Shown: in pieces, positions 1-64,000 of the stretch
Numbering within the stretch: the stretch's first letter is position 1
Layout of the letters: each line of letters opens with the position of its first letter
Sequence record: MH675927.1
Length of the DNA stretch: 64,000 bases
Source: Escherichia phage vB_vPM_PD114
Strand: one strand, 5' to 3'
Program-made: the position numbers and the translations under genes
The notes under the pieces: model-generated
The model's input: the letters and a program-made list of their open reading frames with translations, nothing else
Database searches by the model: none
Told to the model about the DNA's origin: nothing

Positions 1-837
1 TGGATCTTAAACAATATTGGGTCTTGGATTCGCTATATGCAAGATGAATTCTTCCCAACATTGCCTACGACATATCTTCCTATAGTCGGTACTAAAATTA
101 CAATGGCAGGTGATGCTACAGGTGAAGTTACATGGAATGGTAATGCTGCTGTAACATTATCTATTCAAGTCGTAGATAACAGTCACAATCACTTATCAGC
201 TAACATTACAGACGCAACATCAAGCCAAGTTGTAGGGAATGTCCTTGTTAAGCGTGATAATGGTGGTGCTATCTATGCAGGTGATATTTACACTTGTGGT
301 ACAGGTGCTACAGATCCTGCAACATTATTTTTTAGAAACTATAATGGACAAACAGTAGGCAATATGTCTTCTGAACCAGGTGCAGGTGATCAACTCTATA
401 TTTATAGAATAAATCCATCTACTGGAGGAACATCTTGTGGAGTCCGTTTGTATGATGCAGGTTATGTTTTAATAGACAATCCTCGTTCTAATTCTGGTCA
501 AGATACTGGCAATGGTAATGCTCTTGTAAGATTAGATTATCTTAACTCAAGACTAAACTCATTGCAAAGTACACTGCAAAATAATATTAACAACGTTAAT
601 AGCAACTTGCAAGGCCAAATTAATAACATTAACAATAGAGTTTCTTCTGTTGTGTCTTCTATCCGTCTAGGAGCACGTATCCAAGCTGGTGTGTCCGAGT
701 CTCGTTTCTATGCTGGTCACGTGATCACAGGTTGGGGCTTTGGTGATAAGAAAGAACTTCGTGGTGCTTGGTATTGGTCAGCCCCGCTACAATATTATAT
801 TAATGGTAGCTGGATAACAGTAACCAACGTTTCATAA
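1..837 (+). CDS. tail fiber protein, C-terminal part (5-prime partial)
   Basis: Frame 1 is open from nt 1 to TAA at 835-837; G/S/T/N-rich fibre-like composition; directly followed by a fibre assembly chaperone gene. Confidence 0.55.
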   Translation, partial: WILNNIGSWIRYMQDEFFPTLPTTYLPIVGTKITMAGDATGEVTWNGNAAVTLSIQVVDNSHNHLSANITDATSSQVVGNVLVKRDNGGAIYAGDIYTCGTGATDPATLFFRNYNGQTVGNMSSEPGAGDQLYIYRINPSTGGTSCGVRLYDAGYVLIDNPRSNSGQDTGNGNALVRLDYLNSRLNSLQSTLQNNINNVNSNLQGQINNINNRVSSVVSSIRLGARIQAGVSESRFYAGHVITGWGFGDKKELRGAWYWSAPLQYYINGSWITVTNVS

Positions 838-846
838 GGAGAGTCT

Positions 847-1398
847 ATGAAAAAAGATGTTATTTTTACAGGTTTTGAATTGTACGAACCGGAATTAACA
901 GAGGAGAACATTCTTTATCTTTCTGTTGGCGGTGGTTTTTTGCAAGACAAGGATGGTAATGATTGGTATCAACTTCAAAAAACTTTGATGGCTGAATATC
1001 CCGACGCTTATTTCATTACCTTAGATGATAATAATATTGTACGTGGTGCTACTAAAGATGTTACTACCTATTTCCCTGCCGGACAATCTATTTTAGTTAC
1101 ATATAATGCACCAGATAAAATAGAAGATGAAAGTAATATTGGCTCTTGGCAATATGTTGAAGGTAAATTTGTTCCTCACAATAGTCTTGCTATTGAAGAT
1201 GCTACTCTTAAGTTAGAAAAGGAGTTAACTTGGGCTACGAATCAAGTGTCTGCGATTCAAGATTTAGAGGAATTACAAGGTTTATCTCAAGAACAAAAAG
1301 ATTGGTTAGGAAAAGTTAAACTATATCGTGCAACACTGATTCAAATTAACGTTGAAGATGCACCTAATATAACTTGGCCTACAAGACCTAAGAAATAG
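847..1398 (+). CDS. tail fiber assembly protein (chaperone)
   Basis: GGAG RBS before ATG 847; C-terminal QKDWLGKVKLYRATLIQINVEDAPNITWP resembles the conserved C-terminus of caudoviral tail fibre assembly proteins; sits after a fibre gene. Confidence 0.55.
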   Translation: MKKDVIFTGFELYEPELTEENILYLSVGGGFLQDKDGNDWYQLQKTLMAEYPDAYFITLDDNNIVRGATKDVTTYFPAGQSILVTYNAPDKIEDESNIGSWQYVEGKFVPHNSLAIEDATLKLEKELTWATNQVSAIQDLEELQGLSQEQKDWLGKVKLYRATLIQINVEDAPNITWPTRPKK

Positions 1399-1407
1399 GG
1401 GTAATGT

Positions 1408-1749
1408 ATGGAGCTAACAGAAGTATGGGATATCGCTAAAGAGGCGATTATCCCTCTTATTGGTGTAATCTGGGTGGTCTTCAAACAGAAGATAGATGAT
1501 ATGGCAAGTGATTTGGACAAAATGGAAGAGAAATACCGTGAACTAGAAAAGAAGTTGGTGTTTGTTGAATCCACTTATGCTACCAAAGCAGAACTTGCTC
1601 AAATGCTTAACCAGATCAACTCTACATTAATGGCAAATAATACTGCCTTAGAACAGAAGATTGAAAAAATAATGGATTTAAAAAATGCTCCTGTTCAATT
1701 AATGCTAGAGGAGATTACGAAGCGCACACAAAGTAAGGACAAAAATTAA
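1408..1749 (+). CDS. hypothetical protein, N-terminal membrane anchor plus coiled coil
   Basis: 113-aa ORF; hydrophobic AIIPLIGVIWVVF then charged heptad-like region; no recognisable catalytic motif. Confidence 0.45.
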   Translation: MELTEVWDIAKEAIIPLIGVIWVVFKQKIDDMASDLDKMEEKYRELEKKLVFVESTYATKAELAQMLNQINSTLMANNTALEQKIEKIMDLKNAPVQLMLEEITKRTQSKDKN

Positions 1750-4163
1750 TGGCGAATTTTCCAACATATCCTGCTACGACACTAGAACAAGGTGTTGATC
1801 TGGTTATATTCTCGTCTAACCAGATGCATGATGTTATTAACGGGGATGCTACAGCAACTGTAGAAACCGAAACAGGTTTAATACCTACACTGCGTAAAGC
1901 ACTTGTTGATAACTTCTTCTTTAAGAGTCCTGTTGCTTGGTCAGCAGGATCAACTGAAACTGTATTTAACCAGTTACGTTATTTTGAAAACGGCATCTTG
2001 AGTGGGTACTACTATGCCCCATCTGCCACTACTGCGAACCCTGTACCTATGCAGGGTACACCTGTAGGAGACAGTAACTGGACTCTGTACGCTCTTAAAA
2101 CTGAACAGTTAGCTTCAGATGTGTATCCTTGGTATTTTAAAGGTGCTACAGGATATGAAACAGAAATCAGTCCTCCTTATATCTTTGATAATGCTATTGT
2201 CACCATTAACGGTGTAATTCAGATTCAAGGTGAAGCATTTACTATCAAAGATAGTAAAATTATTCTGGCAGAACCATTAGGTTTAGATCCGTCTACTGGT
2301 CTACCTAACAAATTGTTTGCTTTTATTGGTAAAACAACAGCCTCTACTTCTTATGTAGAGAAAAACCTTTTGTCATCTACCACTGGTGCAGCAATGGTTG
2401 GTCTTCCATCTGGAGGCAACCTGTTACAAGCTCAATACTTTGTAACGCCTGAACAGTTTGGTGCAATTGGTGATGGAGTTACCGATGATACTCAAGCAAT
2501 TCTAAAAACCATTACTTTCGCTAACACGAATAACATTCAAGTACGTGCAGATAAGAATTATAGATTCACAAGCTCAATTGCTATGTCTGGTATTCGTTGG
2601 TATGGTGGTACATTCACTGGTAACGGTGGAACAATGATTTCTACTGTGTCCTGTTGGATTGAAAACGTTCGCTTTGAAAAATGTTATGTTAAGATGTTAG
2701 GTGGTGATTGTCGATTCTATCGTAATATCTTCTCCAACGCAACATCTACAGCAGCATTTTTAATGCAAGCAATGACAAGTGAAGGTACGTTGGACTTCAG
2801 TTACAACGAAATGTATGGTTGTAAATATGCGATCCTGCAACAAGGTACTGGAGAAGTAATGACCTATGGGCGTTACTCTAACAACTACATTCACGATATC
2901 AAAGGTGATGCTATTGAACTTAACGTAGTTCAAAGACACTACACTGAAGGTTTGATCATCGAGAATAACCACATTGCTAACGTAGATGCTTCTGGACAAG
3001 GTGCAAACTGGGGTATTGGTATTGGTGTAGCAGGTAGTGGCCCATATGGTGTTGATGCTCCTGATTCACAATATGTACGTAACTTCAGTATCGTTGGAAA
3101 TAGGGTTTACAATTGCCGTCAATGTCTACACGTTGAAATGGGTAAAAACTTCACAATACGTGATAACGAAGTTTATCCTAACACAGCAGTTTCAACAGGT
3201 ACAGGTTTAACTACTTGTGGTGTTGCATTATACGGATGCCAAGACTTTGAAGTTGATGGTTTAACTGGTTATCTGCTTAATGATCCGTCTGTTTCAACAC
3301 GCATGGTCTTTATTGACTGGGGTGTTAACGGTGGAAGATATGCGGGGCCACCAATTAACTTTACAATTAAGAATTTGGATATTCCAGAATCTTCGATTGA
3401 GATTGCAACTGCTGGATCAGACGACTGGGAAAACTCTACAATTGTTAGTAACATCAATTGTAATGATTTTAAATGGCGTGGGCTACCATCTAGCTCTACT
3501 TTTAATAATATTCGTTGCCGTAGTATTGACTTTATTGGTCAACACGGAAGCGGAGAAGGAAGTGGTGGCGGTTTCTATGCTCGCAGCCAATTCACGTATA
3601 TGAAGTGGGTAGGATGTACAGCACTTAGCGGAGATGAAACAACAGTTTCTTTTGCTAAAATCTACACGGATCGTTGCGATCAGGTTGGAAATAACTTTGG
3701 TGTTCCAACTGCTGTTGATGGTACAGGTCATCGTGGGCCAGTCTTAACCACTATTTCTGAACAATATTTTACAGATTATGATGAATTCCCAGGTGGGCGT
3801 GACTTCCCTACTGGAACAGTTATTCATTGTGCAAGCGGTAAAAAACACGTTGTTACAGCAGGTGGTGCTTTCTTTAGTGATAATGAGAAAATAAAAGCAA
3901 CTGTTACAGGTCAAACCTATCTACAGTCTAATGCTTTAAACTGGGCTAGTAATGGCTACGCTAAAGCAGCAGGTACTAAGATTGTTATTCCAGGTGCAGG
4001 AGCAAATGGTGGCGATCTTGTGACAACTATAGCACGTGCTACATATGTGACAAATAGTTTGTACACAATAGATATTGCAGATCCAATTGTAACACCTACA
4101 GCAGAGAATACACAAATTAAAGCTCTGAACCCTGTTACTTTTGTTACTGTCAATAATGCTTAA
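1749..4163 (+). CDS. tailspike / tail fiber protein with right-handed beta-helix (pectin-lyase-like) domain, possible depolymerase
   Basis: 804-aa ORF; repeated Asn/Gly-rich beta-helix rungs (NNHIANVDASGQG, VGNRVYNCRQCLHVEMGKNFTIRDNEVY); ATG overlaps upstream stop. Confidence 0.6.
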   Translation: MANFPTYPATTLEQGVDLVIFSSNQMHDVINGDATATVETETGLIPTLRKALVDNFFFKSPVAWSAGSTETVFNQLRYFENGILSGYYYAPSATTANPVPMQGTPVGDSNWTLYALKTEQLASDVYPWYFKGATGYETEISPPYIFDNAIVTINGVIQIQGEAFTIKDSKIILAEPLGLDPSTGLPNKLFAFIGKTTASTSYVEKNLLSSTTGAAMVGLPSGGNLLQAQYFVTPEQFGAIGDGVTDDTQAILKTITFANTNNIQVRADKNYRFTSSIAMSGIRWYGGTFTGNGGTMISTVSCWIENVRFEKCYVKMLGGDCRFYRNIFSNATSTAAFLMQAMTSEGTLDFSYNEMYGCKYAILQQGTGEVMTYGRYSNNYIHDIKGDAIELNVVQRHYTEGLIIENNHIANVDASGQGANWGIGIGVAGSGPYGVDAPDSQYVRNFSIVGNRVYNCRQCLHVEMGKNFTIRDNEVYPNTAVSTGTGLTTCGVALYGCQDFEVDGLTGYLLNDPSVSTRMVFIDWGVNGGRYAGPPINFTIKNLDIPESSIEIATAGSDDWENSTIVSNINCNDFKWRGLPSSSTFNNIRCRSIDFIGQHGSGEGSGGGFYARSQFTYMKWVGCTALSGDETTVSFAKIYTDRCDQVGNNFGVPTAVDGTGHRGPVLTTISEQYFTDYDEFPGGRDFPTGTVIHCASGKKHVVTAGGAFFSDNEKIKATVTGQTYLQSNALNWASNGYAKAAGTKIVIPGAGANGGDLVTTIARATYVTNSLYTIDIADPIVTPTAENTQIKALNPVTFVTVNNA

Positions 4164-4165
4164 TT

Positions 4166-4189
4166 AAAAGGGGCTTTCGCCCCTTTATA
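4166..4189 (+). terminator. rho-independent terminator (GGGGC-TTTC-GCCCC hairpin plus T-run)
   Basis: Stem GGGGC/GCCCC followed by TTTAT, just after stop of 1749-4163; same hairpin recurs at 15324-15337. Confidence 0.6.
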
Positions 4190-4203
4190 AAAGGAGTAGT
4201 AAA

Positions 4204-6165
4204 GTGATTTTAACACGTCCAAATAGTGCCATTGCAGACATGGTAGAGTCTCGCTATAGAAAGCGTAGAAGTTTTGCAAGTGGTTTTACCTTAAGAGATG
4301 CTCGTGAAGCATTGCTCTTTGAAGCTGACGGTAACTACTATCAGTGGAAAGGTTCTCTACCTAAAGTTGTACCTGCTAACTCTACTCCTACATCTACTGG
4401 AGGGATTTCAGATACAGCTTGGAAAAATGTGGGTAATGCAGATGACATTGCTCAAATAGAATCAGAATTAGATGCTATTGAAGCTGAAATTGAAGATCTT
4501 AGAGAATCCATCCCAGAAGCTGGTAAATCAGCTTACCAGATGGCCGTAGACAATGGTTTCCAAGGTACTGAGACACAGTGGTTGGCTTCTTTAAAAGGTG
4601 ATCCAGGTGCTCCATTAAAGCTATTAGGGACACTATCTAATACCAACCAATTACCTACAAGTGGAAACAATGCAGGGGATGCATGGATTGTAGGCGAGAA
4701 TATGTATGCTTGGGATGGTACTGCTTGGAGAAAAGTAAACTCACAGGGGCCAGAAGGTAAATCTGCTTATGAAGTATGGCTTGCAGCAGGAAACGAAGGT
4801 ACAGAACTAGATTATCTTGCCGCAATTAAAGGTGATAAAGGGGAGCCTGGCCCAGAGGGGCCACAAGGTGTGCCAGGTAACAATGCTAATGGTTTTGATT
4901 ACCAAGGTGCAGCTAATTCCGTTTCAGATCTTCCTTCTGCATCTCATGGAAACACATCTCAAGCATGGAGTGTTGGTACATATCTATACGTGTCAAACGG
5001 TGTAGAATGGATCAATATGGGCGCTATAGTGGGGCCAAAAGGAGATAAAGGCGACAAAGGAGATAAGGGTAACACTGGTGATTCAGCTTATCAAGTCTGG
5101 TTAAATGCTGGTAACGTTGGTACTATTGACGAATATATTGCCTCTCTGAAAGGAGAAAAAGGTGATAAGGGAGACAAGGGTGATCAAGGTGAACAGGGTA
5201 TACAAGGCTTGACGGGGCCAACTGGTGCAGGGTTGACCATTATTGACATTCTGACTAGCACTTCTGAACTGCCACAAACTGGAGAAGAGGGTGATGGTTA
5301 TCTGATCAATAATGAACTTTGGGTCTGGTTGCAAGGAGCCACAGAGTGGACAAATGTTGGTCGTTTAGCTGGTACTCCAATCACTGCAAAAGGACACGTT
5401 GCGTCTGCAAGTGCACTTCCTCCTACAGCTAATTACGGTGATGCTTATCTGACGGAAGATACAGGTCATCTTTACATTTACACCTATGATGAACAAACTC
5501 AAACTGCTGAATATGTAGATATGGGTAGTTTGAAAGGTGATAAGGGTGAAAAAGGTGACGCTGGTACTAACGGTACAGACGGTGCAACTTGGATTGTTAA
5601 AACAACAGATCCAATCTCTAGTGATGGTAAACAAGGTGATTATGCCTTTAATATCTCCACTGGCGAGGTGTTCTTAAAAACATCTGCAACTGTCTGGACT
5701 TCTCAAGGTACACTACCTAGTATCACAGATGCACCTAGTGATGGTAAGACTTATGCTCGTAAAGATGGAGCATGGGAAGAACTCACTAGTTCTGTAGATG
5801 GTCAAGATATAGTTCCAACAAAAGTAACAACTAATTTTATAGAGGTTACAGCATATACCAACAATTCTGTTACAGGGGACTGGACACCTCCAGGAACACA
5901 TAACATGAATGTGTTGAATCTTACTGGTAACTCTACTATAAAAGCATGGCCTGGTGTCGAAGATAGCACAAAACCTAAACCATTCTCTGCAATAGTTTAT
6001 CTTATCCAAGATGCCACTGGAGGTCATACTGTTACTTTAGATCCATCTTACAAAGTAATTGGTTCTAGTGATATTAATACAGATCCTAACGGAGTAACAA
6101 TACTACAACTAACATATTGTGGTGTTGGCGATTACGTGGATGCTATTGTTGCTAAACGCACATAA
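4204..6165 (+). CDS. tail fiber protein with collagen-like Gly-X-Y repeats
   Basis: GTG start with GGAG RBS; GDKGDKGDKG and GEKGDKGDKGDQGEQGIQGLTGPTGAG runs; 653 aa. Confidence 0.65.
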   Translation: MILTRPNSAIADMVESRYRKRRSFASGFTLRDAREALLFEADGNYYQWKGSLPKVVPANSTPTSTGGISDTAWKNVGNADDIAQIESELDAIEAEIEDLRESIPEAGKSAYQMAVDNGFQGTETQWLASLKGDPGAPLKLLGTLSNTNQLPTSGNNAGDAWIVGENMYAWDGTAWRKVNSQGPEGKSAYEVWLAAGNEGTELDYLAAIKGDKGEPGPEGPQGVPGNNANGFDYQGAANSVSDLPSASHGNTSQAWSVGTYLYVSNGVEWINMGAIVGPKGDKGDKGDKGNTGDSAYQVWLNAGNVGTIDEYIASLKGEKGDKGDKGDQGEQGIQGLTGPTGAGLTIIDILTSTSELPQTGEEGDGYLINNELWVWLQGATEWTNVGRLAGTPITAKGHVASASALPPTANYGDAYLTEDTGHLYIYTYDEQTQTAEYVDMGSLKGDKGEKGDAGTNGTDGATWIVKTTDPISSDGKQGDYAFNISTGEVFLKTSATVWTSQGTLPSITDAPSDGKTYARKDGAWEELTSSVDGQDIVPTKVTTNFIEVTAYTNNSVTGDWTPPGTHNMNVLNLTGNSTIKAWPGVEDSTKPKPFSAIVYLIQDATGGHTVTLDPSYKVIGSSDINTDPNGVTILQLTYCGVGDYVDAIVAKRT

Positions 6166-6167
6166 TC

Positions 6168-6193
6168 AAAGCCCCTTCGGGGGCTTATTATTT
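6168..6193 (+). terminator. rho-independent terminator
   Basis: GCCCC-TTCG-GGGGC hairpin followed by TTATTATTT, immediately after stop at 6165. Confidence 0.65.
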
Positions 6194-6204
6194 AAGGAGA
6201 TTAA

Positions 6205-8091
6205 ATGTATCCTATTCCTTTATTTATGTCAACAACATCAGCTTCAGTAGTAACAGCTACGTCTATAACCACTTCCTCTATTGGTATTGCAATAGTTGGT
6301 AGTAAAAAGCAACTGACATACACAGTTTCACCAGAAGATGGTGCGTTATTTGATATAGCTTTTTCATCTTCAGATAATACCAAAATGGTTATAGATAATA
6401 ACGGTATGATGGAGTTTGTTGCTGAAGGCGGTTTTGATGCAATAATGACAGCTAAAAATAATTTAGGTGCTGTCTTAACTGATCAATCTGGTGGCTATGC
6501 TTCAGAATTAAGTGTGTACACTGAAAGTCTGTCTGCTATGGATGCAGGAACTACTCAACAATTGGTTGCTACAATCAGTCCAGAAGGTGCTAAAGACCTT
6601 CCAGACATGGTAATTACGTACACCACAACAGATCCAGAAGTAGCTACTGTAAGCCCTACAGGATTAATAACTGCTCTTAAAGATGGCAGTTGCCGTATAG
6701 GTTGTACTGCAACTTATCAAGGAACAGTGGTGGCCTCTGATAGTTCTTATTTAGGTGTTAATGCTATTCCTGTTATTTCTAATGTAACAGCCGTGGCAAA
6801 CAGCTATGGAGACATTCGTGTTGCTTGGGATGTAGCTGATCCGCTAGATGGTGATACTTATACTGTAGAAGTATTAGATTTAAGTAATAACAGTGTCCAG
6901 TGGACTACAACAACCACGAATACTTACGCTTACTTTGATATCTCTGACTCTATTCCTCTTTATGGGTTTGCTCCAACATACCTTAAAATTAGCGTTAAGA
7001 GCACCAAAGCAGCACCCGTTATCTTTAATAACTCAATAGCTACAGATGATTCATTCATTAAAGAAGTTATTGTCTTTGCTGGACAAGATAACGTAAATGC
7101 ACACTTTACAGAATTATCTGGTGCAAATAAAGCAGCAATGAGTAGCACAACAGCCCGTAACGCATATGCTACGCAACGTGGTTTAGCAAATGCTGAAGTT
7201 CTTCCGTTAAATGCAGCTTCTGGATCATCAGCAGCAGATAAATATGCAGATGATAAAGCCGGAACAGGTACACCAGACAACTACTGGTATGATCTGGATA
7301 ACGCAGCAGATGGGCCATGCTTAACTAATTTTATCACTAAAGTCACACCTTATGCAAGTAAGGTTAAAGCAATTATTTGGGGACAAGGTGAAAACGATGC
7401 TGTATCAGCATCTTCGACTGTTGCAGGTAGGTACAGTAACACTACACGTTACCATGATGCTACGATAGCTATCTTTGATAAGATGCGTACAATAGTTCCT
7501 GCTTCTCAAGCAAAAATTGTTTGGCAGATCCTAGGACGTTCTTATCTATATGGTGTAGAAGTTAATGGTGTGGATTGGCAGAAATACAGAAATGTACAAA
7601 GAACCATCTCTACAGCACGTGACGATGTTATCATTGGTTCTTGGGTGGATGGTGCTGAACGCTACAGTGGTTATGTTTATGAAGAAGGTATTGATGGTCG
7701 TATCCATTATGTTTCTTCTGTATATCAAACAGCAGCTACAAAACTTGCTAAATCAGCAGCAGACGGTACAGACTTAACATCAACACCGCCTGTTTGGGTT
7801 GATATGTCTGTTCCAACAGGAGGAGCCGCTGTAAGACAAGCTAACCAAGATGCAATTATTTCTTGGGAACCAGCAGGATATACCAAACATTACTTCCGAA
7901 ATGTAAACGTCCTCACAGCAGCAATTCTTACAGAACAAACTCTTGATACTAACACTTACACATTTACTTATGCAGATCAGGTTGAACAATACGGGTTTGC
8001 AGCAGGTACAACAGTGTTTGATGTTGCACACTATGATGCTGATAATGACGTGTTATCACCTCTTGTCAGATTTACAGTTAATATTACATAA
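6205..8091 (+). CDS. tail fiber / receptor-binding protein with Ig-like (Big_2-type) domain and C-terminal SASA/SGNH-like esterase-like domain
   Basis: RBS AAGGAG; Big_2-like segment ATVSPTGLITALKDGSCRI; C-terminal blocks VIVFAGQDNV and KAIIWGQGENDA resemble sialate O-acetylesterase (SASA) blocks GQSN and WxQGESD. Confidence 0.55.
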   Translation: MYPIPLFMSTTSASVVTATSITTSSIGIAIVGSKKQLTYTVSPEDGALFDIAFSSSDNTKMVIDNNGMMEFVAEGGFDAIMTAKNNLGAVLTDQSGGYASELSVYTESLSAMDAGTTQQLVATISPEGAKDLPDMVITYTTTDPEVATVSPTGLITALKDGSCRIGCTATYQGTVVASDSSYLGVNAIPVISNVTAVANSYGDIRVAWDVADPLDGDTYTVEVLDLSNNSVQWTTTTTNTYAYFDISDSIPLYGFAPTYLKISVKSTKAAPVIFNNSIATDDSFIKEVIVFAGQDNVNAHFTELSGANKAAMSSTTARNAYATQRGLANAEVLPLNAASGSSAADKYADDKAGTGTPDNYWYDLDNAADGPCLTNFITKVTPYASKVKAIIWGQGENDAVSASSTVAGRYSNTTRYHDATIAIFDKMRTIVPASQAKIVWQILGRSYLYGVEVNGVDWQKYRNVQRTISTARDDVIIGSWVDGAERYSGYVYEEGIDGRIHYVSSVYQTAATKLAKSAADGTDLTSTPPVWVDMSVPTGGAAVRQANQDAIISWEPAGYTKHYFRNVNVLTAAILTEQTLDTNTYTFTYADQVEQYGFAAGTTVFDVAHYDADNDVLSPLVRFTVNIT

Positions 8092-8092
8092 A

Positions 8093-8124
8093 CAAAAAGG
8101 AGCCATTAGGCTCCTTTTCTTTTA
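8093..8124. terminator. bidirectional rho-independent terminator between converging modules
   Basis: GGAGCC-ATTA-GGCTCC hairpin flanked by an A-run upstream and a T-run downstream; lies between the plus-strand fibre genes and the minus-strand genes. Confidence 0.65.
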
Positions 8125-8126
8125 TC

Positions 8127-8558
8127 TTAATCAGTGAAAATTACGCTTACATCTTCTTTAGAGAAGAGTTTATGATCTTCACCTTTTGTCTCAAGAGTTT
8201 CATACAGGTTAAGAAGTTCTGAAACATCTTTCTCTACTAGTTTCTTCAATGTTGCAATTTTCTGTTTGCGATTTTTAATACGTTCAGCTACAACCTTACG
8301 TTGGTATCCAGCAGTACGATAACCTGAGAAAGTTACACCAGTAAGACTTGCAGTTACAGGATCGTAGTGACGTTCAATCTGAAATTTATTAAAAGGTACA
8401 GCGTCATCACGAATAATCTTACCGCCATTACTTACTTGACGAAGACCAGTAACTTGTTCCAGTCGTGCCATAGAAATCTTTGGAGACAGACCAGAGTCCA
8501 GGTTCATACCGTTGTTAATCAGTGCTTTCAGGGTGATTTTGCTGTTCAGTGTACTCAT
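8127..8558 (-). CDS. hypothetical protein
   Basis: 143-aa ORF directly downstream of the methyltransferase gene with 44-nt overlap; no recognisable motif. Confidence 0.4.
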   Translation of the reverse strand: MSTLNSKITLKALINNGMNLDSGLSPKISMARLEQVTGLRQVSNGGKIIRDDAVPFNKFQIERHYDPVTASLTGVTFSGYRTAGYQRKVVAERIKNRKQKIATLKKLVEKDVSELLNLYETLETKGEDHKLFSKEDVSVIFTD

Positions 8559-9246
8559 TTAGTCGTTCCTCCGCTTGCTTAAAAATATTTACATCGGCTT
8601 CACAGCCTAAGTATTCTCTACCTGTTAAAAGTGCCGCAACTTGTGTTGTTGCACTTCCAGAGAAGAAGTCTAAGACTACATCTCCTTCGTTGGTATGTAT
8701 ATTAATAAGGTCACAAAACAAAGTCAAGTGTTTTTGTGTTGGATGAAAACGATCTGCTCCTTGATAGATAGGATACTCAAACACACCCTTATGGTAGGAA
8801 GCATTGAAGGTTGGCTTCGAACCTTTAACACAAACAATAGCCATCTCTTTAGCGTTACTAAGGTAGTTAACACCACTGTTGATGGGTACAGGGTTTGTTT
8901 TAATCCATTCAATAGTACGGAACATACGAAAACCAAGTGGTTCAAGGATCTCACGTAGCTCCTGGATCTTCCAGATATCATACCAAACTATGCAAGTACC
9001 ACCTTTTCTAAGCACCCTATAGGCTTCTTTGAATACTTCTTTAAAGTAAGGAATATCTACAACATCCCAGTCACCAAAGTTGTAAGATACACGGAATCTA
9101 TCCGTATCTTTTCCAGTAGGCTCTCCAGATTGAAAATTTGTGTCACGAGAAATAGCATATGGTGGGTCAGTAAGAATCAAATCTACACTATTGCTTTCGA
9201 GGGTTTGCAGGTAGTTTAATGCAGTGTTGTTTACAAATTCGCTCAT
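8515..9246 (-). CDS. DNA methyltransferase (N6-adenine/N4-cytosine type, DPPY motif)
   Basis: Motif IV LILTDPPYA precedes motif I-like VVLDFFSGSATT (beta-class order); GGAG RBS; no adjacent restriction endonuclease recognised. Confidence 0.75.
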   Translation of the reverse strand: MSEFVNNTALNYLQTLESNSVDLILTDPPYAISRDTNFQSGEPTGKDTDRFRVSYNFGDWDVVDIPYFKEVFKEAYRVLRKGGTCIVWYDIWKIQELREILEPLGFRMFRTIEWIKTNPVPINSGVNYLSNAKEMAIVCVKGSKPTFNASYHKGVFEYPIYQGADRFHPTQKHLTLFCDLINIHTNEGDVVLDFFSGSATTQVAALLTGREYLGCEADVNIFKQAEERLNEYTEQQNHPESTD

Positions 9247-9253
9247 TATATCT

Positions 9254-9285
9254 CCTTCAAAGAAAAGGAGCCGTTAGGCTCCTTA
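9254..9285 (-). terminator. stem-loop, putative terminator or attenuator
   Basis: AAGGAGCC-GTTA-GGCTCCTT hairpin between stop of 9307-10254 and start of the methyltransferase; followed on the minus strand by TTCTTT. Confidence 0.4.
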
Positions 9286-9306
9286 TATTCACACAATATT
9301 TAATTA

Positions 9307-10254
9307 TTAGAAACAGTGCAGGAAGTTTCGACCATATTGCAAACCAATAGGAGCAAATGGGATATCATCATCGAAATCTTGAACAACAGGTTCTGGTTCT
9401 TTCGGTGCTGGCTCTTTCTTCTCTACTTTTTTAGTTTCTTTCTTAACTTCTTGTACTGGAATAGACATTCCACGGATAGCAGCAGCTACTTTATCAGACA
9501 AAGCAAGAACTTCACGAGCAGCTTCAATAATCTCTTCTGCCGTTACAGTTTTACCTGTATGATCACGACAAGCGTTAAGAATTGCGTGTCCAACTGAAGC
9601 ACCAAGATCATAGTCAGTCACATCAACGCCACGATCTTTAGCAATTTCAGCTTTCAGAGTAACAGTTGCAGATTGTACCACACCAGCCAAGTCGAAAGCA
9701 TCACCTTTCACACCAGCACGTAGAAGCTCCAGAGCGCCGTTTACAGCGTGTCCTGTTTCAATCCCTACGGTATCACGTTTTTTGTAGTTAGGCTTGCTAC
9801 CGTCATTATTAGATGGCTTATTTCCACCTTTTGAAGAGGATTGTGCTTGCTGAACACCTTCTGTTGAAAGAATAGTGATTTTACCTTTAGAGGAGTTGTA
9901 GTATGTTTTGCCATTCCATTCGGAAGGTTTAACATCCATAGTTAGTTCTACGCCTTTTTCGATAGTAACCCACTTATCACCATCTTTAACTTGCAGGTTT
10001 TCATGTTCTGGGTGCAGTTTAACTTCACCTAGGCTAACCCAAACACCTTTATCATCAGCACCAGCACCTTTCTCTTTAATAAGCAGAGATGCTTTGTGAG
10101 TTGATTCAATTTTCTTATCTGGTTGACCTGCAACCTTAATATAAGAGACTTTCATTTCATCAAACTTATCTAGTTTGACATATTCGACAATACCTTCAGC
10201 CCAGAATGCTTCTTTTTTAGTACGACGGTCGATTTCAGAATTAATTACTGGCAT
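9307..10254 (-). CDS. putative ssDNA-binding protein (SSB-like acidic motif DFDDDIPF near C-terminus)
   Basis: GAGGAG RBS; 315 aa; contains DFDDDIPF, identical to the E. coli SSB C-terminal tip, but followed by 15 extra residues (APIGLQYGRNFLHCF); adjacent to replication genes. Confidence 0.4.
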   Translation of the reverse strand: MPVINSEIDRRTKKEAFWAEGIVEYVKLDKFDEMKVSYIKVAGQPDKKIESTHKASLLIKEKGAGADDKGVWVSLGEVKLHPEHENLQVKDGDKWVTIEKGVELTMDVKPSEWNGKTYYNSSKGKITILSTEGVQQAQSSSKGGNKPSNNDGSKPNYKKRDTVGIETGHAVNGALELLRAGVKGDAFDLAGVVQSATVTLKAEIAKDRGVDVTDYDLGASVGHAILNACRDHTGKTVTAEEIIEAAREVLALSDKVAAAIRGMSIPVQEVKKETKKVEKKEPAPKEPEPVVQDFDDDIPFAPIGLQYGRNFLHCF

Positions 10255-10270
10255 AAATTCTCCTCTATAA

Positions 10271-10669
10271 TTACATTACTTTAACACAAAACTCTCGTAA
10301 AAGAGTAGCGTCAGTTTCTTCCAACAGGTATTTACCAAGACCAATACCAAATCCTATTTCACCACTTTCAAAATGGAGAATTTGTATCTTTTCTCCACCA
10401 AGGTTAATTACTTTTGCTTTTCCAGGATTGTCCAAAACATCTCGTATTGTGTCCTGTAGTAGCATTAGTTCACGTTTTGTGATAGTGGTTTCAGATATCT
10501 CTTTGTCTTCTACCCGCACTGTTAAACGGTTGTATCCACCAAAGAGACATAGTATTTGAATAAAAAAGGTATTATCTTGAGGTTCAACATCTTTTTTAGT
10601 TAGTTCAAGACGATTAGTTTCTCTACTGTAGAACGTCTCGACTAAGATTTTAGAACGATTGTCTGTCAT
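10271..10669 (-). CDS. hypothetical protein
   Basis: 132-aa ORF with GAGGA RBS; no recognisable motif. Confidence 0.45.
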   Translation of the reverse strand: MTDNRSKILVETFYSRETNRLELTKKDVEPQDNTFFIQILCLFGGYNRLTVRVEDKEISETTITKRELMLLQDTIRDVLDNPGKAKVINLGGEKIQILHFESGEIGFGIGLGKYLLEETDATLLREFCVKVM

Positions 10670-10712
10670 TCAAGTCCTCATAATAACACATAATTGTAAG
10701 GTTTGTCAACAC

Positions 10713-11306
10713 TTAAATCTTAAATTCTTCGTTGTTAAATGAATCCAGTGTACGTACTTCTGGTTCTTTGGGAATGAAAACGTCTTTTACAAAGCGGAAC
10801 ATAGGGAAACGTTCTGCCATTTTACGGACGTGTGCTTCTTTACCTGTGTATCGGTGATTAATAGTGCAAATATTAGTTTTCAATGCAAACTCAAAATCTG
10901 GATGATATACATAATTTTGACCATCCCAGTAACACAGGCAAATAGCTACGTCAAAGTTCCATACGATTTCACTGCGTACACCCTCTTCCATGATCATAAA
11001 GTTAAACTTAAGGTCTTTATAGTATGCTTCAAATACCCATTTCAAATGTGGTAGTTCGGCATAAGTGTGTTCTGTTTGCTTAGTAAGTTGTTTAACATTA
11101 CGTGCACCAACACCCAACATCAAAAACTTCTCTACTAGCACGAGTGTATTGTGGTTAGGCATACGCAAGTAAATGTCAATGTCTTGTGCAGGTTTCTCTA
11201 ATCGCCAATCACGTACAGCGCCGCCAGCTACAATTGCAAACGGATCTACCAGTTGGCACATACGTAATACTTCTAAAGCGCGTACTTTTTGATCTTCAAT
11301 ATTCAT
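10713..11306 (-). CDS. nucleotidyltransferase of the poly(A) polymerase / tRNA CCA-adding head-domain family
   Basis: Motif VAGGAVRDWRL...DIDIY matches the GGxVRD...DxD signature of PolyA_pol/CCA-adding enzymes; start placed at ATG 11306 (RBS AGGAGA) rather than the upstream GTG. Confidence 0.6.
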   Translation of the reverse strand: MNIEDQKVRALEVLRMCQLVDPFAIVAGGAVRDWRLEKPAQDIDIYLRMPNHNTLVLVEKFLMLGVGARNVKQLTKQTEHTYAELPHLKWVFEAYYKDLKFNFMIMEEGVRSEIVWNFDVAICLCYWDGQNYVYHPDFEFALKTNICTINHRYTGKEAHVRKMAERFPMFRFVKDVFIPKEPEVRTLDSFNNEEFKI

Positions 11307-11314
11307 ATTTTCTC

Positions 11315-11911
11315 CTATCGTTTCCACTCTTTGTGTTGTTCTACATGCTCAAGCATTTCATTATATAGTGCTTTAAGATGTGGAACAACTCTTTCATCTT
11401 CAGTTTCAAAGAATTTTGTAAGCTGCTCTGCCTTAGCTTTCAACCAGCAAAGATGCGCTTCAATTTCAGTATTAAAACGTCCCAGCGTTTTCATGCGACT
11501 GCCTACTTTTATGTTGGCTTTATACTTTTTACGATCTTTCTCGTAACTACAGCCTACCATAGTCCCATGAGATCTTTTACTTACTCTATAAGCTAAGAAC
11601 TTATTAAGATCTCCTGTTACTAAAAGACAGGTATCGGGAGAGTAAACTCTCCCTCCTATAATATCTTTATCAAGTTCTAAGTTTTCCCAGTTATCCCAAG
11701 TTTGCAACCAGGAATAGAAATTGGAGAACAACTTCCATTCTTCACAAACCGTCACCCCCTTATAACAAGGATCACGTTCTTGTTGACAAGGGGAGTAACA
11801 CCTCCCCAACATAGCCATCCATTTCATATAATGCGGCGTTAGTTTCTTACTACCAGGTAGTGTACTCTCGCCTTCCAAATCATTAATACCTTCACTATAC
11901 ACGGTAAGCAT
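11315..11911 (-). CDS. putative homing endonuclease-like protein with AP2-type DNA-binding domain
   Basis: N-terminal WMAMLGRCYSP...YKGVTVCEEW block typical of phage HNH/AP2 endonuclease families; C-terminal YEKDRKKYKANIKVGSRMKTLGRFNTEIEA is AP2-like; adjacent to the DNA polymerase gene. Confidence 0.5.
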   Translation of the reverse strand: MLTVYSEGINDLEGESTLPGSKKLTPHYMKWMAMLGRCYSPCQQERDPCYKGVTVCEEWKLFSNFYSWLQTWDNWENLELDKDIIGGRVYSPDTCLLVTGDLNKFLAYRVSKRSHGTMVGCSYEKDRKKYKANIKVGSRMKTLGRFNTEIEAHLCWLKAKAEQLTKFFETEDERVVPHLKALYNEMLEHVEQHKEWKR

Positions 11912-11938
11912 AAAAACTCCTTTAAAATCAAAGAGATG

Positions 11939-14900
11939 TCAGTGACAAGTTGACCATGAACTACCAACATCGTAACCAGCAGTTAGAGGTACATTAAGAT
12001 TGTAATACTCACCAGCTTTATTAACAGCGATAGATGCTAATTCTCCAGCACGACTGTAGGCTGTAAACCAACCACCTTTCGGAGATTCATGTACGTTAGC
12101 CCAAATCTTGCCAGTACGTTTCTCTTCCTCTTCTTTCCAGGTATTAACTTTATCCAAACATTCTTTATCAATTTTCTTTTGTTCTTCTGGATCATCAACT
12201 TGAGTCCAACCTAAAGATTCTTTAGAGAACCATTTAAAATGCACGAGATCACGAGTTACTTCAAGCTGTGCTTCATCGTGATATGCAATCATTTGTTGAA
12301 CGAATGACTTATTTTTCCAGTCATCAACAAAAAAGTCAACAGCTAATCCTTCTTCTTCGATAAGATCGTCGTAGATAACCATTGCTCTTTTTGCACAAAT
12401 AACACCACCACTCTGGAACAGAGAGTTAAGTATTGCGTGTGCAGATCGTGTAGGTACTTTCCTACCATCAATACCAAGAATGTATTTCTTACCTGTTTTA
12501 ACCCAAAAATCATGCAGACGTTCTTTAAGAAGTGCAAGAGGTTTTGCAGCTTCCCAGAAAGCATCGTATACAAGCTGTCCTGTATACATATCACTACCAA
12601 TAGTTTTTGCTACTTTTGCAGCTTGAGCACCATAAGTAATACCATACTTAACAGATTTAGCAGGGCTTCGTTCAAACTTACGACCAATAGTGTCAGAAAT
12701 ACGTCGAGCCATCATTGTATGAACATCATTAGGTTTTTCCAACAATAGAGCATTACAATATTCGTGTGGTTCCTGCTCGTACCGCCAACAATTCCCTGTA
12801 ATCGTGATGCAGTCTTTCTGACGCATAACCCATGTACCGAGTTCTGTTTGTGGACACCAAACATCTTCTACACCCCATTCTTCAATAGTCAGACTTTGAA
12901 CAGGGATGTGAGAGCGGTTAGCCAACGTTGCCACTTTTACTTTCTGGTCTTTCGTATTGAAGGCTACAGAAATATTACCCCCATGAACCAGGTATGAGGC
13001 AGTTAAGGCTGCTTCAAAAAGTTCTCCTGGGTTCTGCGCCCAGCGCCAAACAGGTTTTTGTTTATGTTTGTGCCAGTAACCATCCGCAATCAAAAAACCT
13101 TCCAAGAAAGCCACACGCTCGGCATGAGACATATTAACTACACGTTCTACCCACGGAACATCCCATTTACCTTGTTGAACAGAAGTTAAACTATTTACTT
13201 GATCTTGTTCCATGTTAAATGGAGCATTACAAATAATGTTATCTCCTGTGCAAAGCTCGGCAGTTGTTCTGACTTTAGGCACATAAGTATTCCCTGTACT
13301 ACGAGTATTAACATACCAACGGTGATCTGCTGTTGCACGATAAGTATGGGATTTTCCTTTAATCTCAAACGTCTTACTATTTTTATAGAAGACCTTACCT
13401 TTTACTTTAGTCCATTCTTTAAGTCCTGTTTCTGGGTTATATCCTAAGATTTCATCCCCTTCTTGTAGATCGTGATAACCAACCCAACCTTTACGGGTTA
13501 GTGCTTGTGCATCCATAGGTACACAGTAATGTGATTCTATTTTTGCCTCAAGAGAATCAAAGTCATAACCAATTTGGAAGTATTTTGGAACTTCTACACC
13601 AAATAAGTTACGCATTTCATATCCGTACAGAGATGTTACACGTGGGATGTTTGCTACTAACCTATGTTTCATACGAGACGTAGCTGCATCGCACGTTGCA
13701 GCAGGGGTTGGTATACGACCATCAGCCCTTACTGCCGCCAGATAACCTTTATCGTAATCCTCTTCATCCTCTTCCCAATCAGCGCCACCCCCTAGAATAG
13801 AGTTCCTACGATGTTTATACGTAAGATACTGCACAATCTGCGTAGCATAAGGAAACTTTTCACCTAGTGCTTCCAAGTTAGGACAAATATCCTTCTCTTG
13901 CCCTTTTGTAAAGGAAGGGTTAGTAAGCACTTTAACACCACGGCCTTTAGCTTTAGCAATACGATCTCTTAGTTTCCATTCCAAAGTTTCTGGTGTGCAC
14001 TCCAGATGATCACATCTATCCTGGCAGAAGTTAGATGCTAACGTTTGATCAACATAGTCACGAATAGCTTTCTCCATTTGTGCTTCATCTTTCTTAATCT
14101 TAGTGCCAGATTTAAGAGTGATATCTTTATCTTTATATTCAGATGGACTCCAACCTAAACCAACTAACCAATTTTTAATATGTGTAGTGTCGTCTAAAGT
14201 AGCAGGTACTGTAGGATCACAAATAGGTTCTTCTGCTGGAATAGGTAGTTTAAACTCCTTACCTAATGCAAATAACCACCAACCATCTTCTTTTTGTACA
14301 AGTTCACCAGAATGTTTCTCTGCAAACTTTATCATGTTACTTGAAGGTTCACCATTCTTTTTAAACTGTAGTTTAGGTGGAATGAATGATTTCAAATAAC
14401 CTTTAGTAGCAGGTTTAGGAGGTAGTACAGGTTCTGCCTCTAAACGACATGCTTCCATTCGAGCATCCAGATCACGAATATTATCTTCTGCTTGTTTCAT
14501 ATTGAAAGCAAAGCCACGGTGCTCTTGACGTGTAATAATATCAGCTACACGTTGTTCTAAGTTAAATGGTTCAGACCACTTATTATAATCACCCCACTCT
14601 TCCATCAAATAACGGAACACTGCGGTGTTAGCTTTGTTATCGTAAATACAGTAATACAGCATATCTGCTGCAAATGTTCTAAATCTTTCAGTTTCAGGGA
14701 TGTTTTTTCTAAAATCAATTTTAACATCCCCTCCAGCTTTCTTAGATAACTCTGCCAGACTATGACCACCGAAGCGATCAGGGTTTAGTGTCTTACTTAA
14801 GATCATAGTATCACAAATTTCAATGTTACTATTACCCCAAGTATTGTACTTAATACTGTAGTTGAGTTTAAAAAATAATTTAATTGCCAGTAAGTCGAAG

Positions 14901-15253
14901 TTAATGATGTTGTGTCCAACTACTTTGGTAATTTTATAGTTTGAATTACCTTTAAATTTACCTGTTCCATTTACAAAATCAGGAAAATCTTTAAGAGGGA
15001 AATGGGTATATTCTAAATGCTCATATTCCTCCAGTCGGTATTCATACTTTCCGTCAGTCTCAATATACGGACGACCATCGAAAAGATATTTATCACCATC
15101 ATGGAAAGCAATAATCTCTCCAGTATCATGACTTTCGCACACAATACAGTGCATTGCAAAACTATCTTTTAAACGATATGGACTTGCCAAGTAATCTACA
15201 CTTTCGTCATTAAGCAAGTTGTTACTTTCAATGTCGAAAGTAAAAGCTCCCAT
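11939..15253 (-). CDS. DNA polymerase, family A (T7 gp5-like), with 3-prime-5-prime exonuclease domain; contains an intein
   Basis: N-terminal exo motifs (FDIES, HCIVCESHD, GGHSLAEL) and C-terminal motifs (KSVKYGITYG, GIDGRKVPTRSAHAILNSLFQSGGVICAK, AYHDEAQLEV) colinear with T7-type polymerases; RBS AGGAGGGAGA. Confidence 0.9.
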   Translation of the reverse strand: MGAFTFDIESNNLLNDESVDYLASPYRLKDSFAMHCIVCESHDTGEIIAFHDGDKYLFDGRPYIETDGKYEYRLEEYEHLEYTHFPLKDFPDFVNGTGKFKGNSNYKITKVVGHNIINFDLLAIKLFFKLNYSIKYNTWGNSNIEICDTMILSKTLNPDRFGGHSLAELSKKAGGDVKIDFRKNIPETERFRTFAADMLYYCIYDNKANTAVFRYLMEEWGDYNKWSEPFNLEQRVADIITRQEHRGFAFNMKQAEDNIRDLDARMEACRLEAEPVLPPKPATKGYLKSFIPPKLQFKKNGEPSSNMIKFAEKHSGELVQKEDGWWLFALGKEFKLPIPAEEPICDPTVPATLDDTTHIKNWLVGLGWSPSEYKDKDITLKSGTKIKKDEAQMEKAIRDYVDQTLASNFCQDRCDHLECTPETLEWKLRDRIAKAKGRGVKVLTNPSFTKGQEKDICPNLEALGEKFPYATQIVQYLTYKHRRNSILGGGADWEEDEEDYDKGYLAAVRADGRIPTPAATCDAATSRMKHRLVANIPRVTSLYGYEMRNLFGVEVPKYFQIGYDFDSLEAKIESHYCVPMDAQALTRKGWVGYHDLQEGDEILGYNPETGLKEWTKVKGKVFYKNSKTFEIKGKSHTYRATADHRWYVNTRSTGNTYVPKVRTTAELCTGDNIICNAPFNMEQDQVNSLTSVQQGKWDVPWVERVVNMSHAERVAFLEGFLIADGYWHKHKQKPVWRWAQNPGELFEAALTASYLVHGGNISVAFNTKDQKVKVATLANRSHIPVQSLTIEEWGVEDVWCPQTELGTWVMRQKDCITITGNCWRYEQEPHEYCNALLLEKPNDVHTMMARRISDTIGRKFERSPAKSVKYGITYGAQAAKVAKTIGSDMYTGQLVYDAFWEAAKPLALLKERLHDFWVKTGKKYILGIDGRKVPTRSAHAILNSLFQSGGVICAKRAMVIYDDLIEEEGLAVDFFVDDWKNKSFVQQMIAYHDEAQLEVTRDLVHFKWFSKESLGWTQVDDPEEQKKIDKECLDKVNTWKEEEEKRTGKIWANVHESPKGGWFTAYSRAGELASIAVNKAGEYYNLNVPLTAGYDVGSSWSTCH
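12791..13525 (-). mobile_element. intein inserted after polymerase motif A (about 245 codons, LAGLIDADG-type endonuclease motif)
   Basis: In-frame block CVPMDAQALT...ITITGN followed by Cys; contains VAFLEGFLIADGYW; flanking extein ...LEAKIESHY|CWRYEQEPHEY... is contiguous relative to T7-type polymerases; terminal dipeptide is GN rather than HN. Confidence 0.7.
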
Positions 15254-15320
15254 TCTCCCTCCTTAAAATATTTCTAAAGTCTTAATTTGTTAATACTGTA
15301 CCATAAATTAATTGTTTTGT

Positions 15321-15340
15321 AAAGGGGCTTTCGCCCCTTC
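15321..15340 (-). terminator. stem-loop, putative terminator (GGGGC-TTTC-GCCCC)
   Basis: Same hairpin as at 4170-4183; 7 nt downstream of stop of 15344-15739 on the minus strand; weak U-tract. Confidence 0.35.
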
Positions 15341-15343
15341 TTG

Positions 15344-15739
15344 TTATTTATTGTCAGCACTTAATTGTACTTTAATAAGGCAATTAGGGACACCATTGGT
15401 ATTTCTCAAGCCTACACGTTCAATTTTAACTGTTCCTGTTAAGCCACTAAAAGTGGAAACAATGTTATTAATGTTTTCATCCTTACTGGCGATATCAAGA
15501 ACAACTTTATCACTAACATTTTTCAGCATACGATCTACAAGCTCTCCCACAAAACCACTGGTAGTTTGAATGAGAAGGTATAGGCAACCATCCTCAAACC
15601 ACAAATGTTCGCCATAAGCATAACCGTATGGTTCTAACTCCGATCCATCTTGAAATTTAAACTTGGCAATAGTTTTCGTATAATCATACCCTAACGCAGA
15701 AGGGGATACCCCATAAAGGATATTTTCGTTGTCTTTCAT
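15344..15739 (-). CDS. hypothetical protein
   Basis: Start trimmed to ATG 15739 (RBS AAGGAGAGAAAT), just downstream of the primase-helicase stop; the longer track ORF would overlap the primase. Confidence 0.45.
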   Translation of the reverse strand: MKDNENILYGVSPSALGYDYTKTIAKFKFQDGSELEPYGYAYGEHLWFEDGCLYLLIQTTSGFVGELVDRMLKNVSDKVVLDIASKDENINNIVSTFSGLTGTVKIERVGLRNTNGVPNCLIKVQLSADNK

Positions 15740-15749
15740 ATTTCTCTCC

Positions 15750-17522
15750 TTAATAAGAACCATCAGGAATATTCTCTGGGTTACTTGTGTATTGATCGTA
15801 ATCGTGAAGTGTAGCTGTTTTAATCTCATAGAAGAAACTACCTGCTGCACCAGTCTCTGAGAACTCACGGTTCTTTAGGATGTAGCAATATGTGCGGTTA
15901 CGTTCCATAGGATCTTCAGCTTGTTTATCACGCTCCAGCGCAATTGTGATACCAGCACCTTTAGCAAGGAAGCTACTACCCATTGCATCATCTTCTACAA
16001 TATGTTCATTACTATTGTTAGAAGACTTTTTAACGTGTGAAATTACAACAATGGTAATTGCGTACTCTTTCATAATGCGTTTGAGCCACGTCGCAAGTTC
16101 CTCTTGTTGTGACACGTCCATACCAGAAAGCAAGTCAGAATAAGGGTCGATAACAAGAATGGTTACTCCGAAATAAATAATCATTTCCAGAACCTTCTCT
16201 TTAATCACATCTACGTTAGCTCCACGATCATCACAAACATAGAAACGTGGTGTTCCATCTTCTCGTTCGTAAAAATCCCGAATCTTTTCTTCATTATCTT
16301 TTAAAATCTTTTCCTTCTCTTCTTTTGTTTTACGGTGAAGAGGGATGTGTAAGAATGAAGACAGTAAGTTACGAGAATACTTCTTATACGTTGCCTCCAA
16401 AGATAAAATACCAAGAGTATGTTCTGGGTGTGCAAGAATAATGTGCTTCGTAATCTCGTTAACCAACAGTGTTTTACCGATACTTGTTTTTGCAAGTATA
16501 ACAGTAATTTCTTCTTCTACCAAACCTCCACCTAACATATTAGAAGCAACACGCATGAATGGAGGAAGGGTGATCATTTTAGCTTCCAGGCATTCCAAGG
16601 CTGCTTCATACAGTACGTTAGAAGCATAAACACCAGCAGGTGTGTACAGTTTAGCTTTGAAAAAGCGATCAAGAAAATGATCAATTTTTCCTTCTACTAG
16701 TGCCTGGTTAGGATCTTTAACATCTGTTAGTTCCATCACGTAAACTTTATTACGTGGTAAGATTTTAACACATTTCTCAACTGCTGCACGTCCAGCTTCA
16801 TCATTATCCATACACAGAACAATCTTTTTAAATTGATCTAAGAATTTATAACGATGTTGAAGCTGCTTATGCAGAGATGTTTCGCCACAAGTACCAGACA
16901 CTACAGCAGGAACAGGATATTTACCGCCCTTGTTATAATCTTTTAGCATCTGTGTTGCAGCCAGCATATCGTGTTCACCACCAACGATTAGAATAGTACC
17001 ACTGTGGTTACGATATTTAAACTCCCCAAAAAGATCACAATCCTTTCCTGTTTCACCGATAGGATGCGAAAAATCTTTTGGATCGATACGTTGTTTATAC
17101 CCAGCAATATTGTAATCTTTAGTTGTAGGGTATAATGTTGAAATTACTTCGCCAGTAGCTTCATCGTACATATAGCGTACACCGAAAGGTTTAGAGATAT
17201 CTTCACGAATACCGCGATAACCTTTTGGATTAGTTCCAGTGCTGGCTTTTAGTTTATCATGTACTTCTGGATTAAACTCACTACCCAAGATATCCTCCTC
17301 TTCAATTTCTTCGCCGTGTGCATTTAACCATTTTTGATCAGGGATAGTAAAGCCACAAGAAAAACAATGTGCGCCTCGATGGTCTTCATCGGCATCTAAG
17401 CCATATACCATCAAATTGTTTTGTGATCGATCACGCCCTCCTTTCATACAACGAGGACACCCAGTATGTCCTTCTTGACTTAGATCAATGTTATACCCAT
17501 ATTTATTTACAACATAAGACAC
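15750..17522 (-). CDS. DNA primase-helicase (T7 gp4-like: Zn-ribbon, TOPRIM, DnaB-type helicase)
   Basis: N-terminal CPRC...CFSCG zinc ribbon, central TOPRIM-like region, Walker A ILAKTSIGKT and Walker B-like ILVIDPYSD; GTG start with AGGAGA RBS. Confidence 0.85.
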   Translation of the reverse strand: MSYVVNKYGYNIDLSQEGHTGCPRCMKGGRDRSQNNLMVYGLDADEDHRGAHCFSCGFTIPDQKWLNAHGEEIEEEDILGSEFNPEVHDKLKASTGTNPKGYRGIREDISKPFGVRYMYDEATGEVISTLYPTTKDYNIAGYKQRIDPKDFSHPIGETGKDCDLFGEFKYRNHSGTILIVGGEHDMLAATQMLKDYNKGGKYPVPAVVSGTCGETSLHKQLQHRYKFLDQFKKIVLCMDNDEAGRAAVEKCVKILPRNKVYVMELTDVKDPNQALVEGKIDHFLDRFFKAKLYTPAGVYASNVLYEAALECLEAKMITLPPFMRVASNMLGGGLVEEEITVILAKTSIGKTLLVNEITKHIILAHPEHTLGILSLEATYKKYSRNLLSSFLHIPLHRKTKEEKEKILKDNEEKIRDFYEREDGTPRFYVCDDRGANVDVIKEKVLEMIIYFGVTILVIDPYSDLLSGMDVSQQEELATWLKRIMKEYAITIVVISHVKKSSNNSNEHIVEDDAMGSSFLAKGAGITIALERDKQAEDPMERNRTYCYILKNREFSETGAAGSFFYEIKTATLHDYDQYTSNPENIPDGSY

Positions 17523-17534
17523 ATGATTCTCCTA

Positions 17535-17804
17535 CTAAAATGATTCGTTTGTCTCCATAATATATTGCATTTCCAAATCTTCCATATGTTTCTTAAATTG
17601 GTAAACAATTTCCGATGGGGAAATATCTATATCAAAAAGTTCTTTTGTACCAGAATAAAACCTAATACCATCAACAATAAGACCACCATAATAATCCCAA
17701 TCACTTTCTCGTGAGAAAGGATTAGGTTCTTCATAATAGTAATCTACTTCAACAATAATAGGTTCTTTATTATCTTGTTTATACTCAAAATCAAAAGTGT
17801 TCAT
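17535..17804 (-). CDS. hypothetical acidic protein
   Basis: 89-aa ORF abutting the next gene; no motif. Confidence 0.4.
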   Translation of the reverse strand: MNTFDFEYKQDNKEPIIVEVDYYYEEPNPFSRESDWDYYGGLIVDGIRFYSGTKELFDIDISPSEIVYQFKKHMEDLEMQYIMETNESF

Positions 17805-18748
17805 TATAAATCCTCGATAAGCAGTCTGCGGGTTTCATTTAAATCATCAATATTGTAGTTATCTCTTACATACTTAGCAAGAGCCAATCCTTTCTCAATA
17901 CAAACATCAGGAGATTCGATTAAGTATTCTACAATATCTTTCCACTCTTTAACTGAATCAGCAAAGAAGATTAGATCTTTAAACTCTTCAGTATAATAGT
18001 TCTCTCTTGGTGAACAAACGAGTGGCAAACCTTTAGCACCAGCTTCAAGAATTTTTAAATTACTTTTGGCATTATTAAAATGATTATTTACTAATGGAGC
18101 TATGGAGATTTGATGACCATCGTATGCTTCCATATAACACTCATAAGGACGAATACCTTCATAAACACAATCTGGTTGAATATCTTCTTTAATTTGCAAC
18201 CATTGAGCACTACTTAACTCTTCATGATCTCTACGAAATCCACATAAAGTTAAATCTTTACCAAAACTAGGAAGAATAGCTAAATCATGTTTATGTGTTT
18301 CACTTCCCGCCCAAACCAGTGGACTTTTAGAATAACGATCTTTCGTAAGAACAAACTGTCCTTCATCAAAAGGTAGTCCGTTAGGCACAATATGTACATT
18401 ATCATTGTATTGGCTTAATTCAACCTTTAATGCTGGAGTTGTTGTAGTTACAAGATCGCTTCTTTCAAGGAACCATTTTAGGTCATCTCGGATTTGATTT
18501 TCAAATAATCCTTCAAGCATATGCCCTTCAGGAATAATTAAAGAATCATCCAGATCCATTACCAATTTAAACCCAAGTTGTTTAAGAGCCAGGAAACCTG
18601 GCTTTCCACGGGTTGGTACTCCATTGAACACAAAAATATTATGCTTAGGATTAATGGTCAGTTTGCGTTTATATGGCAAAATGATTCTATGAAAATCACA
18701 TACACTATACTTTTCATTTCCGCGTGTGTCAAGAATAATATTAGGCAT
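17804..18748 (-). CDS. glycosyltransferase (GT-B-like), paralog 1
   Basis: C-terminal SNLKILEAGAKGLPLVCSP resembles the GT1/GT4 nucleotide-sugar binding motif; clear paralog of 18760-19734 (shared LPxDEGQFxLTKDRYS, YDGHxIxIAPLVxNxFNNxKSNLKILEAGAKGLP). Confidence 0.5.
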   Translation of the reverse strand: MPNIILDTRGNEKYSVCDFHRIILPYKRKLTINPKHNIFVFNGVPTRGKPGFLALKQLGFKLVMDLDDSLIIPEGHMLEGLFENQIRDDLKWFLERSDLVTTTTPALKVELSQYNDNVHIVPNGLPFDEGQFVLTKDRYSKSPLVWAGSETHKHDLAILPSFGKDLTLCGFRRDHEELSSAQWLQIKEDIQPDCVYEGIRPYECYMEAYDGHQISIAPLVNNHFNNAKSNLKILEAGAKGLPLVCSPRENYYTEEFKDLIFFADSVKEWKDIVEYLIESPDVCIEKGLALAKYVRDNYNIDDLNETRRLLIEDL

Positions 18749-18759
18749 ATGGCTCCTTG

Positions 18760-19734
18760 TTAAAGACTTTCAATAACTTGACGACGCAGTTCATTGGCAT
18801 CTGCAAGATTATAATTAAGACGAACGTGTTCTGCAAGCATCATACCACGATCTTCTGTGTATCTAGGGTTCCTCATTAGCTTGACAACTTCATAATGCCA
18901 AGATGCTTTAGAATCTGCATAGATAACAGCCTTTGCATCTACCGGATTGAAGTACGGCAGCACAGGAGAACAGATAATAGGAAGACCCTTTGCACCTGCT
19001 TCCAAAATCTTCAAATTGCTTTTACAGTTGTTGAAGTCATTGTCTACCAGAGGAGCAATTGCAATACTATGACCGTCATACACAGACATATACTCACCTA
19101 AATTTTTAATAGCTGGTTTATACTGTGCATTTGGAATTTTACGTTTTACTTTAACCCACTCCGCAGTAGTTAGATACTGACTATTATTTCCAACAGGTGC
19201 AGAAGGATACACTTCATAACCTGCAATTGTCAATAGCGTATCATCAAATGTATTAGCTACAAGAGATAAATCAGGTTCATGGCTTGCTCCTCCAGCCCAG
19301 ATAATAGGCGTGTCAGAATAACGGTCTTTTGTCAAAGTAAATTGACCTTCATCGTAAGGCAGTGCGTTTCTAATAACGACAACATTACGATTTAAATGAC
19401 GAATTTTGTAAGCCAGGTATTCTGTTGTTACTGTAACAACATCTGCTAACTTAACCATCTCTACAATAGTCTTTGAATGATTAGTAAATACGCCAGCCAT
19501 ATAATGTTCAGGATTAAGTGAATAAAAGTCATCTAAATCAACAATAATCTTAACACCTTGTGCCTTCAGGCGTTTAACTTCGTCTGCTCCATGAGAATAC
19601 ACTCTATTAAAAACTAAAACGTCTTTCTTAGGTTTAAACGTATTTCCAGCAAATGGCATTACAATACGATGGTAATCACAACCACTGCCTAACTTATTAT
19701 CACACTTAAGTACAGGAGTATTAGGATTTACCAT
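18760..19734 (-). CDS. glycosyltransferase (GT-B-like), paralog 2
   Basis: Same motifs as paralog 1; start placed at ATG 19734 (RBS AGGAGG) by alignment with paralog 1. Confidence 0.5.
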   Translation of the reverse strand: MVNPNTPVLKCDNKLGSGCDYHRIVMPFAGNTFKPKKDVLVFNRVYSHGADEVKRLKAQGVKIIVDLDDFYSLNPEHYMAGVFTNHSKTIVEMVKLADVVTVTTEYLAYKIRHLNRNVVVIRNALPYDEGQFTLTKDRYSDTPIIWAGGASHEPDLSLVANTFDDTLLTIAGYEVYPSAPVGNNSQYLTTAEWVKVKRKIPNAQYKPAIKNLGEYMSVYDGHSIAIAPLVDNDFNNCKSNLKILEAGAKGLPIICSPVLPYFNPVDAKAVIYADSKASWHYEVVKLMRNPRYTEDRGMMLAEHVRLNYNLADANELRRQVIESL

Positions 19735-20407
19735 ATTTTTGAGCCTCCTCATAAGAGATAAAAGTTTTACCATTGCGAAGATCCTCCAGTGATTGTTTAT
19801 ATTGTTCCCAGTTTACACCAATCCCCTGTTCTTTCTCTTCTTTTGACAGATTCGCAAAAGGTAAAGGATTGTCTCCAAACACATCGTCAGGATGGATAAA
19901 CGCCATAATTCGAATAGGACATGGTACGCCTGGAATACCTCGGTTCAAACCTGCCAGCGGAACGCGCTGAATCCACTCTGCATCTTCATATCCATAACCG
20001 TGGGTGTATGAGCGGAAATAGCCAGCTTTCTCAATAACTGCACGGGAATACATACCAAACTGGCACATCCCTAGTTCCCAAATAACCACTTCCCCTTCAA
20101 TACCTTTTACTTTATCTTTAAAGTATTCAGGCATACCAAAGAAATCCCAACCATTTTCCTTCGCCTGTTTTACAAAATATGTTTCCCAACCTTGAACAAC
20201 AGGATAACAATCATCATCAAAAATAAACCAGTAATCATACCCTTCATCATAAAACTTTTTCATCAATTCATTACGAGCATATGCAACACCTTTTCGTTCC
20301 CGATCATACTGTACAACAAAAGTAGCATTAGGATCAGTCACAAGATAGTCTTTAAGAGGACGCTTACCTACAGTAATAACACCAACACCAATTTTTGTAT
20401 TTTCCAA
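19721..20407 (-). CDS. glycosyltransferase, family 2-like (GT-A fold)
   Basis: GVAYARNE...YDYWFIFDDDCYP (DxD-type) and GYGYEDAEW motifs typical of GT2 enzymes. Confidence 0.55.
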   Translation of the reverse strand: MENTKIGVGVITVGKRPLKDYLVTDPNATFVVQYDRERKGVAYARNELMKKFYDEGYDYWFIFDDDCYPVVQGWETYFVKQAKENGWDFFGMPEYFKDKVKGIEGEVVIWELGMCQFGMYSRAVIEKAGYFRSYTHGYGYEDAEWIQRVPLAGLNRGIPGVPCPIRIMAFIHPDDVFGDNPLPFANLSKEEKEQGIGVNWEQYKQSLEDLRNGKTFISYEEAQKYGKS

Positions 20408-20416
20408 AATAACTCC

Positions 20417-20980
20417 TTAAATAATTTTATTCATGTCTTGACAATGTAAAAGGTGTGAAACAGCTTTTCTAGGATCATCGTTACCTAAACGATACGTGTG
20501 AAATAAATATAACCCACGTAGTAAACCTAGCCTTTTATTATTAGCATGTAATGCTTTAGAGAAAATTATATCAAACTGTATTGATCTTTCCTCAAAAGGG
20601 ATTTCATTCCACAGACTCTTACGAAAGAGAAGAAAGAATCCTGCTAAGATAGCATCTGTAGGTACTTCCTCTATTGAGTTTCCCCATTCTAGATGTGCTC
20701 TTTTTGCAATCTCAATGTGGTGTAATATATTTGGATCTTCACTTCTTTCATTATTAAATAATTGATATGTTGATCCTAATCTATTACAAGATGCACCAAG
20801 AACATCAAAATCAGGATTTGAACGGACTATTGATTCCAACCAAGCAGGTTGTTCTGGAAGAAGAAACATTGTATCAATGTCTCTTAGGCAAATCCAACTA
20901 TCTTCTGGTAAGACACTTATTGTGTCATTGATACCTTTTCCAATATCTCCAGAAAGATAGGGAGTTATGTGAAATATCAT
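20417..20980 (-). CDS. putative nucleotide-sugar transferase-like protein (tentative)
   Basis: ICLRDIDTMF DxD-like motif; fourth member of a contiguous glycosyltransferase cluster. Confidence 0.35.
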   Translation of the reverse strand: MIFHITPYLSGDIGKGINDTISVLPEDSWICLRDIDTMFLLPEQPAWLESIVRSNPDFDVLGASCNRLGSTYQLFNNERSEDPNILHHIEIAKRAHLEWGNSIEEVPTDAILAGFFLLFRKSLWNEIPFEERSIQFDIIFSKALHANNKRLGLLRGLYLFHTYRLGNDDPRKAVSHLLHCQDMNKII

Positions 20981-21037
20981 ACTCCCTCCGTATTATTACT
21001 TTAGCATTTTTAGACTAAAAAGTCCAAATGGTTTTAC

Positions 21038-21232
21038 CTATTGATTACGTTTTGCGAGTTCCATTTGGATAGCTAAACTGTGATCTCGTGCTTCCATATA
21101 CTCTTTATATGTTTCATTAAGATGATCACGACAAACATCACGCAGTTTAATCAGTTTATCTGTAGGGATACCACTAAGATCATCCCAAGATTTTACAACT
21201 TCACCAGTATCATTGATCCCAATGGTTTTCAT
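21038..21232 (-). CDS. hypothetical protein
   Basis: 64-aa ORF with AAGGAGG RBS. Confidence 0.4.
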   Translation of the reverse strand: MKTIGINDTGEVVKSWDDLSGIPTDKLIKLRDVCRDHLNETYKEYMEARDHSLAIQMELAKRNQ

Positions 21233-21440
21233 CTACAACCTCCTTAATTGCTACAGCACAGTTTTTGCAGATACACTGCCCTTTACCTTTAGAAATCTGG
21301 ATGTAAGGTTCATTTTCATCTTCGCCCTTACGTGAGTCATATATTACAGAATTGAAGCACACAACGCAAATATTTTTTAAGATTGTATACTTATCAACTT
21401 TCTTTTTTGTTTTAAAGTTAACTTCAATAACATCAGCCAT
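21210..21440 (-). CDS. hypothetical zinc-ribbon protein
   Basis: Start trimmed to ATG 21440, coupled to the upstream stop (TGATG); two CxxC pairs (CVVC, CKNC). Confidence 0.4.
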   Translation of the reverse strand: MADVIEVNFKTKKKVDKYTILKNICVVCFNSVIYDSRKGEDENEPYIQISKGKGQCICKNCAVAIKEVVDENHWDQ

Positions 21441-21718
21441 CAGTGTAACACTCCCAGTATGTTGTTTTGTGACATAACCATAGAACATTCAACAGTATCG
21501 TGACTACGTGAAAAACGTTCCCAAACATCTTCATCGACTCGTAAAGCTATACAAGGATAGACGTTATCATTGATCATTTCAATTGAATAAACATCCATAT
21601 TGTCTTCGTCTTCGATGAACATCATTGCAAACTGTTCTAAATGTTTCCTAATGTAATGTACATCCTCTTCTGTAAGACCAATAACAAGATAACTTGCAAC
21701 GATAACGCCATCTTTCAT
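21440..21718 (-). CDS. hypothetical protein
   Basis: 92-aa ORF. Confidence 0.4.
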   Translation of the reverse strand: MKDGVIVASYLVIGLTEEDVHYIRKHLEQFAMMFIEDEDNMDVYSIEMINDNVYPCIALRVDEDVWERFSRSHDTVECSMVMSQNNILGVLH

Positions 21719-21728
21719 CTATATCTCC

Positions 21729-22238
21729 TTAGCGATAGAATTGATGTTCTTTGTAGCGGTACACTAGAACCATATCTTTTTCCCAGTGTGCTCTTATTGT
21801 AGATTTTTTAAAGTATAATGCTCCTTTAGTAATATCTAGTGCAATTCGTAGTTCTGGAAAATGGTCATCGAGATAAAGCAGACGTTCTGCTATAGCCTTA
21901 GCTTCCTTCCACTTATCGTGTTCCATAACGTTGAATGTCTTTGTGTAAGAGAATTGTCCTTTTTGAAACAAAACTTCTTTTATAGTATCAGGGAAATATG
22001 AATCTCTCGCCCTATTCAATACTACATTACCAACAGCAGACATACCGCGCTTTCCTTGATTACGACTTTCTGCATAGATTGCACAAGCTAATAGATTTTC
22101 TTTACTATCACGCTTTGTACACTTGTGAACTACTTTAGCAGTTTTTACGTTTGCAGCTTCGGCTTGCGCCACAACAGGTGTAAATGTAAAAGCAGTTAAG
22201 GATAGTAACGCAATTGCGACAAAGGTTTTTATTGACAA
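21729..22238 (-). CDS. secreted cell-wall hydrolase, SleB/Hydrolase_2-like
   Basis: N-terminal signal peptide (IALLSLTAFTFTPVVAQA); CAIYAESRNQG...GMSAVGNVVLNRAR matches the SleB-type cell wall hydrolase signature. Confidence 0.6.
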   Translation of the reverse strand: MSIKTFVAIALLSLTAFTFTPVVAQAEAANVKTAKVVHKCTKRDSKENLLACAIYAESRNQGKRGMSAVGNVVLNRARDSYFPDTIKEVLFQKGQFSYTKTFNVMEHDKWKEAKAIAERLLYLDDHFPELRIALDITKGALYFKKSTIRAHWEKDMVLVYRYKEHQFYR

Positions 22239-22301
22239 ACTTGCCTCCTATTTTGTTAAACGAACTTTTATTGTAACACAGAAGAGGCTGTTTTGCAAGT
22301 G

Positions 22302-22320
22302 GAGGGGGATAATCCCCCTC
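22302..22320 (-). other. intergenic stem-loop (GAGGGGGAT-A-ATCCCCCTC)
   Basis: Perfect 9-bp inverted repeat downstream of 22331-22936; no clear U-tract. Confidence 0.3.
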
Positions 22321-22330
22321 TTAGACTCTG

Positions 22331-22936
22331 TTAGATATTGTAAACCTTTGTATGAGTTACTACACCATCTTCTACAAAATCAATACGTTCTTGATCCGTA
22401 ACCAGTGCAGACAACACTTTAAATTTAATTTTTACACGTTCAAAAGCTGGTTGACCATCTTTAAGATAATTATGTTCGGTTGTCACTGTCTTGTTTACAA
22501 AATCAACTTTCGCTTTACCGTTTTCGCGTAGGTGGAATGTTTTTCCTGCTTTGTACACAATTTCAACATTACCTTCGAGAATAATTCCTTCAAAAAGTTC
22601 ACCATCTTCTTCTTCATTTTCTTCACTTTTGAACAGACGACGAAACTCTTCCATATCAAGATAAACAACATCTTCAGAATGACTATCAGTAAGGTATGTC
22701 CTACCATCCATTAACCCGAAATATTGCCAGATTGCAGAATAAACATCACAAGTTGATCCTGCGGTTTCCTCTAGTTTAGTTCCACGGATTACTTCATAAA
22801 CTTCAAAATTAAAACCAGACTGCAAAGCATTAAACAGTACATCACTAACTTCTAAAGCATAATCTTCATTGTTGTCAATATCTACAAGAAAATTGCCGCT
22901 ACGAATAAGTTTTTGACCTTCTAAAGTAATACTCAT
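22331..22936 (-). CDS. hypothetical acidic protein
   Basis: 201-aa ORF with RBS. Confidence 0.45.
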   Translation of the reverse strand: MSITLEGQKLIRSGNFLVDIDNNEDYALEVSDVLFNALQSGFNFEVYEVIRGTKLEETAGSTCDVYSAIWQYFGLMDGRTYLTDSHSEDVVYLDMEEFRRLFKSEENEEEDGELFEGIILEGNVEIVYKAGKTFHLRENGKAKVDFVNKTVTTEHNYLKDGQPAFERVKIKFKVLSALVTDQERIDFVEDGVVTHTKVYNI

Positions 22937-22961
22937 TGTTTTCTCCTCTTTTATTTTAAAT

Positions 22962-22981
22962 ATGCGCCCCGAAGGGCGCTA
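22962..22981 (-). other. intergenic stem-loop (GCGCCC-CGAA-GGGCGC)
   Basis: GC hairpin between TerD stop and the next gene start. Confidence 0.3.
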
Positions 22982-23000
22982 TGATTTATTACCTGACTTA

Positions 23001-23597
23001 TTACTCGAACCAATCGTCGCCAGCGCCAAACGCTTTAACTACATCGTAAATATCAAGCCCAGCTTTACCTACACCATATGCTTTCAGTTTCCATTCACTA
23101 TCTTCCCGTACCAGGGAGGCAACGTGGCAAATGGTGTTACCTGCAAGTTCTGGAGCCAAGAAATCAAAGTCCAGCAGTTCAACATTACGTTCATCATCGA
23201 AGATTTTAAGGAAACCTTCGGTAGCATGACCAAGGCGTTTCTTACCCGTTTCGTCATCAATAGTAATTACGAATGCAATTTCCTGTGCTTCAGCAGAGAT
23301 ATTATCCAGTGTAACATCAATCTGCTCCATTTGTCCTACACCGTCACGAACATCTTCACCTGCAAAAGTAGAACGTTCAGGATCAAATTTCTGTGCGTAG
23401 CATACCAGGTGGCGAGGAGACAACAGTTCCGGCAGACCAGATGCATTGTGTCGGCAAATCAGAGCACTAACATCCAGATCCAGTTTTTCGTTAGATTTCC
23501 AAGAGAATTCCAGACGAATACGTTTCAGTGCTGGTGCGATCTTTTTCAGAGAAACTTTTTCGCTAGAACCTTTTTTCAGGGAAATTTTCTGAGTCAT
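23001..23597 (-). CDS. TerD-domain protein (tellurium-resistance TerD/TerZ family)
   Basis: N-terminal ISLKKGSSEKVSLKK and C-terminal ...WKLKAYGVGKAGLDIYDVVKAFGAGDDWFE follow the TerD pattern (acidic core, C-terminal W-K-F-x-A-x-G-x-G); RBS AAGGAGA. Confidence 0.75.
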   Translation of the reverse strand: MTQKISLKKGSSEKVSLKKIAPALKRIRLEFSWKSNEKLDLDVSALICRHNASGLPELLSPRHLVCYAQKFDPERSTFAGEDVRDGVGQMEQIDVTLDNISAEAQEIAFVITIDDETGKKRLGHATEGFLKIFDDERNVELLDFDFLAPELAGNTICHVASLVREDSEWKLKAYGVGKAGLDIYDVVKAFGAGDDWFE

Positions 23598-23670
23598 AAT
23601 TTATTATCTCCTTTGTTGTTAATTTACGTTGTCTATTTTACTAATCTTTTCTACAAAGTCAAGCGTTTTT

Positions 23671-24465
23671 TTACGCTTTTGCTCCGAATTTTTTAACCCA
23701 CTCGCCAAACTCTTCGGATAACAGTTTATCGTAGAGTTCTTCATCAGACAAGGACAAATCTGCAATACCGATAAAATCAACATTATCGTATTCTTTTGCC
23801 AAGTCTTTCAGGAATTTAAAGTTTGCATTACCTACACCAACCATAAACCAGTAAACAGGCGTATTGCGGTGTTTGTTCAGTAAGCTACGTACTGCTGAAG
23901 TATCCATGTTCTCCCCGTCAGTTTGGAAGAAAATCATTGCAGGAGTACGATCAACTTGTGCATCAGTATCTACAACCTGTTCTACAACAGTACGTGTTAC
24001 TTCTACAAGTTCTTTTTTACCAGTTAATTTAGCAAGGAAACCCTTAGCCGGAACTTCTTCATACTCAACGACTTCGCGTGTAATATTTTTCATAGGTACA
24101 CTACCGAAGTATGTATCATAGATCTCTTGCATTACTGGAGCATAAGCAGTACCACCGTTGATGCAAACATTAGACATGCAAGAGCCGACATAATCATCAT
24201 ACACATCAGCCGTTGCAGGAGGCAGTTCAAAAGAAGAACTATTGAAAGCCCACATGTCAATCTGTGCATTGTCATCAAACTTCATACCAAACGGCAGCAG
24301 TTTACCTACAAAATCACTAACAGTGCCATCACGATACAGCTCACACATACTACCCGAAATATCTAAGGCGCTACCGACACGAAGAACAACATCGTTAATC
24401 TTTTTCTTACGCAGAGATACAGTAAGAGTTTCTTGACGTTTTTTAAGACTGATTTTATTGGACAT
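23671..24465 (-). CDS. von Willebrand factor A (vWA) domain protein, TerF/TerY-like
   Basis: MIDAS motif LDISGSM, downstream GGTAYAPV and IFFQTDGEN; short TerD-like N-terminal ISLKK segment; adjacent to TerD. Confidence 0.65.
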   Translation of the reverse strand: MSNKISLKKRQETLTVSLRKKKINDVVLRVGSALDISGSMCELYRDGTVSDFVGKLLPFGMKFDDNAQIDMWAFNSSSFELPPATADVYDDYVGSCMSNVCINGGTAYAPVMQEIYDTYFGSVPMKNITREVVEYEEVPAKGFLAKLTGKKELVEVTRTVVEQVVDTDAQVDRTPAMIFFQTDGENMDTSAVRSLLNKHRNTPVYWFMVGVGNANFKFLKDLAKEYDNVDFIGIADLSLSDEELYDKLLSEEFGEWVKKFGAKA

Positions 24466-24466
24466 A

Positions 24467-24736
24467 TTATTTCTCCTTTCTGAGTGTAATGTTAGTAACT
24501 TCTAAATCCACTTCTACCATTTCTGTATCATATGAAATACAGCTAAGTTGACCTCTTTGTGAACCGTTCAGACACATTGCTTGGTTTGTATTAACTTTAA
24601 TAAACACTAAGTTTCTGAACGTATCTAAACCAGAATCTTGATACGCAACATAATATACGAATGTATCACCTGCGTCAAGTTCTCCAAAACATTTAGGTTC
24701 ATCTGATTTATCGTCTTTGATATTAAATTTAAGCAC
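24467..24736 (-). CDS. hypothetical protein
   Basis: 89-aa ORF tightly packed in operon. Confidence 0.4.
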   Translation of the reverse strand: MLKFNIKDDKSDEPKCFGELDAGDTFVYYVAYQDSGLDTFRNLVFIKVNTNQAMCLNGSQRGQLSCISYDTEMVEVDLEVTNITLRKEK

Positions 24737-25292
24737 TGTCTTCTCCTTTACCTGCTCTCAAACCTAAATAGAAAGCCTCTCTGGTGATCTTTTGCAACTC
24801 GTTTAAAGAGATAGTTACAACTAAATCATCTTCAATTTCTAGCTTTGAGTCTTCTTCTGTCTCAATGCAAGTATTATGCACTTTGTGGTAAGGATTGTCA
24901 ACACGTTTAAATTTATTATTTTCAGTGCTGAAGAAGCAATCTGGATCTTCTTCTCCATCACCCCAGCCCTGGTTAGGGTCTTCTTCAGATCTTTCTGTTG
25001 GGATCTCACCTGTAAAGTGCTCTTCTAATACCATAGCGATACCATCTCCAAGATCGGAAGAGAACATCAAATTACAAACTTCTTCCCAAGGCGTAGACCA
25101 CTTAAAACTTTTACGATTGCCATGTTTATCTTCTTCGTTAGAGAAAACACTACCATAGCTATCATAATTGCCATACATCTCTTCAACAACTTTACCACCT
25201 TTCAAAAGAAATAGGTAGCAAGGAGAGCCATCGAAAGAGGTAGAAAGAGCAGCATTACCAGACTCTTTGCACAAGAAACTAAAACACCCCAT
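24729..25292 (-). CDS. hypothetical acidic protein
   Basis: 187-aa ORF. Confidence 0.4.
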   Translation of the reverse strand: MGCFSFLCKESGNAALSTSFDGSPCYLFLLKGGKVVEEMYGNYDSYGSVFSNEEDKHGNRKSFKWSTPWEEVCNLMFSSDLGDGIAMVLEEHFTGEIPTERSEEDPNQGWGDGEEDPDCFFSTENNKFKRVDNPYHKVHNTCIETEEDSKLEIEDDLVVTISLNELQKITREAFYLGLRAGKGEDSA

Positions 25293-25492
25293 TATACACC
25301 AGCCTTAAGATCAATTAAAGCCAAAGTTGTTTCAGAATGTGTTTGCTCGTCTACAGGTGCAGTCATATGATAGTACAAAAAGTCTTCGGCATCATACCAA
25401 TCTGACTCTTGACCTTGTTTCCAACCATCAATGAAAGCATCTTCCATAATGGTTTGTAATTCTTCACGAGTTAAGTGAATATCTTTATTCAT
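25292..25492 (-). CDS. hypothetical protein
   Basis: 66-aa ORF, abutting neighbours. Confidence 0.35.
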   Translation of the reverse strand: MNKDIHLTREELQTIMEDAFIDGWKQGQESDWYDAEDFLYYHMTAPVDEQTHSETTLALIDLKAGV

Positions 25493-25725
25493 TACACATT
25501 CTCCTCTTTTACCAATCCCATCGTTGAACTATCAAAACCATCTTTAGAAGAATAGGTATAGACAGAACGTAGTTCTCGCAGGACAGTAAACACATTAGGA
25601 TCATCTAACCAAGCATCCTGGAGGAGAACATAACGATCTTCATTGTCGTACTGGACAGCGATCATAGAACCAGACAGTTTGTAAATTTTAATATTCATAA
25701 TATATTTCTCCTTAAAGTAGACCAC
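25492..25725 (-). CDS. hypothetical protein
   Basis: 77-aa ORF. Confidence 0.35.
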   Translation of the reverse strand: MVYFKEKYIMNIKIYKLSGSMIAVQYDNEDRYVLLQDAWLDDPNVFTVLRELRSVYTYSSKDGFDSSTMGLVKEENV

Positions 25726-26815
25726 GTTTAACAGTTTGAATCATACCATCTTCAAGAGATTGTACTTCTTGAATGTAATCAATACGAGCAGCACGGGCTT
25801 CAGTGTTGATTCGGTTAGTTTCTTCCAACATTTTAACTAAGTTTTCTTGATCGCGACGTAATGTTTCAATATCCAATACTTGACGATTAGCAAGTTGCGT
25901 AGCTTCAATTTGGTTTTGTGCAGCCAGATCACTACCCATTGCAATAGCCGCATTAAATTCATTCAGTACATTGTTCTGTGTATCGGCTGCTTTCTTCTGG
26001 CGTAGACTTTCAATATACATAGAAAAGTTTGCAGAGTAAGCAGGAATAACATTATTCACAATATTACGGGCTGATCGCATCAAACTTGCAGATACTTTCT
26101 GCATACTTTGTACACGTGGCCCCATCTGAACACACAGTAAACGCAAGGCTTTCAGGTCTGCAATACGAATTTCAAGCAGATCCATAGTATCACGAGTACG
26201 TTGACGCTCTTCTACTTCATTTTCAGGTAGTGTATTAAGGCGAACTTCTTCTTTTTCATAAGTAGCTGTTAGAAGCTCTATATCCCTGTTTAAGCTAAGA
26301 GCATATTTTGCAATAGCCTCTTCTAAACGTTGCAGATATCGTAAAGAATCTTCTTCTTTTTTCAAGTCTGTTTGGAGTGTCTTTACCAAACCTTCAATAC
26401 GATTATTGATGGTGTCAAATTCACCAAACAAATCTTCTTTCATACCTAATACTTTCTTAACTAGTTTACCTAAGCCTTTAGATTGTTTAATAGAGTTAGG
26501 ATCAAGTTGCTTTGCTTGCTTAATAAGTGCAGTTAAACGTTCACTCATTTCATCTCCCTGGGATGAACGCTGGTGTTTAAGCACTTCAGCATTAAGGTTA
26601 CGAAGAGTAAGTCCTGCATCAGCACCAACCTGTTCAATCTCTTCACGAGACATTGGAGGCAGCATTTGTACAGGTCGTGCAACAGCAGGGGCATATACAG
26701 GGCTTGCATCCATAGCACTTGGAGCAAACAAAGACTTACTTTTTTCTGTTGTTGCCGTGAATACACTCATTTCAGACGGTTTGCTTTTTACGGCACTAAT
26801 AAAAGGACTGGACAT
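25712..26815 (-). CDS. TelA-like (toxic anion resistance / KlaB family) protein, tentative
   Basis: 367-aa, strongly coiled-coil protein of TelA-like size and composition; GGAGG RBS; sits among TerD/vWA/TerC genes. Confidence 0.5.
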   Translation of the reverse strand: MSSPFISAVKSKPSEMSVFTATTEKSKSLFAPSAMDASPVYAPAVARPVQMLPPMSREEIEQVGADAGLTLRNLNAEVLKHQRSSQGDEMSERLTALIKQAKQLDPNSIKQSKGLGKLVKKVLGMKEDLFGEFDTINNRIEGLVKTLQTDLKKEEDSLRYLQRLEEAIAKYALSLNRDIELLTATYEKEEVRLNTLPENEVEERQRTRDTMDLLEIRIADLKALRLLCVQMGPRVQSMQKVSASLMRSARNIVNNVIPAYSANFSMYIESLRQKKAADTQNNVLNEFNAAIAMGSDLAAQNQIEATQLANRQVLDIETLRRDQENLVKMLEETNRINTEARAARIDYIQEVQSLEDGMIQTVKRGLL

Positions 26816-26883
26816 TCAATTTCCTCCATATTCTTTAGTAGATGGTGATACCTCTGTACCACCATCATAACACAAATTAAGTA

Positions 26884-27735
26884 TTAAACAAACATATCTA
26901 AATAATTTGTAGTAATAAATGCTCCATCTGCTTCCAGATTAACATAACCAGTAGCATTAGTGGTTAAGAAATCCAGATCGAAGGACTCTTTAACACCCCG
27001 TACCTCAACACGAGAGATATCGAATACAGGTAGTGTAACAGCCTCTTCGTGCAATACCGTACCTTTGTAGGTTGCCTTAATGATAAACTTGATATTACCC
27101 GTTCCCGCATCATACAAAACACTTTCAAAGCCTTTGAGAGTATACTTATCACCAGAGGTGAAGTGCAAAGTTGCTTTGTTTACAGTACGTTTTTTACGAG
27201 GAGTTCCTTTCACACGTTTATGATCACTACGTTTTTTGTATTTAGGAATGAATACAAACGATACACTCTCAAGAAAAGTATCAACATCAAGGATTTTAAT
27301 ATCCTCTGTTTCAGCAAATTTTGAAGTCGTTGCATCAAAATGCTTTGCCCTGCGATCATACATAAAGATATCAAACCGATCTTCTAAATCAAACAAATTG
27401 TGTATCTTAATTTCAGAATGCTTGCACATTGCAGCAACCTTAAACTCTTCAAAACGTGGGTGTTCTACAAGCTCTTCAAGTTTTACACCAAAGACAGTAT
27501 ATTGTTTCGAAGTTTTTTCTGGCGTTGGCATTACAGAAGCATAATCACCGATTGCGCTTTTAAAGCAAAATTGTTCTTGACCTGTATTTTTACCAACGAA
27601 TTTACAGTATTCGTCATCGTGCATACTTTCTTTGGTAGTACCAACAAACTCAAAACCATCTTTATTCTTCTCAAGAATTTCTTGATTAAAGATCAAACCT
27701 TCCAGGCGATACACTTTACCAACTTCTAGTTTCAT
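26884..27735 (-). CDS. hypothetical protein
   Basis: 283-aa ORF; no motif recognised. Confidence 0.45.
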   Translation of the reverse strand: MKLEVGKVYRLEGLIFNQEILEKNKDGFEFVGTTKESMHDDEYCKFVGKNTGQEQFCFKSAIGDYASVMPTPEKTSKQYTVFGVKLEELVEHPRFEEFKVAAMCKHSEIKIHNLFDLEDRFDIFMYDRRAKHFDATTSKFAETEDIKILDVDTFLESVSFVFIPKYKKRSDHKRVKGTPRKKRTVNKATLHFTSGDKYTLKGFESVLYDAGTGNIKFIIKATYKGTVLHEEAVTLPVFDISRVEVRGVKESFDLDFLTTNATGYVNLEADGAFITTNYLDMFV

Positions 27736-27770
27736 CTGTTTCTCCTTCTTATTTAATCTGTATTAAATTA

Positions 27771-28361
27771 TTAACGACGACGTGAGCTACTAAAACTACG
27801 TTTCGACGAAGAATAACTTTTCGAAGACTTACTATAAGAGCTAATAGGGCTTGAGTAAGACTTACGAGCAGAGTAATCACTATTCACTTTTGTTGTTGAT
27901 GGGCGTGAATACGTTTGTACACTTTGCTGCTTAATTGTGTTTTGTTTAGTGGTTGTATATGTATTCCCTTGTTTATCATAAAAACTATGCTTTTGTGTTG
28001 TATATGCTTTACTATTAGTTGTAGGAGCAGCGTTGTTATTGATAATTGTTGTATTGCTACCGCCATCTCTATAACCACCACCGCCACTATTACCACTCAA
28101 CATATGACCAAGAAGCATACCTGTAGCAAACTCACCTACGCCAGAAGAACCACTGCCGCCTCCTTGCACAACAACTGTTGAAGGTTGTGCAGGTGCTGCT
28201 TGAACAACTTGAGGTGCAGGTTGATTTACATATTGTTCATCTACCATCTGATTTGGTGTTTGTTGGTAACGTTGGTTTTGTACACTTTCAGAATCATCAC
28301 AACCTACCAGCAATGCACTGCCTAAAACAACTGCAACAATAAAAGATTTAATGTTTTTCAT
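27771..28361 (-). CDS. lipoprotein with Gly/Ser-rich low-complexity region
   Basis: Start at ATG 28361 (RBS GAGGG); signal peptide ending in lipobox LLVGC; GGGSGSSG and S/Y/K-rich tail. Confidence 0.5.
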   Translation of the reverse strand: MKNIKSFIVAVVLGSALLVGCDDSESVQNQRYQQTPNQMVDEQYVNQPAPQVVQAAPAQPSTVVVQGGGSGSSGVGEFATGMLLGHMLSGNSGGGGYRDGGSNTTIINNNAAPTTNSKAYTTQKHSFYDKQGNTYTTTKQNTIKQQSVQTYSRPSTTKVNSDYSARKSYSSPISSYSKSSKSYSSSKRSFSSSRRR

Positions 28362-28554
28362 CTGTAACCCTCTCATTTAAAGTCTCGACACAATTTTTAA
28401 AATCTCTAGAGAAACAATACATCTGTTCTCCGTTCCTGTTGATAGTAATTGTATGGTTATCAACATATGTTGTCAAGATAAAAATCAAACAAAATAACCC
28501 TAAAGCAAAACAAATATTTTCAAACAGAATCCAAAGAACACGTAAAACCACCAT
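28348..28554 (-). CDS. small membrane protein
   Basis: 68 aa with one hydrophobic helix. Confidence 0.3.
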   Translation of the reverse strand: MVVLRVLWILFENICFALGLFCLIFILTTYVDNHTITINRNGEQMYCFSRDFKNCVETLNERVTDEKH

Positions 28555-28565
28555 CAGATCACCTC

Positions 28566-28590
28566 AATAAAGCCCCCGAAGGGGCTTAAT
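28566..28590 (-). terminator. rho-independent terminator after the TerC gene
   Basis: AGCCCC-CGAA-GGGGCT hairpin followed on the minus strand by TTATTGAGG. Confidence 0.5.
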
Positions 28591-28593
28591 GAA

Positions 28594-29571
28594 TTAAGCA
28601 ACAGCCTGGTCTTCTTTTTCAGGGAAGATTAAACTTGCAATAACACCCAGCCCCAGAGTACCTAACACAATATACATACTGATCGTCGGATCAATGTGTG
28701 CTGGCAGGAAACTCACTTTTGCGTGCAGAGTTTCTGCAAACGGGTGATACATCAGTTTTACACCCACAAATACCAGGACTACGATAACTGCTTTCTCCAG
28801 ATGAACCAAATATTTCAGTGCAACACTAAGGACAAAGAACAGAGCACGTAGACCTAAAATTGCACACAGCATTGAAGAAAATACAAGCAGAGGTTCTTGT
28901 GTCACTGCAATTACTGCTGGAACAGAGTCTACTGCAAAGATTACGTCAACCATTTCCATTACAAACACACAAACCAATGCAGGAGTTGCTACACGAACAC
29001 CATTTTTGATTGTGAAGAACTTCTCACCATCCATCTGATCAGATACAGGGAACAGCTTACGAACAATGCGAGTAGCCCAATGTTTAGAGTAATCAACTTC
29101 TGCGTCATTATCTCCAGCAAATACCATTTTAGCTGCACAGAAAAGGATGACCGCACCGAAGAAGATATTAACATACCAGCCCAAACTCAACAAGTAAGTA
29201 CCTACTGCTACAAACACACCTCGGAAGACAATCGCACCTGCAATACCCCAAAGTAGAATCTTATGCTGCAAGTGTGTGCTTTTAATACCAAAACTTGCGA
29301 ATACTGCCACAAATACTACTAAGTTATCTACAGAAAGAGATTTCTCCAACACATACCCACTCAAGAACAAGCTCGCAAAATCAGCACCGTGTTGGAAGTA
29401 TACAAAACCATAGTAGGCTAACGATACCCCAATCCAGAAGATTGACCAGCCAATTGCAGATTTAAATGAAATTTCTTTGTTTTCTCTGTGTCCAAAGAAA
29501 TCAATACAAATCGACAAGACTAAAATACCCACTAAAACAACCACATCAATAATTGGGAAACCCAGTTGCAT
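28594..29571 (-). CDS. TerC-family integral membrane protein
   Basis: Multiple TM helices; hallmark EKSLSVDNLVVFVAVF and second repeat DVIFAVDSVPAVIAV (TerC/Alx signature). Confidence 0.8.
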   Translation of the reverse strand: MQLGFPIIDVVVLVGILVLSICIDFFGHRENKEISFKSAIGWSIFWIGVSLAYYGFVYFQHGADFASLFLSGYVLEKSLSVDNLVVFVAVFASFGIKSTHLQHKILLWGIAGAIVFRGVFVAVGTYLLSLGWYVNIFFGAVILFCAAKMVFAGDNDAEVDYSKHWATRIVRKLFPVSDQMDGEKFFTIKNGVRVATPALVCVFVMEMVDVIFAVDSVPAVIAVTQEPLLVFSSMLCAILGLRALFFVLSVALKYLVHLEKAVIVVLVFVGVKLMYHPFAETLHAKVSFLPAHIDPTISMYIVLGTLGLGVIASLIFPEKEDQAVA

Positions 29572-29589
29572 TCTTTTCTCCTCTTTAAT

Positions 29590-29608
29590 GCGGAGGACAA
29601 TCCTCCGC
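29590..29608 (-). other. intergenic stem-loop (GCGGAGGA-CAA-TCCTCCGC)
   Basis: 8-bp GC stem immediately upstream of the TerC RBS. Confidence 0.3.
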
Positions 29609-29648
29609 TCTATGTCGTATACTATAAACTGTTTTTAAAGAAAGTCAA

Positions 29649-29897
29649 CTAGTTCAGTTCTGTAATTTTAAGTTTATCTTCTTTGTTAATGATAGGGAAA
29701 GCTACAGCATCACCTACATCATCAATAAAGCAAATAGCAAGACCACCTTCCACTTTGCTAACCTGACCATTAAAGGCGTGATACGGGGTAGGAACAATAT
29801 CTCCATCTTCAAGGAGAATAGCCTCATAAACCTTACCAACAGTACAATCACGAGTGTTTATAAATTTTTCAAGCACTTCAACATTTACTTTACGCAT
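29649..29897 (-). CDS. hypothetical protein
   Basis: 82-aa ORF. Confidence 0.4.
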   Translation of the reverse strand: MRKVNVEVLEKFINTRDCTVGKVYEAILLEDGDIVPTPYHAFNGQVSKVEGGLAICFIDDVGDAVAFPIINKEDKLKITELN

Positions 29898-29911
29898 ATA
29901 AAGATCCTCTC

Positions 29912-30118
29912 TTATTTGTTAGATTGAAAGATACCACGAAGTACCGCAAGAATGAACGTCACACAGACTACACTCCAAAACGTTACAGGAACATGATGCC
30001 AGTCTAAGCCGATAATGTCAATCATATAGTTGTATGCTAAAAGCAGTAGCCAACTAGGGATTAACACAATCAAGAACACAACAATAAAACAACCTAATAC
30101 TGCTAAAACACCTGCCAT
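29912..30118 (-). CDS. small membrane protein (two TM helices)
   Basis: 68 aa, hydrophobic. Confidence 0.4.
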   Translation of the reverse strand: MAGVLAVLGCFIVVFLIVLIPSWLLLLAYNYMIDIIGLDWHHVPVTFWSVVCVTFILAVLRGIFQSNK

Positions 30119-30127
30119 ACTTTCTCC

Positions 30128-30844
30128 TTATTTCAGTTTGTAAACAATTACATTTAAACCTTTGTTCACTAGAGTTTCTTCGATCATAAGTTTTACAATA
30201 TTCCAAGAACCTCCAGCCAAACCACAACCAAGCATTGGTAAACCTACAATTTTACCGCCTGAAGATACAACATCGTCTCCCATACTATCTAACGCATTGT
30301 AGATAGCTTCATAATTCAGGTCACGCTTACCTTCCTCACGACGACTATAACCATATTGTCCATATAAATTATAAATTGTCAAATTGTTTTCTGTATACTT
30401 AGTAAACGTACCTAATTTTTTATAATCACCACGTTTAGTGGCACAATCTGCTTTAAACGCACCAGGCCACTTGCTTTTAATTTTTGGTGCAATACCACTA
30501 CCCATAGTGCAAAAACAGTTACAGCAGTGTGCTATAGCGTCTATATCGCCTCTCTCGGCTGCTGCTAAAAGATCACCGTATACCTCAATGATACCTGCTG
30601 GATAACTTGTTACAATTTCATCTTCCCAGTACATTTGCTCTACACCACCGATTAGTGCAAAGTTTTGTGTAATGCGATCATCAATATAATTAAGACCTGA
30701 AACATACACAGCATATTCATCCTGTGCTGTAATGCCTTGTACACGAATTCTTAAGACACCATCTTTATCTGTTGCTACACGCCCAAAATCTTTTTCTGTA
30801 ATACTGGTGATAGGATCTCCGAAAGTCGTCACTTTATTAGACAT
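30128..30844 (-). CDS. Macro-domain protein (ADP-ribose binding/processing) with N-terminal extension
   Basis: Start at ATG 30844 (RBS AAAGGGGA); C-terminal half GDIDAIAHCCNCFCTMGSGIAPKIK ... GLPMLGCGLAGGSW matches macro-domain blocks. Confidence 0.6.
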   Translation of the reverse strand: MSNKVTTFGDPITSITEKDFGRVATDKDGVLRIRVQGITAQDEYAVYVSGLNYIDDRITQNFALIGGVEQMYWEDEIVTSYPAGIIEVYGDLLAAAERGDIDAIAHCCNCFCTMGSGIAPKIKSKWPGAFKADCATKRGDYKKLGTFTKYTENNLTIYNLYGQYGYSRREEGKRDLNYEAIYNALDSMGDDVVSSGGKIVGLPMLGCGLAGGSWNIVKLMIEETLVNKGLNVIVYKLK

Positions 30845-31694
30845 AATAATCCCCTTTAACATTAGATTTGTTGATAATGTTGCTTTCAAAAAATTGATGC
30901 AGGAAATCAAAGTTCTCTTTGTATTTTTCAATATTATTGTAACCTTCTGCAAGGCAACCAAAGAACAGTTGTTCTACATAATACAAAGGAAGTTGTGAAA
31001 GTGCAATTTTAAAATCAACTTCGCTTTGACTCATTAGATACTTAATAGGACGAACCAAACATTTAGCATCAGTTTCTTGCTTAATCATTTTAATAAAAGC
31101 TGCCAGGTTATTGATATAGTTGAAGTTAAGTGCAGCTTCGGTGTTGGCTTCTGTACCTTCATACTTTGCAAAGTACAGGAAAAACGTATCGTTTTCAACA
31201 CCTTCTTTGTCTAAAATTTCAATAAGTTTTTCTTCGTGTGTTCCTGTAATATTAACATCATCAATGAAAATCAGAGTTTTATTACCCCAGAAATCACGAT
31301 TGATAGAGAAAGTGTCACCATCGATCAAAGCCTTACGATCTTCTTTGCTAAGAAATCCATAATCATTGATATAACTCACTTTACGATGAACGATATCCCA
31401 CTCTACTGCTTTACCTCCTTTGATAGAGATTAGGTAGTTGAGGTGATCTACAAAATGTTCAGATAACACTGTAGCTGCATTTTTCACATAGTTATATGGA
31501 GATGGAATAACAACAAAACTTTCATTTACTAGTCGTTCTTCATATTTAAAAAAGAAACTTTCAGCCAGAATGCGTCCCATTCTTTTTGCTGCCTGGTTAC
31601 TACCAAACTTTAGTTTGGAATAATCTGCAATGTTAAATTTTGCTTCCTTCAGGTTAGTAAAAGTATTAGCAAAATGTTGAATTTGATTACGCAT
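30837..31694 (-). CDS. phosphoribosyltransferase (type I PRTase) domain protein
   Basis: PRPP-binding motif TLIFIDDVNITGTHEEK (hydrophobic-DD-hydrophobic-x-TG-T); RBS GAGG; overlaps the HAD stop by 8 nt. Confidence 0.6.
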   Translation of the reverse strand: MRNQIQHFANTFTNLKEAKFNIADYSKLKFGSNQAAKRMGRILAESFFFKYEERLVNESFVVIPSPYNYVKNAATVLSEHFVDHLNYLISIKGGKAVEWDIVHRKVSYINDYGFLSKEDRKALIDGDTFSINRDFWGNKTLIFIDDVNITGTHEEKLIEILDKEGVENDTFFLYFAKYEGTEANTEAALNFNYINNLAAFIKMIKQETDAKCLVRPIKYLMSQSEVDFKIALSQLPLYYVEQLFFGCLAEGYNNIEKYKENFDFLHQFFESNIINKSNVKGDYYV

Positions 31695-32343
31695 TAATAA
31701 GTTCCTCTTTTTTAAGTTTAGCCAACAAGTCTTCTGGATTAATAATATGACAGAACTTCATCCCTATGTCAACAGCTTTTCCATCATAAATCAAACTATC
31801 CCCAACGTGTAAAATCTCCTCTGGTGCGAGATCAAACGTTACCATTTCATCAAAAGAGAGTTTAAAAAACCTAGGATCTGGTTTACACAAGCAAAACTCA
31901 TCAGAAAAATGCATAAAGTCAAATGGTAATTTTGTTAAGCCAGAATATACAGCTAAGAAACTACCTGGTACAAAATTAGTATTGCTCTTAATACTCAAAG
32001 AATAGGTTGAACTTAGCTCTTCCAACTTCTTGCAAAGCTCAGGGTTCAATATTGGAGGATGTTTTATAAACATTGCTAAACAGTCTCTTTTTAACCCATC
32101 CACTTTATCAAGATCAATGTTGAAACGAGTAGAAAGTGTTTCCCAAGCGTTCCTAGACGTTCCACAAATGCCTTTTTCTGCTTTTAAATCCAGGAGAGTT
32201 TTTACCTCTTTATATACGGTAGCTGCTTCTGCCTCAGAACAAGAGGCATACTCGGCAATAACCTTGTTGCGTTCTTCTGCATACAAAGGATTAGCAGTAA
32301 TAAGAGTATTCCATACATCAAAAGAAATATGCTTAACAGTCAT
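31687..32343 (-). CDS. HAD-superfamily hydrolase (phosphatase-like)
   Basis: Start at ATG 32343 (RBS GGAGG); motif I ISFDVWNTL and motif IV HVGDSLIYD (GDxxxD). Confidence 0.55.
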   Translation of the reverse strand: MTVKHISFDVWNTLITANPLYAEERNKVIAEYASCSEAEAATVYKEVKTLLDLKAEKGICGTSRNAWETLSTRFNIDLDKVDGLKRDCLAMFIKHPPILNPELCKKLEELSSTYSLSIKSNTNFVPGSFLAVYSGLTKLPFDFMHFSDEFCLCKPDPRFFKLSFDEMVTFDLAPEEILHVGDSLIYDGKAVDIGMKFCHIINPEDLLAKLKKEELINA

Positions 32344-32345
32344 TT

Positions 32346-32501
32346 TTAATCCTCCGTCCAAAAGAATATCATCTGCTTAATTTTATTGATCTCTTGATGT
32401 AGTAACTTTCCAGCATGTGATTGATCTTTAATATTGACAGCAAGAATTTCAAGCTCCGTTAGTTTTTCCTGGATAGCTTTATATTCATCATCTGTAAGCA
32501 T
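32346..32501 (-). CDS. small hypothetical coiled-coil protein (not in supplied ORF track)
   Basis: ATG 32501 with RBS AAGGGG; 51 codons; fills the gap before the HAD gene. Confidence 0.3.
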   Translation of the reverse strand: MLTDDEYKAIQEKLTELEILAVNIKDQSHAGKLLHQEINKIKQMIFFWTED

Positions 32502-32512
32502 TTTCTTCCCCT

Positions 32513-32704
32513 TTAGAATGGTAATCTTTGTATGTCACTTAGCCCCACACCCAGAAGTCTAGCAATATCCTTATCTAAAAGCAACTCTTTTTGTTCTAAA
32601 ATGTTAATCAAATCTCCTAATACTTCTTTAATGTCACGATCATTTTTAGCAACGTGACCACCTGCGGTATCAACTTTATCTTTAAAAACAAAATAATGAT
32701 CCAT
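32513..32704 (-). CDS. hypothetical protein
   Basis: Start trimmed to ATG 32704 (RBS GGAGG). Confidence 0.35.
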   Translation of the reverse strand: MDHYFVFKDKVDTAGGHVAKNDRDIKEVLGDLINILEQKELLLDKDIARLLGVGLSDIQRLPF

Positions 32705-32721
32705 AATACCCTCCATATAAA

Positions 32722-32747
32722 TAAAGGAGGCTTTCGCCTCCTTTTAT
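32722..32747. terminator. rho-independent terminator (GGAGGC-TTTC-GCCTCC)
   Basis: Hairpin with T-tracts on both strands; downstream of the AAA ATPase gene on the minus strand. Confidence 0.5.
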
Positions 32748-32750
32748 CAC

Positions 32751-33911
32751 TTAGTAAGAACGACCACCAAACACATACTCTGTGTAGTTTTTACGTTCTT
32801 TGTTTTTAATAACAACTTCAATGTTGTTACCTTTATCATCGGTGAACATAAAGTGATAGCCGTCACCACCCATTGTACGAATGTGTTTTTCATCATACGT
32901 TAGCAAGATACGGTCTACACCCCAGTAGTAGTCACCTTCTTCATCTTTATCTTCTACGGTAACAATCCCTTCCATTTCAGGAAGATGCTCTTCTCCTGAC
33001 TTATGATCTACAGCTACAACATAACGATTACCGCTAAACAAACCTTGTGCTGTCATACCGTCAATATCGGTATCTGACGAAACATCTCCTGTACGATCTA
33101 CACCGTTAACTTTCAGAAGTTTAACTTCTTTTGCAGCATAGCCGTGTTCAGTAATACTGATACCCATTAATGCAAGTGCATCAGAGAATTTGTCATTAGG
33201 ATAACGGTTAAGTTCTTCTACTAATGACTGAACAATATCAAAGTTCAAATCCACGGAGAGATTATAAAGCGTTTCAAAATCTGGTAAGAAGGCTTTGTTC
33301 TCCAGATTTTTAGCCAGATAATCATCCATAGTAGCTTTAGGTAGTTTCTTATAGCTAAAACTGTAGAAAATACGGCTAGGACGATTACGCAAAAATTCTG
33401 ATACATAACCATCATTTTTAGTCAATACAAACAGCTTGTCATAACCACCAACACCATCCAGCAGGGTAAGCAAACCATCTTGTGCATCTTTTTCAGCATA
33501 CAGTTTATCAAATTCATCGATCATAATCATCACAGGTTGTGTGATTTTAGACATAAAATTGATAAAGCCTTCACCATTAAAAGCACTACCGATAGAAATA
33601 GTAGGAATACCCATTTCACGAAGAGCAGAAGACAGCATTTTAGCTTGCAAAGTTTTACCGCTACCTTTCGTACCCTCAAGGAGAACACCTGTGTTTTTAC
33701 CTTTGCGGCTAAGGAACGTCTTGATAATACGTTCTGATTTATCATCAGTATCACCGTATGTTACTGAAGGGACTTCCATATCATTTTTAGGATACAGGAA
33801 GAACTCGCCACTTTGAGTAACACCTACACCAAAAGTTCCTGCTGGAATTTCTTCAATATCTGTACCAGACTTCTGACGCAGGAAGATTTGATTGCCGAAT
33901 ACTGTAAACAT
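32751..33911 (-). CDS. AAA-type ATPase, paralog A
   Basis: Walker A GTKGSGKT, Walker B IMIDEFDK, sensor-like RPSRIFY; paralog of 49472-50599 with a divergent C-terminal half. Confidence 0.65.
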   Translation of the reverse strand: MFTVFGNQIFLRQKSGTDIEEIPAGTFGVGVTQSGEFFLYPKNDMEVPSVTYGDTDDKSERIIKTFLSRKGKNTGVLLEGTKGSGKTLQAKMLSSALREMGIPTISIGSAFNGEGFINFMSKITQPVMIMIDEFDKLYAEKDAQDGLLTLLDGVGGYDKLFVLTKNDGYVSEFLRNRPSRIFYSFSYKKLPKATMDDYLAKNLENKAFLPDFETLYNLSVDLNFDIVQSLVEELNRYPNDKFSDALALMGISITEHGYAAKEVKLLKVNGVDRTGDVSSDTDIDGMTAQGLFSGNRYVVAVDHKSGEEHLPEMEGIVTVEDKDEEGDYYWGVDRILLTYDEKHIRTMGGDGYHFMFTDDKGNNIEVVIKNKERKNYTEYVFGGRSY

Positions 33912-33931
33912 AGTTTTCTCCTCTATTTAAT

Positions 33932-34402
33932 TTAGTCAGATTCCCAAATGTTGTCTTTCTTAACCCACATTCGTTGATTATCTGAACCTCTATAACGTTT
34001 CGTTGTTGGTTGATTCATATCATACTTACCATCTATCACTATGTCAACCAGTTTTTTAATTTTCTCTGGAATTTCTTCAAAAAGATATCCTGTATATAAG
34101 ACAATATCTTTTTTGTTTCCAAAACAATCTCTTACCTTCTCAAGAACATACTCTACAGTGTCAATGTTCTCTTTGTCAAGAGGTTCACCACCTAAAACTG
34201 TTAATCCTTTAATGAAAGGTCGAGATAAATCTTCCAAGATAAGATCTAATGTTTCAGCAGTGAACTCTTGTCCGTAATTATACGACCAGGCTTTCTGGTT
34301 AAAGCAGCCACGGCAACCGTGGCTACAACCGCTCACCCACAAAGAGCATCTTACACCGTCACCGTTGAGCATGTCAACAGGTTCATATCCGGCGTAATTC
34401 AA
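33932..34402 (-). CDS. nrdG: anaerobic ribonucleotide reductase activating protein NrdG (radical SAM)
   Basis: MNYAGYEPVDMLNGDGVRCSLWVSGCSHGCRGCFNQ follows the NrdG N-terminus including the CxxxCxxC radical-SAM cluster; TTG start; 4-nt overlap with nrdD stop. Confidence 0.85.
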   Translation of the reverse strand: MNYAGYEPVDMLNGDGVRCSLWVSGCSHGCRGCFNQKAWSYNYGQEFTAETLDLILEDLSRPFIKGLTVLGGEPLDKENIDTVEYVLEKVRDCFGNKKDIVLYTGYLFEEIPEKIKKLVDIVIDGKYDMNQPTTKRYRGSDNQRMWVKKDNIWESD

Positions 34403-35340
34403 AAATGTTTCTCCCTTTCTAGTACCTCTTGCATTTTACCTTTATTATAAGGGCGAGAGTTAGGAGCAGAAAGGTATCCTGACACTCTTCTGATCACAGA
34501 TATGGATTCTTCTTCATGATTACCGCAACTTGGACACTCGAAGCCTTTAGCCGTTGCTTTAAACTCACCATGAAAACCACATTTGAAACACTGATCTACA
34601 GGTTGGTTCACGCCAAAATAAGGAATTTTGTTGTAGGCATAATCTACAAGAGTTTCCAGTGCTTGCAAGTTATTTTTAAGGTTTGGTGTTTCTACATAAC
34701 CTATGTTCCCACCGTTACTAATTTGTGCAAAACCTTCCTCATAATCCCACTTTTGGAACGGGGTAGTGTGCATCCATACAGGTTGATGGAAAGAGTTTGT
34801 CAAGTAGTCACGATCAATAGAACCAGGATAGCGATCATTTAATGCTTTGGCAAATTTATAGCACAAGGATTCTGCTGGTGTTCCATACAAACTAAAAGCT
34901 AAACCAGAACGTTCTTTAAATGTGCCACAGATATCCTTCATATATTGAAGGATGTTTTTACCCATTGCTTTTGGATTGGTGTTACCTGGGTATAAAATCT
35001 CCATAGCTTCTGCTAAACCTACATAACCGATACTAATAGAGGCATAACCACCTTCGAATAGTTTACCAATCTCTTCATTAGCTTCTAGTCGAGCTAAAGC
35101 CCCTTCCATAAACAATGTAGGGTTTTGAGATGCTTTGGTATGTCTAATACGGTTAACACGTAGCATATGTGCCTTATACGCCATCTCCATATGTTGTTCC
35201 AACAGTTCAGTAAATAAGATGCCCTTTTCACGGGACTCTGCTGCAATGATAGGTAAGTTTAAAGAAACTACGCCTAAGTTGAAACGACCATCATATTTTT
35301 CACCTTGCTCTGTTGCATAGTATGACAAGAAACTTCTACA
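34399..35340 (-). CDS. nrdD: anaerobic ribonucleotide reductase NrdD, exon 2
   Basis: C-terminal zinc ribbon CFKCGFHG...CPSCG and glycyl-radical motif RRVSGYL; exon starts TGT AGA (CRSFLSYY) right after the predicted 3-prime splice site. Confidence 0.8.
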   Translation of the reverse strand, partial: CRSFLSYYATEQGEKYDGRFNLGVVSLNLPIIAAESREKGILFTELLEQHMEMAYKAHMLRVNRIRHTKASQNPTLFMEGALARLEANEEIGKLFEGGYASISIGYVGLAEAMEILYPGNTNPKAMGKNILQYMKDICGTFKERSGLAFSLYGTPAESLCYKFAKALNDRYPGSIDRDYLTNSFHQPVWMHTTPFQKWDYEEGFAQISNGGNIGYVETPNLKNNLQALETLVDYAYNKIPYFGVNQPVDQCFKCGFHGEFKATAKGFECPSCGNHEEESISVIRRVSGYLSAPNSRPYNKGKMQEVLEREKHF

Positions 35341-35619
35341 CATTATGTTCAAAGTGGCTCGCAAGGCCACTCCCGCACCATTACGTGCTGCTGCATGTCA
35401 CCATGCAGATCAGACTATATCTTCATGCTTAAAGCATGTCTACCATTTGGGGTGTCATAGGCTTACACCCTACGCTGCTACATTCATCACAGCTAGTCGT
35501 TAGGCATTTCGTAATAGTACCCCCTTCTTCTGTGTTGGGAGTTCTGTTACGTTTAGCACGGGATTGTCTCGTTGAGAGTTCCCCCGTTTAGGCAGATTTT
35601 ACATGAGCAGTTATAGTTT
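35341..35619 (-). ncRNA. group I self-splicing intron (td-like, no internal ORF) interrupting nrdD
   Basis: 279 nt between the two nrdD reading frames; core-like TAAACGGGGGAACTCTCAACGAGACAATCCCGTGCTAAAC and P7 3-prime element AAGATATAGTC; CTGCATG-GTGA-CATGCAG hairpin near the 3-prime end; ends GAACATAATG; exon 1 ends ...ATGGGT. Confidence 0.75.
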
Positions 35620-36477
35620 ACCCATGCTTGTGACGCGACCATCTGAAGATCCTGTAACTTCTTTGTTTAAAGGTACAGAGATAAAATCAGGATAAATGCG
35701 TTCAGCACAACACTCCATTGCCAGTTGCTTCAAATCATAGTTTGGATCGCCAGCTTTCATGTTAACACCATCTTCCAAGAAGAAGATAACTTTAGGAAAC
35801 ACAGGAGTTACCCTATCTTTTCCTAATCCTTGTTTGTGCACCATTAGGTAGTTTTTAGTGATCATTCTACCAAAAGCAGAGGTATCCAAACCTAAACTAA
35901 TTGTTATAAAAGGTGACTGACCATTTACACTCATTAGAGTGTTCACCTGGTAGATTAAAGTTTGCATTGCATCATAGACCTGTTTATCTACCATACGCAT
36001 AGCAATATCATAATCGCCAACATCGGCATATATTTTATTAAAACTTGCTTTAACGTATTGACTAAGCCCAGTATCAACATGTGCACAAGTTTGTCCACCA
36101 TATTGGCTAGAGGCTACTGCTTGAATAATTTGAGTTAGGACAGTAGTTGCTACACCGATAGATTTTGGTTTTTCAATATGTGCATTACCAATACGGAAAC
36201 CGTTCTCAAGCATATCTTGGTAATTTACCAGGCAACAATTAGTTAGAGGTGAGAGTAAATAATCTAAATCGTGAATGTGACCATACCCGCTTTTATGCCA
36301 TTCTGCCAGATCTTCCGGTAAAATATGGGTCATTGCCATGTGCTTGCTCAGAATACCTGCTAGTAAGTCTCGGTGAGTATTAACAATCATTGCAGGTTTG
36401 TTTGCATTTTCACGAGTAAATTCTTCGGATGTTTGTTCGAGGAATCCGATTACATCCTCATATAGTTTTTGGGTCAT
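35620..36477 (-). CDS. nrdD: anaerobic ribonucleotide reductase NrdD, exon 1
   Basis: Start ATG 36477 (RBS GGAGG); reading frame stops 9 nt into the intron; splicing predicted to join ...RVTSMG to CRSFLSYY..., giving a 599-aa product. Confidence 0.8.
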
Positions 36478-36494
36478 TAATCCTCCGTGGAAAA

Positions 36495-36520
36495 TAAAAG
36501 CCAGCATTAAGCTGGCTTTA
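36495..36520 (-). terminator. rho-independent terminator
   Basis: AAAGCCAGC-TTAATG-CTGGCTTT hairpin followed on the minus strand by TATTTTCC; between 36567-37517 and nrdD. Confidence 0.5.
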
Positions 36521-36566
36521 GGGTGGATCTTTATTTTAAATCTTTTTCGTAAGATTGTCCTTGATC

Positions 36567-37517
36567 TTAGTCAAGGTTTTTGGTAATACGTGTACAACCG
36601 TCAGAAGTCAAACCGTCAACTTGAGTTTCCCAAGTACCATGAATATTTCGGAACAATGTTGTTACACCTTTTGGTTCATTAATAATGATTGCCATAACAA
36701 GTTTAGGATCGATAACAGACATAATCTTTTCCTCAATACCCTCTGTAATAACATTATTGCGCACAATATTAATTGCATCTTCTTGTACAGTAAGAACACT
36801 TACGTTCTTAAGAGTATATACCTGCTGTGTAGTGTAAATGATACGAACATAACTTACAGAACGAGTAGGCACAGGTTTACGCGGTCGGCGAAAACGTGGT
36901 TTTGGTGAAGATTCAGTTTTACTTTCATCTTTTGAATAATACTCCTCAAACAGTTTAGTAAATGTTTTTACATCAACTACAAACCGATCTTTCCGATATG
37001 GAGAATTCTTATGTGCACCATTAATACCACTGTTTTCATCGAAGAAAGTAATGTTTTCTTCATTTGAATACATTAGATAATGATCTGCATTTTTCCAATG
37101 TGGTTGTGGACAACGAGGATTACAAACGGAAAGCAGATAACTAATATCTTCTTCCGTGGCATCAGTATCCACGAAACACGTATTATGCACAGTCAGTTGT
37201 ACTTTTTCAGCCATATCTTTTTCTTTATCCTCTTTAGCAAGATATTCAGTACGAATAATCTCCAGAAAATTTTCAGGTGTTACTTCCATAAATGTATATT
37301 CAGGATGAAGTTCCATATATTCAAATCCACAACCATCTAACTGCTGTAGAAAGTTAGGGTAGAAGAACAAATCATTAACACTGTGAATCAGATCATTGAT
37401 TTCTGCTTCAGTTGTGTAACCAAAACTCTTGTGAATTGCTTCGTTAAGAATATGCAGGATACCCATCTCTTCTGCTGCTTTTTTAACTTCCAGTTTATTA
37501 GCGTAAAATGCAATCAT
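36567..37517 (-). CDS. hypothetical protein
   Basis: 316-aa ORF with AAGGAG RBS. Confidence 0.45.
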   Translation of the reverse strand: MIAFYANKLEVKKAAEEMGILHILNEAIHKSFGYTTEAEINDLIHSVNDLFFYPNFLQQLDGCGFEYMELHPEYTFMEVTPENFLEIIRTEYLAKEDKEKDMAEKVQLTVHNTCFVDTDATEEDISYLLSVCNPRCPQPHWKNADHYLMYSNEENITFFDENSGINGAHKNSPYRKDRFVVDVKTFTKLFEEYYSKDESKTESSPKPRFRRPRKPVPTRSVSYVRIIYTTQQVYTLKNVSVLTVQEDAINIVRNNVITEGIEEKIMSVIDPKLVMAIIINEPKGVTTLFRNIHGTWETQVDGLTSDGCTRITKNLD

Positions 37518-37534
37518 TATGTTCTCCTTCTAAA

Positions 37535-37969
37535 TTAGTTTAAAATTTCTTTTGCAATGGTAGAAGCAAGTTTTCCATCATATTGATTCGGATACTCTGC
37601 TTTAAGGTGTTTCATCATATCTGGCATTTTCTTGCCTGTCAAGGCAAATTCTTCAGCAATAGCTCGAAGATCATCTTCAGATAGCATTTCTGGCAAATAT
37701 TTTTCCAGAGTGGTGATATCACGCATAGCTCGCTCACATTTGCTAATGGAGGCATTAACTTTCTTAAGTGAGTCTAGTTCCTCTTTAGCGTGTGCAATAC
37801 CAATCTTAACAATGTTAATCATAATATCGTCTTCTGATTTGTTTAGATTTGCCTTTTGAGTACGAGCAAGGTCAAACTCACCAATAATATTAGTTAACAA
37901 AGCAAAAGCACCCTTATCGGTTGTACGTGCTAAGATACGATCTGCTTTCATTTGTGTCACAATAGACAT
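37535..37969 (-). CDS. GatB/YqeY-domain protein
   Basis: Pattern ...LEKYLPEMLSEDDLRAIAEEFALTGKKMPDMMKHLKAEYPNQYDGKLASTIAKEIL matches the YqeY/GatB C-terminal domain (YLPxxLSEEEL...MGxVMKxLK...GRADGKxVS). Confidence 0.55.
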   Translation of the reverse strand: MSIVTQMKADRILARTTDKGAFALLTNIIGEFDLARTQKANLNKSEDDIMINIVKIGIAHAKEELDSLKKVNASISKCERAMRDITTLEKYLPEMLSEDDLRAIAEEFALTGKKMPDMMKHLKAEYPNQYDGKLASTIAKEILN

Positions 37970-37981
37970 TCTATTCTCCTC

Positions 37982-38554
37982 TTATTTGCTAATGCTTTGA
38001 ATGTTATTTACAACACGGTTTATTGCCAGTGAAGCCCTAGGCTCCGCAATACCTGTTGCATAGATATAAGGATGACCTTTTGGAGACTCCCTCATACCGA
38101 ATGAACCTAATTCTAAACCATATTCATCCTCTACGTCAACCCCAATATTAGTGGGTACTAAATATGTTTTAACTCCATAATAAGTAGAGAAGAAACAGCG
38201 CATAGCGTTAGCATACTCTTCAATTGTAGCATCAGGGTAGAACTCAATCAACTCCAATTTCAAGAAAATATTAAAATGGGTATCATCTAAATTTTCTTCT
38301 GTACGGTAACATGGCGTTAGTGCCATATACGGATTACCTGCTGCAAATTCAAAACCATCCTTCTCCATTTGCAGGAAAGATTGTTCTGCACTAGCTACAT
38401 AGTATTTACCGTTAGGATGCCCTAATGGGCGATCCTCTTTATTTTCTGGTAGTGTGTACGCCAGTATATCAGCATCCACGAGATATGGAACTTCTAACAT
38501 TTGTGCAAATCGACCATAGTAATCAATAGCTTGAGCTATTACTGCAACATTCAT
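37982..38554 (-). CDS. hypothetical protein; weak class II aminoacyl-tRNA-synthetase-like core resemblance (tentative)
   Basis: Possible motif-2-like TPCYRTEEN...FNIFLKLELIEF and motif-3-like ATGIAEPRASLAI; too short for a full synthetase; start ATG coupled to upstream stop (ATGA). Confidence 0.3.
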   Translation of the reverse strand: MNVAVIAQAIDYYGRFAQMLEVPYLVDADILAYTLPENKEDRPLGHPNGKYYVASAEQSFLQMEKDGFEFAAGNPYMALTPCYRTEENLDDTHFNIFLKLELIEFYPDATIEEYANAMRCFFSTYYGVKTYLVPTNIGVDVEDEYGLELGSFGMRESPKGHPYIYATGIAEPRASLAINRVVNNIQSISK

Positions 38555-38802
38555 GATCGACCTCCGCTACGGAATGCACGTTTAGTAATGTTTGACATAG
38601 TGATCAAATCTTGAAGCGTCATCTCAGGAAAATGCTGTTCAAGAACACCTTCAACAGCGCCTACAATATCTGATAACTCAATAAGTTGCATCAGCTTGCA
38701 ATCTTGATCAATAGCATCTTGAAGTTCATAAAGCTCTTCTTGAATCTTAGCAACAGAACCATATTCCTCTTTGCTAATCTCCTTCAAATGATACCCTGCC
38801 AC
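38551..38802 (-). CDS. MazG-like all-alpha NTP pyrophosphohydrolase (tentative)
   Basis: EExxExxD-type motif (IQEELYELQDAI) and downstream acidic helix typical of short phage MazG proteins; GTG start with AAGGGGGG RBS. Confidence 0.4.
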   Translation of the reverse strand: MAGYHLKEISKEEYGSVAKIQEELYELQDAIDQDCKLMQLIELSDIVGAVEGVLEQHFPEMTLQDLITMSNITKRAFRSGGRS

Positions 38803-38813
38803 TTTAACCCCCC

Positions 38814-41588
38814 TTAGTTTACCAGTTTATTTATGTCTGGTAAAAGATTTATTTCACCTAAGAAATCACCTTCACCTTCCTCTAGCCAACTCTCATATGC
38901 TTGTGCATGATTATAGTTACCATCAAAAGAATCTGCAACAAATTTTTCTACAGTTTTTCGAGATGTGCCAGCGCCAAATACACCAAGTTTAATACCATTG
39001 ATCGGTAAAGTGGTGCTTGTGGGTACTTTCTCTGTTGCAACACGGTTGATATCTATAATCTCCTGTACGGTTGTGTTCCATTGTAAGCATTTAACACAAC
39101 GGGTATGCGCTACATACAGTAGGTTTCGCTCTGCCTCTTCTAGTCCTACCCACTCACCAGTCTTTTTATCATAGTTGGAAGGAAAATCATTAGCAACAAT
39201 AACCTGATCCCACTCCAAACCTTTAGACTTGTGTGCTGTAGTCAATGTGACTTTTGCTGTAGGAGAATTTCTATGCGTTCTAAGTGTATGTGCTATAGTG
39301 TTTGCCTTACCAGAAACTACAATGTTTAACAAGCGTTTAGCATCTGGATCAGCCTCTGCACACTCAACAAATTCATTCCAGTCTGCGTAAGGTAATACAG
39401 TTTCATGTTTTACTTTCTCAATATCTCCTCTCCGAAGAGCATTAACACTATCTACCATAGAGATAAAATCCCTGGTATCTACGTTAATAATAATTTCTTC
39501 CCCATCTGCAATACGATCCATTGCCTCCATAAGCAAGGTTAAATTCTTGCGAAAGATGATAGTGTAAGGTTTTGTATAGTCTACAACATCTGATTTGTAG
39601 CTACCTACTACAGTATCAAAGCCTTTACCAACCAAAGGATGACGCAAAGGTTCTTTATCACTTAAAATCATATTTGCAATGTTTGCCACTTTGGGGCCAA
39701 AACGGAAGCAAGCAGTTAATGGAAGCTCTGCCCCATACTTAGCTGTTTCAATCATCATATTAGAGCTACCTCTAAATTGATAAATGCAGTTGTGGCTAAG
39801 AATTTCATTGCCAAAAAAGTTAGCAGTATCTTCTACTTCAATATCATAATAGATACCCTCACTATCTACAATGTCCACTATCTCTTCTGCCGTTACAGTA
39901 TCACCATCTTTTACTAACACAGACATGCCTTTAAACAAACCCGCTGCCGGAATTAAATTATATTTGGCAGTGTTCACAGAGGACATGCATTCTTTTAAAG
40001 ATGCAAACGGAACTATTTCAAGGATCTTTTGTGCAAAACTCAATGCTTCACGATAAGAATTGAAATATTTACGTACACGGTAACGACCTTCCAATTTAGC
40101 AACACTTACGCTTACACCTGCTTCAATGAGTGAGGCATAGATTGGCATTTCACTTTCTGTCCACTCAAAGCTAACTTGTGTTCCTTTACAACCTTGTGCT
40201 CGCAAAGTCACTGTTAACATTTTTCTTGCATCTACTGCACAATTGATGCTGTGCCAATGTGGATAAGCAAAATGATAGTCTTTATCCTCTAAAAGTTTAA
40301 AACCATTTTGTCCGAATTGTTCAAAGATATTGTTGATCCTTTCTTGATTAATACCGCGTGAACTTGCTTCAAATACACAAGTAGGAATGCCATATTGTAA
40401 ACTGTATGCCATTTCTTTTTCCATAGCAGCTTCACGGTTTTCAACAATATCCAACACCCACAACTTCTGTGCTTTTTCAGAACGTGTACGTTGCCCCAGT
40501 TTAGAAAAACCTTCTTTATCATCGAATTTGTTAGTGATCCCTACTCGGAAACCTAAATCTTTTCTCCACATTAGGTATACCACCATCTGATCATCTTTCA
40601 GAACATAAGGTGAAGCCCAAATACGATGGTTATGTGTCATATCTAAAGTCTTACCTTTAGCAGTAATAATATTCCTACCTTTTGTACGTGTAGATAAAGT
40701 CTTATTTGTTACTTTTCTAAATGTAACTTTACCGTTAGAATAAGACTCTACCTTATCACCGATTTGCAGGTCTTTCATTGTAACCTGACCATTTTCGGTA
40801 TTAAGTACCGTGTTTTCTGACACACATTGGAATTCATCACCAACTACCACAATTTGTTTGGCAGATTTAGCATTCCGCAGAATAGACAAGAATGCAGGGT
40901 TAACATCCTGGAATTCATCCCCAAAAATAATGTCATAACCAAGATCAGCACCAGACAATTCAAACAATTTTACATAGGTGTCATGCGTCATCAAAGTATC
41001 TGTGTTAGGGTCAATGCGCTCTCGCCACAATTGTTTTGCATACTTAACTACTTCTGTAATTAGTTTGTGTTCGTTAATACCTTTTCTTTTAATATCTGCA
41101 AGATGTACACTAGGAAAATGTTTACGGCTGATAAAAGGATCATCCGAAAATTCAAACTTACCTACGGTTTGCTTGATCATTAAACCAATCATAGCACGAG
41201 TTAAAAGTGTTTTCCCTCGTTTATCAATAAGATTATTAATCTTAAATTTCTTTGCTATCTCACTACCTGTACCTGCAACGTTAACATACTGTCCTTCTGG
41301 TCGTGACAGTTTTGCACGTAAACGATGATCCAGGAATTGATAGCAAATGGAATGCAATGTACGGCATTCTACATTTGGTGGCATCTTACGCCGTGCTTCT
41401 TCTGCCATGCTTTTATTGAAAGCTAAGTAAAGAATGCGATCTTCTGTACTGTTAGCCAGCAAATAAAGTGTTGACGTTTTTCCTGATCCAGATTTAGCTT
41501 GGATAGTTAAAAACCGATGATCTGGAAAAGCCTCCTTAATAGCTGTTTGCTCTTCTGTTGGAGTAAAACTCAACTCTTTCTTAGCCAT
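38814..41588 (-). CDS. UvrD/PcrA-like superfamily 1 DNA helicase; contains an intein
   Basis: Walker A AKSGSGKTS, motif II IIFGDEFQD, motif III VVVGDEFQ|...|CIYQFRGSS split by the intein; start at ATG 41588 (RBS AGAGAGG). Confidence 0.85.
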   Translation of the reverse strand: MAKKELSFTPTEEQTAIKEAFPDHRFLTIQAKSGSGKTSTLYLLANSTEDRILYLAFNKSMAEEARRKMPPNVECRTLHSICYQFLDHRLRAKLSRPEGQYVNVAGTGSEIAKKFKINNLIDKRGKTLLTRAMIGLMIKQTVGKFEFSDDPFISRKHFPSVHLADIKRKGINEHKLITEVVKYAKQLWRERIDPNTDTLMTHDTYVKLFELSGADLGYDIIFGDEFQDVNPAFLSILRNAKSAKQIVVVGDEFQCVSENTVLNTENGQVTMKDLQIGDKVESYSNGKVTFRKVTNKTLSTRTKGRNIITAKGKTLDMTHNHRIWASPYVLKDDQMVVYLMWRKDLGFRVGITNKFDDKEGFSKLGQRTRSEKAQKLWVLDIVENREAAMEKEMAYSLQYGIPTCVFEASSRGINQERINNIFEQFGQNGFKLLEDKDYHFAYPHWHSINCAVDARKMLTVTLRAQGCKGTQVSFEWTESEMPIYASLIEAGVSVSVAKLEGRYRVRKYFNSYREALSFAQKILEIVPFASLKECMSSVNTAKYNLIPAAGLFKGMSVLVKDGDTVTAEEIVDIVDSEGIYYDIEVEDTANFFGNEILSHNCIYQFRGSSNMMIETAKYGAELPLTACFRFGPKVANIANMILSDKEPLRHPLVGKGFDTVVGSYKSDVVDYTKPYTIIFRKNLTLLMEAMDRIADGEEIIINVDTRDFISMVDSVNALRRGDIEKVKHETVLPYADWNEFVECAEADPDAKRLLNIVVSGKANTIAHTLRTHRNSPTAKVTLTTAHKSKGLEWDQVIVANDFPSNYDKKTGEWVGLEEAERNLLYVAHTRCVKCLQWNTTVQEIIDINRVATEKVPTSTTLPINGIKLGVFGAGTSRKTVEKFVADSFDGNYNHAQAYESWLEEGEGDFLGEINLLPDINKLVN
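39789..40826 (-). mobile_element. intein in helicase motif III (346 codons)
   Basis: Starts CVSENTVLNTENGQVTMKDLQIGDKV (canonical intein N-terminal block), ends FFGNEILSHN followed by Cys; removal restores VVVGDEFQ-CIYQFRGSS. Confidence 0.75.
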
Positions 41589-41589
41589 T

Positions 41590-42066
41590 TCAACCTCTCT
41601 TAATTTGTTTAACAAGCATAGGAACAAAATCTCGTTTTAAAATTTGTTCAATAATATGATCAGGTAGCTGTTGGAAATTATAATTAAACGCTACTGTCTC
41701 ACCTTTAGGTGTTTCTACCCGCACATATAGCATGTTACGAAGTTTATCCACTTGTGCTGTATATTCTAAACCACGTAATTGATGCATTGCAAACATCAAA
41801 TCCTCAGTTTCAGTTTGGAATCTATCCCTTGTTTGCATCAAGGATAAGGCAAAAGGTAGATTTTCCCTAAGAGCCACCTTCTTAGGCACTAATGAAGGGA
41901 AATACTCCCCAATAACTTCCTGTGTAAGCTGAATACACTCTTTTTCAAGCTGGTTTTGTTCCTTGAGTTCACAAACACTTTTTTGTAAAGTGTTAACCTC
42001 TTTTTGCAAAGCTGCTAGTTGAGCACTTAACTTTCTTTTTTGATTACGACCAAAACGTTTAGACAT
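41590..42066 (-). CDS. hypothetical coiled-coil protein
   Basis: 158-aa ORF. Confidence 0.4.
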   Translation of the reverse strand: MSKRFGRNQKRKLSAQLAALQKEVNTLQKSVCELKEQNQLEKECIQLTQEVIGEYFPSLVPKKVALRENLPFALSLMQTRDRFQTETEDLMFAMHQLRGLEYTAQVDKLRNMLYVRVETPKGETVAFNYNFQQLPDHIIEQILKRDFVPMLVKQIKRG

Positions 42067-42074
42067 ATTTCCCC

Positions 42075-42590
42075 CTAGTAAAACCCCTTAACAATTTGTA
42101 TTAACTCGGCACAACGGTTGACCAACTTTTCATCGTACAATACACGTTGTGGCATATGTTGTATAATATACTCCATTTGCTCATGCCATGTCCACTTTTC
42201 TTTTTTGTCTGGGATAACATCACTAGCACGAGAATTATCTTTTAATGTTTGTATAATCCAATTGCTTGGAAAGTGCTCTCCACCTTTCTTAAATGGTTTA
42301 TAGTGGCCTAGAGTGAATTGAGAATCCCCTGTTAGAGCACCCAATTTATTTAGATGGATAATCAAACTACGAAACACATAATATTCATAGATGTTATCCA
42401 CCGTATAGCAAGCATAATATTTCAAGATGCCCTTATCTCGCGGATACTTACCAACATCCAGATTACACCAGTTGACATTTTCTGGATCATAGTGGTGTTC
42501 CTTAAGCCATATTTCTCTTTCATCAAAGTCTGGATATATTACCGCCCTGCTTACAGAGTCAACAAGTGGAGATTGAGCATCAAAAAACAT
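42075..42590 (-). CDS. hypothetical protein
   Basis: 171-aa ORF. Confidence 0.45.
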   Translation of the reverse strand: MFFDAQSPLVDSVSRAVIYPDFDEREIWLKEHHYDPENVNWCNLDVGKYPRDKGILKYYACYTVDNIYEYYVFRSLIIHLNKLGALTGDSQFTLGHYKPFKKGGEHFPSNWIIQTLKDNSRASDVIPDKKEKWTWHEQMEYIIQHMPQRVLYDEKLVNRCAELIQIVKGFY

Positions 42591-42612
42591 TATATTTTTC
42601 CTTATTGGTTTA

Positions 42613-42978
42613 TTAAACGTTTTCTAAATCTTTTAAGGCATTACCCAACGTTAGAACAATAACATCGTTTGCTGCCTCTTCCCCATTGATATTGGTGAAA
42701 TTTGGTGTGACAAAAGTAACCATATAAAACTCGTCCACCTGGAAGACAGCAATAACACCGTCCATCTTAACATCTTGACGAAAGGAAAAACCAAGCATCT
42801 TCTCTTGCAAAGGCATATCCCCTTCCTTCATTACTGCCAGGGAGTTTTCAGGAATGTTATATTTATCTGCTCCGATGTAGATGTACGTAATGTTATCTTT
42901 ATCGTGATGATACAGGGTTGCTTTTTCCATATCTAAACCTGACAGATCAAATACGTTAATTTCTTGTGTAGTCTTCAT
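42613..42978 (-). CDS. hypothetical protein
   Basis: Start trimmed to ATG 42978 (RBS GGGAGG). Confidence 0.4.
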   Translation of the reverse strand: MKTTQEINVFDLSGLDMEKATLYHHDKDNITYIYIGADKYNIPENSLAVMKEGDMPLQEKMLGFSFRQDVKMDGVIAVFQVDEFYMVTFVTPNFTNINGEEAANDVIVLTLGNALKDLENV

Positions 42979-43342
42979 AAATATCCTCCCAAATCCAATA
43001 ATCATCTGTGTAAGTAGGATGCCTTTTATCCCACTCTGTTCTAGCCCAAGCAACCGCTGCTACCAACACATCACCATGACAAGGTTGAGGTGCGCAGAAG
43101 CAAACTAAGTCTTTCCCTTCTAATTCTAACAAATCCTCAAGAGTGATTTTACCACAACGAATTTGTTCCCACAACCACTCTTTATATCTTTGTATAGTTG
43201 ACCCTCGTGGTTCATCATCCTTTAACTTAAAAGGATTTGCAAACTTTGAGGCTTTTAACCCCATATGAGGCATAGCTCTGCCAATGTACACTGCACCTTC
43301 AGGTATTACTTTACCTAAGTGGTAAAAATTTAATACTTTCAT
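42956..43342 (-). CDS. DUF4326-family protein (predicted ADP-ribose-processing domain)
   Basis: AVYIGR...GSKFANPF...YKEWLWEQI...LEGKDLVCFCAPQPCHGDVL matches the DUF4326 signature; start ATG 43342 coupled to upstream stop. Confidence 0.6.
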   Translation of the reverse strand: MKVLNFYHLGKVIPEGAVYIGRAMPHMGLKASKFANPFKLKDDEPRGSTIQRYKEWLWEQIRCGKITLEDLLELEGKDLVCFCAPQPCHGDVLVAAVAWARTEWDKRHPTYTDDYWIWEDIYEDYTRN

Positions 43343-43343
43343 A

Positions 43344-43694
43344 TTAACCCAAACACATCTGTGCAATCAAGCCCTGTATAAATTTATTAGCTTCTTTACT
43401 GTCGTAATCAGTTTCTTCTGGATATCCATCTTCATCGTACACAACTGTACCTTCAATATACCCTGCCTCAATTAAGGCGCGGATCATATCAAATTGCCAG
43501 CATGAATTACCAAATGGACGTTTACCATTAAAACACTCTTCTTCTCTCCATAACGTAGAGAGTAGTTGTCGGAAATATTCCCGTACAGTGACAGTACCAA
43601 GATCTGAATCCTCAAACATAACATCCAGGGCATCAGGATTGCTTTTCTCTACATAAGGAATATATTTAACACCATTAATAGTTACATCAAGCAT
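43344..43694 (-). CDS. hypothetical protein
   Basis: 116-aa ORF. Confidence 0.4.
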   Translation of the reverse strand: MLDVTINGVKYIPYVEKSNPDALDVMFEDSDLGTVTVREYFRQLLSTLWREEECFNGKRPFGNSCWQFDMIRALIEAGYIEGTVVYDEDGYPEETDYDSKEANKFIQGLIAQMCLG

Positions 43695-44057
43695 TTATTT
43701 CTCCTTATCATCATATTCTAGGAACATATCTGCACGATATGCTTTACGCTCTTCAAACTTAGCAGGATCTACAACAATAAGCAATACAAGGTTAACATCT
43801 AAATACTTCTTAACAAATAGAAATAAATCTTTTCCACAGTTAAAACCTACACCAGTATAGGCATCCCCATATTGATCTACTGATTTAATCTTCTTACTAA
43901 CCGTACATTCTATGCTATTCTTTTCTTCTTGGTATAAGGCTTTCCCACCCCAATATGTAAAGAATTTAGTACCGTCAGCACCAAGTTTAAAACCCTCTGT
44001 TGCATGTCCCGCAAATGAAAGTAAACATAACCAAGTGATCATCAGGTACTTTAGCAT
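43695..44057 (-). CDS. hypothetical secreted protein
   Basis: Start at ATG 44057 (RBS GGGTGG); signal peptide MLKYLMITWLCLLSFAGHA. Confidence 0.4.
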   Translation of the reverse strand: MLKYLMITWLCLLSFAGHATEGFKLGADGTKFFTYWGGKALYQEEKNSIECTVSKKIKSVDQYGDAYTGVGFNCGKDLFLFVKKYLDVNLVLLIVVDPAKFEERKAYRADMFLEYDDKEK

Positions 44058-44058
44058 T

Positions 44059-44541
44059 TTAACCACCCAATTGCAAATGTTTAGAAAGAACAATATCCCA
44101 CTGATCACCACAACCGTTATCTATGCGGAACATAATGTACGTATCATCTTCTTCTACGACATACCGTACCTCATAGGAGTTACAACAGCCTTCCCAATTT
44201 TTAACGGCTTCTGGTGTATGATGTGTAAGAATTTCATTACCATCATATGACCAAAACAAAGGGGTAAGGTTTTCGAAGGTCAGTGAAGTAGGGTTTACTT
44301 CATCTTTAACTGCTTCCTCATATTCTTTATGTGTTTGTACTGCTTTAGTTAGTGTACTCATGTCTATCTCCTTTTCTCCTTCTTGACTATGAAGGATAGC
44401 GAACTCTCTAAACTCCACCTCACGCCATGTTTTCAGGTAGTGCTTTATAATTTGATCAACATCTGCCTGTTCAACGTTACTTTTCAAGCAATAGTAGTCA
44501 TGGTCTTCACCCATTCTACCCCATATGCTATACATTGTCAT
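44059..44541 (-). CDS. hypothetical protein
   Basis: 160-aa ORF. Confidence 0.4.
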   Translation of the reverse strand: MTMYSIWGRMGEDHDYYCLKSNVEQADVDQIIKHYLKTWREVEFREFAILHSQEGEKEIDMSTLTKAVQTHKEYEEAVKDEVNPTSLTFENLTPLFWSYDGNEILTHHTPEAVKNWEGCCNSYEVRYVVEEDDTYIMFRIDNGCGDQWDIVLSKHLQLGG

Positions 44542-44809
44542 CTGATTGATCCTTCACATTGTTCTTGGCATACACAGGAATAACATCATGGTGATCTTTA
44601 TTACTTTCGTCTGTTAAAGCCCAAAACAACTTACCTGCCGGATGTTTAAAGATGTAAGCAATAGGTTCCTCTTCCTGTGCTTCTTTGCTACGGATGCCAT
44701 CCCGCCAGGCAAGCCAAGTGTAAATCATCACTTCTTGACGTTCTTCTTCATTAGGCCACAGATGGGGTAGAAAGTTTTTATCAAACCATTGCTTAAATTC
44801 TTCAGTCAT
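44528..44809 (-). CDS. hypothetical protein
   Basis: 93-aa ORF. Confidence 0.4.
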   Translation of the reverse strand: MTEEFKQWFDKNFLPHLWPNEEERQEVMIYTWLAWRDGIRSKEAQEEEPIAYIFKHPAGKLFWALTDESNKDHHDVIPVYAKNNVKDQSDDNV

Positions 44810-44819
44810 AGTCTACTCC

Positions 44820-44984
44820 TTAGCGTACAAAGTTAACTTCTGCTTCTTTCAGCTTTGACACTTCTACATAACCACCATGATCATCTTTAATCCATTCTTT
44901 TCCTTTACGGATGATAACAGGATACGTAGAGTGAGTAAGTTTAGGTACAGATCTTTTTGTTTTAGTGATAGAAATGTTTTGCAT
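44820..44984 (-). CDS. small hypothetical protein (not in supplied ORF track)
   Basis: ATG 44984 with RBS AAGGAA; 54 aa. Confidence 0.3.
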   Translation of the reverse strand: MQNISITKTKRSVPKLTHSTYPVIIRKGKEWIKDDHGGYVEVSKLKEAEVNFVR

Positions 44985-45044
44985 AGTAGTTTCCTTAGTA
45001 AATTTTACATAGAGTTTAGATTATTTAGTAGGTAGAGTCAATAA

Positions 45045-45311
45045 TTAATTACTGTTAGATCTGTACTCTGTCTTCCATTCGCAATGGTAAACTTCAACAG
45101 GTTCTAACTTCCAGTGTTCAGGAACTAGTTCAGGACAATATCTACAAAAGAGAAATAGATAGATAACTAAGACAGGTATTAAATAGTAAAATGGTATACG
45201 ATCATAACCATACTTACGAGATAACATGTAGACATATAGATAGGGTATAACAATTAAACCTATAACTATAAGTAAGAAGAGAAGTATAAACCTCAGTGTA
45301 GTAACATCCAT
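45045..45311 (-). CDS. small membrane protein
   Basis: 88 aa, two hydrophobic helices. Confidence 0.4.
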   Translation of the reverse strand: MDVTTLRFILLFLLIVIGLIVIPYLYVYMLSRKYGYDRIPFYYLIPVLVIYLFLFCRYCPELVPEHWKLEPVEVYHCEWKTEYRSNSN

Positions 45312-45475
45312 AGTATTCTCCTATACAGTAATATACTCTGTTCCTGCCCCTCCATGAGTGACAGGAACAATATCTATAGAGAATACTAACTCGCTTCGCT
45401 CGTCACCTTTCAGGTTTAGGGTAGCATGTTTTTCTGAAAAAGTCAATACTCTCCACAAAACTTTACAAAATGTTT

Positions 45476-45748
45476 TTACATAGGTACAACAGAGTCTGTT
45501 TTGAAGTCGTACATATGATTTACACCTGTGATTTTTGACATAGAGATTGCACGTTTAGCACCTGCAATTACCTGGTCTGTCTTCTTAATCTCTTCACGGA
45601 ACTTACGTACAGTTAGAGAGAAGAAACGATGATCCATCCATTGACGATTCACACGATCACGCTTGAAGTGACGGAAATCTTCAATCTGTTTATTGCGCAA
45701 TCGGCGCAGTACATGCAATAATTTATAGTAAGGGTGTTTACTTTTCAT
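45476..45748 (-). CDS. hypothetical basic protein
   Basis: 90-aa ORF rich in K/R. Confidence 0.4.
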   Translation of the reverse strand: MKSKHPYYKLLHVLRRLRNKQIEDFRHFKRDRVNRQWMDHRFFSLTVRKFREEIKKTDQVIAGAKRAISMSKITGVNHMYDFKTDSVVPM

Positions 45749-45751
45749 AAT

Positions 45752-46180
45752 TTATTCTCCAAATCGAAAATCGTCAATATCATCAAACCATACACAATGG
45801 CGAGTCCTTTCTTTTTCTGTTGCAGACATTGTTTCAACAGCTTTAGGACTAAGCACAACAGGAATGTAACGAACAGGTCGTTCATAATAGTAGCCATACT
45901 TTTCTGTATTAGCTGCCTCAAAGACTTTACGGCGTTCTTCAAGATCTTCTATGGTGAATCCTACCATATAACCATCATGTTTGCTACCCCATCCTTCCTC
46001 ACTTTCAACAATCGGGATATAAAAGCCGTTACGCGTTCCTGACGCTGGTTCTTCTTGAGCCTGAAGGCAAGCCTCCCATCCTGCTTTAAAGACGTTATAG
46101 AGCGATTTACGCACGTTATGAGTGCCGCTTTCGCTTGCTGGATAGAGTTCATTAAATTTGTCTTGGATTTGTTGTGTCAT
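45752..46180 (-). CDS. hypothetical protein
   Basis: 142-aa ORF; RBS AAGGGG. Confidence 0.45.
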   Translation of the reverse strand: MTQQIQDKFNELYPASESGTHNVRKSLYNVFKAGWEACLQAQEEPASGTRNGFYIPIVESEEGWGSKHDGYMVGFTIEDLEERRKVFEAANTEKYGYYYERPVRYIPVVLSPKAVETMSATEKERTRHCVWFDDIDDFRFGE

Positions 46181-46323
46181 ACTCGCCCCTTAGTGATTAT
46201 TTGACCAGCTAAACAAATAGCTTGTAGTACAATAAAGAAGTAGCCTAATTTTACACTACCCAATACCCAGAATGCAATGTTTGCAAACAAACAAAAAGCA
46301 ATATTAAGTCTAAAGAATAACAT
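46177..46323 (-). CDS. small membrane protein (not in supplied ORF track)
   Basis: 48 aa (MLFFRLNIAFCLFANIAFWVLGSVKLGYFFIVLQAICLAGQIITKGRV); translationally coupled on both sides (TAAATG upstream, ATGA downstream). Confidence 0.4.
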   Translation of the reverse strand: MLFFRLNIAFCLFANIAFWVLGSVKLGYFFIVLQAICLAGQIITKGRV

Positions 46324-46590
46324 TTAATCCCCTTCATATTTAGGTAAAGGCATATATGCCACAATAGGAGGGTAATCAAAGTGAAAATGATGGTTCACCA
46401 CAATAATCTTACCAGACATACTTTTATGCACTTCACAATACCCTTTTCCACCATCTTCCATTACCACCACATACTCACCTAGTGGGATATCGTATGGATC
46501 TTCTACTTTTACCCATCCTGTCATTTTGTAAACTCCTCGTAGTAAGGTAAAGCCTTGATCAGTTGTTCTGAAGTGCCATTTTGCACCCAC
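46324..46590 (-). CDS. hypothetical protein
   Basis: 88-aa ORF. Confidence 0.4.
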   Translation of the reverse strand: MGAKWHFRTTDQGFTLLRGVYKMTGWVKVEDPYDIPLGEYVVVMEDGGKGYCEVHKSMSGKIIVVNHHFHFDYPPIVAYMPLPKYEGD

Positions 46591-46656
46591 GTAACACCAT
46601 TGTCAACAGAAACATACCCTTTTTTGTCAATAAATTTACGCAGACAGCCAGTGAAC

Positions 46657-46836
46657 TTATTTTTGTAGATCATTTCTTCTTTCCTTTTTGATTACAGCCC
46701 CATCACTCCCTTGCCAAACTTCCGATCTGAATTCCATCTCAAACCACTCACCACCGCAAAAACGGCTATGTTCAACACGTCTATCTTCCTTCATTGCTTC
46801 TTTAGCTTCGATAGAAGTTAGTTCGATGTTTTGCAT
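46657..46836 (-). CDS. hypothetical protein (first gene of the minus-strand block)
   Basis: Start trimmed to ATG 46836 with strong RBS GAAAGGAGA; the longer track ORF lacks an RBS. Confidence 0.4.
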   Translation of the reverse strand: MQNIELTSIEAKEAMKEDRRVEHSRFCGGEWFEMEFRSEVWQGSDGAVIKKERRNDLQK

Positions 46837-46954
46837 TTGTTTTTCTCCTTTCATTTGGTATGCGCTAATCTTAACAAAATAAAAATGTATGTCAATACTT
46901 GATTTGAAATTAGTTTCTGGTACTCTGTGTGTATCGTAACAAAAGAGGTTAGAT

Positions 46955-47245
46955 ATGAACATCACACTAGCAACTAAGAATATTACAGAAACTTTTGATG
47001 GTTTTGGCATTATTATTGCTGTTCATGGGCATAACGAAAAATGGTTAGCCTCTTTTGAAGAGGACAAAGAACGCAATGTACGTTTGAATGCACCAATCAA
47101 AGTTTTACACCAGGTAGGTGAGAATAAGAAACAATGGAGATCATACAAAGAGTGGAACATTACGAACGAGTTAATACACAAACTTGACAAAGTGATAAAC
47201 ATGTTCGACAATGCACCAAGCAGTGCAAAACGTGTCTTAATGTGA
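46955..47245 (+). CDS. hypothetical protein
   Basis: 96-aa ORF; RBS AAAGAGG; first gene of the divergent plus-strand block. Confidence 0.45.
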   Translation: MNITLATKNITETFDGFGIIIAVHGHNEKWLASFEEDKERNVRLNAPIKVLHQVGENKKQWRSYKEWNITNELIHKLDKVINMFDNAPSSAKRVLM

Positions 47246-47257
47246 GAGGAGAACCAA

Positions 47258-47545
47258 ATGTATTATTCACAAAATGAAGTAGCAAACATTAAACTGGCAG
47301 TGGGCGATCTTATTGTGTCACCTAACTACTATTGGGATAACACAGATTTGGTTGAAGTAGTAACCTATGTTGGAGTTGAAGGTATTGTGCTCTACACACT
47401 AGGTGGAGGTGTTGTTGGGGAAATGGAACGTTATACGACAACGAAGAAACTGGTAAGCTCTTATCGCATGTTTTTACACCAAGGTTCGGAAGAGTATACA
47501 GCTTTCTTGTTGAAATTAGATGCAGATCGGGAGAAGGCACGATGA
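47258..47545 (+). CDS. hypothetical protein
   Basis: 95-aa ORF with RBS GAGAGGAG. Confidence 0.45.
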   Translation: MYYSQNEVANIKLAVGDLIVSPNYYWDNTDLVEVVTYVGVEGIVLYTLGGGVVGEMERYTTTKKLVSSYRMFLHQGSEEYTAFLLKLDADREKAR

Positions 47546-47895
47546 AAATTGTACACGATGAAATTCAATTTGAAGAGAGTGATCTTCTTGATCTGGATGT
47601 GACACTAAGTAAACTGATCTACAACGCACTTTCTGCATATCGTGCAAAAGTGATAGCCACAAACAATGTTGAAATTCCTAGCGGGTTACTTCGTCGGATG
47701 TACCCACACGCTAAAGGTGACTATCTACCTTATATGGAAGAACGAGCAGCAGAACACTGGTTAGAAATTCTTGAAAAAATGGAGTCCTCTTTTAAAGATT
47801 CAACTCCACCGGAAGAAGTTAATGAAAAACAACGGCAAGAGCGTTTAGAAGGTCGTATTTTGTTTGCTAAGTATTTCCATAATTTGTGGAGCTAA
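47542..47895 (+). CDS. hypothetical protein
   Basis: 117-aa ORF, ATGA overlap with upstream gene. Confidence 0.45.
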   Translation: MKIVHDEIQFEESDLLDLDVTLSKLIYNALSAYRAKVIATNNVEIPSGLLRRMYPHAKGDYLPYMEERAAEHWLEILEKMESSFKDSTPPEEVNEKQRQERLEGRILFAKYFHNLWS

Positions 47896-47971
47896 ACATA
47901 TCTGGTAAAATCACTTATATGTTCTTAGTATACTTGTGTAAAGAAGTTATCGGTCTAATTAAGGGGAAGAT

Positions 47972-48223
47972 ATGATTCAGTTTCAAAAAGGTCAAAAGAT
48001 GACGGTATACGACGCAAAAGATATGGAATTTGCACTTGAACTTCTCGAAGATGCAGGTTTTGTGTGGATCAACGGCGGAGAGAAGCCTACGGCTTGGCTT
48101 CCACATGAAAAAATAGCCAACCACACCTTTCCTGATAGTATCAATTGGCATTCTGATGGTAAGATTTGCCGTGGAAGTTACCCAACAGGTGTTGAGTGGA
48201 CTATTAAATTAGGAGGACTTTAA
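47972..48223 (+). CDS. hypothetical protein
   Basis: 83-aa ORF with RBS AAGGGGAAG. Confidence 0.45.
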   Translation: MIQFQKGQKMTVYDAKDMEFALELLEDAGFVWINGGEKPTAWLPHEKIANHTFPDSINWHSDGKICRGSYPTGVEWTIKLGGL

Positions 48224-48224
48224 T

Positions 48225-48563
48225 ATGTTTAGTAAAGAAATGAGAGAAGTAATTGCCACTTTGGTAGTTGATCATGGTGTTGAAGTTGAGCGTCACGTTT
48301 GGAACGATGAACCTCCTTTCTTCGATTTGGCATCACGAGCTAAAAGTCATATGTACCTGCTGGAAGACGGTAATGAGTTTGTTCTCCGTATGCGTTATGA
48401 TCGAGAGTTTCGAATTCCGCTTGACACTGAACCAGATGGTGTAGTAATGTGGTTGGCAGAACATTTCGCATACGATGCACTACATGGAAGAAGTTTTGGT
48501 AATGAGCGTTGGGATGCCATTTGTCGTAAGCATAATATTGAACCAGAGTACGGGAGTATGTAA
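48225..48563 (+). CDS. hypothetical protein
   Basis: 112-aa ORF with RBS AGGAGG. Confidence 0.45.
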   Translation: MFSKEMREVIATLVVDHGVEVERHVWNDEPPFFDLASRAKSHMYLLEDGNEFVLRMRYDREFRIPLDTEPDGVVMWLAEHFAYDALHGRSFGNERWDAICRKHNIEPEYGSM

Positions 48564-48814
48564 TGTTAAGTATCAAACCTAAAATGATAACGGAAGATGA
48601 AGCAGACTTTATTTTCAAATGTGGACGTGTATGGAGAGAATTCACAAAAGGAAATGAAGTGGTTGTTGTTGTCGAACACAAGATATCTATCCAGGATCTG
48701 TTTGGACAATATGTTGATGTTATTAAATTAGGTATTGACAAGGGTTTAGTTGAGGTGTTAACATTAGATCAAGTTGAAGCAGAGCACCTCGATAAAGTAG
48801 TGGTTGAATTTTAA
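48563..48814 (+). CDS. hypothetical protein
   Basis: 83-aa ORF overlapping upstream stop. Confidence 0.45.
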   Translation: MLSIKPKMITEDEADFIFKCGRVWREFTKGNEVVVVVEHKISIQDLFGQYVDVIKLGIDKGLVEVLTLDQVEAEHLDKVVVEF

Positions 48815-48834
48815 AATACAGACGGGAGAAAGGT

Positions 48835-49008
48835 ATGAGTTTCTTTGTTACAGTATTTATGGCTATCTGGATTGTAGTCTCACTCGTTCTTTTCCTGGTG
48901 GGTTGTCTGGAAGAGATTAAGAAAGCGGTTATTTGCGGTTTCTTTGGCTTTATTATCTCTCCTGCCTGGATGTGGTTCTTCATTATGATTGGTTTCCTTA
49001 AAAGGTAA
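48835..49008 (+). CDS. small membrane protein (not in supplied ORF track)
   Basis: 57 aa, two hydrophobic helices; RBS GGGAGAAAGG. Confidence 0.35.
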   Translation: MSFFVTVFMAIWIVVSLVLFLVGCLEEIKKAVICGFFGFIISPAWMWFFIMIGFLKR

Positions 49009-49022
49009 GTGAGGAATAAAGA

Positions 49023-49460
49023 ATGAGTAAAACAAACGCAATTGCAGATAAAGCAACGGATGTACTTCTGAATATGGTTAACGTCACTATTCAAACAATG
49101 AGTGATGTTGTAGAGTTTGGAAAACAACAAATTCCAGAAGTAATCCATCAATTACTAGTGTGGAAAGCAGTATCCGCAGGTTTATGGCAACTTTTTAGTA
49201 TTTGCTTTATGTTTATTACTTTTATTGCTGTGCGGAACCTCGTAAAAGCAATTAAAGATAAAGAATGCCTGTGGTCACGAGATCGCTATGGTGAAGTATC
49301 TGCTTTACCTATTGTTGGTCTTGTTGTCTGTGCTTTCTTTTTCTTTTTAGGATTTGTTATTTTCTTTTCGAATTTTGATTGGCTAAAAATCATTATTGCA
49401 CCAAAAGTGTATCTGATTGAATTTGCTGCTGATTTAATTCGTTCATCTCAACAAAAATAA
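49023..49460 (+). CDS. membrane protein
   Basis: 145 aa with hydrophobic helices; RBS GAGGAA. Confidence 0.45.
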   Translation: MSKTNAIADKATDVLLNMVNVTIQTMSDVVEFGKQQIPEVIHQLLVWKAVSAGLWQLFSICFMFITFIAVRNLVKAIKDKECLWSRDRYGEVSALPIVGLVVCAFFFFLGFVIFFSNFDWLKIIIAPKVYLIEFAADLIRSSQQK

Positions 49461-49471
49461 AAGGGGTTAAA

Positions 49472-50599
49472 ATGAAATACACGATTTATGGTGATATTGT
49501 AAGTGTAAATAAAGATATGGGTGTGGAATCTAATTATCTTCCACCTGGATTCTATACTGTTAGTCGTGATCCCCTTGGCAATTATTTTTTAAGCCGTGGT
49601 AATCTAACAGGTGTACCGGATGTTCTGTATGGTGAAACAGAAAAACGAGCAAATCACGTTATCCGTACATTCCATCGCCGGAGTGCACAAGGTAAAAATA
49701 CAGGTTTGCTTCTGACAGGAACTAAGGGCAGTGGTAAAACTATGTTAGCCAAGCTCATTAGTCGTGACCTTGTAGAAGAAGGTATTCCAACTATTATGGT
49801 TACTCAAGCCTACAGTGATGCTAATTTCATTGAACTTATTAGCAAGATCACCGACAAAGCAGTGATTATTTTTGACGAGTTTGATAAAGTATATGAGAAG
49901 AAACAAGATCAAGAAGCACTTCTCACTTTGTTAGATGGTACTGGCAGTGGTAATAAACTGTTTATTCTAACTAAAAACAGTGGCTTTATCTCTGAATTCT
50001 TTCTAAATCGTCCTAGTCGTGTGTTTTATAATTTTAATTATGATAAAATCTCACTAGAAACTATGATTGACTATTTAGATAAAAACCTGGATAACAAAGC
50101 ACACTTTGATAATTTCCAAAGACTTTGGGATGTAAGTTTAGAGTTGTCCTTTGATGTGATCCAAGGTATAGTAGAAGAACTTAATTTCTACCCTGATTTA
50201 TCCTTTAAAGAATGCATCTCTATGATGGGCGTTTCTTTGGGTGGTGGTAATAAATGGGATATCAGCAGCGTTGTTATTAATGGAAAACTTCAGAAAGTTA
50301 GCTGGGTATCTAGTTGGCATAACTTTACACCTGCAATCTTTTTAGGTGGCTCGTGCACACTAGACGTGTACTTGTCATCTCCAAGTGATGCAGACTCTAA
50401 AGAAGCCCTTGCTAATAGCTCTTACGTGGTTTTTGATGATGAAGGCGATGCTCGAATTCCATTGAATGCGACAAAAATGAAAGCAGATCTTATTACAGGC
50501 GGTAAAATCGTTGTGTTTAGTGATGATCCAGAAGATTCTTTCCGTATTGTTCTGGAACCAACTATCACCAATGGTGCAACTTTGGCAAGTGTGTTTTAA
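49472..50599 (+). CDS. AAA-type ATPase, paralog B
   Basis: Walker A GTKGSGKT, Walker B IIFDEFDK, RPSRVFY; N-terminal 230 aa colinear with 32751-33911, C-terminal half unrelated. Confidence 0.65.
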   Translation: MKYTIYGDIVSVNKDMGVESNYLPPGFYTVSRDPLGNYFLSRGNLTGVPDVLYGETEKRANHVIRTFHRRSAQGKNTGLLLTGTKGSGKTMLAKLISRDLVEEGIPTIMVTQAYSDANFIELISKITDKAVIIFDEFDKVYEKKQDQEALLTLLDGTGSGNKLFILTKNSGFISEFFLNRPSRVFYNFNYDKISLETMIDYLDKNLDNKAHFDNFQRLWDVSLELSFDVIQGIVEELNFYPDLSFKECISMMGVSLGGGNKWDISSVVINGKLQKVSWVSSWHNFTPAIFLGGSCTLDVYLSSPSDADSKEALANSSYVVFDDEGDARIPLNATKMKADLITGGKIVVFSDDPEDSFRIVLEPTITNGATLASVF

Positions 50600-50612
50600 G
50601 TAAGCCAGCAAA

Positions 50613-50640
50613 TAAAAACCCGCTTCGGCGGGTTTTCTTG
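50613..50640 (+). terminator. rho-independent terminator
   Basis: AAAACCCGC-TTCG-GCGGGTTTT followed by CTTG. Confidence 0.7.
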
Positions 50641-50673
50641 TATTGATGCCAGATTTAATAAAAGGAGCAGTAG

Positions 50674-51864
50674 ATGCCAGCACCAAAATCATGGGAACAA
50701 TATAAAGAAGAGTGTCAACTTCTTGCGAATAAGAAGGGGATTGAGATCCTAGGGTATGTTGAACCGTTTATAGGGGGTAGTACAAAAATGATCCTACGCT
50801 GTAGACAGAAACATGAATGGAATACTTGTAGTATTAAGAATTTCAAGCGCGGTAGAAGTTGTCCTATCTGTGCTGGTAAAAGCAAGACGTTAGAAGATTA
50901 CCTTGCAGAATGCCAGCCATTAGCTGTTGAAAGAGGGATAGAGATTTTAGGTATCAATGGTGAGTTTATAGGTTGTGATACGAAAATGATGCTACGTTGT
51001 AGGCATGGTCACGAATGGAACACATGTAGCTTTGATAATTTTAAACGTGGCAATGGTTGTCTTGTATGTAGGTATGAGAATACAAGGAAGTTACAAACAA
51101 TATCCGACGATCAACACGTTGCAGACTTCTTTTCTACTGGTGTCTTCCCTGAAGGCACTATCTTCACTAACACAGGAAGAAGTAACAAATTTGGAAAAAG
51201 TATTTGGATGATTGAGTGTCCTGTTTGTTCTCACGATGAATATGTGAAAGCTGGTGTATGTAATGGTAAATTTTATTCTAGAGGGTGTCACCTAAAACAA
51301 GGGAGTATCCCTTGCCGTTGTTCTACAAACTACCGTTATACAAAAGATCAGATCACCTACAGGGTAAAAAAGACAGTAGAAAGGAAAGGGTATGTTTGGG
51401 TAGGTTGGATCGGTAAACCGTCTATAAGACCAGGTAAGTTTAAATATCTTTGTCTTATGCATGGGGAACAGATAGGGCGTGCTGATTCCTTATTAAATCA
51501 GGATAGTGGTTGTCCACAATGTGCTGGTCATAGTCAACAGCAATTATATATTAATATTGTTAAAGATAATGATATTATAGTTGCTCTTAAGTTTGGCATA
51601 GCTAAAGATAGCGATAGACGATTAAACAGTCAAAATAGCCGTAATCTGTTTTTTATGGAGCGTATTTGTTTATATGATTTTAGCACAGTGAAACAGTGTA
51701 AGGCTGCTGAAAGAGCTATAAAGAAAAAATTAAAAACTGGTATTTTAACAGCAAGAGAGTTGAAAGACGGTCATACAGAAACAGTAAGTGTTTCTGATTT
51801 GGAAAATCTTCAAAAAATTATTACACAATGTGGTGGCAAATTAGTATACAATAAGGAGGTGTAA
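50674..51864 (+). CDS. zinc-ribbon repeat protein with C-terminal T5orf172/GIY-YIG-like domain (putative DNA-binding or nuclease)
   Basis: Repeated units ...HEWNTCS..NFKRG..CP.C...; C-terminal LYINIVKDNDIIVALKFGIAKDSDRRLNSQNS resembles the T5orf172 motif. Confidence 0.4.
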   Translation: MPAPKSWEQYKEECQLLANKKGIEILGYVEPFIGGSTKMILRCRQKHEWNTCSIKNFKRGRSCPICAGKSKTLEDYLAECQPLAVERGIEILGINGEFIGCDTKMMLRCRHGHEWNTCSFDNFKRGNGCLVCRYENTRKLQTISDDQHVADFFSTGVFPEGTIFTNTGRSNKFGKSIWMIECPVCSHDEYVKAGVCNGKFYSRGCHLKQGSIPCRCSTNYRYTKDQITYRVKKTVERKGYVWVGWIGKPSIRPGKFKYLCLMHGEQIGRADSLLNQDSGCPQCAGHSQQQLYINIVKDNDIIVALKFGIAKDSDRRLNSQNSRNLFFMERICLYDFSTVKQCKAAERAIKKKLKTGILTARELKDGHTETVSVSDLENLQKIITQCGGKLVYNKEV

Positions 51865-52416
51865 ATGCGGATTACTGACAAGTATGTGTTCTTCTTCTCG
51901 GCAAAAGATGAATTTAGCAACTGGTATCTATCATCTTTTATTGAACCTTTAGCTCCCAAGTATAATAATTCTATTACAAGTTCTGTCGAATTTACTTGTG
52001 TGGAACAATATATGATGTGGAGAAAAGCATGTTTGTTTTATGATTACAATATTGCATCTTCTATTTTAACCGGAGATCTAAGATATACAGGAGAAAAAGA
52101 ACAAGCATATTATAAACGACTAGGCAGATCAGTTAAAGATTATGATGAAGATACTTGGACTTCTTTACGGGAGAAGATTGTCAAGCGTGGTTTGTATCTT
52201 AAATACACACAAAATGAAGATCTCAAAAATAAACTTATCGCTTACGCAGATAAGGAGTTCGTAGAGGCAAGCCCCTATGATTCTATTTATGGTATCAAAA
52301 TGGGGATGTGGGATCGTGATGTTGAAAACAAGGATTGTTGGAAAGGACAAAATCTTTTAGGAAAATGGCATACAGACCTTGCTGTTTATCTAAAAACACA
52401 ATCTGATATTTCCTGA
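51865..52416 (+). CDS. NADAR (YbiA/DUF1768) family protein, predicted ADP-ribosyl N-glycosidase
   Basis: VFFFSAKDEFSNW...FTCVEQYMMWRKA...RLGRSV...ASPYDSIYGIKMG...GQNLLGK colinear with the YbiA/NADAR signature; RBS AAGGAGG. Confidence 0.75.
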   Translation: MRITDKYVFFFSAKDEFSNWYLSSFIEPLAPKYNNSITSSVEFTCVEQYMMWRKACLFYDYNIASSILTGDLRYTGEKEQAYYKRLGRSVKDYDEDTWTSLREKIVKRGLYLKYTQNEDLKNKLIAYADKEFVEASPYDSIYGIKMGMWDRDVENKDCWKGQNLLGKWHTDLAVYLKTQSDIS

Positions 52417-52634
52417 TATTTTGAAAATTTTTATTTTTATAAAAAGGGGTGTGGGTTTCATGTACGGAAATCCACCCTCTGAATAATATATCCAGAGTAA
52501 GTAGTATTCTGTACTCTGTTAATAAAGTATTTAATTTGTTTGTTGGACTATGATATCTGATCTTTAAAAGGCATACTATCTCTTAACTACTACTTATAAC
52601 AAAACAGTAAAATCCTTTTTATAAAAAGTACAAA

Positions 52635-52840
52635 ATTATTTAAAGTTTTTACAGATTTTCGGGTACAAATTTTGAAAATGAAAAGTTCAAGTTTGGTCAA
52701 AATTATTTAAAGTTTTTGTACGTATTTCTATCCAGATTTTGAAAATGAAAACTTCAATTTTTTAAAAATTCCCCAGTTTATTTAAAGTTTTTTTGCCTTT
52801 TTCCGTAGAAAAATCAAAAATGAAAAGTTCAATTTCGTGT
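52635..52840. repeat. three tandem direct repeats of about 66-76 bp
   Basis: Each unit has TTATTTAAAGTTTTT (52635, 52701, 52777) and TTTTGAAAATGAAAAGTTCAA (52671, 52737, 52811). Confidence 0.7.
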
Positions 52841-52855
52841 TTTTATAGGTGTGTT

Positions 52856-52967
52856 AATGAGAATCATTTTCGTTTGTAAATGAGAATCATTATCATTTAA
52901 CTATGTAAGTGATAATCATTCTCAGTAAGAGAATGAGAATCATTAGCAAATGAGAATTTTTCTCATT
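52856..52967. promoter_or_regulatory. cluster of Fur-box-like palindromic sites (AATGAGAATCATT family)
   Basis: At least five copies; AATGAGAATCATTATC (52879-52894) matches 15/16 positions of the E. coli Fur consensus; perfect palindrome AATGAGAA-TTT-TTCTCATT at 52948-52966. Confidence 0.45.
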
Positions 52968-53229
52968 TACAGAATAACGCGCAGGGGCGGTGTTTGTCTC
53001 GCGCTCCCGTGTCCCCTCGCCATACAATAAGAATAGCATAACCAACAACAAAAGCAAGCGATTATTTTTATCTTTACATTTCTTTACAAATTTATTTTAG
53101 ACGAGCTACCGGCGATCAACCTTCCAACCAGTGCCCCCTGGTATGTTAGCCCCGCCTTTACGCCGTGGGGGTGGCGTTTCCTCTTCTGTATGTAAAACAG
53201 TATAAGCCCGATCCCTGGGCTTGTCAAGA

Positions 53230-53496
53230 TTATTTTTTGTTTTCTTGCCAGGATAGGACACCTAACCAAAAATACATGTCGCCCCGCGCCCCTGGTGGGA
53301 TCTTGCTTTCCCCGCCGCCACTGCAAGCCCATAGATAACCATTTACGAACGTATCAAAGTGATCTATCTCTTCCACCTTATGATCGCCCAGGTTGAGAAC
53401 GGTTTCAACCTTTAAGCCCGTTGCGCTTGCTACCTGGTGCACCGTGCCGCCTTGCCAGCCCAGTGAGTGCATGAGATGTAAAGGAGTATTTGTCAT
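53230..53496 (-). CDS. hypothetical protein in a G+C-rich island
   Basis: 88-aa ORF with RBS AAAGGG; region is visibly more G+C-rich than its surroundings; no motif recognised. Confidence 0.35.
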   Translation of the reverse strand: MTNTPLHLMHSLGWQGGTVHQVASATGLKVETVLNLGDHKVEEIDHFDTFVNGYLWACSGGGESKIPPGARGDMYFWLGVLSWQENKK

Positions 53497-53607
53497 GGTA
53501 TCGCCCTTTCTTTGTTGTGCGCCCTGGTTGGCGCGGTAGAAAGATGATAGCCGTTTCCTTTATAGATAGCAAGCAAAAAAGAAATGAAAAAAGATTAAAA
53601 AAAATGG

Positions 53608-53636
53608 TTGACGTTCCTCACCTGGTAGCGTAGTAT
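53608..53636 (+). promoter_or_regulatory. sigma70-like promoter (TTGACG-17-TAGTAT), first of the rightward early-gene array
   Basis: Near-consensus hexamers with 17-bp spacer about 130 nt upstream of 53765. Confidence 0.5.
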
Positions 53637-53764
53637 TCATCTTGTCGAGGGGCGGCAAGGCACAACGACAATAAACAATAGGCGGGTGCAATGCAAGACG
53701 GGCAAAGGTGAGGATCTCCACAATCCACCGTCACAATAACATTACTTATAAAAGGTTGATAACA

Positions 53765-53869
53765 ATGATCAAGAAAGAAAATAGCTTGACGGTTGGAACG
53801 ATTAACGCTATCATTCTTGCCGTTCCCTTTTGGATTGTAGTGTCAGTTATTATTTCAATCATTCTATAA
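53765..53869 (+). CDS. small membrane peptide (34 aa; not in ORF track)
   Basis: ATG with AAAGG RBS; hydrophobic. Confidence 0.3.
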   Translation: MIKKENSLTVGTINAIILAVPFWIVVSVIISIIL

Positions 53870-53879
53870 GGCGCACACT

Positions 53880-54161
53880 ATGAGCAAGGTAATTAGTCAT
53901 AAAGAGTTAAGCCCTACTCTTTCAATGAGTGAGTGCACCGATGGCTTTTGGCTGTATGATGATACGCGCGGCATGAATTTAGCTATGCGTGAAAAAACAG
54001 AAGAGGCGGCGTATATTGAAGCCCTGGAATACTACCAGGAACGACTAAAGGAAGTAGAAAACAATTATAATAACCTAAAAACAAAGGTAGATCATTTTAT
54101 CAGCCAGGTGGCAGATGACGACGATGATCACTATTGCGAGCGGTGCGGATCATACAGCTAA
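53880..54161 (+). CDS. hypothetical protein
   Basis: 93 aa; acidic DDDDD tract and C-terminal CERCG. Confidence 0.45.
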   Translation: MSKVISHKELSPTLSMSECTDGFWLYDDTRGMNLAMREKTEEAAYIEALEYYQERLKEVENNYNNLKTKVDHFISQVADDDDDHYCERCGSYS

Positions 54162-54181
54162 AATTATTTTTAAAAATATTC

Positions 54182-54242
54182 TTGACAACGTTTTTTAAAC
54201 TGATAAGATGTATCACATAGGGCGGCGGAATACTTCCCCGCC
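54182..54242 (+). promoter_or_regulatory. sigma70 promoter (TTGACA-16-TAAGAT, extended TG) plus GC-rich leader hairpin
   Basis: TTGACA 54182-54187, TAAGAT 54204-54209, hairpin GGGCGGCGGAATACTTCCCCGCC 54220-54242, then RBS and ATG 54265; 40-nt promoter sequence repeated at 56520. Confidence 0.6.
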
Positions 54243-54264
54243 AAAACAAAAAAAGGGTAATGCA

Positions 54265-54627
54265 ATGAGCAAGCAAATCAATACTATCATGTTTAATCTG
54301 GTATCTTTCCGCGACGATATGAAAAATTTACCACGTGAAACGGTTGATATTCATGTTTCAGCTTATCGCGCCCTTATTGATATGTTACCGCTAAAACGTG
54401 ATCAACATGCCGCTAATATGATGCTTAATGCTATGCTTAAAAAGATGATTCAAACGGATCTCACCCTGGCGTATGAGTATCAAGGGCGCTTATATGCAAC
54501 TTACAACAAGGCGGTACCTGGTCTGGGAAGTACCGAAGAGTTGCACGGCTTAAACCTGGATCAAAACACTTGGGATAGTATGCGCCGCGTTATGGTATGG
54601 GCCGAAAGCGGTAAAATTTACGAATAA
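54265..54627 (+). CDS. hypothetical protein
   Basis: Start at ATG 54265 (RBS AAGGG) downstream of promoter and hairpin; the longer track ORF begins inside the promoter. Confidence 0.5.
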   Translation: MSKQINTIMFNLVSFRDDMKNLPRETVDIHVSAYRALIDMLPLKRDQHAANMMLNAMLKKMIQTDLTLAYEYQGRLYATYNKAVPGLGSTEELHGLNLDQNTWDSMRRVMVWAESGKIYE

Positions 54628-54633
54628 AAACGG

Positions 54634-54686
54634 TTGACATTGCACTAAAACCTGATAAGCTATCTTAAAGCGGGAACTATTCCCGC
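54634..54686 (+). promoter_or_regulatory. sigma70 promoter (TTGACA-16-TAAGCT) plus leader hairpin GCGGGAA-CTA-TTCCCGC
   Basis: TTGACA 54634-54639; hairpin 54670-54686. Confidence 0.55.
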
Positions 54687-54705
54687 TTACATAGGATAAA
54701 ACTTT

Positions 54706-54852
54706 ATGAAACAATATGTAATGAGTATTCATACCAAAAACGGCGCTACTGTTACGACTCCGGCACGGTTTGCACTTGTAAACCGTTGCAACAGACTAAA
54801 ACGAGAGCTAAAAAATAACCGTGCAACGGGCTTTAAACGCTGGGGAGGATAA
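54706..54852 (+). CDS. small hypothetical basic protein (48 aa; not in ORF track)
   Basis: ATG 54706 after promoter and hairpin; stop 2 nt before the next gene start. Confidence 0.35.
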   Translation: MKQYVMSIHTKNGATVTTPARFALVNRCNRLKRELKNNRATGFKRWGG

Positions 54853-54854
54853 TC

Positions 54855-55115
54855 TTGTTTTTTCTAAAAGTTTTTGATAATGTGATCGCTTTTGAACATG
54901 CTACAACGTTCGACCTGGCGAGATATGCTATCAGGTTTAAAGATAATGTTTATCCCCGTGCTGGCGGCGGTTACACTATTTTTAATCATCGCAACGCGCA
55001 ACTGACTGATGTAACTAATCCAGATCCTGGAGTGTATCGGATAGGCTGGCTACCGTCAAAAGACGCTGCAAGCATGTTTAAGGTATGTAAACTACTAACA
55101 GAAGAGGCGAACTAG
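54855..55115 (+). CDS. hypothetical protein
   Basis: TTG start with RBS GGAGGAT; 86 aa. Confidence 0.45.
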   Translation: MFFLKVFDNVIAFEHATTFDLARYAIRFKDNVYPRAGGGYTIFNHRNAQLTDVTNPDPGVYRIGWLPSKDAASMFKVCKLLTEEAN

Positions 55116-55116
55116 C

Positions 55117-55671
55117 ATGGGGCGTGAATATGTGATCCAGTCCTGGGTAAAGCATGACGCAAATGATCCGCGCATAATACCAGATGACATGATCGATCAC
55201 ATGGTAGGGTATAGCGGGGAGCAGATAGGAAATCGAGCGGCAAAGAGCAACGGCAATACCAGGACGAGATCCGTTCGCCCTGGATGGCTGGCGAATGGTA
55301 ACGCTGACATTGCAAGCGCCGCAGATCCAAGCGATGACGCTAAAAATAATCCCTTGTACAGCATTGATCCGGCTTTTAAGGTGTTGGAAGAGTATCCCGC
55401 TAAATTAGCCGCACTAGATAAGGCATACGCAGAAAAGCGCATGGCATGGACTGTATACAACACCGCTAAAATGGTGCTAGATGCAAAACTAATTAAAGCC
55501 CAGGAGAAGATCAATAAACTTGTTACCATAGCGCAAAAGGAAGACCAGGGCGACCAGGAGGAAGAGGAAGAAATCATGCCTATCCTGGAAGAGGAAGAGA
55601 TCCAGCCATACATGCCGACGGAAGAGGAAAAAAGACAAGCCTTAAAAAATTATGAAAATTGTGTTGTGTAA
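55117..55671 (+). CDS. hypothetical protein with acidic C-terminal tail
   Basis: 184 aa; EEEEE-rich C-terminus. Confidence 0.45.
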   Translation: MGREYVIQSWVKHDANDPRIIPDDMIDHMVGYSGEQIGNRAAKSNGNTRTRSVRPGWLANGNADIASAADPSDDAKNNPLYSIDPAFKVLEEYPAKLAALDKAYAEKRMAWTVYNTAKMVLDAKLIKAQEKINKLVTIAQKEDQGDQEEEEEIMPILEEEEIQPYMPTEEEKRQALKNYENCVV

Positions 55672-55674
55672 GGC

Positions 55675-55729
55675 TTGACATATGCAAACAAGCCCCGTAA
55701 TATATACCACATAGAGCGGGGCAACGCCT
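55675..55729 (+). promoter_or_regulatory. sigma70 promoter (TTGACA-17-TAATAT) with degenerate GC leader element
   Basis: TTGACA 55675-55680, TAATAT 55698-55703, CATAGAGCGGGGCAACGCC downstream. Confidence 0.45.
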
Positions 55730-55751
55730 CAAAGGTGAAATAAAAAATCAC

Positions 55752-55779
55752 TTGACACCTGAAATCAGTAAGCTATAAT
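55752..55779 (+). promoter_or_regulatory. consensus sigma70 promoter (TTGACA-16-TATAAT)
   Basis: Perfect -35 and -10 hexamers at 55752-55757 and 55774-55779, upstream of ATG 55817. Confidence 0.65.
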
Positions 55780-55816
55780 GCTTATATAAATTAAAGCGTT
55801 ACTAAGGAATAAAATC

Positions 55817-56182
55817 ATGGCTAAAAATATCAATGTTTCTGCTTATGCTACCCTGGCTAACACTGCTAAAATTGAACTATCCAGCATTGAAGCGGTACAT
55901 ATTAGCGCCCGTCGCTGGTTTCAAAAGTCTTATGGTAATACTTATTTCTCTTTGATGGTTGACGTTGAGATCGGCGGTAAACTGATTGAAGTCGTTAACG
56001 TTCCGTTTCAATATGGTTATGGTGATCATTTTGATACCGTTGCCCTAGAAGAGTTTAGCAAGGTTATCAACCTGGAAGGTAAAGACTTTTCAAATTATGC
56101 TTACCTTTCCCGTTTTTGCCGTGACAATGGGATCGCTGTATACAGTCATGCAAGCGATGTTAAACGTAAAAAAGATTTATAA
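55817..56182 (+). CDS. hypothetical protein
   Basis: 121 aa. Confidence 0.5.
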   Translation: MAKNINVSAYATLANTAKIELSSIEAVHISARRWFQKSYGNTYFSLMVDVEIGGKLIEVVNVPFQYGYGDHFDTVALEEFSKVINLEGKDFSNYAYLSRFCRDNGIAVYSHASDVKRKKDL

Positions 56183-56188
56183 AAAGCA

Positions 56189-56246
56189 TTGACAGCACGA
56201 ATAAAAAGCATATAATACTTATATCGAGAGCGGGAATAGTTCCCGC
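56189..56246 (+). promoter_or_regulatory. consensus sigma70 promoter (TTGACA-16-TATAAT) plus leader hairpin GCGGGAA-TAG-TTCCCGC
   Basis: TTGACA 56189-56194, TATAAT 56211-56216, hairpin 56230-56246. Confidence 0.65.
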
Positions 56247-56270
56247 CTCACTGAAAAAGAGATTAACATC

Positions 56271-56510
56271 ATGGCTAAATCTAAAATGTACAACGGTCAC
56301 AAAAATAAAACTCATTGGAATGTAAGCCTTTGGATTAATAACGATCCAGGTTTTTATAATATGGCAAAAGAATTTATAGCCGTGAACAACAATAAAGATA
56401 ACGCCGCGCGTGAAATGATGTCACTACTTAACGAAATGGGCCAAACTACTACGCCAGATGGCTATAAATTCAGTAAAACCAGTATCCGCGCCGCTATGGT
56501 AGGAATGTAA
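56271..56510 (+). CDS. hypothetical protein
   Basis: 79 aa. Confidence 0.5.
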   Translation: MAKSKMYNGHKNKTHWNVSLWINNDPGFYNMAKEFIAVNNNKDNAAREMMSLLNEMGQTTTPDGYKFSKTSIRAAMVGM

Positions 56511-56519
56511 TAAAAACAG

Positions 56520-56579
56520 TTGACAACGTTTTTTAAACTGATAAGATGTATCACATAGGGCGGGAAATGGTTTCCCGCC
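56520..56579 (+). promoter_or_regulatory. sigma70 promoter (TTGACA-16-TAAGAT) plus 21-bp palindrome GGCGGGAAATGGTTTCCCGCC
   Basis: Promoter nearly identical over 40 nt to the one at 54182; palindrome 56559-56579. Confidence 0.6.
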
Positions 56580-56601
56580 AAATCAAAGAAAGGTTAACAT
56601 T

Positions 56602-56829
56602 ATGGCTATCGTTATTGTTCGCGTATCCGGTACGGTTGGGATCTCCCAGGTAGTAGCAGTTATCACCGAGAAGAAAGGGGATGATCTTCACTCCTCTTTG
56701 AATAGCTGGGCGGTCGCTAACTTTGGGCAATGGTCGAGCGTTGAGTACATCGAAGCATACCAGGTGCCAACGATTAGCCTAACCGATCTAAATGTTGATC
56801 GCTTGTTGTGCCTGGATCAATTAAACTAA
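56602..56829 (+). CDS. hypothetical protein
   Basis: 75 aa. Confidence 0.5.
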   Translation: MAIVIVRVSGTVGISQVVAVITEKKGDDLHSSLNSWAVANFGQWSSVEYIEAYQVPTISLTDLNVDRLLCLDQLN

Positions 56830-56837
56830 AAATAATA

Positions 56838-56895
56838 TTGACAAGATAACTAAAATCAGTAAAATGTAATGCATAGGGCGGCACTATTGCCGCCC
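56838..56895 (+). promoter_or_regulatory. sigma70 promoter (TTGACA-16-TAAAAT) plus leader hairpin GGGCGGCA-CTAT-TGCCGCCC
   Basis: TTGACA 56838-56843; hairpin 56876-56895. Confidence 0.55.
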
Positions 56896-56916
56896 CTAGT
56901 GAGAGAGATTATCAAA

Positions 56917-57132
56917 ATGGCTAATATCCGCACACTGTTAAAAAATGCAAGTCAAGTTTTATTTTCAGATGACGAGTATTTCAACAAAGACATTACAGGC
57001 GTGAAAAATTTAAAAGACGTGAAGGATGTTATCGGTATCCGTGGATCTTTACGTAAAGATGACATATACGGTAACAAGGTGCAATATAAATTGTCAAAAG
57101 ATTATGATTTTACTTTGACAATTATTTCATAA
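56917..57132 (+). CDS. hypothetical protein
   Basis: Start at ATG 56917 after the leader hairpin; the longer track ORF would start inside the hairpin. Confidence 0.5.
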   Translation: MANIRTLLKNASQVLFSDDEYFNKDITGVKNLKDVKDVIGIRGSLRKDDIYGNKVQYKLSKDYDFTLTIIS

Positions 57133-57138
57133 AACTAC

Positions 57139-57199
57139 TTGCAAACCTGGTAAAATAAAGTAAACTATATTCATTAAGGCGGTAGAATAGCCCACCGCC
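57139..57199 (+). promoter_or_regulatory. sigma70-like promoter (TTGCAA-16-TAAACT) plus leader hairpin GGCGGT...ACCGCC
   Basis: TTGCAA 57139-57144; hairpin 57178-57199. Confidence 0.45.
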
Positions 57200-57222
57200 T
57201 AACAAAGAGAAGAGGAAACATC

Positions 57223-57393
57223 ATGATTACTTTCGCCACCCGTGAAGCCGCTCGCAACGTTGCACGTAAAGTTAACGCCGCCAACCTGGGCGCTACGCTT
57301 AAAGCACCGGTTAAAGATGAATCAGGAAAATGGATCTTTCCTGGTCTGCGTCACGCTGATAAGCTGGGAACATTAACGTTAAAAAATAAATAA
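57223..57393 (+). CDS. small hypothetical basic protein (56 aa; not in ORF track)
   Basis: ATG 57223 with RBS AGAGGAAA after promoter and hairpin. Confidence 0.4.
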   Translation: MITFATREAARNVARKVNAANLGATLKAPVKDESGKWIFPGLRHADKLGTLTLKNK

Positions 57394-57400
57394 TATTCGC

Positions 57401-57459
57401 TTGACAGTAGCATCATTTATAAGTAAAGTAACAACAACGGCGGGAAATGGTTTCCCGCC
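57401..57459 (+). promoter_or_regulatory. sigma70 promoter (TTGACA-17-TAAAGT) plus palindrome GGCGGGAAATGGTTTCCCGCC
   Basis: TTGACA 57401-57406; palindrome 57439-57459. Confidence 0.55.
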
Positions 57460-57479
57460 ATCAATAAAGAGATAAGATT

Positions 57480-57839
57480 ATGAAATCAGCAAAAGCAATT
57501 AAAACTTACATTTTATCGGCTATTTCTTTTGATGGTACTACAACCGAAAAAGAAAAGATCACCGAACTGATGCGCCGTTTTAACTCTGAATACTGGTATC
57601 CCGATAATCAAAAACGTTACAATCATAACATGACCAAGGCGATAGCCTCATGGTTACAAGGTTTACCGTCAGAAGTCAATATTGCTTTTGATTATAATGA
57701 GATCGATCACTTGTTAATTGAATGGAAGTGCATAAAAGAAACAAGCAAAGAAACAACCGTTACCCGTGAGCGGGAAAATTATTGGTTATATATTGCAAGC
57801 ATGATCGTAATCCTGGCAAAACAGCATAACGTGGCGTAA
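57480..57839 (+). CDS. hypothetical protein
   Basis: 119 aa. Confidence 0.5.
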   Translation: MKSAKAIKTYILSAISFDGTTTEKEKITELMRRFNSEYWYPDNQKRYNHNMTKAIASWLQGLPSEVNIAFDYNEIDHLLIEWKCIKETSKETTVTRERENYWLYIASMIVILAKQHNVA

Positions 57840-57854
57840 TTAAGAGGAAGAAAC

Positions 57855-57992
57855 ATGAACGCATCACAGCAGATCGAAAAATTCAACCGCAGCAAGGCGC
57901 GTAAAGATTGGAACGAAGAGATCACCAAAAAAGGCGATAAGCGGAACAAAACAAAAAGAGATCGCAGCACAAAAAGACACTGGAACGAATAA
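57855..57992 (+). CDS. small hypothetical basic protein (45 aa; not in ORF track)
   Basis: ATG 57855 with RBS GAGGAAG; K/R-rich; followed by a terminator. Confidence 0.35.
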   Translation: MNASQQIEKFNRSKARKDWNEEITKKGDKRNKTKRDRSTKRHWNE

Positions 57993-57994
57993 CA

Positions 57995-58021
57995 AAAAGG
58001 GCGCAATAAGCGCCCTTTTAG
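57995..58021 (+). terminator. rho-independent terminator (GGGCGC-AATA-GCGCCC)
   Basis: Hairpin with A-run before and T-run after; same hairpin at 62880. Confidence 0.7.
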
Positions 58022-58110
58022 CTTATATAGAGGCTTGTTACCCATAGGCAATGGTAACGCCAGGGCAAGCCTATAAATCAACGTTAGACGGCTTTACAGG
58101 AGCTTTAAAA

Positions 58111-58293
58111 ATGAGATTAGAAGAAATAAGCAAGGCACTAGCCCAGGGGCAAAGGTTATGCGCCCGATATCGTGATCAATATGGCTTCATAACTAGCGGC
58201 GTGATCCTGGGGATTGAAGGCAATAAAATTTTTATTGACACGTTGAAAAACGTTGTATATAGTGACAATATAATCTCAATAAAACATATATGA
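58111..58293 (+). CDS. hypothetical protein
   Basis: Start at ATG 58111 (RBS CAGGAG); 60 aa. Confidence 0.4.
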   Translation: MRLEEISKALAQGQRLCARYRDQYGFITSGVILGIEGNKIFIDTLKNVVYSDNIISIKHI

Positions 58294-58301
58294 GGCAAGA
58301 A

Positions 58302-58703
58302 ATGAAAAAATTATTGATCGCTGGTTTAATCTCTTTTGGCATGGTTGGAACATCTAGCGCGGCGATATCCTCCACAATAGCAGAATTAAGCGCCGTTGAT
58401 GCAATGGAAAACGTCATGATCATTAATAACGCGATCCCCGATGAAATCATGGAGGATTCTCACATGATCGCTTATGGTGCTGTTACACAATTAACGGCAA
58501 AAATAGATAAATCTATTGTTAATGGCTTAAATGAAGATGTACCATGTGAAATTATTACCAGTGTGCTAACGACTCAAAATTTTACGCCGTGGCTAAAAAG
58601 TATTCAAAAGGTACACAGCACCGCCGCAGATCGTAGCAATGAAAAACTAGTGTCAGCACTTGCAACGTATACCCTAGCAAAATGTACCGAAATAAAAGAT
58701 TGA
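58302..58703 (+). CDS. hypothetical secreted protein
   Basis: Signal peptide MKKLLIAGLISFGMVGTSSAA; start ATG 58302 (RBS GAGG). Confidence 0.5.
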   Translation: MKKLLIAGLISFGMVGTSSAAISSTIAELSAVDAMENVMIINNAIPDEIMEDSHMIAYGAVTQLTAKIDKSIVNGLNEDVPCEIITSVLTTQNFTPWLKSIQKVHSTAADRSNEKLVSALATYTLAKCTEIKD

Positions 58704-58728
58704 CAACATAGAAAGCACGTTATAAGAT
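58700..58728 (+). promoter_or_regulatory. sigma70 promoter (TTGACA-17-TAAGAT)
   Basis: TTGACA 58700-58705, TAAGAT 58723-58728, followed by RBS AAAGGAGA and ATG 58751. Confidence 0.55.
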
Positions 58729-58750
58729 ACACACAACAAAGGAGAACTAC

Positions 58751-59053
58751 ATGAACGGCATAGCTAAAACGTTTTTTCTTTTTTCTGGTGTAAATGATCC
58801 ATCAATAAAAGTCGATAGTGTAAAAGAAAACAACACTATCACCGCTAAATTGTTTCAAGATGAAACAAATAACGTGCTAATCATTAATCTTAAAGAAATA
58901 ACGAAAGGTTATTATACTATTGCTTACCATGCGATCTATCATGCGGGTACTAGTGAGGAAGTGCAAACAAGCAACAACGAAAGCGCGGCGCTACCTGGTG
59001 ATCTGGTGCTGGGCGTTATCAGTTTAATTGTCAATGATTTTTTTAAGGAGTAA
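58751..59053 (+). CDS. hypothetical protein
   Basis: 100 aa. Confidence 0.5.
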   Translation: MNGIAKTFFLFSGVNDPSIKVDSVKENNTITAKLFQDETNNVLIINLKEITKGYYTIAYHAIYHAGTSEEVQTSNNESAALPGDLVLGVISLIVNDFFKE

Positions 59054-59057
59054 AACC

Positions 59058-59153
59058 ATGCCCTATTTACATTTATTTTTCGGTATCTTATTGACAGGAT
59101 CTTTTTTCTTCTGTATGCTTGTTTCTATTGTAAACCACGTTTTAAGACATTAA
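59058..59153 (+). CDS. small hydrophobic peptide (31 aa; not in ORF track)
   Basis: ATG with RBS AAGGAG; single TM helix. Confidence 0.25.
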   Translation: MPYLHLFFGILLTGSFFFCMLVSIVNHVLRH

Positions 59154-59162
59154 GGAAACAGC

Positions 59163-59282
59163 ATGAAAATTATTCCCGTACAGTATAGCGTAATAAATCC
59201 AGCATATGAGGAAGGAAGGAAAACAAGCATGGTTTTATGTTGTATTGCTACTATAGCCATGTTATTATACATTGTGTTTTAA
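59163..59282 (+). CDS. small hydrophobic peptide (39 aa; not in ORF track)
   Basis: ATG with RBS AAGGAAA; C-terminal TM helix. Confidence 0.25.
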   Translation: MKIIPVQYSVINPAYEEGRKTSMVLCCIATIAMLLYIVF

Positions 59283-59311
59283 TAGGTTTTATAGTTGTAC
59301 GCTTTAAAGGC

Positions 59312-59363
59312 TTGACAATTTTTTGTTATGCTTTAAACTATATCTTGAAAACGGCAAAGGCCG
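59312..59363 (+). promoter_or_regulatory. sigma70-like promoter (TTGACA-16-TAAACT) plus short leader hairpin CGGC-AAAG-GCCG
   Basis: TTGACA 59312-59317; hairpin 59352-59363. Confidence 0.45.
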
Positions 59364-59382
59364 CAAACAAAAGGGTAAAATT

Positions 59383-59706
59383 ATGAAATCTGTGATCGGT
59401 GTTTATTTGGATAACTCTGATTTTTTCTATCATCGTGCGCGTTTCCTTGATGCGATTGAAATGATAGAATCAGGCTTTAAAGAATACCGCCTTGCACATG
59501 ATGACCTGGAAGCATTACAGGGCAATAGTGTTTTTACATTGCAAGCGAAAGCACTATGCAAAAGCCGGATCGACATTGCGAGCAAAAAGATAGAACGCGG
59601 CATGTCCTGGTTGCGCACCGCAGAAATCAACATGGGGCAATGGTACGGCGAAAACTTAGAAAATAAACGCCCTTTTGTAAATGTAGAAAATCTTAAAGAT
59701 TATTGA
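59383..59706 (+). CDS. hypothetical protein
   Basis: Start at ATG 59383 (RBS AAAAGGG); 107 aa. Confidence 0.5.
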   Translation: MKSVIGVYLDNSDFFYHRARFLDAIEMIESGFKEYRLAHDDLEALQGNSVFTLQAKALCKSRIDIASKKIERGMSWLRTAEINMGQWYGENLENKRPFVNVENLKDY

Positions 59707-59768
59707 TTGACAGCACACCTGATAAGTAATATATTGTATCTCATAGAGCGGGGAAATGGTTTCCCCGC
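59706..59768 (+). promoter_or_regulatory. sigma70 promoter (TTGACA-17-TATATT) plus leader hairpin GCGGGGAAA-TGGT-TTTCCCCGC
   Basis: TTGACA 59706-59711, TATATT 59729-59734, hairpin 59747-59768. Confidence 0.55.
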
Positions 59769-59789
59769 CTAACAGAAGAGAGAAAAATC

Positions 59790-60074
59790 ATGAAAATCAC
59801 AAAAAGCCTAACTAATTATGCAGCACGTCGCGGATTATGTTTAACCGTTGAAAACTTAGGGAAAGAAGACTTTTTGTGTTTTTGGGAGCTTGAAAATGAT
59901 TGCGAGTGGATGTTTTCTTATTCTATCTGCGAAGATCAAAACGGTTGTTTGTTAACCTGGCGCGGTAATATCTATTTACCGGAAGAAATTAAAGAAGAGT
60001 TACCAGGTACGATCATGACAGAGAGACAGCTTAAGGAAGTGATCAATTTTGTAGGGCAAAACATTAAAAAATAA
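59790..60074 (+). CDS. hypothetical protein
   Basis: 94 aa. Confidence 0.5.
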   Translation: MKITKSLTNYAARRGLCLTVENLGKEDFLCFWELENDCEWMFSYSICEDQNGCLLTWRGNIYLPEEIKEELPGTIMTERQLKEVINFVGQNIKK

Positions 60075-60075
60075 T

Positions 60076-60136
60076 TTGACAGCACGCAAACAACGTAGTA
60101 AAGTTTATTACATAGAGCGGTGGACCATTCCGCCGC
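60076..60136 (+). promoter_or_regulatory. sigma70 promoter (TTGACA-17-TAAAGT) plus leader hairpin GCGGTGGA-CCAT-TCCGCCGC
   Basis: TTGACA 60076-60081, TAAAGT 60099-60104, hairpin 60117-60136 (one mismatch in stem). Confidence 0.5.
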
Positions 60137-60159
60137 TCACAACAGAAGAGAAACAAATC

Positions 60160-60330
60160 ATGATCCCGACTATGTTTTATGTATCGCGCAAAGGTCACAA
60201 TATTTTTTGGTCTGAAGATTTAAATGAAGCCATGACGTTTGCCCGTAATCGTGTTGCTATCGGTGGCGTTAACATCACCGTAACCGATGAAAACGGCATT
60301 GAATACTATAACGGCGACGATGAAGAATAA
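60160..60330 (+). CDS. hypothetical protein
   Basis: Start at ATG 60160 after the hairpin; 56 aa. Confidence 0.45.
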   Translation: MIPTMFYVSRKGHNIFWSEDLNEAMTFARNRVAIGGVNITVTDENGIEYYNGDDEE

Positions 60331-60337
60331 TTAATGA

Positions 60338-60357
60338 GGCGGGGGAGTATTCCCGCC
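60338..60357 (+). promoter_or_regulatory. intergenic GC hairpin without an obvious promoter (GGCGGG-GGAGTATT-CCCGCC)
   Basis: Same hairpin family as the leader elements, but directly between two genes of one transcription unit. Confidence 0.4.
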
Positions 60358-60376
60358 ATTAATAAAGAGGTAAATC

Positions 60377-60652
60377 ATGAAAATATCATTGGACGTTGCA
60401 ATCAAGGCCATCGAATCCGGTTACACCCTGGTAAAAGATGATAAGGCTAAAATAGTGCATCATGTTAACAAGGAAACAGGCGAAAGCATGATCACATATA
60501 AAGCCGCCTACTTTCTCCAATCAGTAGCAGATCCGCGCGTACAACGCCAGGTTACGGCGGCTATTGCTAAAAAATTATGTGCTTTACAGGGTACAAGTTT
60601 TAACGAGATCGCCCCGTGTTTTGACTGGTCGAGCTTGAAAAAATTAGTTTGA
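60377..60652 (+). CDS. hypothetical protein
   Basis: 91 aa; RBS AAAGAGG. Confidence 0.5.
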   Translation: MKISLDVAIKAIESGYTLVKDDKAKIVHHVNKETGESMITYKAAYFLQSVADPRVQRQVTAAIAKKLCALQGTSFNEIAPCFDWSSLKKLV

Positions 60653-60710
60653 CAACAGTCAACAATCTGGTAAAGTGTACTACATAGGGCGGGGCAATAA
60701 GGCAACGCCC
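60649..60710 (+). promoter_or_regulatory. sigma70 promoter (TTGACA-16-TAAAGT) plus GC-rich leader element
   Basis: TTGACA 60649-60654, TAAAGT 60671-60676, GGGCGGGGCAATAAGGCAACGCCC 60687-60710. Confidence 0.5.
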
Positions 60711-60728
60711 ATTAATGATGGTAGAATC

Positions 60729-60833
60729 ATGTTAGAGAAAATTTTCACGGTTGTAATAGTGGGCCTGGCGTTATCGGTTGGAGTGGTTGCAACTATGGCT
60801 AATATGATCCTATCTTCCCACGGTATCGGTTAA
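60729..60833 (+). CDS. small hydrophobic peptide (34 aa; not in ORF track)
   Basis: ATG 60729; single TM helix. Confidence 0.3.
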   Translation: MLEKIFTVVIVGLALSVGVVATMANMILSSHGIG

Positions 60834-60847
60834 AAGAGAGACACAGC

Positions 60848-61234
60848 ATGAAAACAGAAATCATTATTGAAATCATCAACGGTTATAAAGAAGCCTTTAT
60901 TTTTGCTGAATCAGCAAGGGATCATGAAGGTAATTTTATTGAAAACTTAGACGATTATGATTTTTCTCCTAGCGCGGATCAACGGATCGCCCAGGATGTA
61001 ACAGCCTTTATTAATGCTAATCTTGCCGCTATCTCTGAGGCAATGAGCGACGGCGCAACAGCCAACCAGATCGGGAATGATTTACATTTTACTCGTAACG
61101 ATCATGGCGTTGGTTTTTGGGATCGCCCTGAAATATACACTACTAACACAGCAAACCGTTTAACTAATGCAGCTAAATTAATGCCATCGGTGCATGCTTA
61201 CATTGGTGAAGATAATTTGATTTATATTGAATAA
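60848..61234 (+). CDS. hypothetical protein
   Basis: 128 aa; RBS AAAGAGAGA. Confidence 0.5.
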   Translation: MKTEIIIEIINGYKEAFIFAESARDHEGNFIENLDDYDFSPSADQRIAQDVTAFINANLAAISEAMSDGATANQIGNDLHFTRNDHGVGFWDRPEIYTTNTANRLTNAAKLMPSVHAYIGEDNLIYIE

Positions 61235-61240
61235 AAAGTG

Positions 61241-61299
61241 TTGACACCGATCCCCAATATGGTATTATTTACCACGTAGGCGGGAAATGGTTTCCCGCC
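61241..61299 (+). promoter_or_regulatory. sigma70 promoter (TTGACA-16-TATTAT) plus palindrome GGCGGGAAATGGTTTCCCGCC
   Basis: TTGACA 61241-61246; palindrome 61279-61299 (third identical copy). Confidence 0.55.
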
Positions 61300-61322
61300 A
61301 GGTAATCAAAAAGGTAAATACT

Positions 61323-61712
61323 ATGCGCAACCTGGTTTCTGTTTCTAACGTTGAAAAATTCCAATCCTTGCAGGGTATCGTTAACAACGTAGCGCCTTTT
61401 TTAGTCAATGGCTTGATTGCAAAGATGAAAAATAAACATCATGCGGCATGGTCTGCTTACTGCTTTGATAATGATGAAAAAGCGGCTGAAATGATGTTAA
61501 ATATGCTGCTAGACAGTGTAGAATCATCTTTACCGGAAAACATCGCAGAAGAGATCACCTATCGTTATAATATGGCGATCACTTACCAGGAAGTAGCACA
61601 GTTTAACATGATGGATGAAGATGACCAACAGGATCAGGAAATGTTTTGGGAGTATGCTGATCGTCAATCGGCTTTTGATGAAAAATTAGCGATGTATTAT
61701 AACGAATATTAA
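61323..61712 (+). CDS. hypothetical protein
   Basis: Start at ATG 61323 (RBS AAAAAGG) after the palindrome; 129 aa. Confidence 0.5.
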   Translation: MRNLVSVSNVEKFQSLQGIVNNVAPFLVNGLIAKMKNKHHAAWSAYCFDNDEKAAEMMLNMLLDSVESSLPENIAEEITYRYNMAITYQEVAQFNMMDEDDQQDQEMFWEYADRQSAFDEKLAMYYNEY

Positions 61713-61724
61713 TACACGGTAAAA

Positions 61725-61754
61725 GAAAGGGGCGCACTAAGCGCCCTTTTTTGT
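61725..61754 (+). terminator. rho-independent terminator (GGGGCGC-ACTA-AGCGCCC)
   Basis: Hairpin followed by TTTTTTG. Confidence 0.7.
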
Positions 61755-62097
61755 ATTCTTTTTTCACGATAGAAACAACACGTAAAGAATAGGCGTAAAG
61801 GTGGCGTAAAACCATCTAAAACCGATTGTAACCGCTTAAACAAGGTAGGGATGATTAATCACCTTACCAGGACGAAAAAGCCGTTATAAAGCTATCTAGA
61901 GCGTTTAAAGCACATAGGAAATAATTTGCTTTTTATCTTGCCTTTTATTCTGCTTTTGATTATTATTATGGAACGGGCGGCACCTGGGGACAGGGGAAGA
62001 TAATCACCGGAAGATCCCGCTATATATTGATAGCTAACATCTATCAAACAACAAAACATCAAAGGAATAAACTATCAAATCTTTACAATCTCACCTA

Positions 62098-62156
62098 TTG
62101 ACACCGGATCGCCCTTATACTAAGATGTATCACGTAGGCGGGAAGTGGTTTCCCGC
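62098..62156 (+). promoter_or_regulatory. sigma70 promoter (TTGACA-17-TAAGAT) plus leader hairpin GCGGGAA-GTGG-TTCCCGC
   Basis: TTGACA 62098-62103, TAAGAT 62121-62126, hairpin 62138-62156. Confidence 0.6.
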
Positions 62157-62175
62157 TCAATATAGGAATCATATC

Positions 62176-62406
62176 ATGATCGAACAAATTAAACGCGCTG
62201 AGGCTATTAACGGCAATGTGATCTATTCTGTCAGCAATAACGAAAAAGGCGTACCTTATGCAGCGGTGATAGTACAGCCTGACGGTGATTATTGGTTTAC
62301 TGTATACGGATCTTATTCTTTTGGGCGTCCAGTACATGATAAAATTTTGAAAGTAGCTAATCCCACCGGCAAGAATATCACAGTAGAAAAATTCTATGAA
62401 AAATAA
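62176..62406 (+). CDS. hypothetical protein
   Basis: Start at ATG 62176 after the hairpin; 76 aa. Confidence 0.5.
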   Translation: MIEQIKRAEAINGNVIYSVSNNEKGVPYAAVIVQPDGDYWFTVYGSYSFGRPVHDKILKVANPTGKNITVEKFYEK

Positions 62407-62407
62407 C

Positions 62408-62436
62408 TTGCTTTATAGCCTCTGTTAATTTATAGT
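62408..62436 (+). promoter_or_regulatory. sigma70-like promoter (TTGCTT-17-TATAGT)
   Basis: Hexamers at 62408-62413 and 62431-62436 upstream of ATG 62482. Confidence 0.45.
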
Positions 62437-62481
62437 TATCGTGTAGGGCAAGCAATTTTAAACGGTAAACGAGGAATCTCC

Positions 62482-62865
62482 ATGAGCAATATCATCAACC
62501 TGGCGGCTACTGTAAACGGTAAAGATTTTAATGGCGCTGTAGATCGTGATCCTATGTGGTGCTTATCCGTATTCAAAGGTGACTTGGTTGAAGTTAGAAC
62601 AACCGAAGGTTATAGCGACGATTATAAATGTGAGATTCATTTGCACAACTGGTACACGGGTAAAACTTATGCGCTGAATCATGCGTTTATCGGGAAAATT
62701 GAATATCGCGAGATGATCGACGAGGAAACCGGGCAAGATTTTAGCGATTATGTTTATATTCGTTCAGAAACATTAGCCGAACGTTTGATCGAGAAAATGA
62801 AAGCAAAAAATAAAATTAATTTAGCTCATTGGCTTGATATAACAAACGATCCGGCTTATAAGTAA
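62482..62865 (+). CDS. hypothetical protein
   Basis: 127 aa; RBS GAGGAA; last gene before the terminator and AT-rich region. Confidence 0.5.
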   Translation: MSNIINLAATVNGKDFNGAVDRDPMWCLSVFKGDLVEVRTTEGYSDDYKCEIHLHNWYTGKTYALNHAFIGKIEYREMIDEETGQDFSDYVYIRSETLAERLIEKMKAKNKINLAHWLDITNDPAYK

Positions 62866-62877
62866 ATAACATTTCAC

Positions 62878-62907
62878 ACAAGGGCGCAATAAGCGCCCTT
62901 TCTTTTT
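62878..62907 (+). terminator. rho-independent terminator (GGGCGC-AATA-GCGCCC)
   Basis: Same hairpin as at 57997; followed by TTTCTTTTT. Confidence 0.7.
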
Positions 62908-63111
62908 ACCTCAATAAAGATGATATCTTTTACCTATCAAAAACGTTCACCGAAAAAGTGAATAGATCGCGGTATCGAGCTAATCAAGGAGCAGATGAAC
63001 AACCATACCATGAAGATCATAAGGCGCTTACAACGTGTTTTAGACCGCTTATTTTTAATTTCTTCATGCAACTATCTGGCAAAAACAGCCTTTTTCTTGT
63101 CTTTCCTCTTA

Positions 63112-63184
63112 AATGATAATCATTCTTATTTATAGCTGATTATTTATGCAATAAACTGAATAATGTAATAATGATAATCATTCT
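63112..63184. promoter_or_regulatory. two Fur-box-like sites (AATGATAATCATTCTTA)
   Basis: ATAATGATAATCATTCT (63168-63184) matches 16/17 positions of the E. coli Fur consensus; second copy at 63112-63128. Confidence 0.45.
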
Positions 63185-63911
63185 TAACTTAAGACCATCT
63201 AACCTATAAAATAATAAGTTATCTAACTAAATTAAAACTAATTATCTCACCTTTATTTATAACTTACTGTTACTATGTCATTGATAACCTTATATTAAAC
63301 AACAATAACTAATATAAATCATTACTAAGCTAAATATAATATATCTAACCTTTAAAACTATAACTATAATCTATTGAATTATTGCACAAAGTAACTATTA
63401 AATCGTTAGTAACATTACTAAATAATTCATATCCTATCTATTTATAATCTAACCTTTATCTTCCTATCTATTACCTAAGTAATCATTTCATACAATAATT
63501 ATAACAAGAAATATAATTAGCAAGCGTATCATTAGCAGCCTATGCCGGACACATAGGCGGCTAATAATAACGCAACTACACACCTCACATAATAACCATC
63601 ACCGATAGTTATTATCTGTGCTTATGTAGCTTGCAACAACTGCAAGCGCAACAATATACATGGTATATTGTATTCCCTTACATTGTTGCGGTGCGTTATT
63701 ATTAGCTAATGTTTGGAACATTGGCTATAATATAAGCTATCCAATAATAAACATAGTGAATAATGACCCTGATGATCATAATGCGCCACCTTCCAGGGGG
63801 CGCTATGTGAACACAAAGAAATCTTTCTTGTCAAGAAAAATATTACCATTATTGCGCAAAATTATTTACATCTGAATAGATGGTTTTTCATACTATTGCC
63901 CCCAATACTAT

Positions 63912-64000
63912 CCCTATTTGTTGTTATTTGTTGGATAAAATTATCCCTATTTGTTGCAGTATAAACTATTATTTGTTGCCCTAACTATTGCTATTTGTTG
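63912..64000. repeat. iteron-like direct repeats (C)TATTTGTTG, at least five copies, running to the window edge
   Basis: CCCTATTTGTTG at 63912 and 63945; TTATTTGTTG at 63924 and 63969; CTATTTGTTG at 63991. Confidence 0.6.

Follow-up and report, generated by a model that had tools for sequence, protein, structure and literature searches.

The question raised by this locus is whether an in-frame insertion of 245 codons in a phage DNA polymerase gene is an intein still able to splice and to move, or an element that is decaying or permanently retained. The insertion lies in a window of 64,000 nucleotides (MH675927.1) from Escherichia phage vB_vPM_PD114, a phi92-like Justusliebigvirus that infects E. 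coli. The interrupted gene (11939..15253, on the minus strand, as are all features described below) encodes an intein-containing family A (T7-type) DNA polymerase precursor of 1104 amino acids, identified from the open reading frame list and a match to Pfam DNA_pol_A, and is 99.5% identical to a gene of phage SD2 labelled 'intein-containing DNA polymerase precursor'. Residues 1-576 form the N-extein (13526..15253), whose motif A aligns with T7 polymerase motif A (DASGLELRCLAHF) and whose end lies eight residues past that motif (...GYDFDSLEAKIESHY); the C-extein (residues 822-1104 and the stop codon, 11939..12790) contains motif B (KSVKYGITYGAQ). The insertion point, correctly located directly after motif A by the original prediction, falls ahead of motif B and splits the catalytic palm. 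Exactly 735 nt are absent, as an in-frame indel, from eight polymerases that are about 99% identical; sister phages without the insert read ...ESHY/CWRYEQ... across the site (the slash marks the insertion point), and intein-less alleles retain TGT at the +1 codon position. The intein-less form of the polymerase gives a contiguous match to Pfam DNA_pol_A and to T7 polymerase, in agreement with what the original prediction had expected of an alignment to intein-free T7-family enzymes.

The inserted segment (12791..13525) runs for 245 residues from Cys1 to Gly244-Asn245 and is followed by the Cys+1 codon (TGT, 12788..12790), the first C-extein residue and second nucleophile. An AF2 model of the insert (pLDDT 94.5, pTM 0.91), together with structural superposition, predicts a HINT fold. 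Splicing block A (residues 1-14, 13484..13525, CVPMDAQALTRKGW) begins with Cys1, the N-terminal nucleophile. Block B (residues 59-72, 13310..13351) contains Thr65 (B:7) and His68 (B:10), which make up the T-x-x-H motif, and Trp70 (B:12). Block F (residues 219-236, 12818..12871, VEDVWCPQTELGTWVMRQ) has Cys224 at F:4, where Asp is usual, and block G (residues 239-245, 12791..12811, CITITGN) consists of Thr243 (G:5), Gly244 (G:6, usually His) and Asn245 (G:7) with the residues preceding them. A penultimate His is typical of inteins, not obligatory; the window intein, as had been noted from the start, has Gly in its place. Curated intein profiles, the other proposed check, failed to recognise the insert: searches of Pfam, NCBIfam and PHROGs returned no match to an intein model, Pfam LAGLIDADG_3 gave a weak, sub-threshold match (E 0.084), and Pfam Intein_splicing was reached at E 1e-3 by only two of 29 relatives. 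A PDB search with the single intein sequence yielded nothing significant, and the family profile matches PDB inteins at 3e-7. Since the curated models miss the insert, its assignment to the inteins depends on its fold and termini and on family profiles. Judged by these, and as originally proposed, the insert is an intein: the exact 735-nt indel, the modelled HINT fold and the junction residues all agree.

An exhaustive HMMER search gathered 160 related inteins (a word-indexed search gave nine proteins only), and the window intein belongs to a large, mostly uncharacterised family whose members chiefly occupy conserved positions in family A polymerases of phages. Cys1 and a Ser, Thr or Cys at +1 are present in 160/160 relatives, the Gly-Asn terminus in 159/160, and a Cys 21 residues ahead of the terminal Asn in 156/160; 122 of the 160 measure 225-270 aa, and mini-inteins of 138-163 aa exist. 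Residue conservation was scored over 123 cluster representatives, which share 30-52% identity with the window intein, and is strong in blocks B (Thr65 99%, His68 100%, Trp70 99%), F (Cys224 100%, Trp223 97%, Trp232 88%) and G (Thr243 100%, Gly244 99%, Asn245 100%); L9, T10, G13 and W14 of block A are also conserved. The family signature is therefore Cys1, T-x-x-H-x-W in block B, V-W-C in block F, T-G-N in block G and Ser/Thr/Cys at +1. The Gly-Asn end, which had initially been suspected to mark decay or a variant chemistry, is the rule among relatives, and dN/dS of the intein overall is about 0.02. The intein is under purifying selection, and a decaying element is not supported. On the strength of sequence comparison and modelling, we consider it quite probable that this intein is able to splice and has been mobile recently, with a class 1 splicing route and a dimeric LAGLIDADG homing nuclease the most likely arrangement.

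Between blocks B and F lies a single LAGLIDADG endonuclease domain (intein residues 125-205, 12911..13153), which is predicted to have the alpha-beta-beta-alpha-beta-beta core fold and, by AF2 topology, to occur once per chain. The LAGLIDADG-type motif of the original prediction is borne out by AFLEGFLIADG (residues 139-149, 13079..13111), with Asp148 as the putative catalytic residue. The helix LEGFLIADG ends in an acidic residue and then Gly, both of which are conserved among the 123 representatives (Asp/Glu148 99%, Gly149 99%), as is Gln164 (100%). With Asp148, Gly149, Gln164 and Arg204 in place, the nuclease active site looks intact. A LAGLIDADG nuclease is likewise found between blocks B and F of the HINT domain in PI-SceI, PI-PfuI, PI-PkoII and the TliVMA intein, on which the window intein superposes over 219-229 residues; PI-SceI-type enzymes, however, have two LAGLIDADG domains per chain and act as monomers, whereas the window intein has a counterpart of the second domain only, and aligns only to the second domain of two-motif relatives. 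To our knowledge, characterised intein endonucleases carry two LAGLIDADG domains. The single-LAGLIDADG intein appears to be an undescribed feature; a literature search turned up no account of an intein with a single LAGLIDADG motif, an absence that is no proof. The homodimeric single-motif enzymes I-CreI, I-MsoI and I-CeuI are encoded by introns as free-standing proteins, have longer beta-hairpins and act on pseudo-palindromic targets. The domain found here, in contrast, is embedded in an intein and has a target without clear symmetry (the best symmetry of the DNA around the insertion point is 5/9 positions, a score that 7% of background windows reach), which speaks weakly against a symmetric homodimer. 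A homologous intein of 324 aa (32% identity), with the same CVP...VFC...LTGN/C termini, is present at polymerase motif B of Phapecoctavirus nieznany, ukendt, nepoznato and AV126, in the same gene and the same phage subfamily, but is inserted 50 residues downstream (KSVKYG/C...) and contains two LAGLIDADG motifs. Most likely, two molecules of the window intein would dimerise to form the nuclease, the dimer would cut the intein-less polymerase allele during mixed infection, and repair of the cut allele would copy the intein in, resulting in homing. Purifying selection and horizontal spread lend indirect support to such site-specific cutting of the empty allele.

Five phages share intein haplotype A without a single difference over 735 nt; their exteins show 16-44 differences in 2580 nt. 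A second haplotype, B, is 31-38 nt away from haplotype A and only 23-30 nt from the intein of Phapecoctavirus ESCO5, the exteins of Justusliebigvirus and Phapecoctavirus being 72-79% identical. When alleles are ordered by extein similarity, intein-plus and intein-minus forms interleave. As haplotype A occurs in varied backgrounds and haplotype B is close to that of another genus, we infer recent horizontal spread. A look for co-conversion tracts showed slightly raised identity to ESCO5 next to the intein (83-85%), in segments that are also the most conserved of the polymerase (KP13-16 is 79-81% identical there). Identical intein alleles across backgrounds could come from ordinary recombination in mixed infection, without an active nuclease. 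In one alternative, splicing persists while the endonuclease is no more than a dead half of what was once a two-domain LAGLIDADG enzyme, and spread is passive only, via general recombination between co-infecting phages. The window intein does have one LAGLIDADG domain where the nieznany (324 aa) and Bethlehem RDF inteins have two, but the single-domain form is the majority in the family (122/160) and not a one-off deletion. The mini-intein relatives show that nuclease loss can happen; here, in contrast, the nuclease domain is constrained as strongly as the splicing domain (dN/dS of 0.03-0.04; dN versus KP13-16 of 0.041, compared with 0.063 and 0.084 in the two splicing parts), and its catalytic Asp/Glu, Gly149 and Gln164 are 99-100% conserved. 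The lack of palindromy in the target would suit a dead enzyme, while the presence of an identical allele in diverged backgrounds argues against one. We therefore consider a dead endonuclease unlikely, and favour an active homing nuclease.

At least 34 isolated phages, all viable, carry the intein in the polymerase gene, and efficient splicing is therefore implied. A class 1 route is most likely. Cys1, helped by Thr65 and His68, would perform the N-S acyl shift, the N-extein would pass to Cys+1 by trans-thioesterification, Asn245 would cyclise without a penultimate His, and the S-N shift would yield ...ESHY-CWRYEQ..., identical to the protein that intein-less phages encode directly; Cys224, at the usual block F Asp position, is probably an essential helper. 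Some inteins are known to do without the penultimate His (PMC5050341; Chen et al. 2000, as cited in PMC4031507). The mycobacteriophage Bethlehem RDF (gp51) intein, which has a penultimate Gly, splices fully, and the G316H substitution slows splicing (Kelley et al. 2016; PMC5050341); an intein that splices better with Gly than with His speaks against Gly-Asn as a sign of variant chemistry. This class 1 intein shares with the window intein Cys1, T-x-x-H, VWC 21 residues before the end, and TGN/S, and hhalign aligns it to the window family end to end (Prob 96.5%, E 9.5e-10). It differs in length (317 aa), in having two LAGLIDADG domains and an endonuclease that is active and toxic (PMC5050341), in having Val and not Trp at B:12, and in residing in another host protein of another phage group, with about 19% identity to the window intein.

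The WCT triplet (Trp B:12, Cys F:4, Thr G:5) is present in the window intein as Trp70, Cys224 and Thr243, positions set from T-x-x-H-x-W and the 21-residue Cys-to-Asn spacing as in MP-Be, not from coordinates. Class 3 inteins (MP-Be 'DnaB', Msm/Mch DnaB-1, AceL NrdHF) share all three residues, have the same 21-residue spacing between Cys and terminal Asn (PMC2807308, PMC5222942) and superpose well on the window intein, but have no N-terminal nucleophile and have His at G:6, whereas in the family described here Cys1 is invariant and G:6 is Gly. His68/Trp70 are placed by hhalign on His65/Trp67 of MP-Be; a PDB search with a profile of C-terminal blocks F and G gave no match even at E 10, and the correspondence of Cys224 to F:4 was for this reason judged by spacing and hhalign. 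The invariance of Cys224, Trp70 and Thr243 leaves room for a class-3-like or hybrid route, in which Cys224 would hold the N-extein as a branched thioester before transfer to +1, having either attacked the junction directly or taken over from the Cys1 thioester. Such a route is improbable, since class 3 inteins have lost Cys1 and the relatives of the window intein retain it in every one of 160 cases, since the Bethlehem RDF intein, the nearest relative to have been characterised, is assigned to class 1 (PMC5050341), and since Cys at F:4 is found among class 1 inteins too (PMC4031507, PMC3196547). In addition, the C-terminal blocks did not align to those of MP-Be in hhalign, and Cys224 is equated with F:4 from its spacing and its place in the motif. 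The pairing of Cys1 with the class 3 Trp/Cys/Thr triplet appears to be undescribed, and the role of an invariant block F Cys beside Cys1 bears on the origin of class 3 inteins. A broader reading, that a large natural family joins the class 1 Cys1, the complete class 3 triplet, Gly at G:6 and a single-LAGLIDADG nuclease, is put forward only tentatively, and we hold it to be doubtful; the path that it would imply was judged implausible by Beyer et al. 2020 (PMC7664689).

An HNH homing-endonuclease-like gene (11315..11911; PHROG 953, E 7e-73) lies 27 nt downstream of the polymerase stop codon, and mobilisation of the intein in trans by this free-standing gene was considered. Phages phi92, cardinal and UAB_1 have the intein without the HNH gene, while VEcB, ESCO9, W22, PHB05, arall, alia and JohannJBalmer have the HNH gene without the intein; because the two assort independently, mobilisation in trans was rejected as very improbable. 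Permanent retention of the insert as an accessory polymerase domain that is never spliced out, the possibility against which the original prediction was to be weighed, is scarcely credible, given its absence from 99% identical polymerases of viable phages, the break it makes in the catalytic palm, and its HINT fold with all junction residues present.

As a phage-polymerase intein, the element is ordinary and already annotated. It is no new discovery, because the GenBank records of PaulScherrer (Bas60, MZ501100; Maffei et al. 2021, PMC8594841) and SD2 (PQ821640; PMC11841896), which encode a 100% identical protein at the same polymerase site, label the gene 'intein-containing DNA polymerase precursor'. 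These coliphage records contradict the statement of a 2024 paper that no inteins are reported in coliphages (PMC11162368). Should it prove to cut DNA as a homodimer, the intein would apparently be the first homodimeric intein-borne LAGLIDADG endonuclease in the literature searched. The system is a tractable model, as E. coli K-12 supports growth of the phages that carry it and intein-plus Bas60 and intein-minus Bas62 sisters are both available in the BASEL collection; it would let one ask whether a one-domain LAGLIDADG intein cuts DNA, and whether it does so as a dimer, and gauge the speed of an intein sweep through a phage population. The single LAGLIDADG domain, the WCT triplet, the polymorphism with horizontal exchange and the existing GenBank annotation all lie beyond the original prediction. 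Since the family is missed by the standard models of Pfam, NCBIfam and PHROGs, phage and metagenome records probably give the wrong size for many polymerase genes. In the records of phi92, PD06, UAB_1, ESCO5 and most other phages, the gene is named DNA polymerase or hypothetical protein, and in that of PaulScherrer the mat_peptide is off by one codon.

The element inserted in the phage DNA polymerase gene is a genuine intein, intact and recently mobile. The phage, a myophage resembling phi92, belongs to the genus Justusliebigvirus (subfamily Stephanstirmvirinae); its polymerase gene is 99.5% identical to that of Escherichia phage SD2 and 99.0% identical to that of phi92. The 1104-residue polymerase precursor is encoded on the minus strand (11939..15253), and the intein occupies 12791..13525 of the same strand (precursor residues 577-821); it starts with CVPMDAQALT, immediately preceded by ...GYDFDSLEAKIESHY, and ends with CITITGN, followed by Cys. 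The coordinates and sequences quoted in the original prediction match the translated ORF exactly, and the anatomy it described was right. Out of 121 related phage records, 33 covered the whole gene and many others covered 78% of it, exactly 2580 of 3315 nt. In the intein-less Justusliebigvirus alleles (VEcB and seven more), the flanks are ca. 99% identical and meet at KIESHY↓CWRYEQ (arrow, insertion point), the junction codon being TGT. The intein-less polymerase gives a single contiguous Pfam DNA_pol_A match (residues 498-757), while in the window precursor the match is restricted to the portion C-terminal of the insert. Alignment of the intein-less protein with T7 DNA polymerase is unbroken, ESHY↓CWRY facing T7 LAHF↓MARF eight residues past motif A, so that the insert interrupts an otherwise continuous alignment just after motif A, as had been proposed. 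We conclude that it is an insertion; an unspliced polymerase domain is for practical purposes excluded.

Judged by its predicted fold and junction chemistry, the insert is an intein. AlphaFold2, run with a 29-sequence family alignment, returned a pLDDT of 94.5 and a pTM of 0.91, and a search with the family profile picked up solved inteins at the sequence level (Spl DnaX, 3e-7; NrdJ-1, 6e-6; AceL NrdHF, 6e-5). Curated profiles, which the original prediction had named as a check, did not recognise it: the intein models of Pfam, NCBIfam and PHROGs gave no match to the window intein, and the Pfam model matched two of 29 family relatives, at E about 1e-3. Because curated models miss the insert, most GenBank records name the gene plain "DNA polymerase", and such inteins probably go widely unannotated in the polymerase genes of phages and metagenomes.

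An exhaustive search with HMMER through 1.84 billion cluster representatives yielded 2255 proteins at E ≤ 1e-3, of which 78 reached E ≤ 1e-30; 160 inteins were taken from the best 150 proteins. Residue 1 was Cys in all 160, the C-terminus was Gly-Asn in 159 and Ser-Asn in the remaining one, and the +1 residue was Ser (73), Thr (45) or Cys (42). Conservation, scored on 123 members with lengths of 225-270 aa, was 100% for His68, Cys224, Thr243 and Asn245, 99% for Thr65, Trp70 and Gly244, and 97% for Trp223. Host proteins were mostly family A polymerases, with insertion sites that include motif B (AKTFIYA↓TLYGAG), TGR...↓SPN and others; three members share the site of the window intein, ..HY↓T(Y/W)(K/R)Y. 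The mycobacteriophage Bethlehem RDF intein aligns end-to-end with the family profile (Prob 96.5%, E 9.5e-10) and carries the same ...EVWC...HLTGN↓S blocks. It splices to completion, does so more slowly when His replaces its penultimate Gly, and has an active endonuclease (Kelley et al., PMC5050341). Since Gly-Asn is the family norm and the Bethlehem intein splices fully with a penultimate Gly, the suggestion that Gly244 reflects decay or variant chemistry is not supported: Gly-Asn is the standard terminus of this large intein family, and the idea of decay is wrong. Two inteins of the family occur together in some metagenomic proteins (P0031, P0044, P0047, P0056 and P0075; in P0031, at 288-545 and 567-809).

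In contrast to the Bethlehem RDF intein and a homologous 324-aa intein of phage nieznany (MN850598, piece L005, 3501..4472; 32% identity, also ending TGN↓C), which have two LAGLIDADG motifs each, the window intein has one. This single motif aligns with their second one, their first domain lying opposite a gap. The 324-aa intein, without annotation in the records of nieznany, ukendt, nepoznato and AV126, sits in motif B of the same polymerase (KSVKYG↓C...), 50 residues downstream of the window intein's site, where these phages have Thr in place of Cys (HYTWRYDN). The one-domain form is the majority (122/160); 33 family inteins exceed 290 aa (32 of them 292-374 aa) and five have ≤210 aa (four, 138-163 aa). 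Residues resembling those of an active site are conserved: Asp/Glu148 99%, Gly149 99%, Gln164 100% and Lys/Arg204 75%, while position 143 holds a small residue in 100%. Codon differences were 35 synonymous and three non-synonymous against haplotype B (see below), and 52 and six, respectively, against the Phapecoctavirus ESCO5 intein; Nei-Gojobori dN/dS was 0.02 over the entire intein and 0.03-0.04 within the LAGLIDADG domain. In the comparison with KP13-16, which is more distant and has saturated synonymous sites, dN was 0.041 for the LAGLIDADG domain, 0.063 and 0.084 for the splicing parts, and 0.39 for the linker. The nuclease domain is thus under constraint equal to that of the splicing domain, and because of these selection and conservation data we disfavour the view that it is a dead remnant. 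The intein endonucleases characterised to date are, to our knowledge, two-domain monomers, and in the literature searched no account of an intein nuclease with a single motif turned up. A dimer of two intein molecules would be the simplest way for the predicted one-domain nuclease to cut DNA; no significant two-fold symmetry was found in the target DNA.

Mobility was assessed by comparing Justusliebigvirus alleles, nine with the intein and eight without it. Haplotype A is identical (0/735 nt differences) in the window, SD2, phi92, PD06 and PaulScherrer, whose exteins are 16-44 of 2580 nt apart. Haplotype B (cardinal, UAB_1, ESCO32, OZ035773) is 31-38 nt away from A, yet only 23-30 nt from the ESCO5 intein; OZ035773 and ESCO32 are A/B mosaics. 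Between the window and ESCO5, inteins are 91.7% and exteins 72.4% and 79.1% identical. The nearest extein neighbours of several intein-plus alleles include intein-minus ones (PD06 with VEcB, ESCO9 and W22; ESCO32 with alia; SD2 with EC.P2). Such a pattern is expected of a horizontally moving element, although it does not alone prove endonuclease-driven homing. Mobilisation in trans could be attributed to a free-standing HNH homing-endonuclease-like gene (11315..11911, minus strand; PHROG 953, E 7e-73; no match in a Pfam search), located 27 nt downstream of the polymerase stop. The window has this gene, as do SD2, PD06, VEcB, ESCO9, W22, PHB05, arall, alia and JohannJBalmer; PaulScherrer and ESCO32 have a variant of 588 nt, and phi92, cardinal, UAB_1 and EC.P2 lack it. 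Because this polymorphic gene and the intein assort independently, we disfavour that explanation. Upstream of the polymerase, a mechanically called ORF (15344..15868, minus strand) overlaps the primase/helicase ORF (15750..17522, minus strand) at the latter's 3' end; in related records the annotation at this place is just a gene of 396 nt (phi92 gp160, "potential endonuclease/hydrolase"; PHROG 22634, function unknown).

The window intein also carries the Trp-Cys-Thr triplet of class 3 inteins (WCT). Trp70 lies two residues past His68, Thr243 two residues ahead of Asn245 (in block numbering, the penultimate residue is G:6 and the terminal Asn is G:7; PMC2807308), and Cys224, assigned to F:4 by spacing and motif position, 21 residues ahead of Asn245, the same Cys-Asn spacing as in class 3 inteins MP-Be (Cys320/Asn341), Msm DnaB-1 (118/139) and Mle DnaB (124/145). 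An hhalign alignment to MP-Be, limited to the N-terminal half, placed His68/Trp70 opposite His65/Trp67. Because its Cys1 is invariant, the family departs from class 3 in the first defining feature of that class. Since, in addition, Cys at F:4 is known in class 1 inteins (PMC4031507, PMC3196547), we favour class 1 chemistry, in which Cys224 would be an essential helper. Splicing by a relay or hybrid route is a minority possibility, which would be of interest in view of the argument by Beyer et al. that stepwise derivation of class 3 from class 1 inteins is implausible (PMC7664689). The remaining interest of the window intein lies in its single LAGLIDADG domain and its Cys1-plus-WCT active site, both conserved across the family and open to testing in an E. 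coli phage system.

The intein is not new to public records. GenBank entries MZ501100 (PaulScherrer, BASEL collection) and PQ821640 (SD2) both name an "intein-containing DNA polymerase precursor", the former with an intein mat_peptide; they are the two that annotate it among at least 34 Stephanstirmvirinae records that carry this intein. The PaulScherrer mat_peptide (3232..3966) is offset by one codon (VPMD...GNC rather than CVPMD...GN), which is possible because an identical TGT codon stands on both sides of the insert. The BASEL paper used comparative annotation to identify inteins (PMC8594841), and the SD2 paper gives this one a sentence (PMC11841896); no functional study was found. A statement that inteins in coliphages are unreported (PMC11162368) is contradicted by the 34 or more records. 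Three 146-kb "Campylobacter phage" records (A145, MG065645; C3, MG065656; A110a, MG065689) match E. coli Phapecoctavirus phages in polymerase and motif-B intein, with the same 32.4% identity to the window intein, and their attribution to a Campylobacter host looks doubtful.

Follow-up and report, generated by a model that had tools for sequence, protein, structure and literature searches.

The window analysed here, a 64,000-nucleotide stretch of Escherichia phage vB_vPM_PD114 (MH675927.1), derives from a Justusliebigvirus (phi92-like) and shares approximately 99% identity with phages PATM and Bas62. It carries a compact cassette of four glycosyltransferase genes. A first-pass annotation had described these four enzymes, and all four open reading frames (ORFs) were recovered, each on the minus strand, a detail that the annotation did not give. 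The cassette is not new, as its genes are already labelled glycosyltransferases in the PATM and Bas62 annotations. The first gene, A3 (20417..20980), encodes a 187-aa minimal GT2-like GT-A protein, identified by its ORF and a match to phrog_14179 (E = 5.5e-113), and is followed by A2 (19721..20407), which starts with TTG and encodes a 228-aa GT-A-fold protein of GT2/GT7-like type. Two GT4-like GT-B enzymes come next: GT-B2 (324 aa, 18760..19734; phrog_7162, E = 7e-149) and GT-B1 (314 aa, 17804..18748). An alternative ATG at 19773, used in GenBank relatives, would extend GT-B2 to 337 aa. Both starts are preceded by a Shine-Dalgarno sequence, and the start at 19734 is favoured by the homologue lengths of 314-328 aa.

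Downstream of GT-B1 lies gp89 (17535..17804, minus strand), an acidic 89-aa ORF (pI 4.1) annotated without a function and matching phrog_4240 (E = 8e-35), whose start overlaps the GT-B1 stop. The order of transcription thus runs from the 187-aa protein through GT-A, GT-B2, GT-B1 and gp89 to the primase-helicase and, further on, the DNA polymerase. The cluster had been described as lying downstream of the primase-helicase; in the direction of transcription it is upstream, with gp89 between. Each cassette gene has a Shine-Dalgarno sequence, and no gap or overlap between neighbouring genes exceeds about 14 nt, unless the GT-B2 start at 19773 is taken, which raises the figure to 53 nt. ORFs of 83-89 aa occupy the same slot between a GT-B gene and the primase-helicase in the loci L006/L007 and in Klebsiella phage phi1_175008; they correspond to gp89 by position and may be its homologues, and gp89 may have a role in the cassette. 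Promoter and terminator scans of the 11-26 kb interval both returned chance-level counts (55 promoter sites against 45.9 +/- 6.8 expected; 8 terminators against 8.3 expected), so that expression timing would have to be read from gene packing alone. In Stephanstirmvirinae, the operon partners of the cassette are the primase-helicase and DNA polymerase genes rather than structural genes.

The two GT-B enzymes had been called tandem paralogs, and this relationship is borne out by an alignment of 324 columns at 40% identity (E = 7e-82) and by the presence in both proteins of the two motifs originally quoted for them. Their architecture consists of two Rossmann-like domains in GT-B topology. GT-B1 scores above the threshold of the Pfam model Glyco_trans_1_2 (26.8 bits against 25), while GT-B2 stays under threshold on Glyco_trans_1_4 and Glyco_trans_1_2 (17.9 and 14.9 bits). 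GT4-like GT-B enzymes (Pfam Glycos_transf_1 clan) are expected to carry a C-terminal E-x7-E motif, which is not kept in this family: of its two Glu residues the second (E235) alone is invariant, GT-B1 has Ala and GT-B2 has Cys eight positions before it, and K228-S229-x-x-K232 is conserved instead. Single-copy homologues from Klebsiella phages, small phages and Burkholderia share 37-66% identity with GT-B2 and 31-39% with GT-B1. Judged by these identities, GT-B2 is the ancestral copy, and GT-B1 is a lineage-specific duplicate that derives from it and is present in Justusliebigvirus and Phapecoctavirus. A chromosomal GT-B homologue in Burkholderia dolosa comes after an invasin/intimin-like adhesin gene, which we count in favour of the virion-protein target proposed below.

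The two GT-A proteins belong to separate families, with a profile-profile comparison by hhalign giving only 2% probability between them. The 228-aa A2 protein shows the Rossmann fold and DxD metal/nucleotide motif of GT2-like GT-A enzymes. The 187-aa A3 protein has no match in a Pfam scan, and its family profile found nothing among Protein Data Bank (PDB) sequences. Its residues D34xD36, N66-R67 and H161 are invariant. Its family is large, comprising at least 1,217 cluster representatives, and the members are often fused with TOD1_MUCI70, GT2 or methyltransferase domains. In two members (P0123 and P0134), the A3 domain itself scores as Glycos_transf_2 / Glyco_tranf_2_3, and the assignment of A3 as a glycosyltransferase rests on such matches of family members to GT2 models. 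Single-sequence searches of the four cassette proteins against PDB sequences and NCBIfam yielded nothing useful, and a Foldseek search of the 228-aa GT-A against the BFVD viral structures returned unnamed top matches and did not discriminate.

Structural comparison introduces the main rival to the virion-protein target proposed below, namely modification of a host envelope glycan (LPS, ECA, NGR glycan or capsule), which the first-pass annotation had given as its other option. The enzymes would work on the cytoplasmic side, with lipid-linked intermediates or the core of lipopolysaccharide (LPS) as substrates. The closest solved structures include PglA, PglH/WlaC, PimA, WaaG and TarM for GT-B1, and GlfT2, TarP, TarS and RmlT for the 228-aa GT-A, and all of these nearest structures build cell-envelope glycans. 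Rhamnose is a typical envelope sugar, and phi92-like phages need glycans of the cell surface and the LPS core for entry (PMC8594841, PMC11990801). The phage is, however, strictly lytic, and the maximal 19-residue Kyte-Doolittle hydropathy of only 0.83-1.21 across the four proteins indicates that none has a transmembrane segment. Nor does the Bas62 annotation list a flippase, a polymerase or a GtrA/GtrB/GtrC-type partner. A Gtr-like seroconversion module was considered and rejected, because GtrA, GtrB and GtrC are membrane-embedded. The Gtr modules of temperate phages resemble such an envelope system in being phage-encoded and glycosylating a receptor glycan, the O-antigen, but their integral membrane proteins use undecaprenyl-phosphate-sugars in the periplasm, whereas the cassette proteins lack membrane segments and the phage is lytic. 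We regard envelope modification overall as doubtful. The same doubt applies to its supposed effect, whereby altered receptors would bring about superinfection exclusion or prevent cell debris from capturing the progeny.

A link to sugar-nucleotide synthesis is provided by the phage itself, which encodes the dTDP-rhamnose genes rmlBADC elsewhere in its genome. The distribution of RmlC (Justusliebigvirus, Phapecoctavirus and Klebsiella Stephanstirmvirinae) coincides with that of the cassette, and a gene for an NDP-sugar dehydratase/epimerase lies inside the cassette of L006.

The earlier annotation had also proposed stepwise glycosylation of modified DNA bases, a reading already in print (Olsen et al. 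2020), and speculation about rhamnosylated DNA has been repeated in several papers. Here, the successive addition of sugars, perhaps rhamnose, to a modified base would serve as an anti-restriction measure. The stepwise, multi-enzyme part of that proposal agrees with four soluble enzymes of three families in one operon and with the co-occurrence of rml genes; the DNA acceptor is not supported. Gene context is compatible with it, since the cassette genes run in the same direction as those for the primase-helicase and DNA polymerase and are packed closely with them, a synteny kept in distant relatives, and the rml genes lie among those for nucleotide metabolism (RNR, ThyX, thymidine kinase and glutaredoxin). 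The genome also encodes a MazG-like NTP pyrophosphatase and a 5'-deoxynucleotidase, and 3 of 18 GT-B homologues have a C5 DNA methylase nearby. Within the A2 family, an R...DDD...ED pattern is kept that resembles a pattern reported in phage GT-A enzymes that modify DNA (bioRxiv 10.1101/2023.12.21.572611). Weak Pfam TAGT (PF20691) matches appear in 17 of its 19 members, none better than E = 4.1e-5; the best reaches 24.1 bits against a gathering threshold of 27.5 and covers residues 16-77 only. By profile assignment, no cassette enzyme attains the threshold of a DNA-glycosyltransferase family, and tblastn with the 228-aa GT-A retrieved mycobacteriophage glycosyltransferases and no T-even TAGT.

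The enzyme that would supply a precursor base for DNA glycosylation was likewise not found in Bas62. The annotation of this phage contains no ThyA-type hydroxymethylase/hydroxylase, no 5-hydroxy-dCMP synthase and no C5 methyltransferase plus TET/JBP, and a Pfam scan of 26 large proteins without known function detected no hydroxymethylase/hydroxylase and no TET/JBP. The sole thymidylate synthase is of the ThyX type (PF02511, 37 bits; TIGR02170, 35.8 bits). These results, which cover the full annotation of the approximately 99% identical Bas62 and the 26 large proteins, agree with the first-pass statement that the window holds no hydroxymethylase. T-even phages (T4 alpha-/beta-glucosyltransferase, T6-type TAGT) and the RB69/HY126 arabinosyltransferases are comparable in that phage-encoded GT-B and GT-A enzymes act sequentially and their genes, like the cassette, are near DNA-metabolism genes. 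The resemblance to T-even enzymes is nevertheless one of generic fold, with unremarkable structural ranks and the weak TAGT profile match. Systems of the T-even/RB69 type require a ThyA-homologue hydroxymethylase/hydroxylase or a TET enzyme and confer broad restriction resistance (PMC13326640, PMC13390438). Here, by contrast, such a precursor enzyme was not found and relatives are hypersensitive to restriction-modification: in published BASEL phenotyping, the phi92-like phages Bas60-62 are reported as exceptionally susceptible despite this machinery (Maffei et al. 2021, PMC8594841). A literature search found no nucleoside mass spectrometry for Justusliebigvirus; DNA-modification or BrxU data were sought for the near-identical Durham phages PATM and Paula, but the 2026 paper covers only 12 Straboviridae. 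The DNA reading is poorly supported, and we consider it improbable.

The comparative context of the cassette was surveyed in 32 non-redundant IMG/VR loci with a distant A3 homologue (49% identity or less), counting Pfam families among flanking ORFs (at least 170 aa long, up to 6 kb away on each side). The commonest families were those of virion assembly, including Phage_capsid (12), Phage_portal (12), prohead protease S78 (6) and Mu_F (5), together with terminase large-subunit domains (TerL_nuclease 7, TerL_ATPase 5, Terminase_3 4, Terminase_6N 2). Other glycosyltransferases and sugar-type methyltransferases (Methyltransf_24 at least 7) were also among the commonest neighbours, and replication-type families occurred only as singletons among the families listed. 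An A2 gene is present in 17 of the 32 loci, mostly directly adjacent to A3, and a GT-B gene (A1) in 8. A parallel census of 18 GT-B homologues gave a mixed picture, in which the listed families include C5 DNA methylase (3) and RecA, ERF and VapE (one each) alongside terminase, portal and capsid.

Individual loci show how closely these genes are embedded among head genes. Four of them (L045, L051, L054 and L099) run from a portal-sized ORF and a protease-sized ORF through a capsid gene (PF05065, E about 1e-59) to A2-A1-A3. Portal-MuF precedes A3-A2-A1 at some distance in L053, and L019 reads A2-A1-71aa-TerS-TerL-portal-MuF-protease-capsid. In L014, the capsid gene is followed by a 62-aa ORF, the A3 homologue and a protein with an A2 domain; in L016, by two methyltransferases, a 220-aa ORF and an 862-aa multi-glycosyltransferase. 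Methyltransferase and glycosyltransferase genes stand between the portal gene and the protease and capsid genes in L011 and Cellulophaga phi18:1, and the A3 homologue of L010 sits between terminase and portal. Across unrelated small phages, the three enzyme families thus turn up side by side as a single cassette, in many cases immediately behind the major capsid gene or next to portal and terminase genes.

The slot behind the capsid gene of small phages is a common site of accessory (moron) genes, so a position among head genes is not proof that the acceptor is a virion protein. Such post-capsid slots often hold host-modifying genes, which would suit a target in the host envelope. Set against that target, the partners of the cassette elsewhere are sugar methyltransferases and multi-domain glycosyltransferases between head genes, in phages of very different hosts (Cellulophaga and uncultured phages), for which a single host-glycan target is not expected. 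The head-module association would also be left unexplained by another soluble acceptor, such as a host or non-structural phage protein modified for takeover or anti-defence, or a free glycoside or disaccharide, the kind of product named in the GenBank label 'putative disaccharide synthase'. No particular protein or metabolite is pointed to, and four glycosyltransferases with a dedicated rhamnose pathway would be much machinery for a small metabolite. We consider a soluble acceptor of this kind improbable.

This comparative context favours a virion-protein acceptor, a possibility absent from the first-pass annotation, and we tentatively propose, at somewhat less than even confidence, that the cassette decorates virion proteins with a short glycan that probably contains rhamnose. 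Folds, paralogy, operon structure, the co-occurrence with rml and the recurrence in head modules of other phages are observed; donor sugar, order of action and acceptor we infer as follows. The four soluble cytoplasmic glycosyltransferases would add sugars successively, about four residues at most; the donors would probably include dTDP-L-rhamnose from the phage's own rmlBADC; and the acceptor, which would not be DNA, would most likely be at least one virion structural protein. Parallels would be found in mycobacteriophage virion glycosylation, as reported, and in the capsid glycans of chloroviruses. The chlorovirus PBCV-1 protein A064R, which combines two rhamnosyltransferase domains with a methyltransferase, comes from a eukaryotic giant virus and shows no significant sequence similarity to the cassette, and, unlike in A064R, no methyltransferase adjoins the cassette in the window.

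The mycobacteriophage parallel extends to sequence. Outside Stephanstirmvirinae, tblastn with the 228-aa GT-A matched 539 Mycobacterium phage records, including cluster F1 phages (Maravista gp99, Job42 and SiSi) and Myrna-type phages, and the GT-A shares homology with Maravista gp99 in the N-terminal domain of the latter (E = 3e-24 with the family profile; BLASTP 1.2e-11). These are its nearest phage relatives outside the subfamily, and they come from clusters for which virion glycosylation has been reported. Similarity to Che8 gp108-110, the enzymes studied by experiment, is weak (best E = 7.7e-4 in a six-sequence database). Glycans on capsid proteins of the F1 phages Che8 and Rita have been reported (PMC11256854). 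The Che8 glycosyltransferase genes lie at the right end of the genome, away from structural genes; the location of the cassette next to replication genes therefore does not speak against a virion target, and the earlier reasoning from its distance to the tail genes is weakened. Like Che8 gp108-110 (Freeman et al. 2023, as cited in PMC11256854), the cassette comprises adjacent phage-encoded soluble glycosyltransferases for which a structural operon is not required. It differs in belonging to a large lytic myovirus of a Gram-negative host, and it goes beyond the mycobacteriophage system in its GT4-like GT-B enzymes, its 187-aa minimal GT-A and the phage rhamnose pathway. For phages of Stephanstirmvirinae, nothing that directly shows glycosylation of virion proteins turned up in the searchable literature.

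It is possible, though we hold it with limited confidence, that the cassette and the phage dTDP-rhamnose pathway glycosylate virion proteins of phi92-like and phAPEC8-like coliphages in general. To our knowledge, no virion-glycosylation system has previously been known in phages of Gram-negative bacteria. If the proposal holds, the presence of a complete rhamnose pathway in a lytic phage would be explained, and the three-family cassette beside capsid genes in many uncultured phages would imply that virion glycosylation is widespread beyond actinobacteriophages. The cassette also offers a usable genomic marker for similar systems in metagenomes. Phages of Justusliebigvirus and Phapecoctavirus infect a very broad range of hosts and are candidate agents of therapy and biocontrol, and the virion glycan coat of mycobacteriophages has been reported as a shield against antibodies. 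A glycan coat on these coliphages would affect their persistence in patients and the strength of the immune response.

Mycobacteriophages use Ser/Thr-rich C-terminal tails as glycan sites. Such a tail was considered as an acceptor mark on the capsid and tail tube proteins of Bas62, neither of which has an obvious C-terminus of this kind, a point against the virion-protein proposal. Weakly Ser/Thr-rich ends occur in Bas62 only on the tail sheath and portal proteins, and the C-terminus of the tail sheath, the one hint from sequence of attached glycans, is Ser-rich (...NSQNSNSSTVSS).

Four glycosyltransferase ORFs lie consecutively on the minus strand at 17804-20980, encoding, in order of transcription, proteins of 187 aa (20980-20417), 228 aa (20407-19721, TTG start), 324 or 337 aa (start at 19734 or 19773, end at 18760; GT-B2) and 314 aa (18748-17804; GT-B1). 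Every gene of the cassette has its own Shine-Dalgarno sequence, and the packing is that of an operon: neighbouring genes overlap, or are separated, by no more than about 14 nt (53 nt for a GT-B2 start at 19773). At its 3' end the cassette runs into an 89-aa minus-strand ORF (17804-17535), whose start overlaps the final gene; the primase-helicase (17522-15750, minus) begins 12 nt further on, and the family-A DNA polymerase (15253-11939, minus) lies beyond it. Because transcription on this strand runs from the cassette through the 89-aa ORF and primase-helicase to the DNA polymerase, the cassette lies 5' of the primase-helicase, not downstream of it as the first-pass annotation had stated.

Two perfect GC-rich intergenic hairpins, GCGCCC-CGAA-GGGCGC at 22964-22979 and AAGGGGC-TTTC-GCCCCTT at 15322-15339, bracket a block of hydrolase, cassette and primase-helicase; they may bound a transcription unit, the hairpin scan as a whole being at chance level. 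The hydrolase (21729-22238, minus), a 169-aa SleB-like cell-wall enzyme (Pfam Hydrolase_2, E = 6e-20) with, by eye, a signal-peptide-like N-terminus, lies about 750 bp 5' of the cassette on the same strand and is distinct from the endolysin annotated elsewhere in the genome.

All four cassette proteins match PHROG families annotated as glycosyltransferases (E = 2e-79 to 7e-149), in agreement with their initial description as glycosyltransferase-like. The 314-aa protein alone passes a Pfam gathering threshold, and only just (Glyco_trans_1_2, 26.8 vs 25 bits); the 228-aa protein has a sub-threshold match to TAGT, the TET-associated glycosyltransferase family, and the 187-aa protein has no Pfam match. 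The 228-aa protein adopts a GT-A fold (model pLDDT 90) with invariant DDD and ED motifs, its nearest structures being GlfT2, ppGalNAc-T1, chondroitin polymerase, beta4GalT7, TarP and the rhamnosyltransferase RmlT. An exhaustive HMMER search places the 187-aa protein, which carries an invariant DxD, in a family with no fewer than 1,217 cluster representatives. Fusions to TOD1/MUCI70, GT2 or methyltransferase domains are frequent in this family, and in a subset of its members the 187-aa-type domain itself scores as GT2. Identity between GT-B1 and GT-B2 is 40% (E = 7e-82), and both originally quoted motifs occur in each, which bears out the proposed tandem paralogy. Single-copy GT-B homologues are everywhere nearer to GT-B2, which is therefore the ancestral copy, GT-B1 being the derived duplicate.

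Sequence identity of the region to phi92-like phages of the genus Justusliebigvirus, among them PATM and BASEL phage Bas62 (JohannJBalmer), is 98-99%, and 52 of the 56 records that match conserve it. The cluster is not new: in RefSeq each of the four genes already carries a glycosyltransferase annotation, and two bear the label "putative disaccharide synthase" from the BASEL authors. Among coliphages the cassette is limited to the subfamily Stephanstirmvirinae; all Escherichia-named matches are at least 60% identical, and the organism and identity tallies point to the absence of rV5-like Vequintavirus records. Klebsiella Stephanstirmvirinae have only the 187-aa type and one GT-B, as in Klebsiella phage phi1_175008, where this reduced system precedes the primase-helicase. 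The cassette co-occurs with the dTDP-rhamnose (rml) genes: RmlC is present in the same groups, and phi92-like phages and Phapecoctavirus encode the complete pathway (Olsen et al. 2020, PMC7552041). In Bas62, rmlBADC lies about 68 kb from the cassette, outside the window, with genes for RNR, ThyX and thymidine kinase around it. Klebsiella phage KP13-26 has rmlC and rmlD adjoining RNR genes, and neither rmlA nor rmlB in the region inspected. Several "Campylobacter phage" records (host C. jejuni; MG065639, MG065645, MG065689, MG065650) are 99% identical to E. coli Justusliebigvirus/Phapecoctavirus genes and are probably mislabelled or contaminant genomes.

DNA modification has been both proposed and doubted in print. 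Olsen et al. (2020, PMC7552041) speculated that the pathway rhamnosylates hydroxymethylated nucleotides; Bas60-62, phenotyped against six restriction-modification systems, proved exceptionally susceptible, without effective protection "despite ... a putative dTDP glycosylation machinery" (Maffei et al. 2021, PMC8594841). Known glycosylated pyrimidines require a ThyA-homologue hydroxymethylase/hydroxylase, or a methyltransferase plus TET (PMC13326640; bioRxiv 10.1101/2023.12.21.572611), and the complete curated Bas62 annotation contains neither route; its thymidylate synthase is ThyX-type. When 26 large proteins of unknown function were scanned with Pfam, the domains identified were Ter-system, PRTase, HAD, macro, NADAR and MazG-like; TET/JBP, 2OG oxygenase and ThyA were absent. 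No member of the 228-aa GT-A family reaches the TAGT threshold, and tblastn with this protein against 50,697 phage records did not recover T-even TAGT. By no criterion testable here does the cassette belong to the T-even/TAGT DNA-glycosylation pathway. These results argue against the anti-restriction role first suggested, and DNA is the least probable of the acceptors considered, though it may be glycosylated sparsely or at specific sequences.

The sole Bas62 thymidylate synthase (122761-123732, outside the window) is a divergent, long ThyX of 323 aa, scoring 37 bits on Thy1, above the Pfam threshold, and 35.8 bits on TIGR02170, far short of the 87.9-bit equivalog cut-off. Hydroxylation of dCMP is now on record for flavin-dependent ThyA homologues, so this enzyme may have a chemistry other than the annotated one.

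In unrelated phages the three enzyme families recur together, and there the cassette is found among head and packaging genes. Of 32 non-redundant IMG/VR loci bearing a 187-aa homologue at no more than 49% identity, 17 also encode the GT-A type, mostly directly adjacent, and eight the GT-B type. Counting Pfam families in ORFs of at least 170 aa within 6 kb, the commonest neighbours are Phage_capsid (12), Phage_portal (12), terminase large-subunit domains, prohead protease and Mu_F, followed by other glycosyltransferases and Methyltransf_24/23; replication-type families are singletons among those listed. Four loci (L045, L051, L054, L099) have portal- and protease-sized ORFs and a capsid gene (confirmed, E about 1e-59), then the GT-A, GT-B and 187-aa types. 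A cassette homologue follows the capsid gene in two further loci (L014, L016), lies between portal/MuF and protease/capsid in Cellulophaga phage phi18:1 and locus L011, and is directly 5' of the small terminase subunit in Streptomyces phage KimJongPhill and locus L019. Neighbours of the GT-B family taken by itself are more varied and include C5 DNA methylases and recombination genes. A chromosomal 411-aa GT-B homologue in Burkholderia dolosa (JAIMDN010000082, 7205-8440; 44% identical to GT-B2) comes right after an 853-aa invasin/intimin-like inverse autotransporter and a 571-aa unknown protein, a position that hints at adhesin glycosylation.

Outside Stephanstirmvirinae, the sole sizeable group of phage relatives of the GT-A protein comes from mycobacteriophages of clusters F1 and C, with 539 records. 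Maravista gp99 is matched by the family profile at E = 3e-24, whereas the experimentally studied Che8 gp108-110 match marginally. Capsid-protein glycans are reported for F1 phages Che8 and Rita (PMC11256854). Che8 keeps its glycosyltransferase genes at the extreme right of the genome, away from structural genes, so the earlier argument from placement carries little weight either way. The cassette belongs to a known kind, the phage-encoded glycosylation cassette. It has partial homology to mycobacteriophage virion-glycosylation systems and resembles the capsid-glycosylation systems of chloroviruses in architecture only; a glycan on virion proteins, the feature that defines such systems, is here a prediction.

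We tentatively favour, at somewhat less than even confidence, a model in which the four soluble enzymes, probably co-transcribed with replication genes, would add sugars sequentially to a non-DNA acceptor, most plausibly one or more virion proteins, with the phage's own rml pathway supplying dTDP-L-rhamnose for at least one step. Cytoplasmic modification of LPS core or lipid-linked envelope glycans, the main rival, is less likely: it suits the structural neighbours PglA, WaaG, TarP and RmlT and a phage that depends on glycan receptors, but the cassette has no membrane partners, none of its four proteins has a transmembrane segment, and the same cassette in head modules of phages with very different hosts would be left unexplained. 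A soluble protein or metabolite as acceptor ranks behind the envelope and is improbable. If virion-protein glycosylation were confirmed, the glycan would matter for therapeutic coliphages.

Further genes merit mention. The DNA polymerase (11939-15253) has 1104 aa vs 859 aa in Bas62, with about 244 aa inserted after residue 577 between flanks 99.3-99.5% identical to Bas62; the insert, absent from Bas62, resembles an intein or a homing element present in this isolate. The phage also encodes a ComF-like PRTase, HAD phosphatase, macro domain, NADAR, MazG-like PRA-PH and NT5C 5'-deoxynucleotidase, together with a Ter-type stress module (TerD, vWA-TerF-like, TelA, TerC) at 23001-23597 and 23671-24465 (minus) and in genes further along; the Bas62 orthologues of these two genes lie at 25499-26095 and 26168-26962 of the compared locus L001.

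What the first reader, a model, noticed from the sequence alone, without database searches (positions are those of the whole stretch)
23001..32343. Ter-family gene neighbourhood (TerD, vWA, TelA-like, TerC) next to PRTase, HAD and Macro genes in a phage
Within about 9 kb on one strand are a TerD-domain protein (23001-23597), a vWA protein with MIDAS motif (23671-24465), a TelA-like coiled-coil protein (25712-26815), a TerC membrane protein with the SLSVDNL and FAVDSVPAV hallmarks (28594-29571), a lipoprotein, and then a Macro / type I phosphoribosyltransferase / HAD hydrolase operon (30128-32343). The same domain combination has been described in bacterial Ter-dependent stress-response loci predicted to make a nucleoside-like metabolite. 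Seeing it inside a lytic phage replication region suggests the phage carries a compact version of that pathway, possibly to alter host membrane or metal stress physiology or to make or degrade a nucleotide-derived signal. This is my best candidate for the undescribed system.
Basis: partly seen in the sequence, partly recalled or inferred. Interest (0 to 1): 0.8.

Follow-up and report, generated by a model that had tools for sequence, protein, structure and literature searches.

The report
Phage-borne Ter stress-system gene cassette
A phi92-like E. coli phage carries a compact, selectively maintained copy of the bacterial "Ter" membrane-stress gene set plus a two-enzyme nucleotide-making module; such phage Ter cassettes are already described in the literature, but nobody has tested what they do.

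Summary
On the minus strand between 32343 and 23001 lie HAD, PRTase_3, Macro, TerC, a lipoprotein, TelA, vWA-TerF-like and TerD genes. All have strong profile matches except HAD, which scores just below Pfam's cut-off.

The window is a Stephanstirmvirinae coliphage, 99% identical to published genomes. Several of those genomes already label these genes tellurite resistance, TerC, PRTase, macrodomain and HAD.

HAD followed by PRTase_3, usually overlapping, is the fixed core. In 9 of 18 unrelated phage or plasmid loci this pair sits next to TerD, vWA-TerF, TelA or TerC. The set is therefore a real, recurrent cassette, and it is under purifying selection (pN/pS 0–0.09 for the six core genes).

Macro adjacency is specific to this lineage, and the AAA gene upstream is not part of the unit. 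TerB, ATP-grasp and the TerY-P triad are absent.

Iyer, Anantharaman and Aravind (2021) already described phage Ter systems with PRTase and HAD and proposed superinfection exclusion. The "undescribed system" claim therefore fails.

The one fresh detail is that the HAD family replaces the catalytic Asp+2 with an invariant Trp.

Verdict: a new member of a known kind, function still untested, moderate interest.

The parts
31687..32343 (-). HAD-superfamily hydrolase (an alternative TTG start lies at 32361). First gene of the invariant HAD-PRTase pair; overlaps the PRTase gene by 8 nt.
   Evidence: Pfam Hydrolase 2e-5; NCBIfam HAD-IA families. A 22-sequence family alignment shows the nucleophile Asp, SN(T), KP and GDxxxxD motifs kept, but Asp+2 replaced by Trp. 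pN/pS 0.09.
30837..31694 (-). Type I phosphoribosyltransferase of the Ter-associated PRTase_3 (ComF-like) family.
   Evidence: Pfam PF15610 6e-41. The PRPP loop FIDDVxITGTHE is invariant in 17 diverse homologues. 306 relatives found, mostly on phage-sized contigs. pN/pS 0.05.
30128..30862 (-). Macrodomain protein: N-terminal extension of about 90 aa plus a SCO6735/BT1257-type macro domain. A lineage-specific neighbour of the pair.
   Evidence: Pfam Macro 3e-7. PDB 5e3b, 2fg1 and TARG1 at 1e-15 to 1e-10. Partial DarG match at 6e-13, far below the cut-off. ESCO5 has a 157-aa version.
29912..30118 (-). 68-aa small hydrophobic (membrane) protein.
   Evidence: Two hydrophobic stretches in the translation. 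Conserved in ESCO5, L007, L008 and L010.
29649..29897 (-). 82-aa protein of unknown function.
   Evidence: No Pfam hit. Conserved only in close relatives.
29621..29648 (-). Sigma-70-like promoter candidate in the 77-nt gap before TerC.
   Evidence: TTGACT-16-TATAGT. The number of such sites in the region is not above shuffled controls, so this is suggestive only.
28594..29571 (-). TerC/Alx-family integral membrane protein.
   Evidence: Pfam TerC 1e-38. TIGR03718 323 bits, above the cut-off. 46-47% identity over the full length to plasmid terC of terZABCDEF loci. No riboswitch upstream.
28348..28554 (-). 68-aa small hydrophobic protein.
   Evidence: Translation; weak DUF6693 match; conserved across the subfamily.
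27771..28376 (-). Predicted inner-membrane lipoprotein with a low-complexity Q/S/G-rich body.
   Evidence: Lipobox LVGC followed by Asp-Asp; the same GCDD motif is in L007, L008 and L013. PHROG 21570.
26884..27735 (-). 283-aa protein of unknown function: variable N-terminus, basic linker, conserved C-terminal domain of about 110 aa.
   Evidence: Only 2 database homologues. Alignment with subfamily relatives. AlphaFold model failed, pLDDT 32.
25712..26815 (-). TelA-family protein.
   Evidence: Pfam TelA 5e-34. PHROG 5890 'tellurite resistance' 1e-136. Homologues in 244 phage records. pN/pS 0.03.
24467..25725 (-). Four small or unknown ORFs (77, 66, 187 and 89 aa), tightly packed between TelA and vWA. 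The 187-aa protein belongs to a widespread phage family that is not Ter-specific.
   Evidence: No Pfam hits. Gene gaps of -14 to +1 nt. Homologues of the 187-aa protein occur in phage contigs without Ter genes.
23671..24465 (-). Stand-alone vWA domain of the TerF C-terminal type, with an intact MIDAS motif.
   Evidence: Pfam vWA-TerF-like 1e-38. DISGS, GGT and TDGE motifs in the translation. No non-synonymous differences against PaulScherrer, with 18 synonymous.
23635..23662 (-). Sigma-70-like promoter candidate in the 73-nt gap before TerD.
   Evidence: TTGACT-16-TAAAAT; suggestive only.
23001..23597 (-). Single TerD-domain protein.
   Evidence: Pfam TerD 5e-28. Klebsiella TerD 2KXV 9e-15. 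The Ca2+-loop GDNxTGEGDGDDE aligns to GEDVRDGVGQME, so three acidic ligands are lost.
22964..22979 (.). GC-rich palindromic hairpin directly after TerD; likely the 3' end of the unit.
   Evidence: GCGCCC-TTCG-GGGCGC followed by A/T-rich sequence.
32723..32744 (-). Terminator-like hairpin between the upstream AAA gene and the block; marks the 5' boundary.
   Evidence: 9-bp stem plus a T-rich tail. The AAA gene is absent at this position in ESCO5.

Best explanation
This is a phage-borne Ter cassette of the kind defined computationally by Anantharaman, Iyer and Aravind. It is inherited vertically in Stephanstirmvirinae and sits among replication and nucleotide-metabolism genes. Shown: six core genes (HAD, PRTase_3, TerC, TelA, vWA-TerF-like, TerD) are intact, selectively constrained and recurrently linked in unrelated phages and on one bacterial plasmid. 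Inferred mechanism: the translationally coupled HAD-PRTase_3 pair uses PRPP to make a small ribonucleotide or nucleoside-like compound. TerD (a ligand/Ca2+-binding fold), the MIDAS vWA protein and TelA assemble at the inner membrane around the TerC metal-translocating protein. They act together with lineage-specific small membrane proteins and an inner-membrane lipoprotein. In bacteria, terC and terD are needed for phage inhibition and colicin resistance. By analogy, the likely benefit to the phage is protection of the infected cell's envelope until lysis, meaning exclusion of superinfecting phages and of pore-forming toxins. Tellurite resistance is not the likely benefit. The Macro gene is most likely a separate ADP-ribose-removing (counter-defence) gene that happens to sit next to the pair in this lineage.
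For: Domain identities. Window is 99% identical to phi92-like phages over 9.4 kb. The block is syntenic in Phapecoctavirus ESCO5 at 65-79% protein identity. pN/pS 0-0.09 for the six core genes. HAD is the upstream neighbour of PRTase_3 in 17 of 18 unrelated loci. Ter genes lie within 10 kb in 9 of those 18, including the near-contiguous cassette TelA-vWA-TerC-x-x-HAD-PRT-TerD in a 146-kb phage contig, and a classical TerD/vWA/PP2C/kinase/DUF475 locus on a Hymenobacter plasmid. The PRPP loop and MIDAS motif are intact. TerC is 47% identical to plasmid TerC. Envelope theme: TerC, two small hydrophobic proteins and a GCDD lipoprotein. Literature: the published prediction for phages (PMC7824862); terC/terD/terZ needed for phage inhibition and colicin resistance, and a Klebsiella terC deletion lowers phage, Zn and Mn resistance (PMC12054061).
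Against: There are no experimental data for any phage Ter gene. The HAD lacks the Asp+2 general acid/base, so the simple 'PRTase then nucleotidase' scheme is uncertain. The TerD Ca2+ loop is partly degenerate. In half of the unrelated loci the HAD-PRTase pair stands without Ter genes nearby; in T4-like jumbo contigs it lies among RNA-repair genes. The pair could therefore act independently. Promoter and terminator calls are not above shuffled background. Expression timing is unknown.
Confidence: 0.5

Rival explanations
1. Metal-homeostasis auxiliary module. TerC acts as a Mn2+/Zn2+ (possibly Ca2+) exporter or metalation factor, with TerD, vWA and TelA as metal-sensing accessories. It adjusts cytoplasmic or periplasmic metal supply for phage enzymes, for example the periplasmic SleB-like hydrolase encoded two genes downstream. 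It does not exclude competitors.
For: TerC matches the TerC/Alx 'metal homeostasis' subfamily above the cut-off. Klebsiella TerC confers Zn and Mn resistance, and TerC proteins metalate exoenzymes (PMC12054061 and the references it cites). TerD is a Ca2+-binding fold and the vWA has a MIDAS metal site. A SleB-type Hydrolase_2 gene lies near Ter genes here and in L013 and L027.
Against: This does not explain the tight link to HAD-PRTase_3. There is no Mn riboswitch upstream of TerC. Acidic ligands of the TerD Ca2+ loop are partly lost. The SleB neighbourhood may simply reflect shared ancestry of these phages.
Confidence: 0.2
2. Two unrelated modules sit side by side. The Ter membrane genes are one unit. 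HAD, PRTase_3 and Macro form a separate nucleotide-directed counter-defence or salvage unit, for example removing ADP-ribose marks and making or trapping a nucleotide that interferes with host immune signalling.
For: HAD-PRTase_3 occurs without Ter genes within 10 kb in 9 of 18 unrelated loci. It stands alone on Rhizobium plasmid pRL10 and lies among RNA ligase, CCA-adding enzyme, PTH2 and NUDIX genes in jumbo T4-like contigs. Macro resembles TARG1/DarG-clade ADP-ribosyl hydrolases. One related locus carries the anti-CBASS gene Acb3 nearby.
Against: In the other 9 loci the pair is embedded between TelA, TerC, vWA and TerD, often as direct neighbours, and it abuts a classical bacterial Ter locus. 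Macro adjacency is confined to one subfamily. No PADLOC or anti-defence model matches the PRTase or HAD.
Confidence: 0.2
3. A tellurite-resistance moron that protects the host from tellurite or other toxic oxyanions, as the GenBank labels suggest.
For: Annotation labels in related genomes. TerC and TerD are required components of bacterial tellurite resistance (PMC12054061).
Against: TerB and the TerZ/A/E paralogues are absent. The phage is virulent, so host survival in tellurite brings it no obvious gain. The same argument was made for PhiPsa374 (PMC9796965).
Confidence: 0.03
4. No system at all: a chance mosaic of accessory genes picked up independently.
For: Several interspersed ORFs are lineage-specific or unrelated to Ter; the 187-aa family occurs elsewhere without Ter genes. 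There are signs of recombination in the block: TerC is 94-95% identical in some Phapecoctavirus genomes against about 71% in most.
Against: The same six families are linked repeatedly in unrelated phages and on one plasmid. The block is conserved and syntenic across genera and under strong purifying selection.
Confidence: 0.04

Closest known systems
Phage-encoded Ter systems as described by Iyer, Anantharaman, Krishnan, Burroughs & Aravind 2021 (Viruses 13:63; Acinetobacter phage ME3, Caulobacter jumbo phages)
   Same: The same component list: PRTase plus HAD 'signal biosynthesis', TerD, TerC, TerF-type vWA and TelA. The PRTase_3 family here is also found in Caulobacter, Brevundimonas, Rhizobium and Xanthomonas jumbo phages.
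   Different: This is a roughly 146-kb non-jumbo myovirus lineage (Stephanstirmvirinae), not named in the text available to me. The cassette is stretched by lineage-specific ORFs: a Macro gene, two small membrane proteins, a GCDD lipoprotein, and the 283-aa and 187-aa proteins.
Bacterial Ter-dependent stress-response loci (Anantharaman, Iyer & Aravind 2012), e.g. the Hymenobacter monticola plasmid locus seen here
   Same: HAD-PRTase_3 next to TerD paralogues, vWA proteins and a TerC-like membrane protein.
   Different: The phage has one TerD, no TerY-type vWA/PP2C/kinase triad and no TerB. It adds TelA in the same block.
terZABCDEF tellurite/phage/colicin-resistance operon of IncHI2 plasmids, E. 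coli O157 and Klebsiella
   Same: TerC is 46-47% identical. A TerD domain and the vWA domain of TerF are present.
   Different: No TerB, TerZ, TerA or TerE. The gene order differs. The phage PRTase found no match on enterobacterial ter plasmids at E<=1e-3.
PhiPsa374-like Pseudomonas phages and Klebsiella phage PhiKp34 (terC-terD-terF-telA clusters)
   Same: The same four Ter membrane or sensor genes in virulent phages, with function stated as unknown.
   Different: Those descriptions do not mention a PRTase_3/HAD pair. TelA identity to the PhiPsa381 and similar homologues is only 20-23%.
SCO6735 / BT1257 / TARG1 macrodomains
   Same: The macro domain aligns end to end at E about 3e-15 and shares the GQ(H/Y)G and GCGLAGG motifs of SCO6735 and BT1257.
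   Different: It has an extra N-terminal extension of about 90 aa. The TARG1 catalytic Lys84 and Asp125 align to Gln and Ala.

Membership tests
Ter stress-response system (Anantharaman/Iyer/Aravind definition), phage-borne form | TerD-domain protein | tested here: met
   Pfam 5e-28; 2KXV 9e-15.
Ter stress-response system, phage-borne form | TerC-family membrane protein | tested here: met
   Pfam 1e-38; TIGR03718 above the cut-off; 47% identity to plasmid TerC.
Ter stress-response system, phage-borne form | TelA and TerF-type vWA (sub-membrane components) | tested here: met
   Pfam TelA 5e-34 and vWA-TerF-like 1e-38; MIDAS residues present.
Ter stress-response system, phage-borne form | Linked nucleoside-like-metabolite module (PRTase plus HAD phosphoesterase) | tested here: met
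   PRTase_3 6e-41. HAD is the upstream neighbour in 17 of 18 unrelated loci.
Ter stress-response system, phage-borne form | Recurrent gene-neighbourhood linkage of these families | tested here: met
   9 of 18 unrelated loci, including one bacterial plasmid.
Ter stress-response system, phage-borne form | TerB ligand-binding protein | tested here: not met
   No TerB match in any ORF of the block. TerB is optional in the published phage examples.
Ter stress-response system, phage-borne form | Phenotype: phage inhibition, colicin resistance or stress resistance | not testable with these tools
   Needs genetics. No published test in any phage was found.
terZABCDEF tellurite-resistance operon | terB plus several TerD paralogues (terZ, A, D, E, F) around terC | tested here: not met
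   One TerD gene, no TerB, no paralogues elsewhere in the window.
TerY-P defence system | TerY vWA plus PP2C phosphatase plus Ser/Thr kinase | tested here: not met
   No PADLOC hit for any Ter protein. No kinase or PP2C in the block.
Type I phosphoribosyltransferase | PRPP-binding loop (hydrophobic run, DD, hydrophobic, then TGxT) | tested here: met
   LIFIDDVNITGTHE, invariant in 17 homologues. The substrate base is unknown.
HAD phosphatase | Motif I DxDxT, with Asp+2 as general acid/base, plus motifs II-IV | tested here: inconclusive
   The nucleophile Asp and motifs II-IV are kept. Asp+2 is Trp in 21 of 22 sequences and Tyr in one. The Pfam score is 1 bit below the cut-off.
DarG antitoxin (DarTG) | Macro domain with catalytic Lys, C-terminal DarT-binding domain, adjacent darT | tested here: not met
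   49 bits against a 250-bit cut-off, covering only model positions 4-147 of 338. The TARG1-type catalytic Lys aligns to Gln. There is no DarT neighbour.
SCO6735/BT1257-type macrodomain | Full-length macro fold similarity with GQ(H/Y)G and GCGLAGG motifs | tested here: met
   E about 3e-15 to 5e3b, 2fg1 and 2afc; motifs shared in the alignments.

The most novel reading that the evidence does not exclude
The HAD-PRTase_3 pair, whose HAD is non-canonical (Trp in place of the Asp+2 general acid), makes a so-far unidentified PRPP-derived nucleotide or nucleoside. This compound would act as a virus-encoded second messenger. It would gate a TerC/TerD/TelA/vWA complex at the inner membrane, sealing the infected cell against superinfecting phages and pore-forming toxins. 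That would make this a phage-run signalling and envelope-protection system, and a tractable route (E. coli K-12 phages of the BASEL collection) to the long-unknown chemistry of Ter systems.
Probability: 0.2. Interest if true: 0.7.

Novelty: new member of a known kind. Interest (0 to 1): 0.35.

Why it matters
Ter loci are widespread in bacteria, plasmids and phages. They are linked to virulence and to phage, colicin and metal resistance, yet their biochemistry is unknown, above all the product of the PRTase/HAD module and what TerD senses.

This phage lineage infects E. coli K-12 (PaulScherrer, JohannJBalmer), which lacks a ter operon. It carries a minimal six-gene version of the system. That makes it a convenient background for identifying the metabolite and for testing the published superinfection-exclusion hypothesis.

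As a genome-scan finding it is not a new kind of system.

Tried and rejected
- **283-aa ORF (26884-27735).** Only two close homologues were found. The AlphaFold model was unusable (pLDDT 32), so no fold search was run. An alignment with subfamily relatives shows only a conserved C-terminal domain of about 110 aa.
- **afdb50 fold library.** Not available.
- **AAA ATPase (32751-33911).** Rejected as a partner of the vWA protein. It is separated from the block by a terminator-like hairpin and is missing at that position in ESCO5.
- **Riboswitch upstream of TerC.** Looked for a yybP-ykoY-type element; none found.
- **Defence-system models.** PADLOC matched only the Macro domain, weakly, to DarG.
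- **Enterobacterial origin of the PRTase.** tblastn against plasmids found none on enterobacterial ter plasmids.
- **Other conserved partner proteins.** The 290-390-aa unknowns next to TerD or TelA in other cassettes are not related to the 283-aa protein.
- **Literature.** Nothing on PF15610/PRTase_3. No paper co-mentions phi92 or phAPEC8 with Ter genes. The Anantharaman 2012 paper could not be opened, and the Iyer 2021 supplement is not held.

Full report
**What is there.**

All genes between 34400 and 21700 lie on the minus strand. Read in the direction of transcription, the block runs as follows:

| Coordinates | Gene |
|---|---|
| 32716-32513, 32501-32346 | two small ORFs |
| 32343-31687 | HAD |
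| 31694-30837 | PRTase |
| 30862-30128 | Macro |
| 30118-29912 | 68-aa hydrophobic protein |
| 29897-29649 | 82-aa ORF |
| 29571-28594 | TerC |
| 28554-28348 | 68-aa hydrophobic protein |
| 28376-27771 | lipoprotein |
| 27735-26884 | 283-aa ORF |
| 26815-25712 | TelA |
| 25725-24467 | four small ORFs |
| 24465-23671 | vWA |
| 23597-23001 | TerD |

E-values are TerD 5e-28, vWA-TerF-like 1e-38, TelA 5e-34, TerC 1e-38, PRTase_3 6e-41, Macro 3e-7 and HAD 2e-5.
- The HAD score is one bit below Pfam's cut-off. NCBIfam HAD-IA models also recognise it.
- TerC also passes the curated TerC/Alx model.
- Genes are tightly packed. Gaps of 64 nt or more occur only before TerC, before TelA, before TerD and after TerD.
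- A terminator-like hairpin follows the upstream AAA gene, and a GC-rich hairpin follows TerD.
- Promoter-like hexamers sit in the gaps before TerC and TerD. The number of such sites is no higher than in shuffled sequence, so the operon structure remains a suggestion.

**Where the window comes from.**

- The 9.4-kb block is 97.7-99.1% identical to the 30 best-matching phi92-like coliphages (EC.P2, ECGD1, PHB05, PaulScherrer and others), and 54 records cover at least 80% of it. PaulScherrer belongs to Stephanstirmvirinae, genus Justusliebigvirus.
- Several of these records already label the genes 'tellurite resistance', 'TerC', 'phosphoribosyltransferase', 'macrodomain' and 'HAD-like'.
- The sister genus Phapecoctavirus (ESCO5) has the same block in the same order between nrdG and a SleB-type hydrolase. 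Its PRTase is 65% and its TelA 78% identical at protein level.
- ESCO5 lacks the AAA gene at that position and has only a 157-aa Macro.
- Against PaulScherrer, pN/pS is 0-0.09 for TerD, vWA, TelA, TerC, PRTase and HAD, and at most 0.27 for every other gene compared (the 201-aa ORF downstream of TerD differs in length and was not compared). These are functional, constrained genes.

**What is the unit.**

- I fetched loci through the PRTase and mapped homologues of every window protein onto them.
- HAD is the upstream neighbour of PRTase_3 in 17 of 18 unrelated loci, and the two genes usually overlap. These loci include Rhizobium and Hymenobacter plasmids.
- In 9 of the 18, two or more of TerD, vWA-TerF, TelA and TerC lie within 10 kb, often as direct neighbours.
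  - The most compact case is a 146-kb phage contig with TelA-vWA-TerC-x-x-HAD-PRT-TerD.
  - The Hymenobacter plasmid places the pair next to three TerD genes, two vWA genes, a PP2C phosphatase, a kinase and a DUF475 membrane protein. That is a classical bacterial Ter locus.
- TelA and TerC occur in only 244 and 176 of 50,697 phage records, and about 130 of those are this subfamily. The linkage is therefore far beyond chance.
- In the other 9 loci the pair stands without Ter genes nearby. Examples are T4-like jumbo contigs, where it lies among RNA ligase, CCA-adding enzyme, PTH2 and NUDIX genes, and Rhizobium plasmid pRL10.
- Macro is adjacent to the pair only in Stephanstirmvirinae.

**State of the catalytic and binding sites.**

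- **PRTase.** The PRPP loop (LIFIDDVNITGTHE) is invariant across 17 homologues that are 44-82% identical to the window protein.
- **vWA.** The MIDAS residues are complete.
- **TerD.** It aligns along its full length with Klebsiella TerD. The Ca2+-binding loop GDNxTGEGDGDDE reads GEDVRDGVGQME, so three acidic ligands are lost.
- **HAD.** The family keeps the nucleophile Asp and motifs II-IV. Asp+2, the general acid/base of HAD phosphatases, is Trp in 21 of 22 sequences, including both bacterial ones, and Tyr in the remaining one. As far as I recall, a few HAD phosphatases also lack Asp+2. This does not exclude phosphatase activity, but the textbook 'PRTase then nucleotidase' scheme is not secure.
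- **Macro.** It groups with SCO6735, BT1257 and TARG1 (E 1e-15 to 1e-10). The TARG1 catalytic Lys and Asp align to Gln and Ala, as in SCO6735 and BT1257. Its DarG match is partial and far below the cut-off.

**What is absent.**

- No TerB, ATP-grasp, second PRTase, or kinase/PP2C was found.
- There are no Ter paralogues elsewhere in the window.
- The phage PRTase found no match on enterobacterial ter plasmids, although TerC is 46-47% identical to their TerC.
- The cassette therefore uses the PRTase_3/HAD module, not the biosynthetic cluster of the terZABCDEF plasmids.

**The unassigned ORFs.**

- The 283-aa protein has almost no homologues, and its model failed.
- The 187-aa protein belongs to a large, very conserved phage family without a Pfam entry (invariant MGCFSFxC, GNYDSYG, DPNQGWG).
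  - Its model is confident (pLDDT 84), but it matches no solved fold.
  - The family occurs in phages without Ter genes.
- Neither ORF is a recognisable Ter enzyme.
- The lipoprotein has a conserved Cys-Asp-Asp start of the mature chain. By the established Lol-avoidance rule this predicts retention in the inner membrane.

**Comparison with what is known.**

- Iyer et al. 2021 describe Ter systems in phages. Their components are PRTase plus HAD 'signal' biosynthesis, TerD/TerB sensors, TerC, and TelA plus TerF-vWA sub-membrane components. They propose a role in competition with superinfecting phages.
- PhiKp34 and PhiPsa374 are further published cases, and their authors state that the function is unknown.
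- In bacteria, terC, terD and terZ are needed for phage inhibition and colicin resistance. A Klebsiella terC deletion lowers resistance to Zn, Mn and phages.
- I found no paper that discusses the cassette in phi92/phAPEC8-like phages and none on PF15610.
- This is therefore a new member of a known kind, not an undescribed system.

**Most likely mechanism.**

This is inference, and I put its confidence at about 0.5.

- The coupled HAD-PRTase_3 pair makes a PRPP-derived small molecule.
- TerD, vWA and TelA act with TerC and lineage-specific envelope proteins at the inner membrane.
- Their effect is to keep the infected cell intact and closed to competitors until lysis.

The rivals are:

- a metal-homeostasis role centred on TerC (0.2);
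- two independent modules, with HAD, PRTase and Macro serving nucleotide-level counter-defence (0.2);
- tellurite resistance (0.03);
- a chance mosaic (0.04).

The experiments that would separate them are listed under next steps.

Noticed in passing
window 35391-35665 (minus strand), within nrdD (ORFs 34399-35370 and 35611-36507): A group I intron (Rfam RF00028, 72.5 bits against a gathering score of 50) interrupts the anaerobic ribonucleotide reductase gene. PaulScherrer has an uninterrupted 1830-bp nrdD.
   Followed up: partly
[not shown]
   Followed up: yes
window 31687-32343, and HAD genes of loci L002-L027: The Ter-associated HAD family has Trp (Tyr in one sequence) where HAD phosphatases have the Asp+2 general acid/base. 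All other catalytic motifs are kept. This also holds for the two bacterial plasmid copies.
   Followed up: partly
window 28594-29571, compared with Phapecoctavirus genomes: TerC of some Phapecoctavirus phages (P3322, phiWec188) is 94-95% identical to the window protein, while most members of that genus are about 71% identical. This suggests recombination of the block between genera.
   Followed up: no
window 27771-28376; L007 12975-13556; L008 6975-7538; L013 14020-14586: The lipoprotein has a conserved lipobox Cys followed by Asp-Asp(-Asp/Glu), the inner-membrane retention signal, and then a Q/P/S-rich low-complexity body.
   Followed up: partly
window 32751-33911 and 49433-50599: The 386-aa AAA ATPase upstream of the block has a paralogue on the plus strand about 16 kb away (phmmer 4e-77).
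   Followed up: no
GenBank MG065639, MG065645, MG065656, MG065689: Records named 'Campylobacter phage' with host C. jejuni are 98.4% identical to this coliphage block. The host label is probably wrong, or the phage came from a contaminating E. coli.
   Followed up: no
window 23001-23597 and 23671-24465: The TerD and vWA proteins begin with a similar peptide (M-x-x-K-I-S-L-K-K ... V-S-L-K/R-K). In the vWA protein it may be a remnant of the TerD domain that precedes this vWA in TerF.
   Followed up: no
window 21729-22238; L013 12208-12699; L027 6940-7431: A secreted SleB-type cell-wall hydrolase (Pfam Hydrolase_2, 6e-20) lies close to the Ter genes in this phage and in two distantly related phage contigs.
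   Followed up: no
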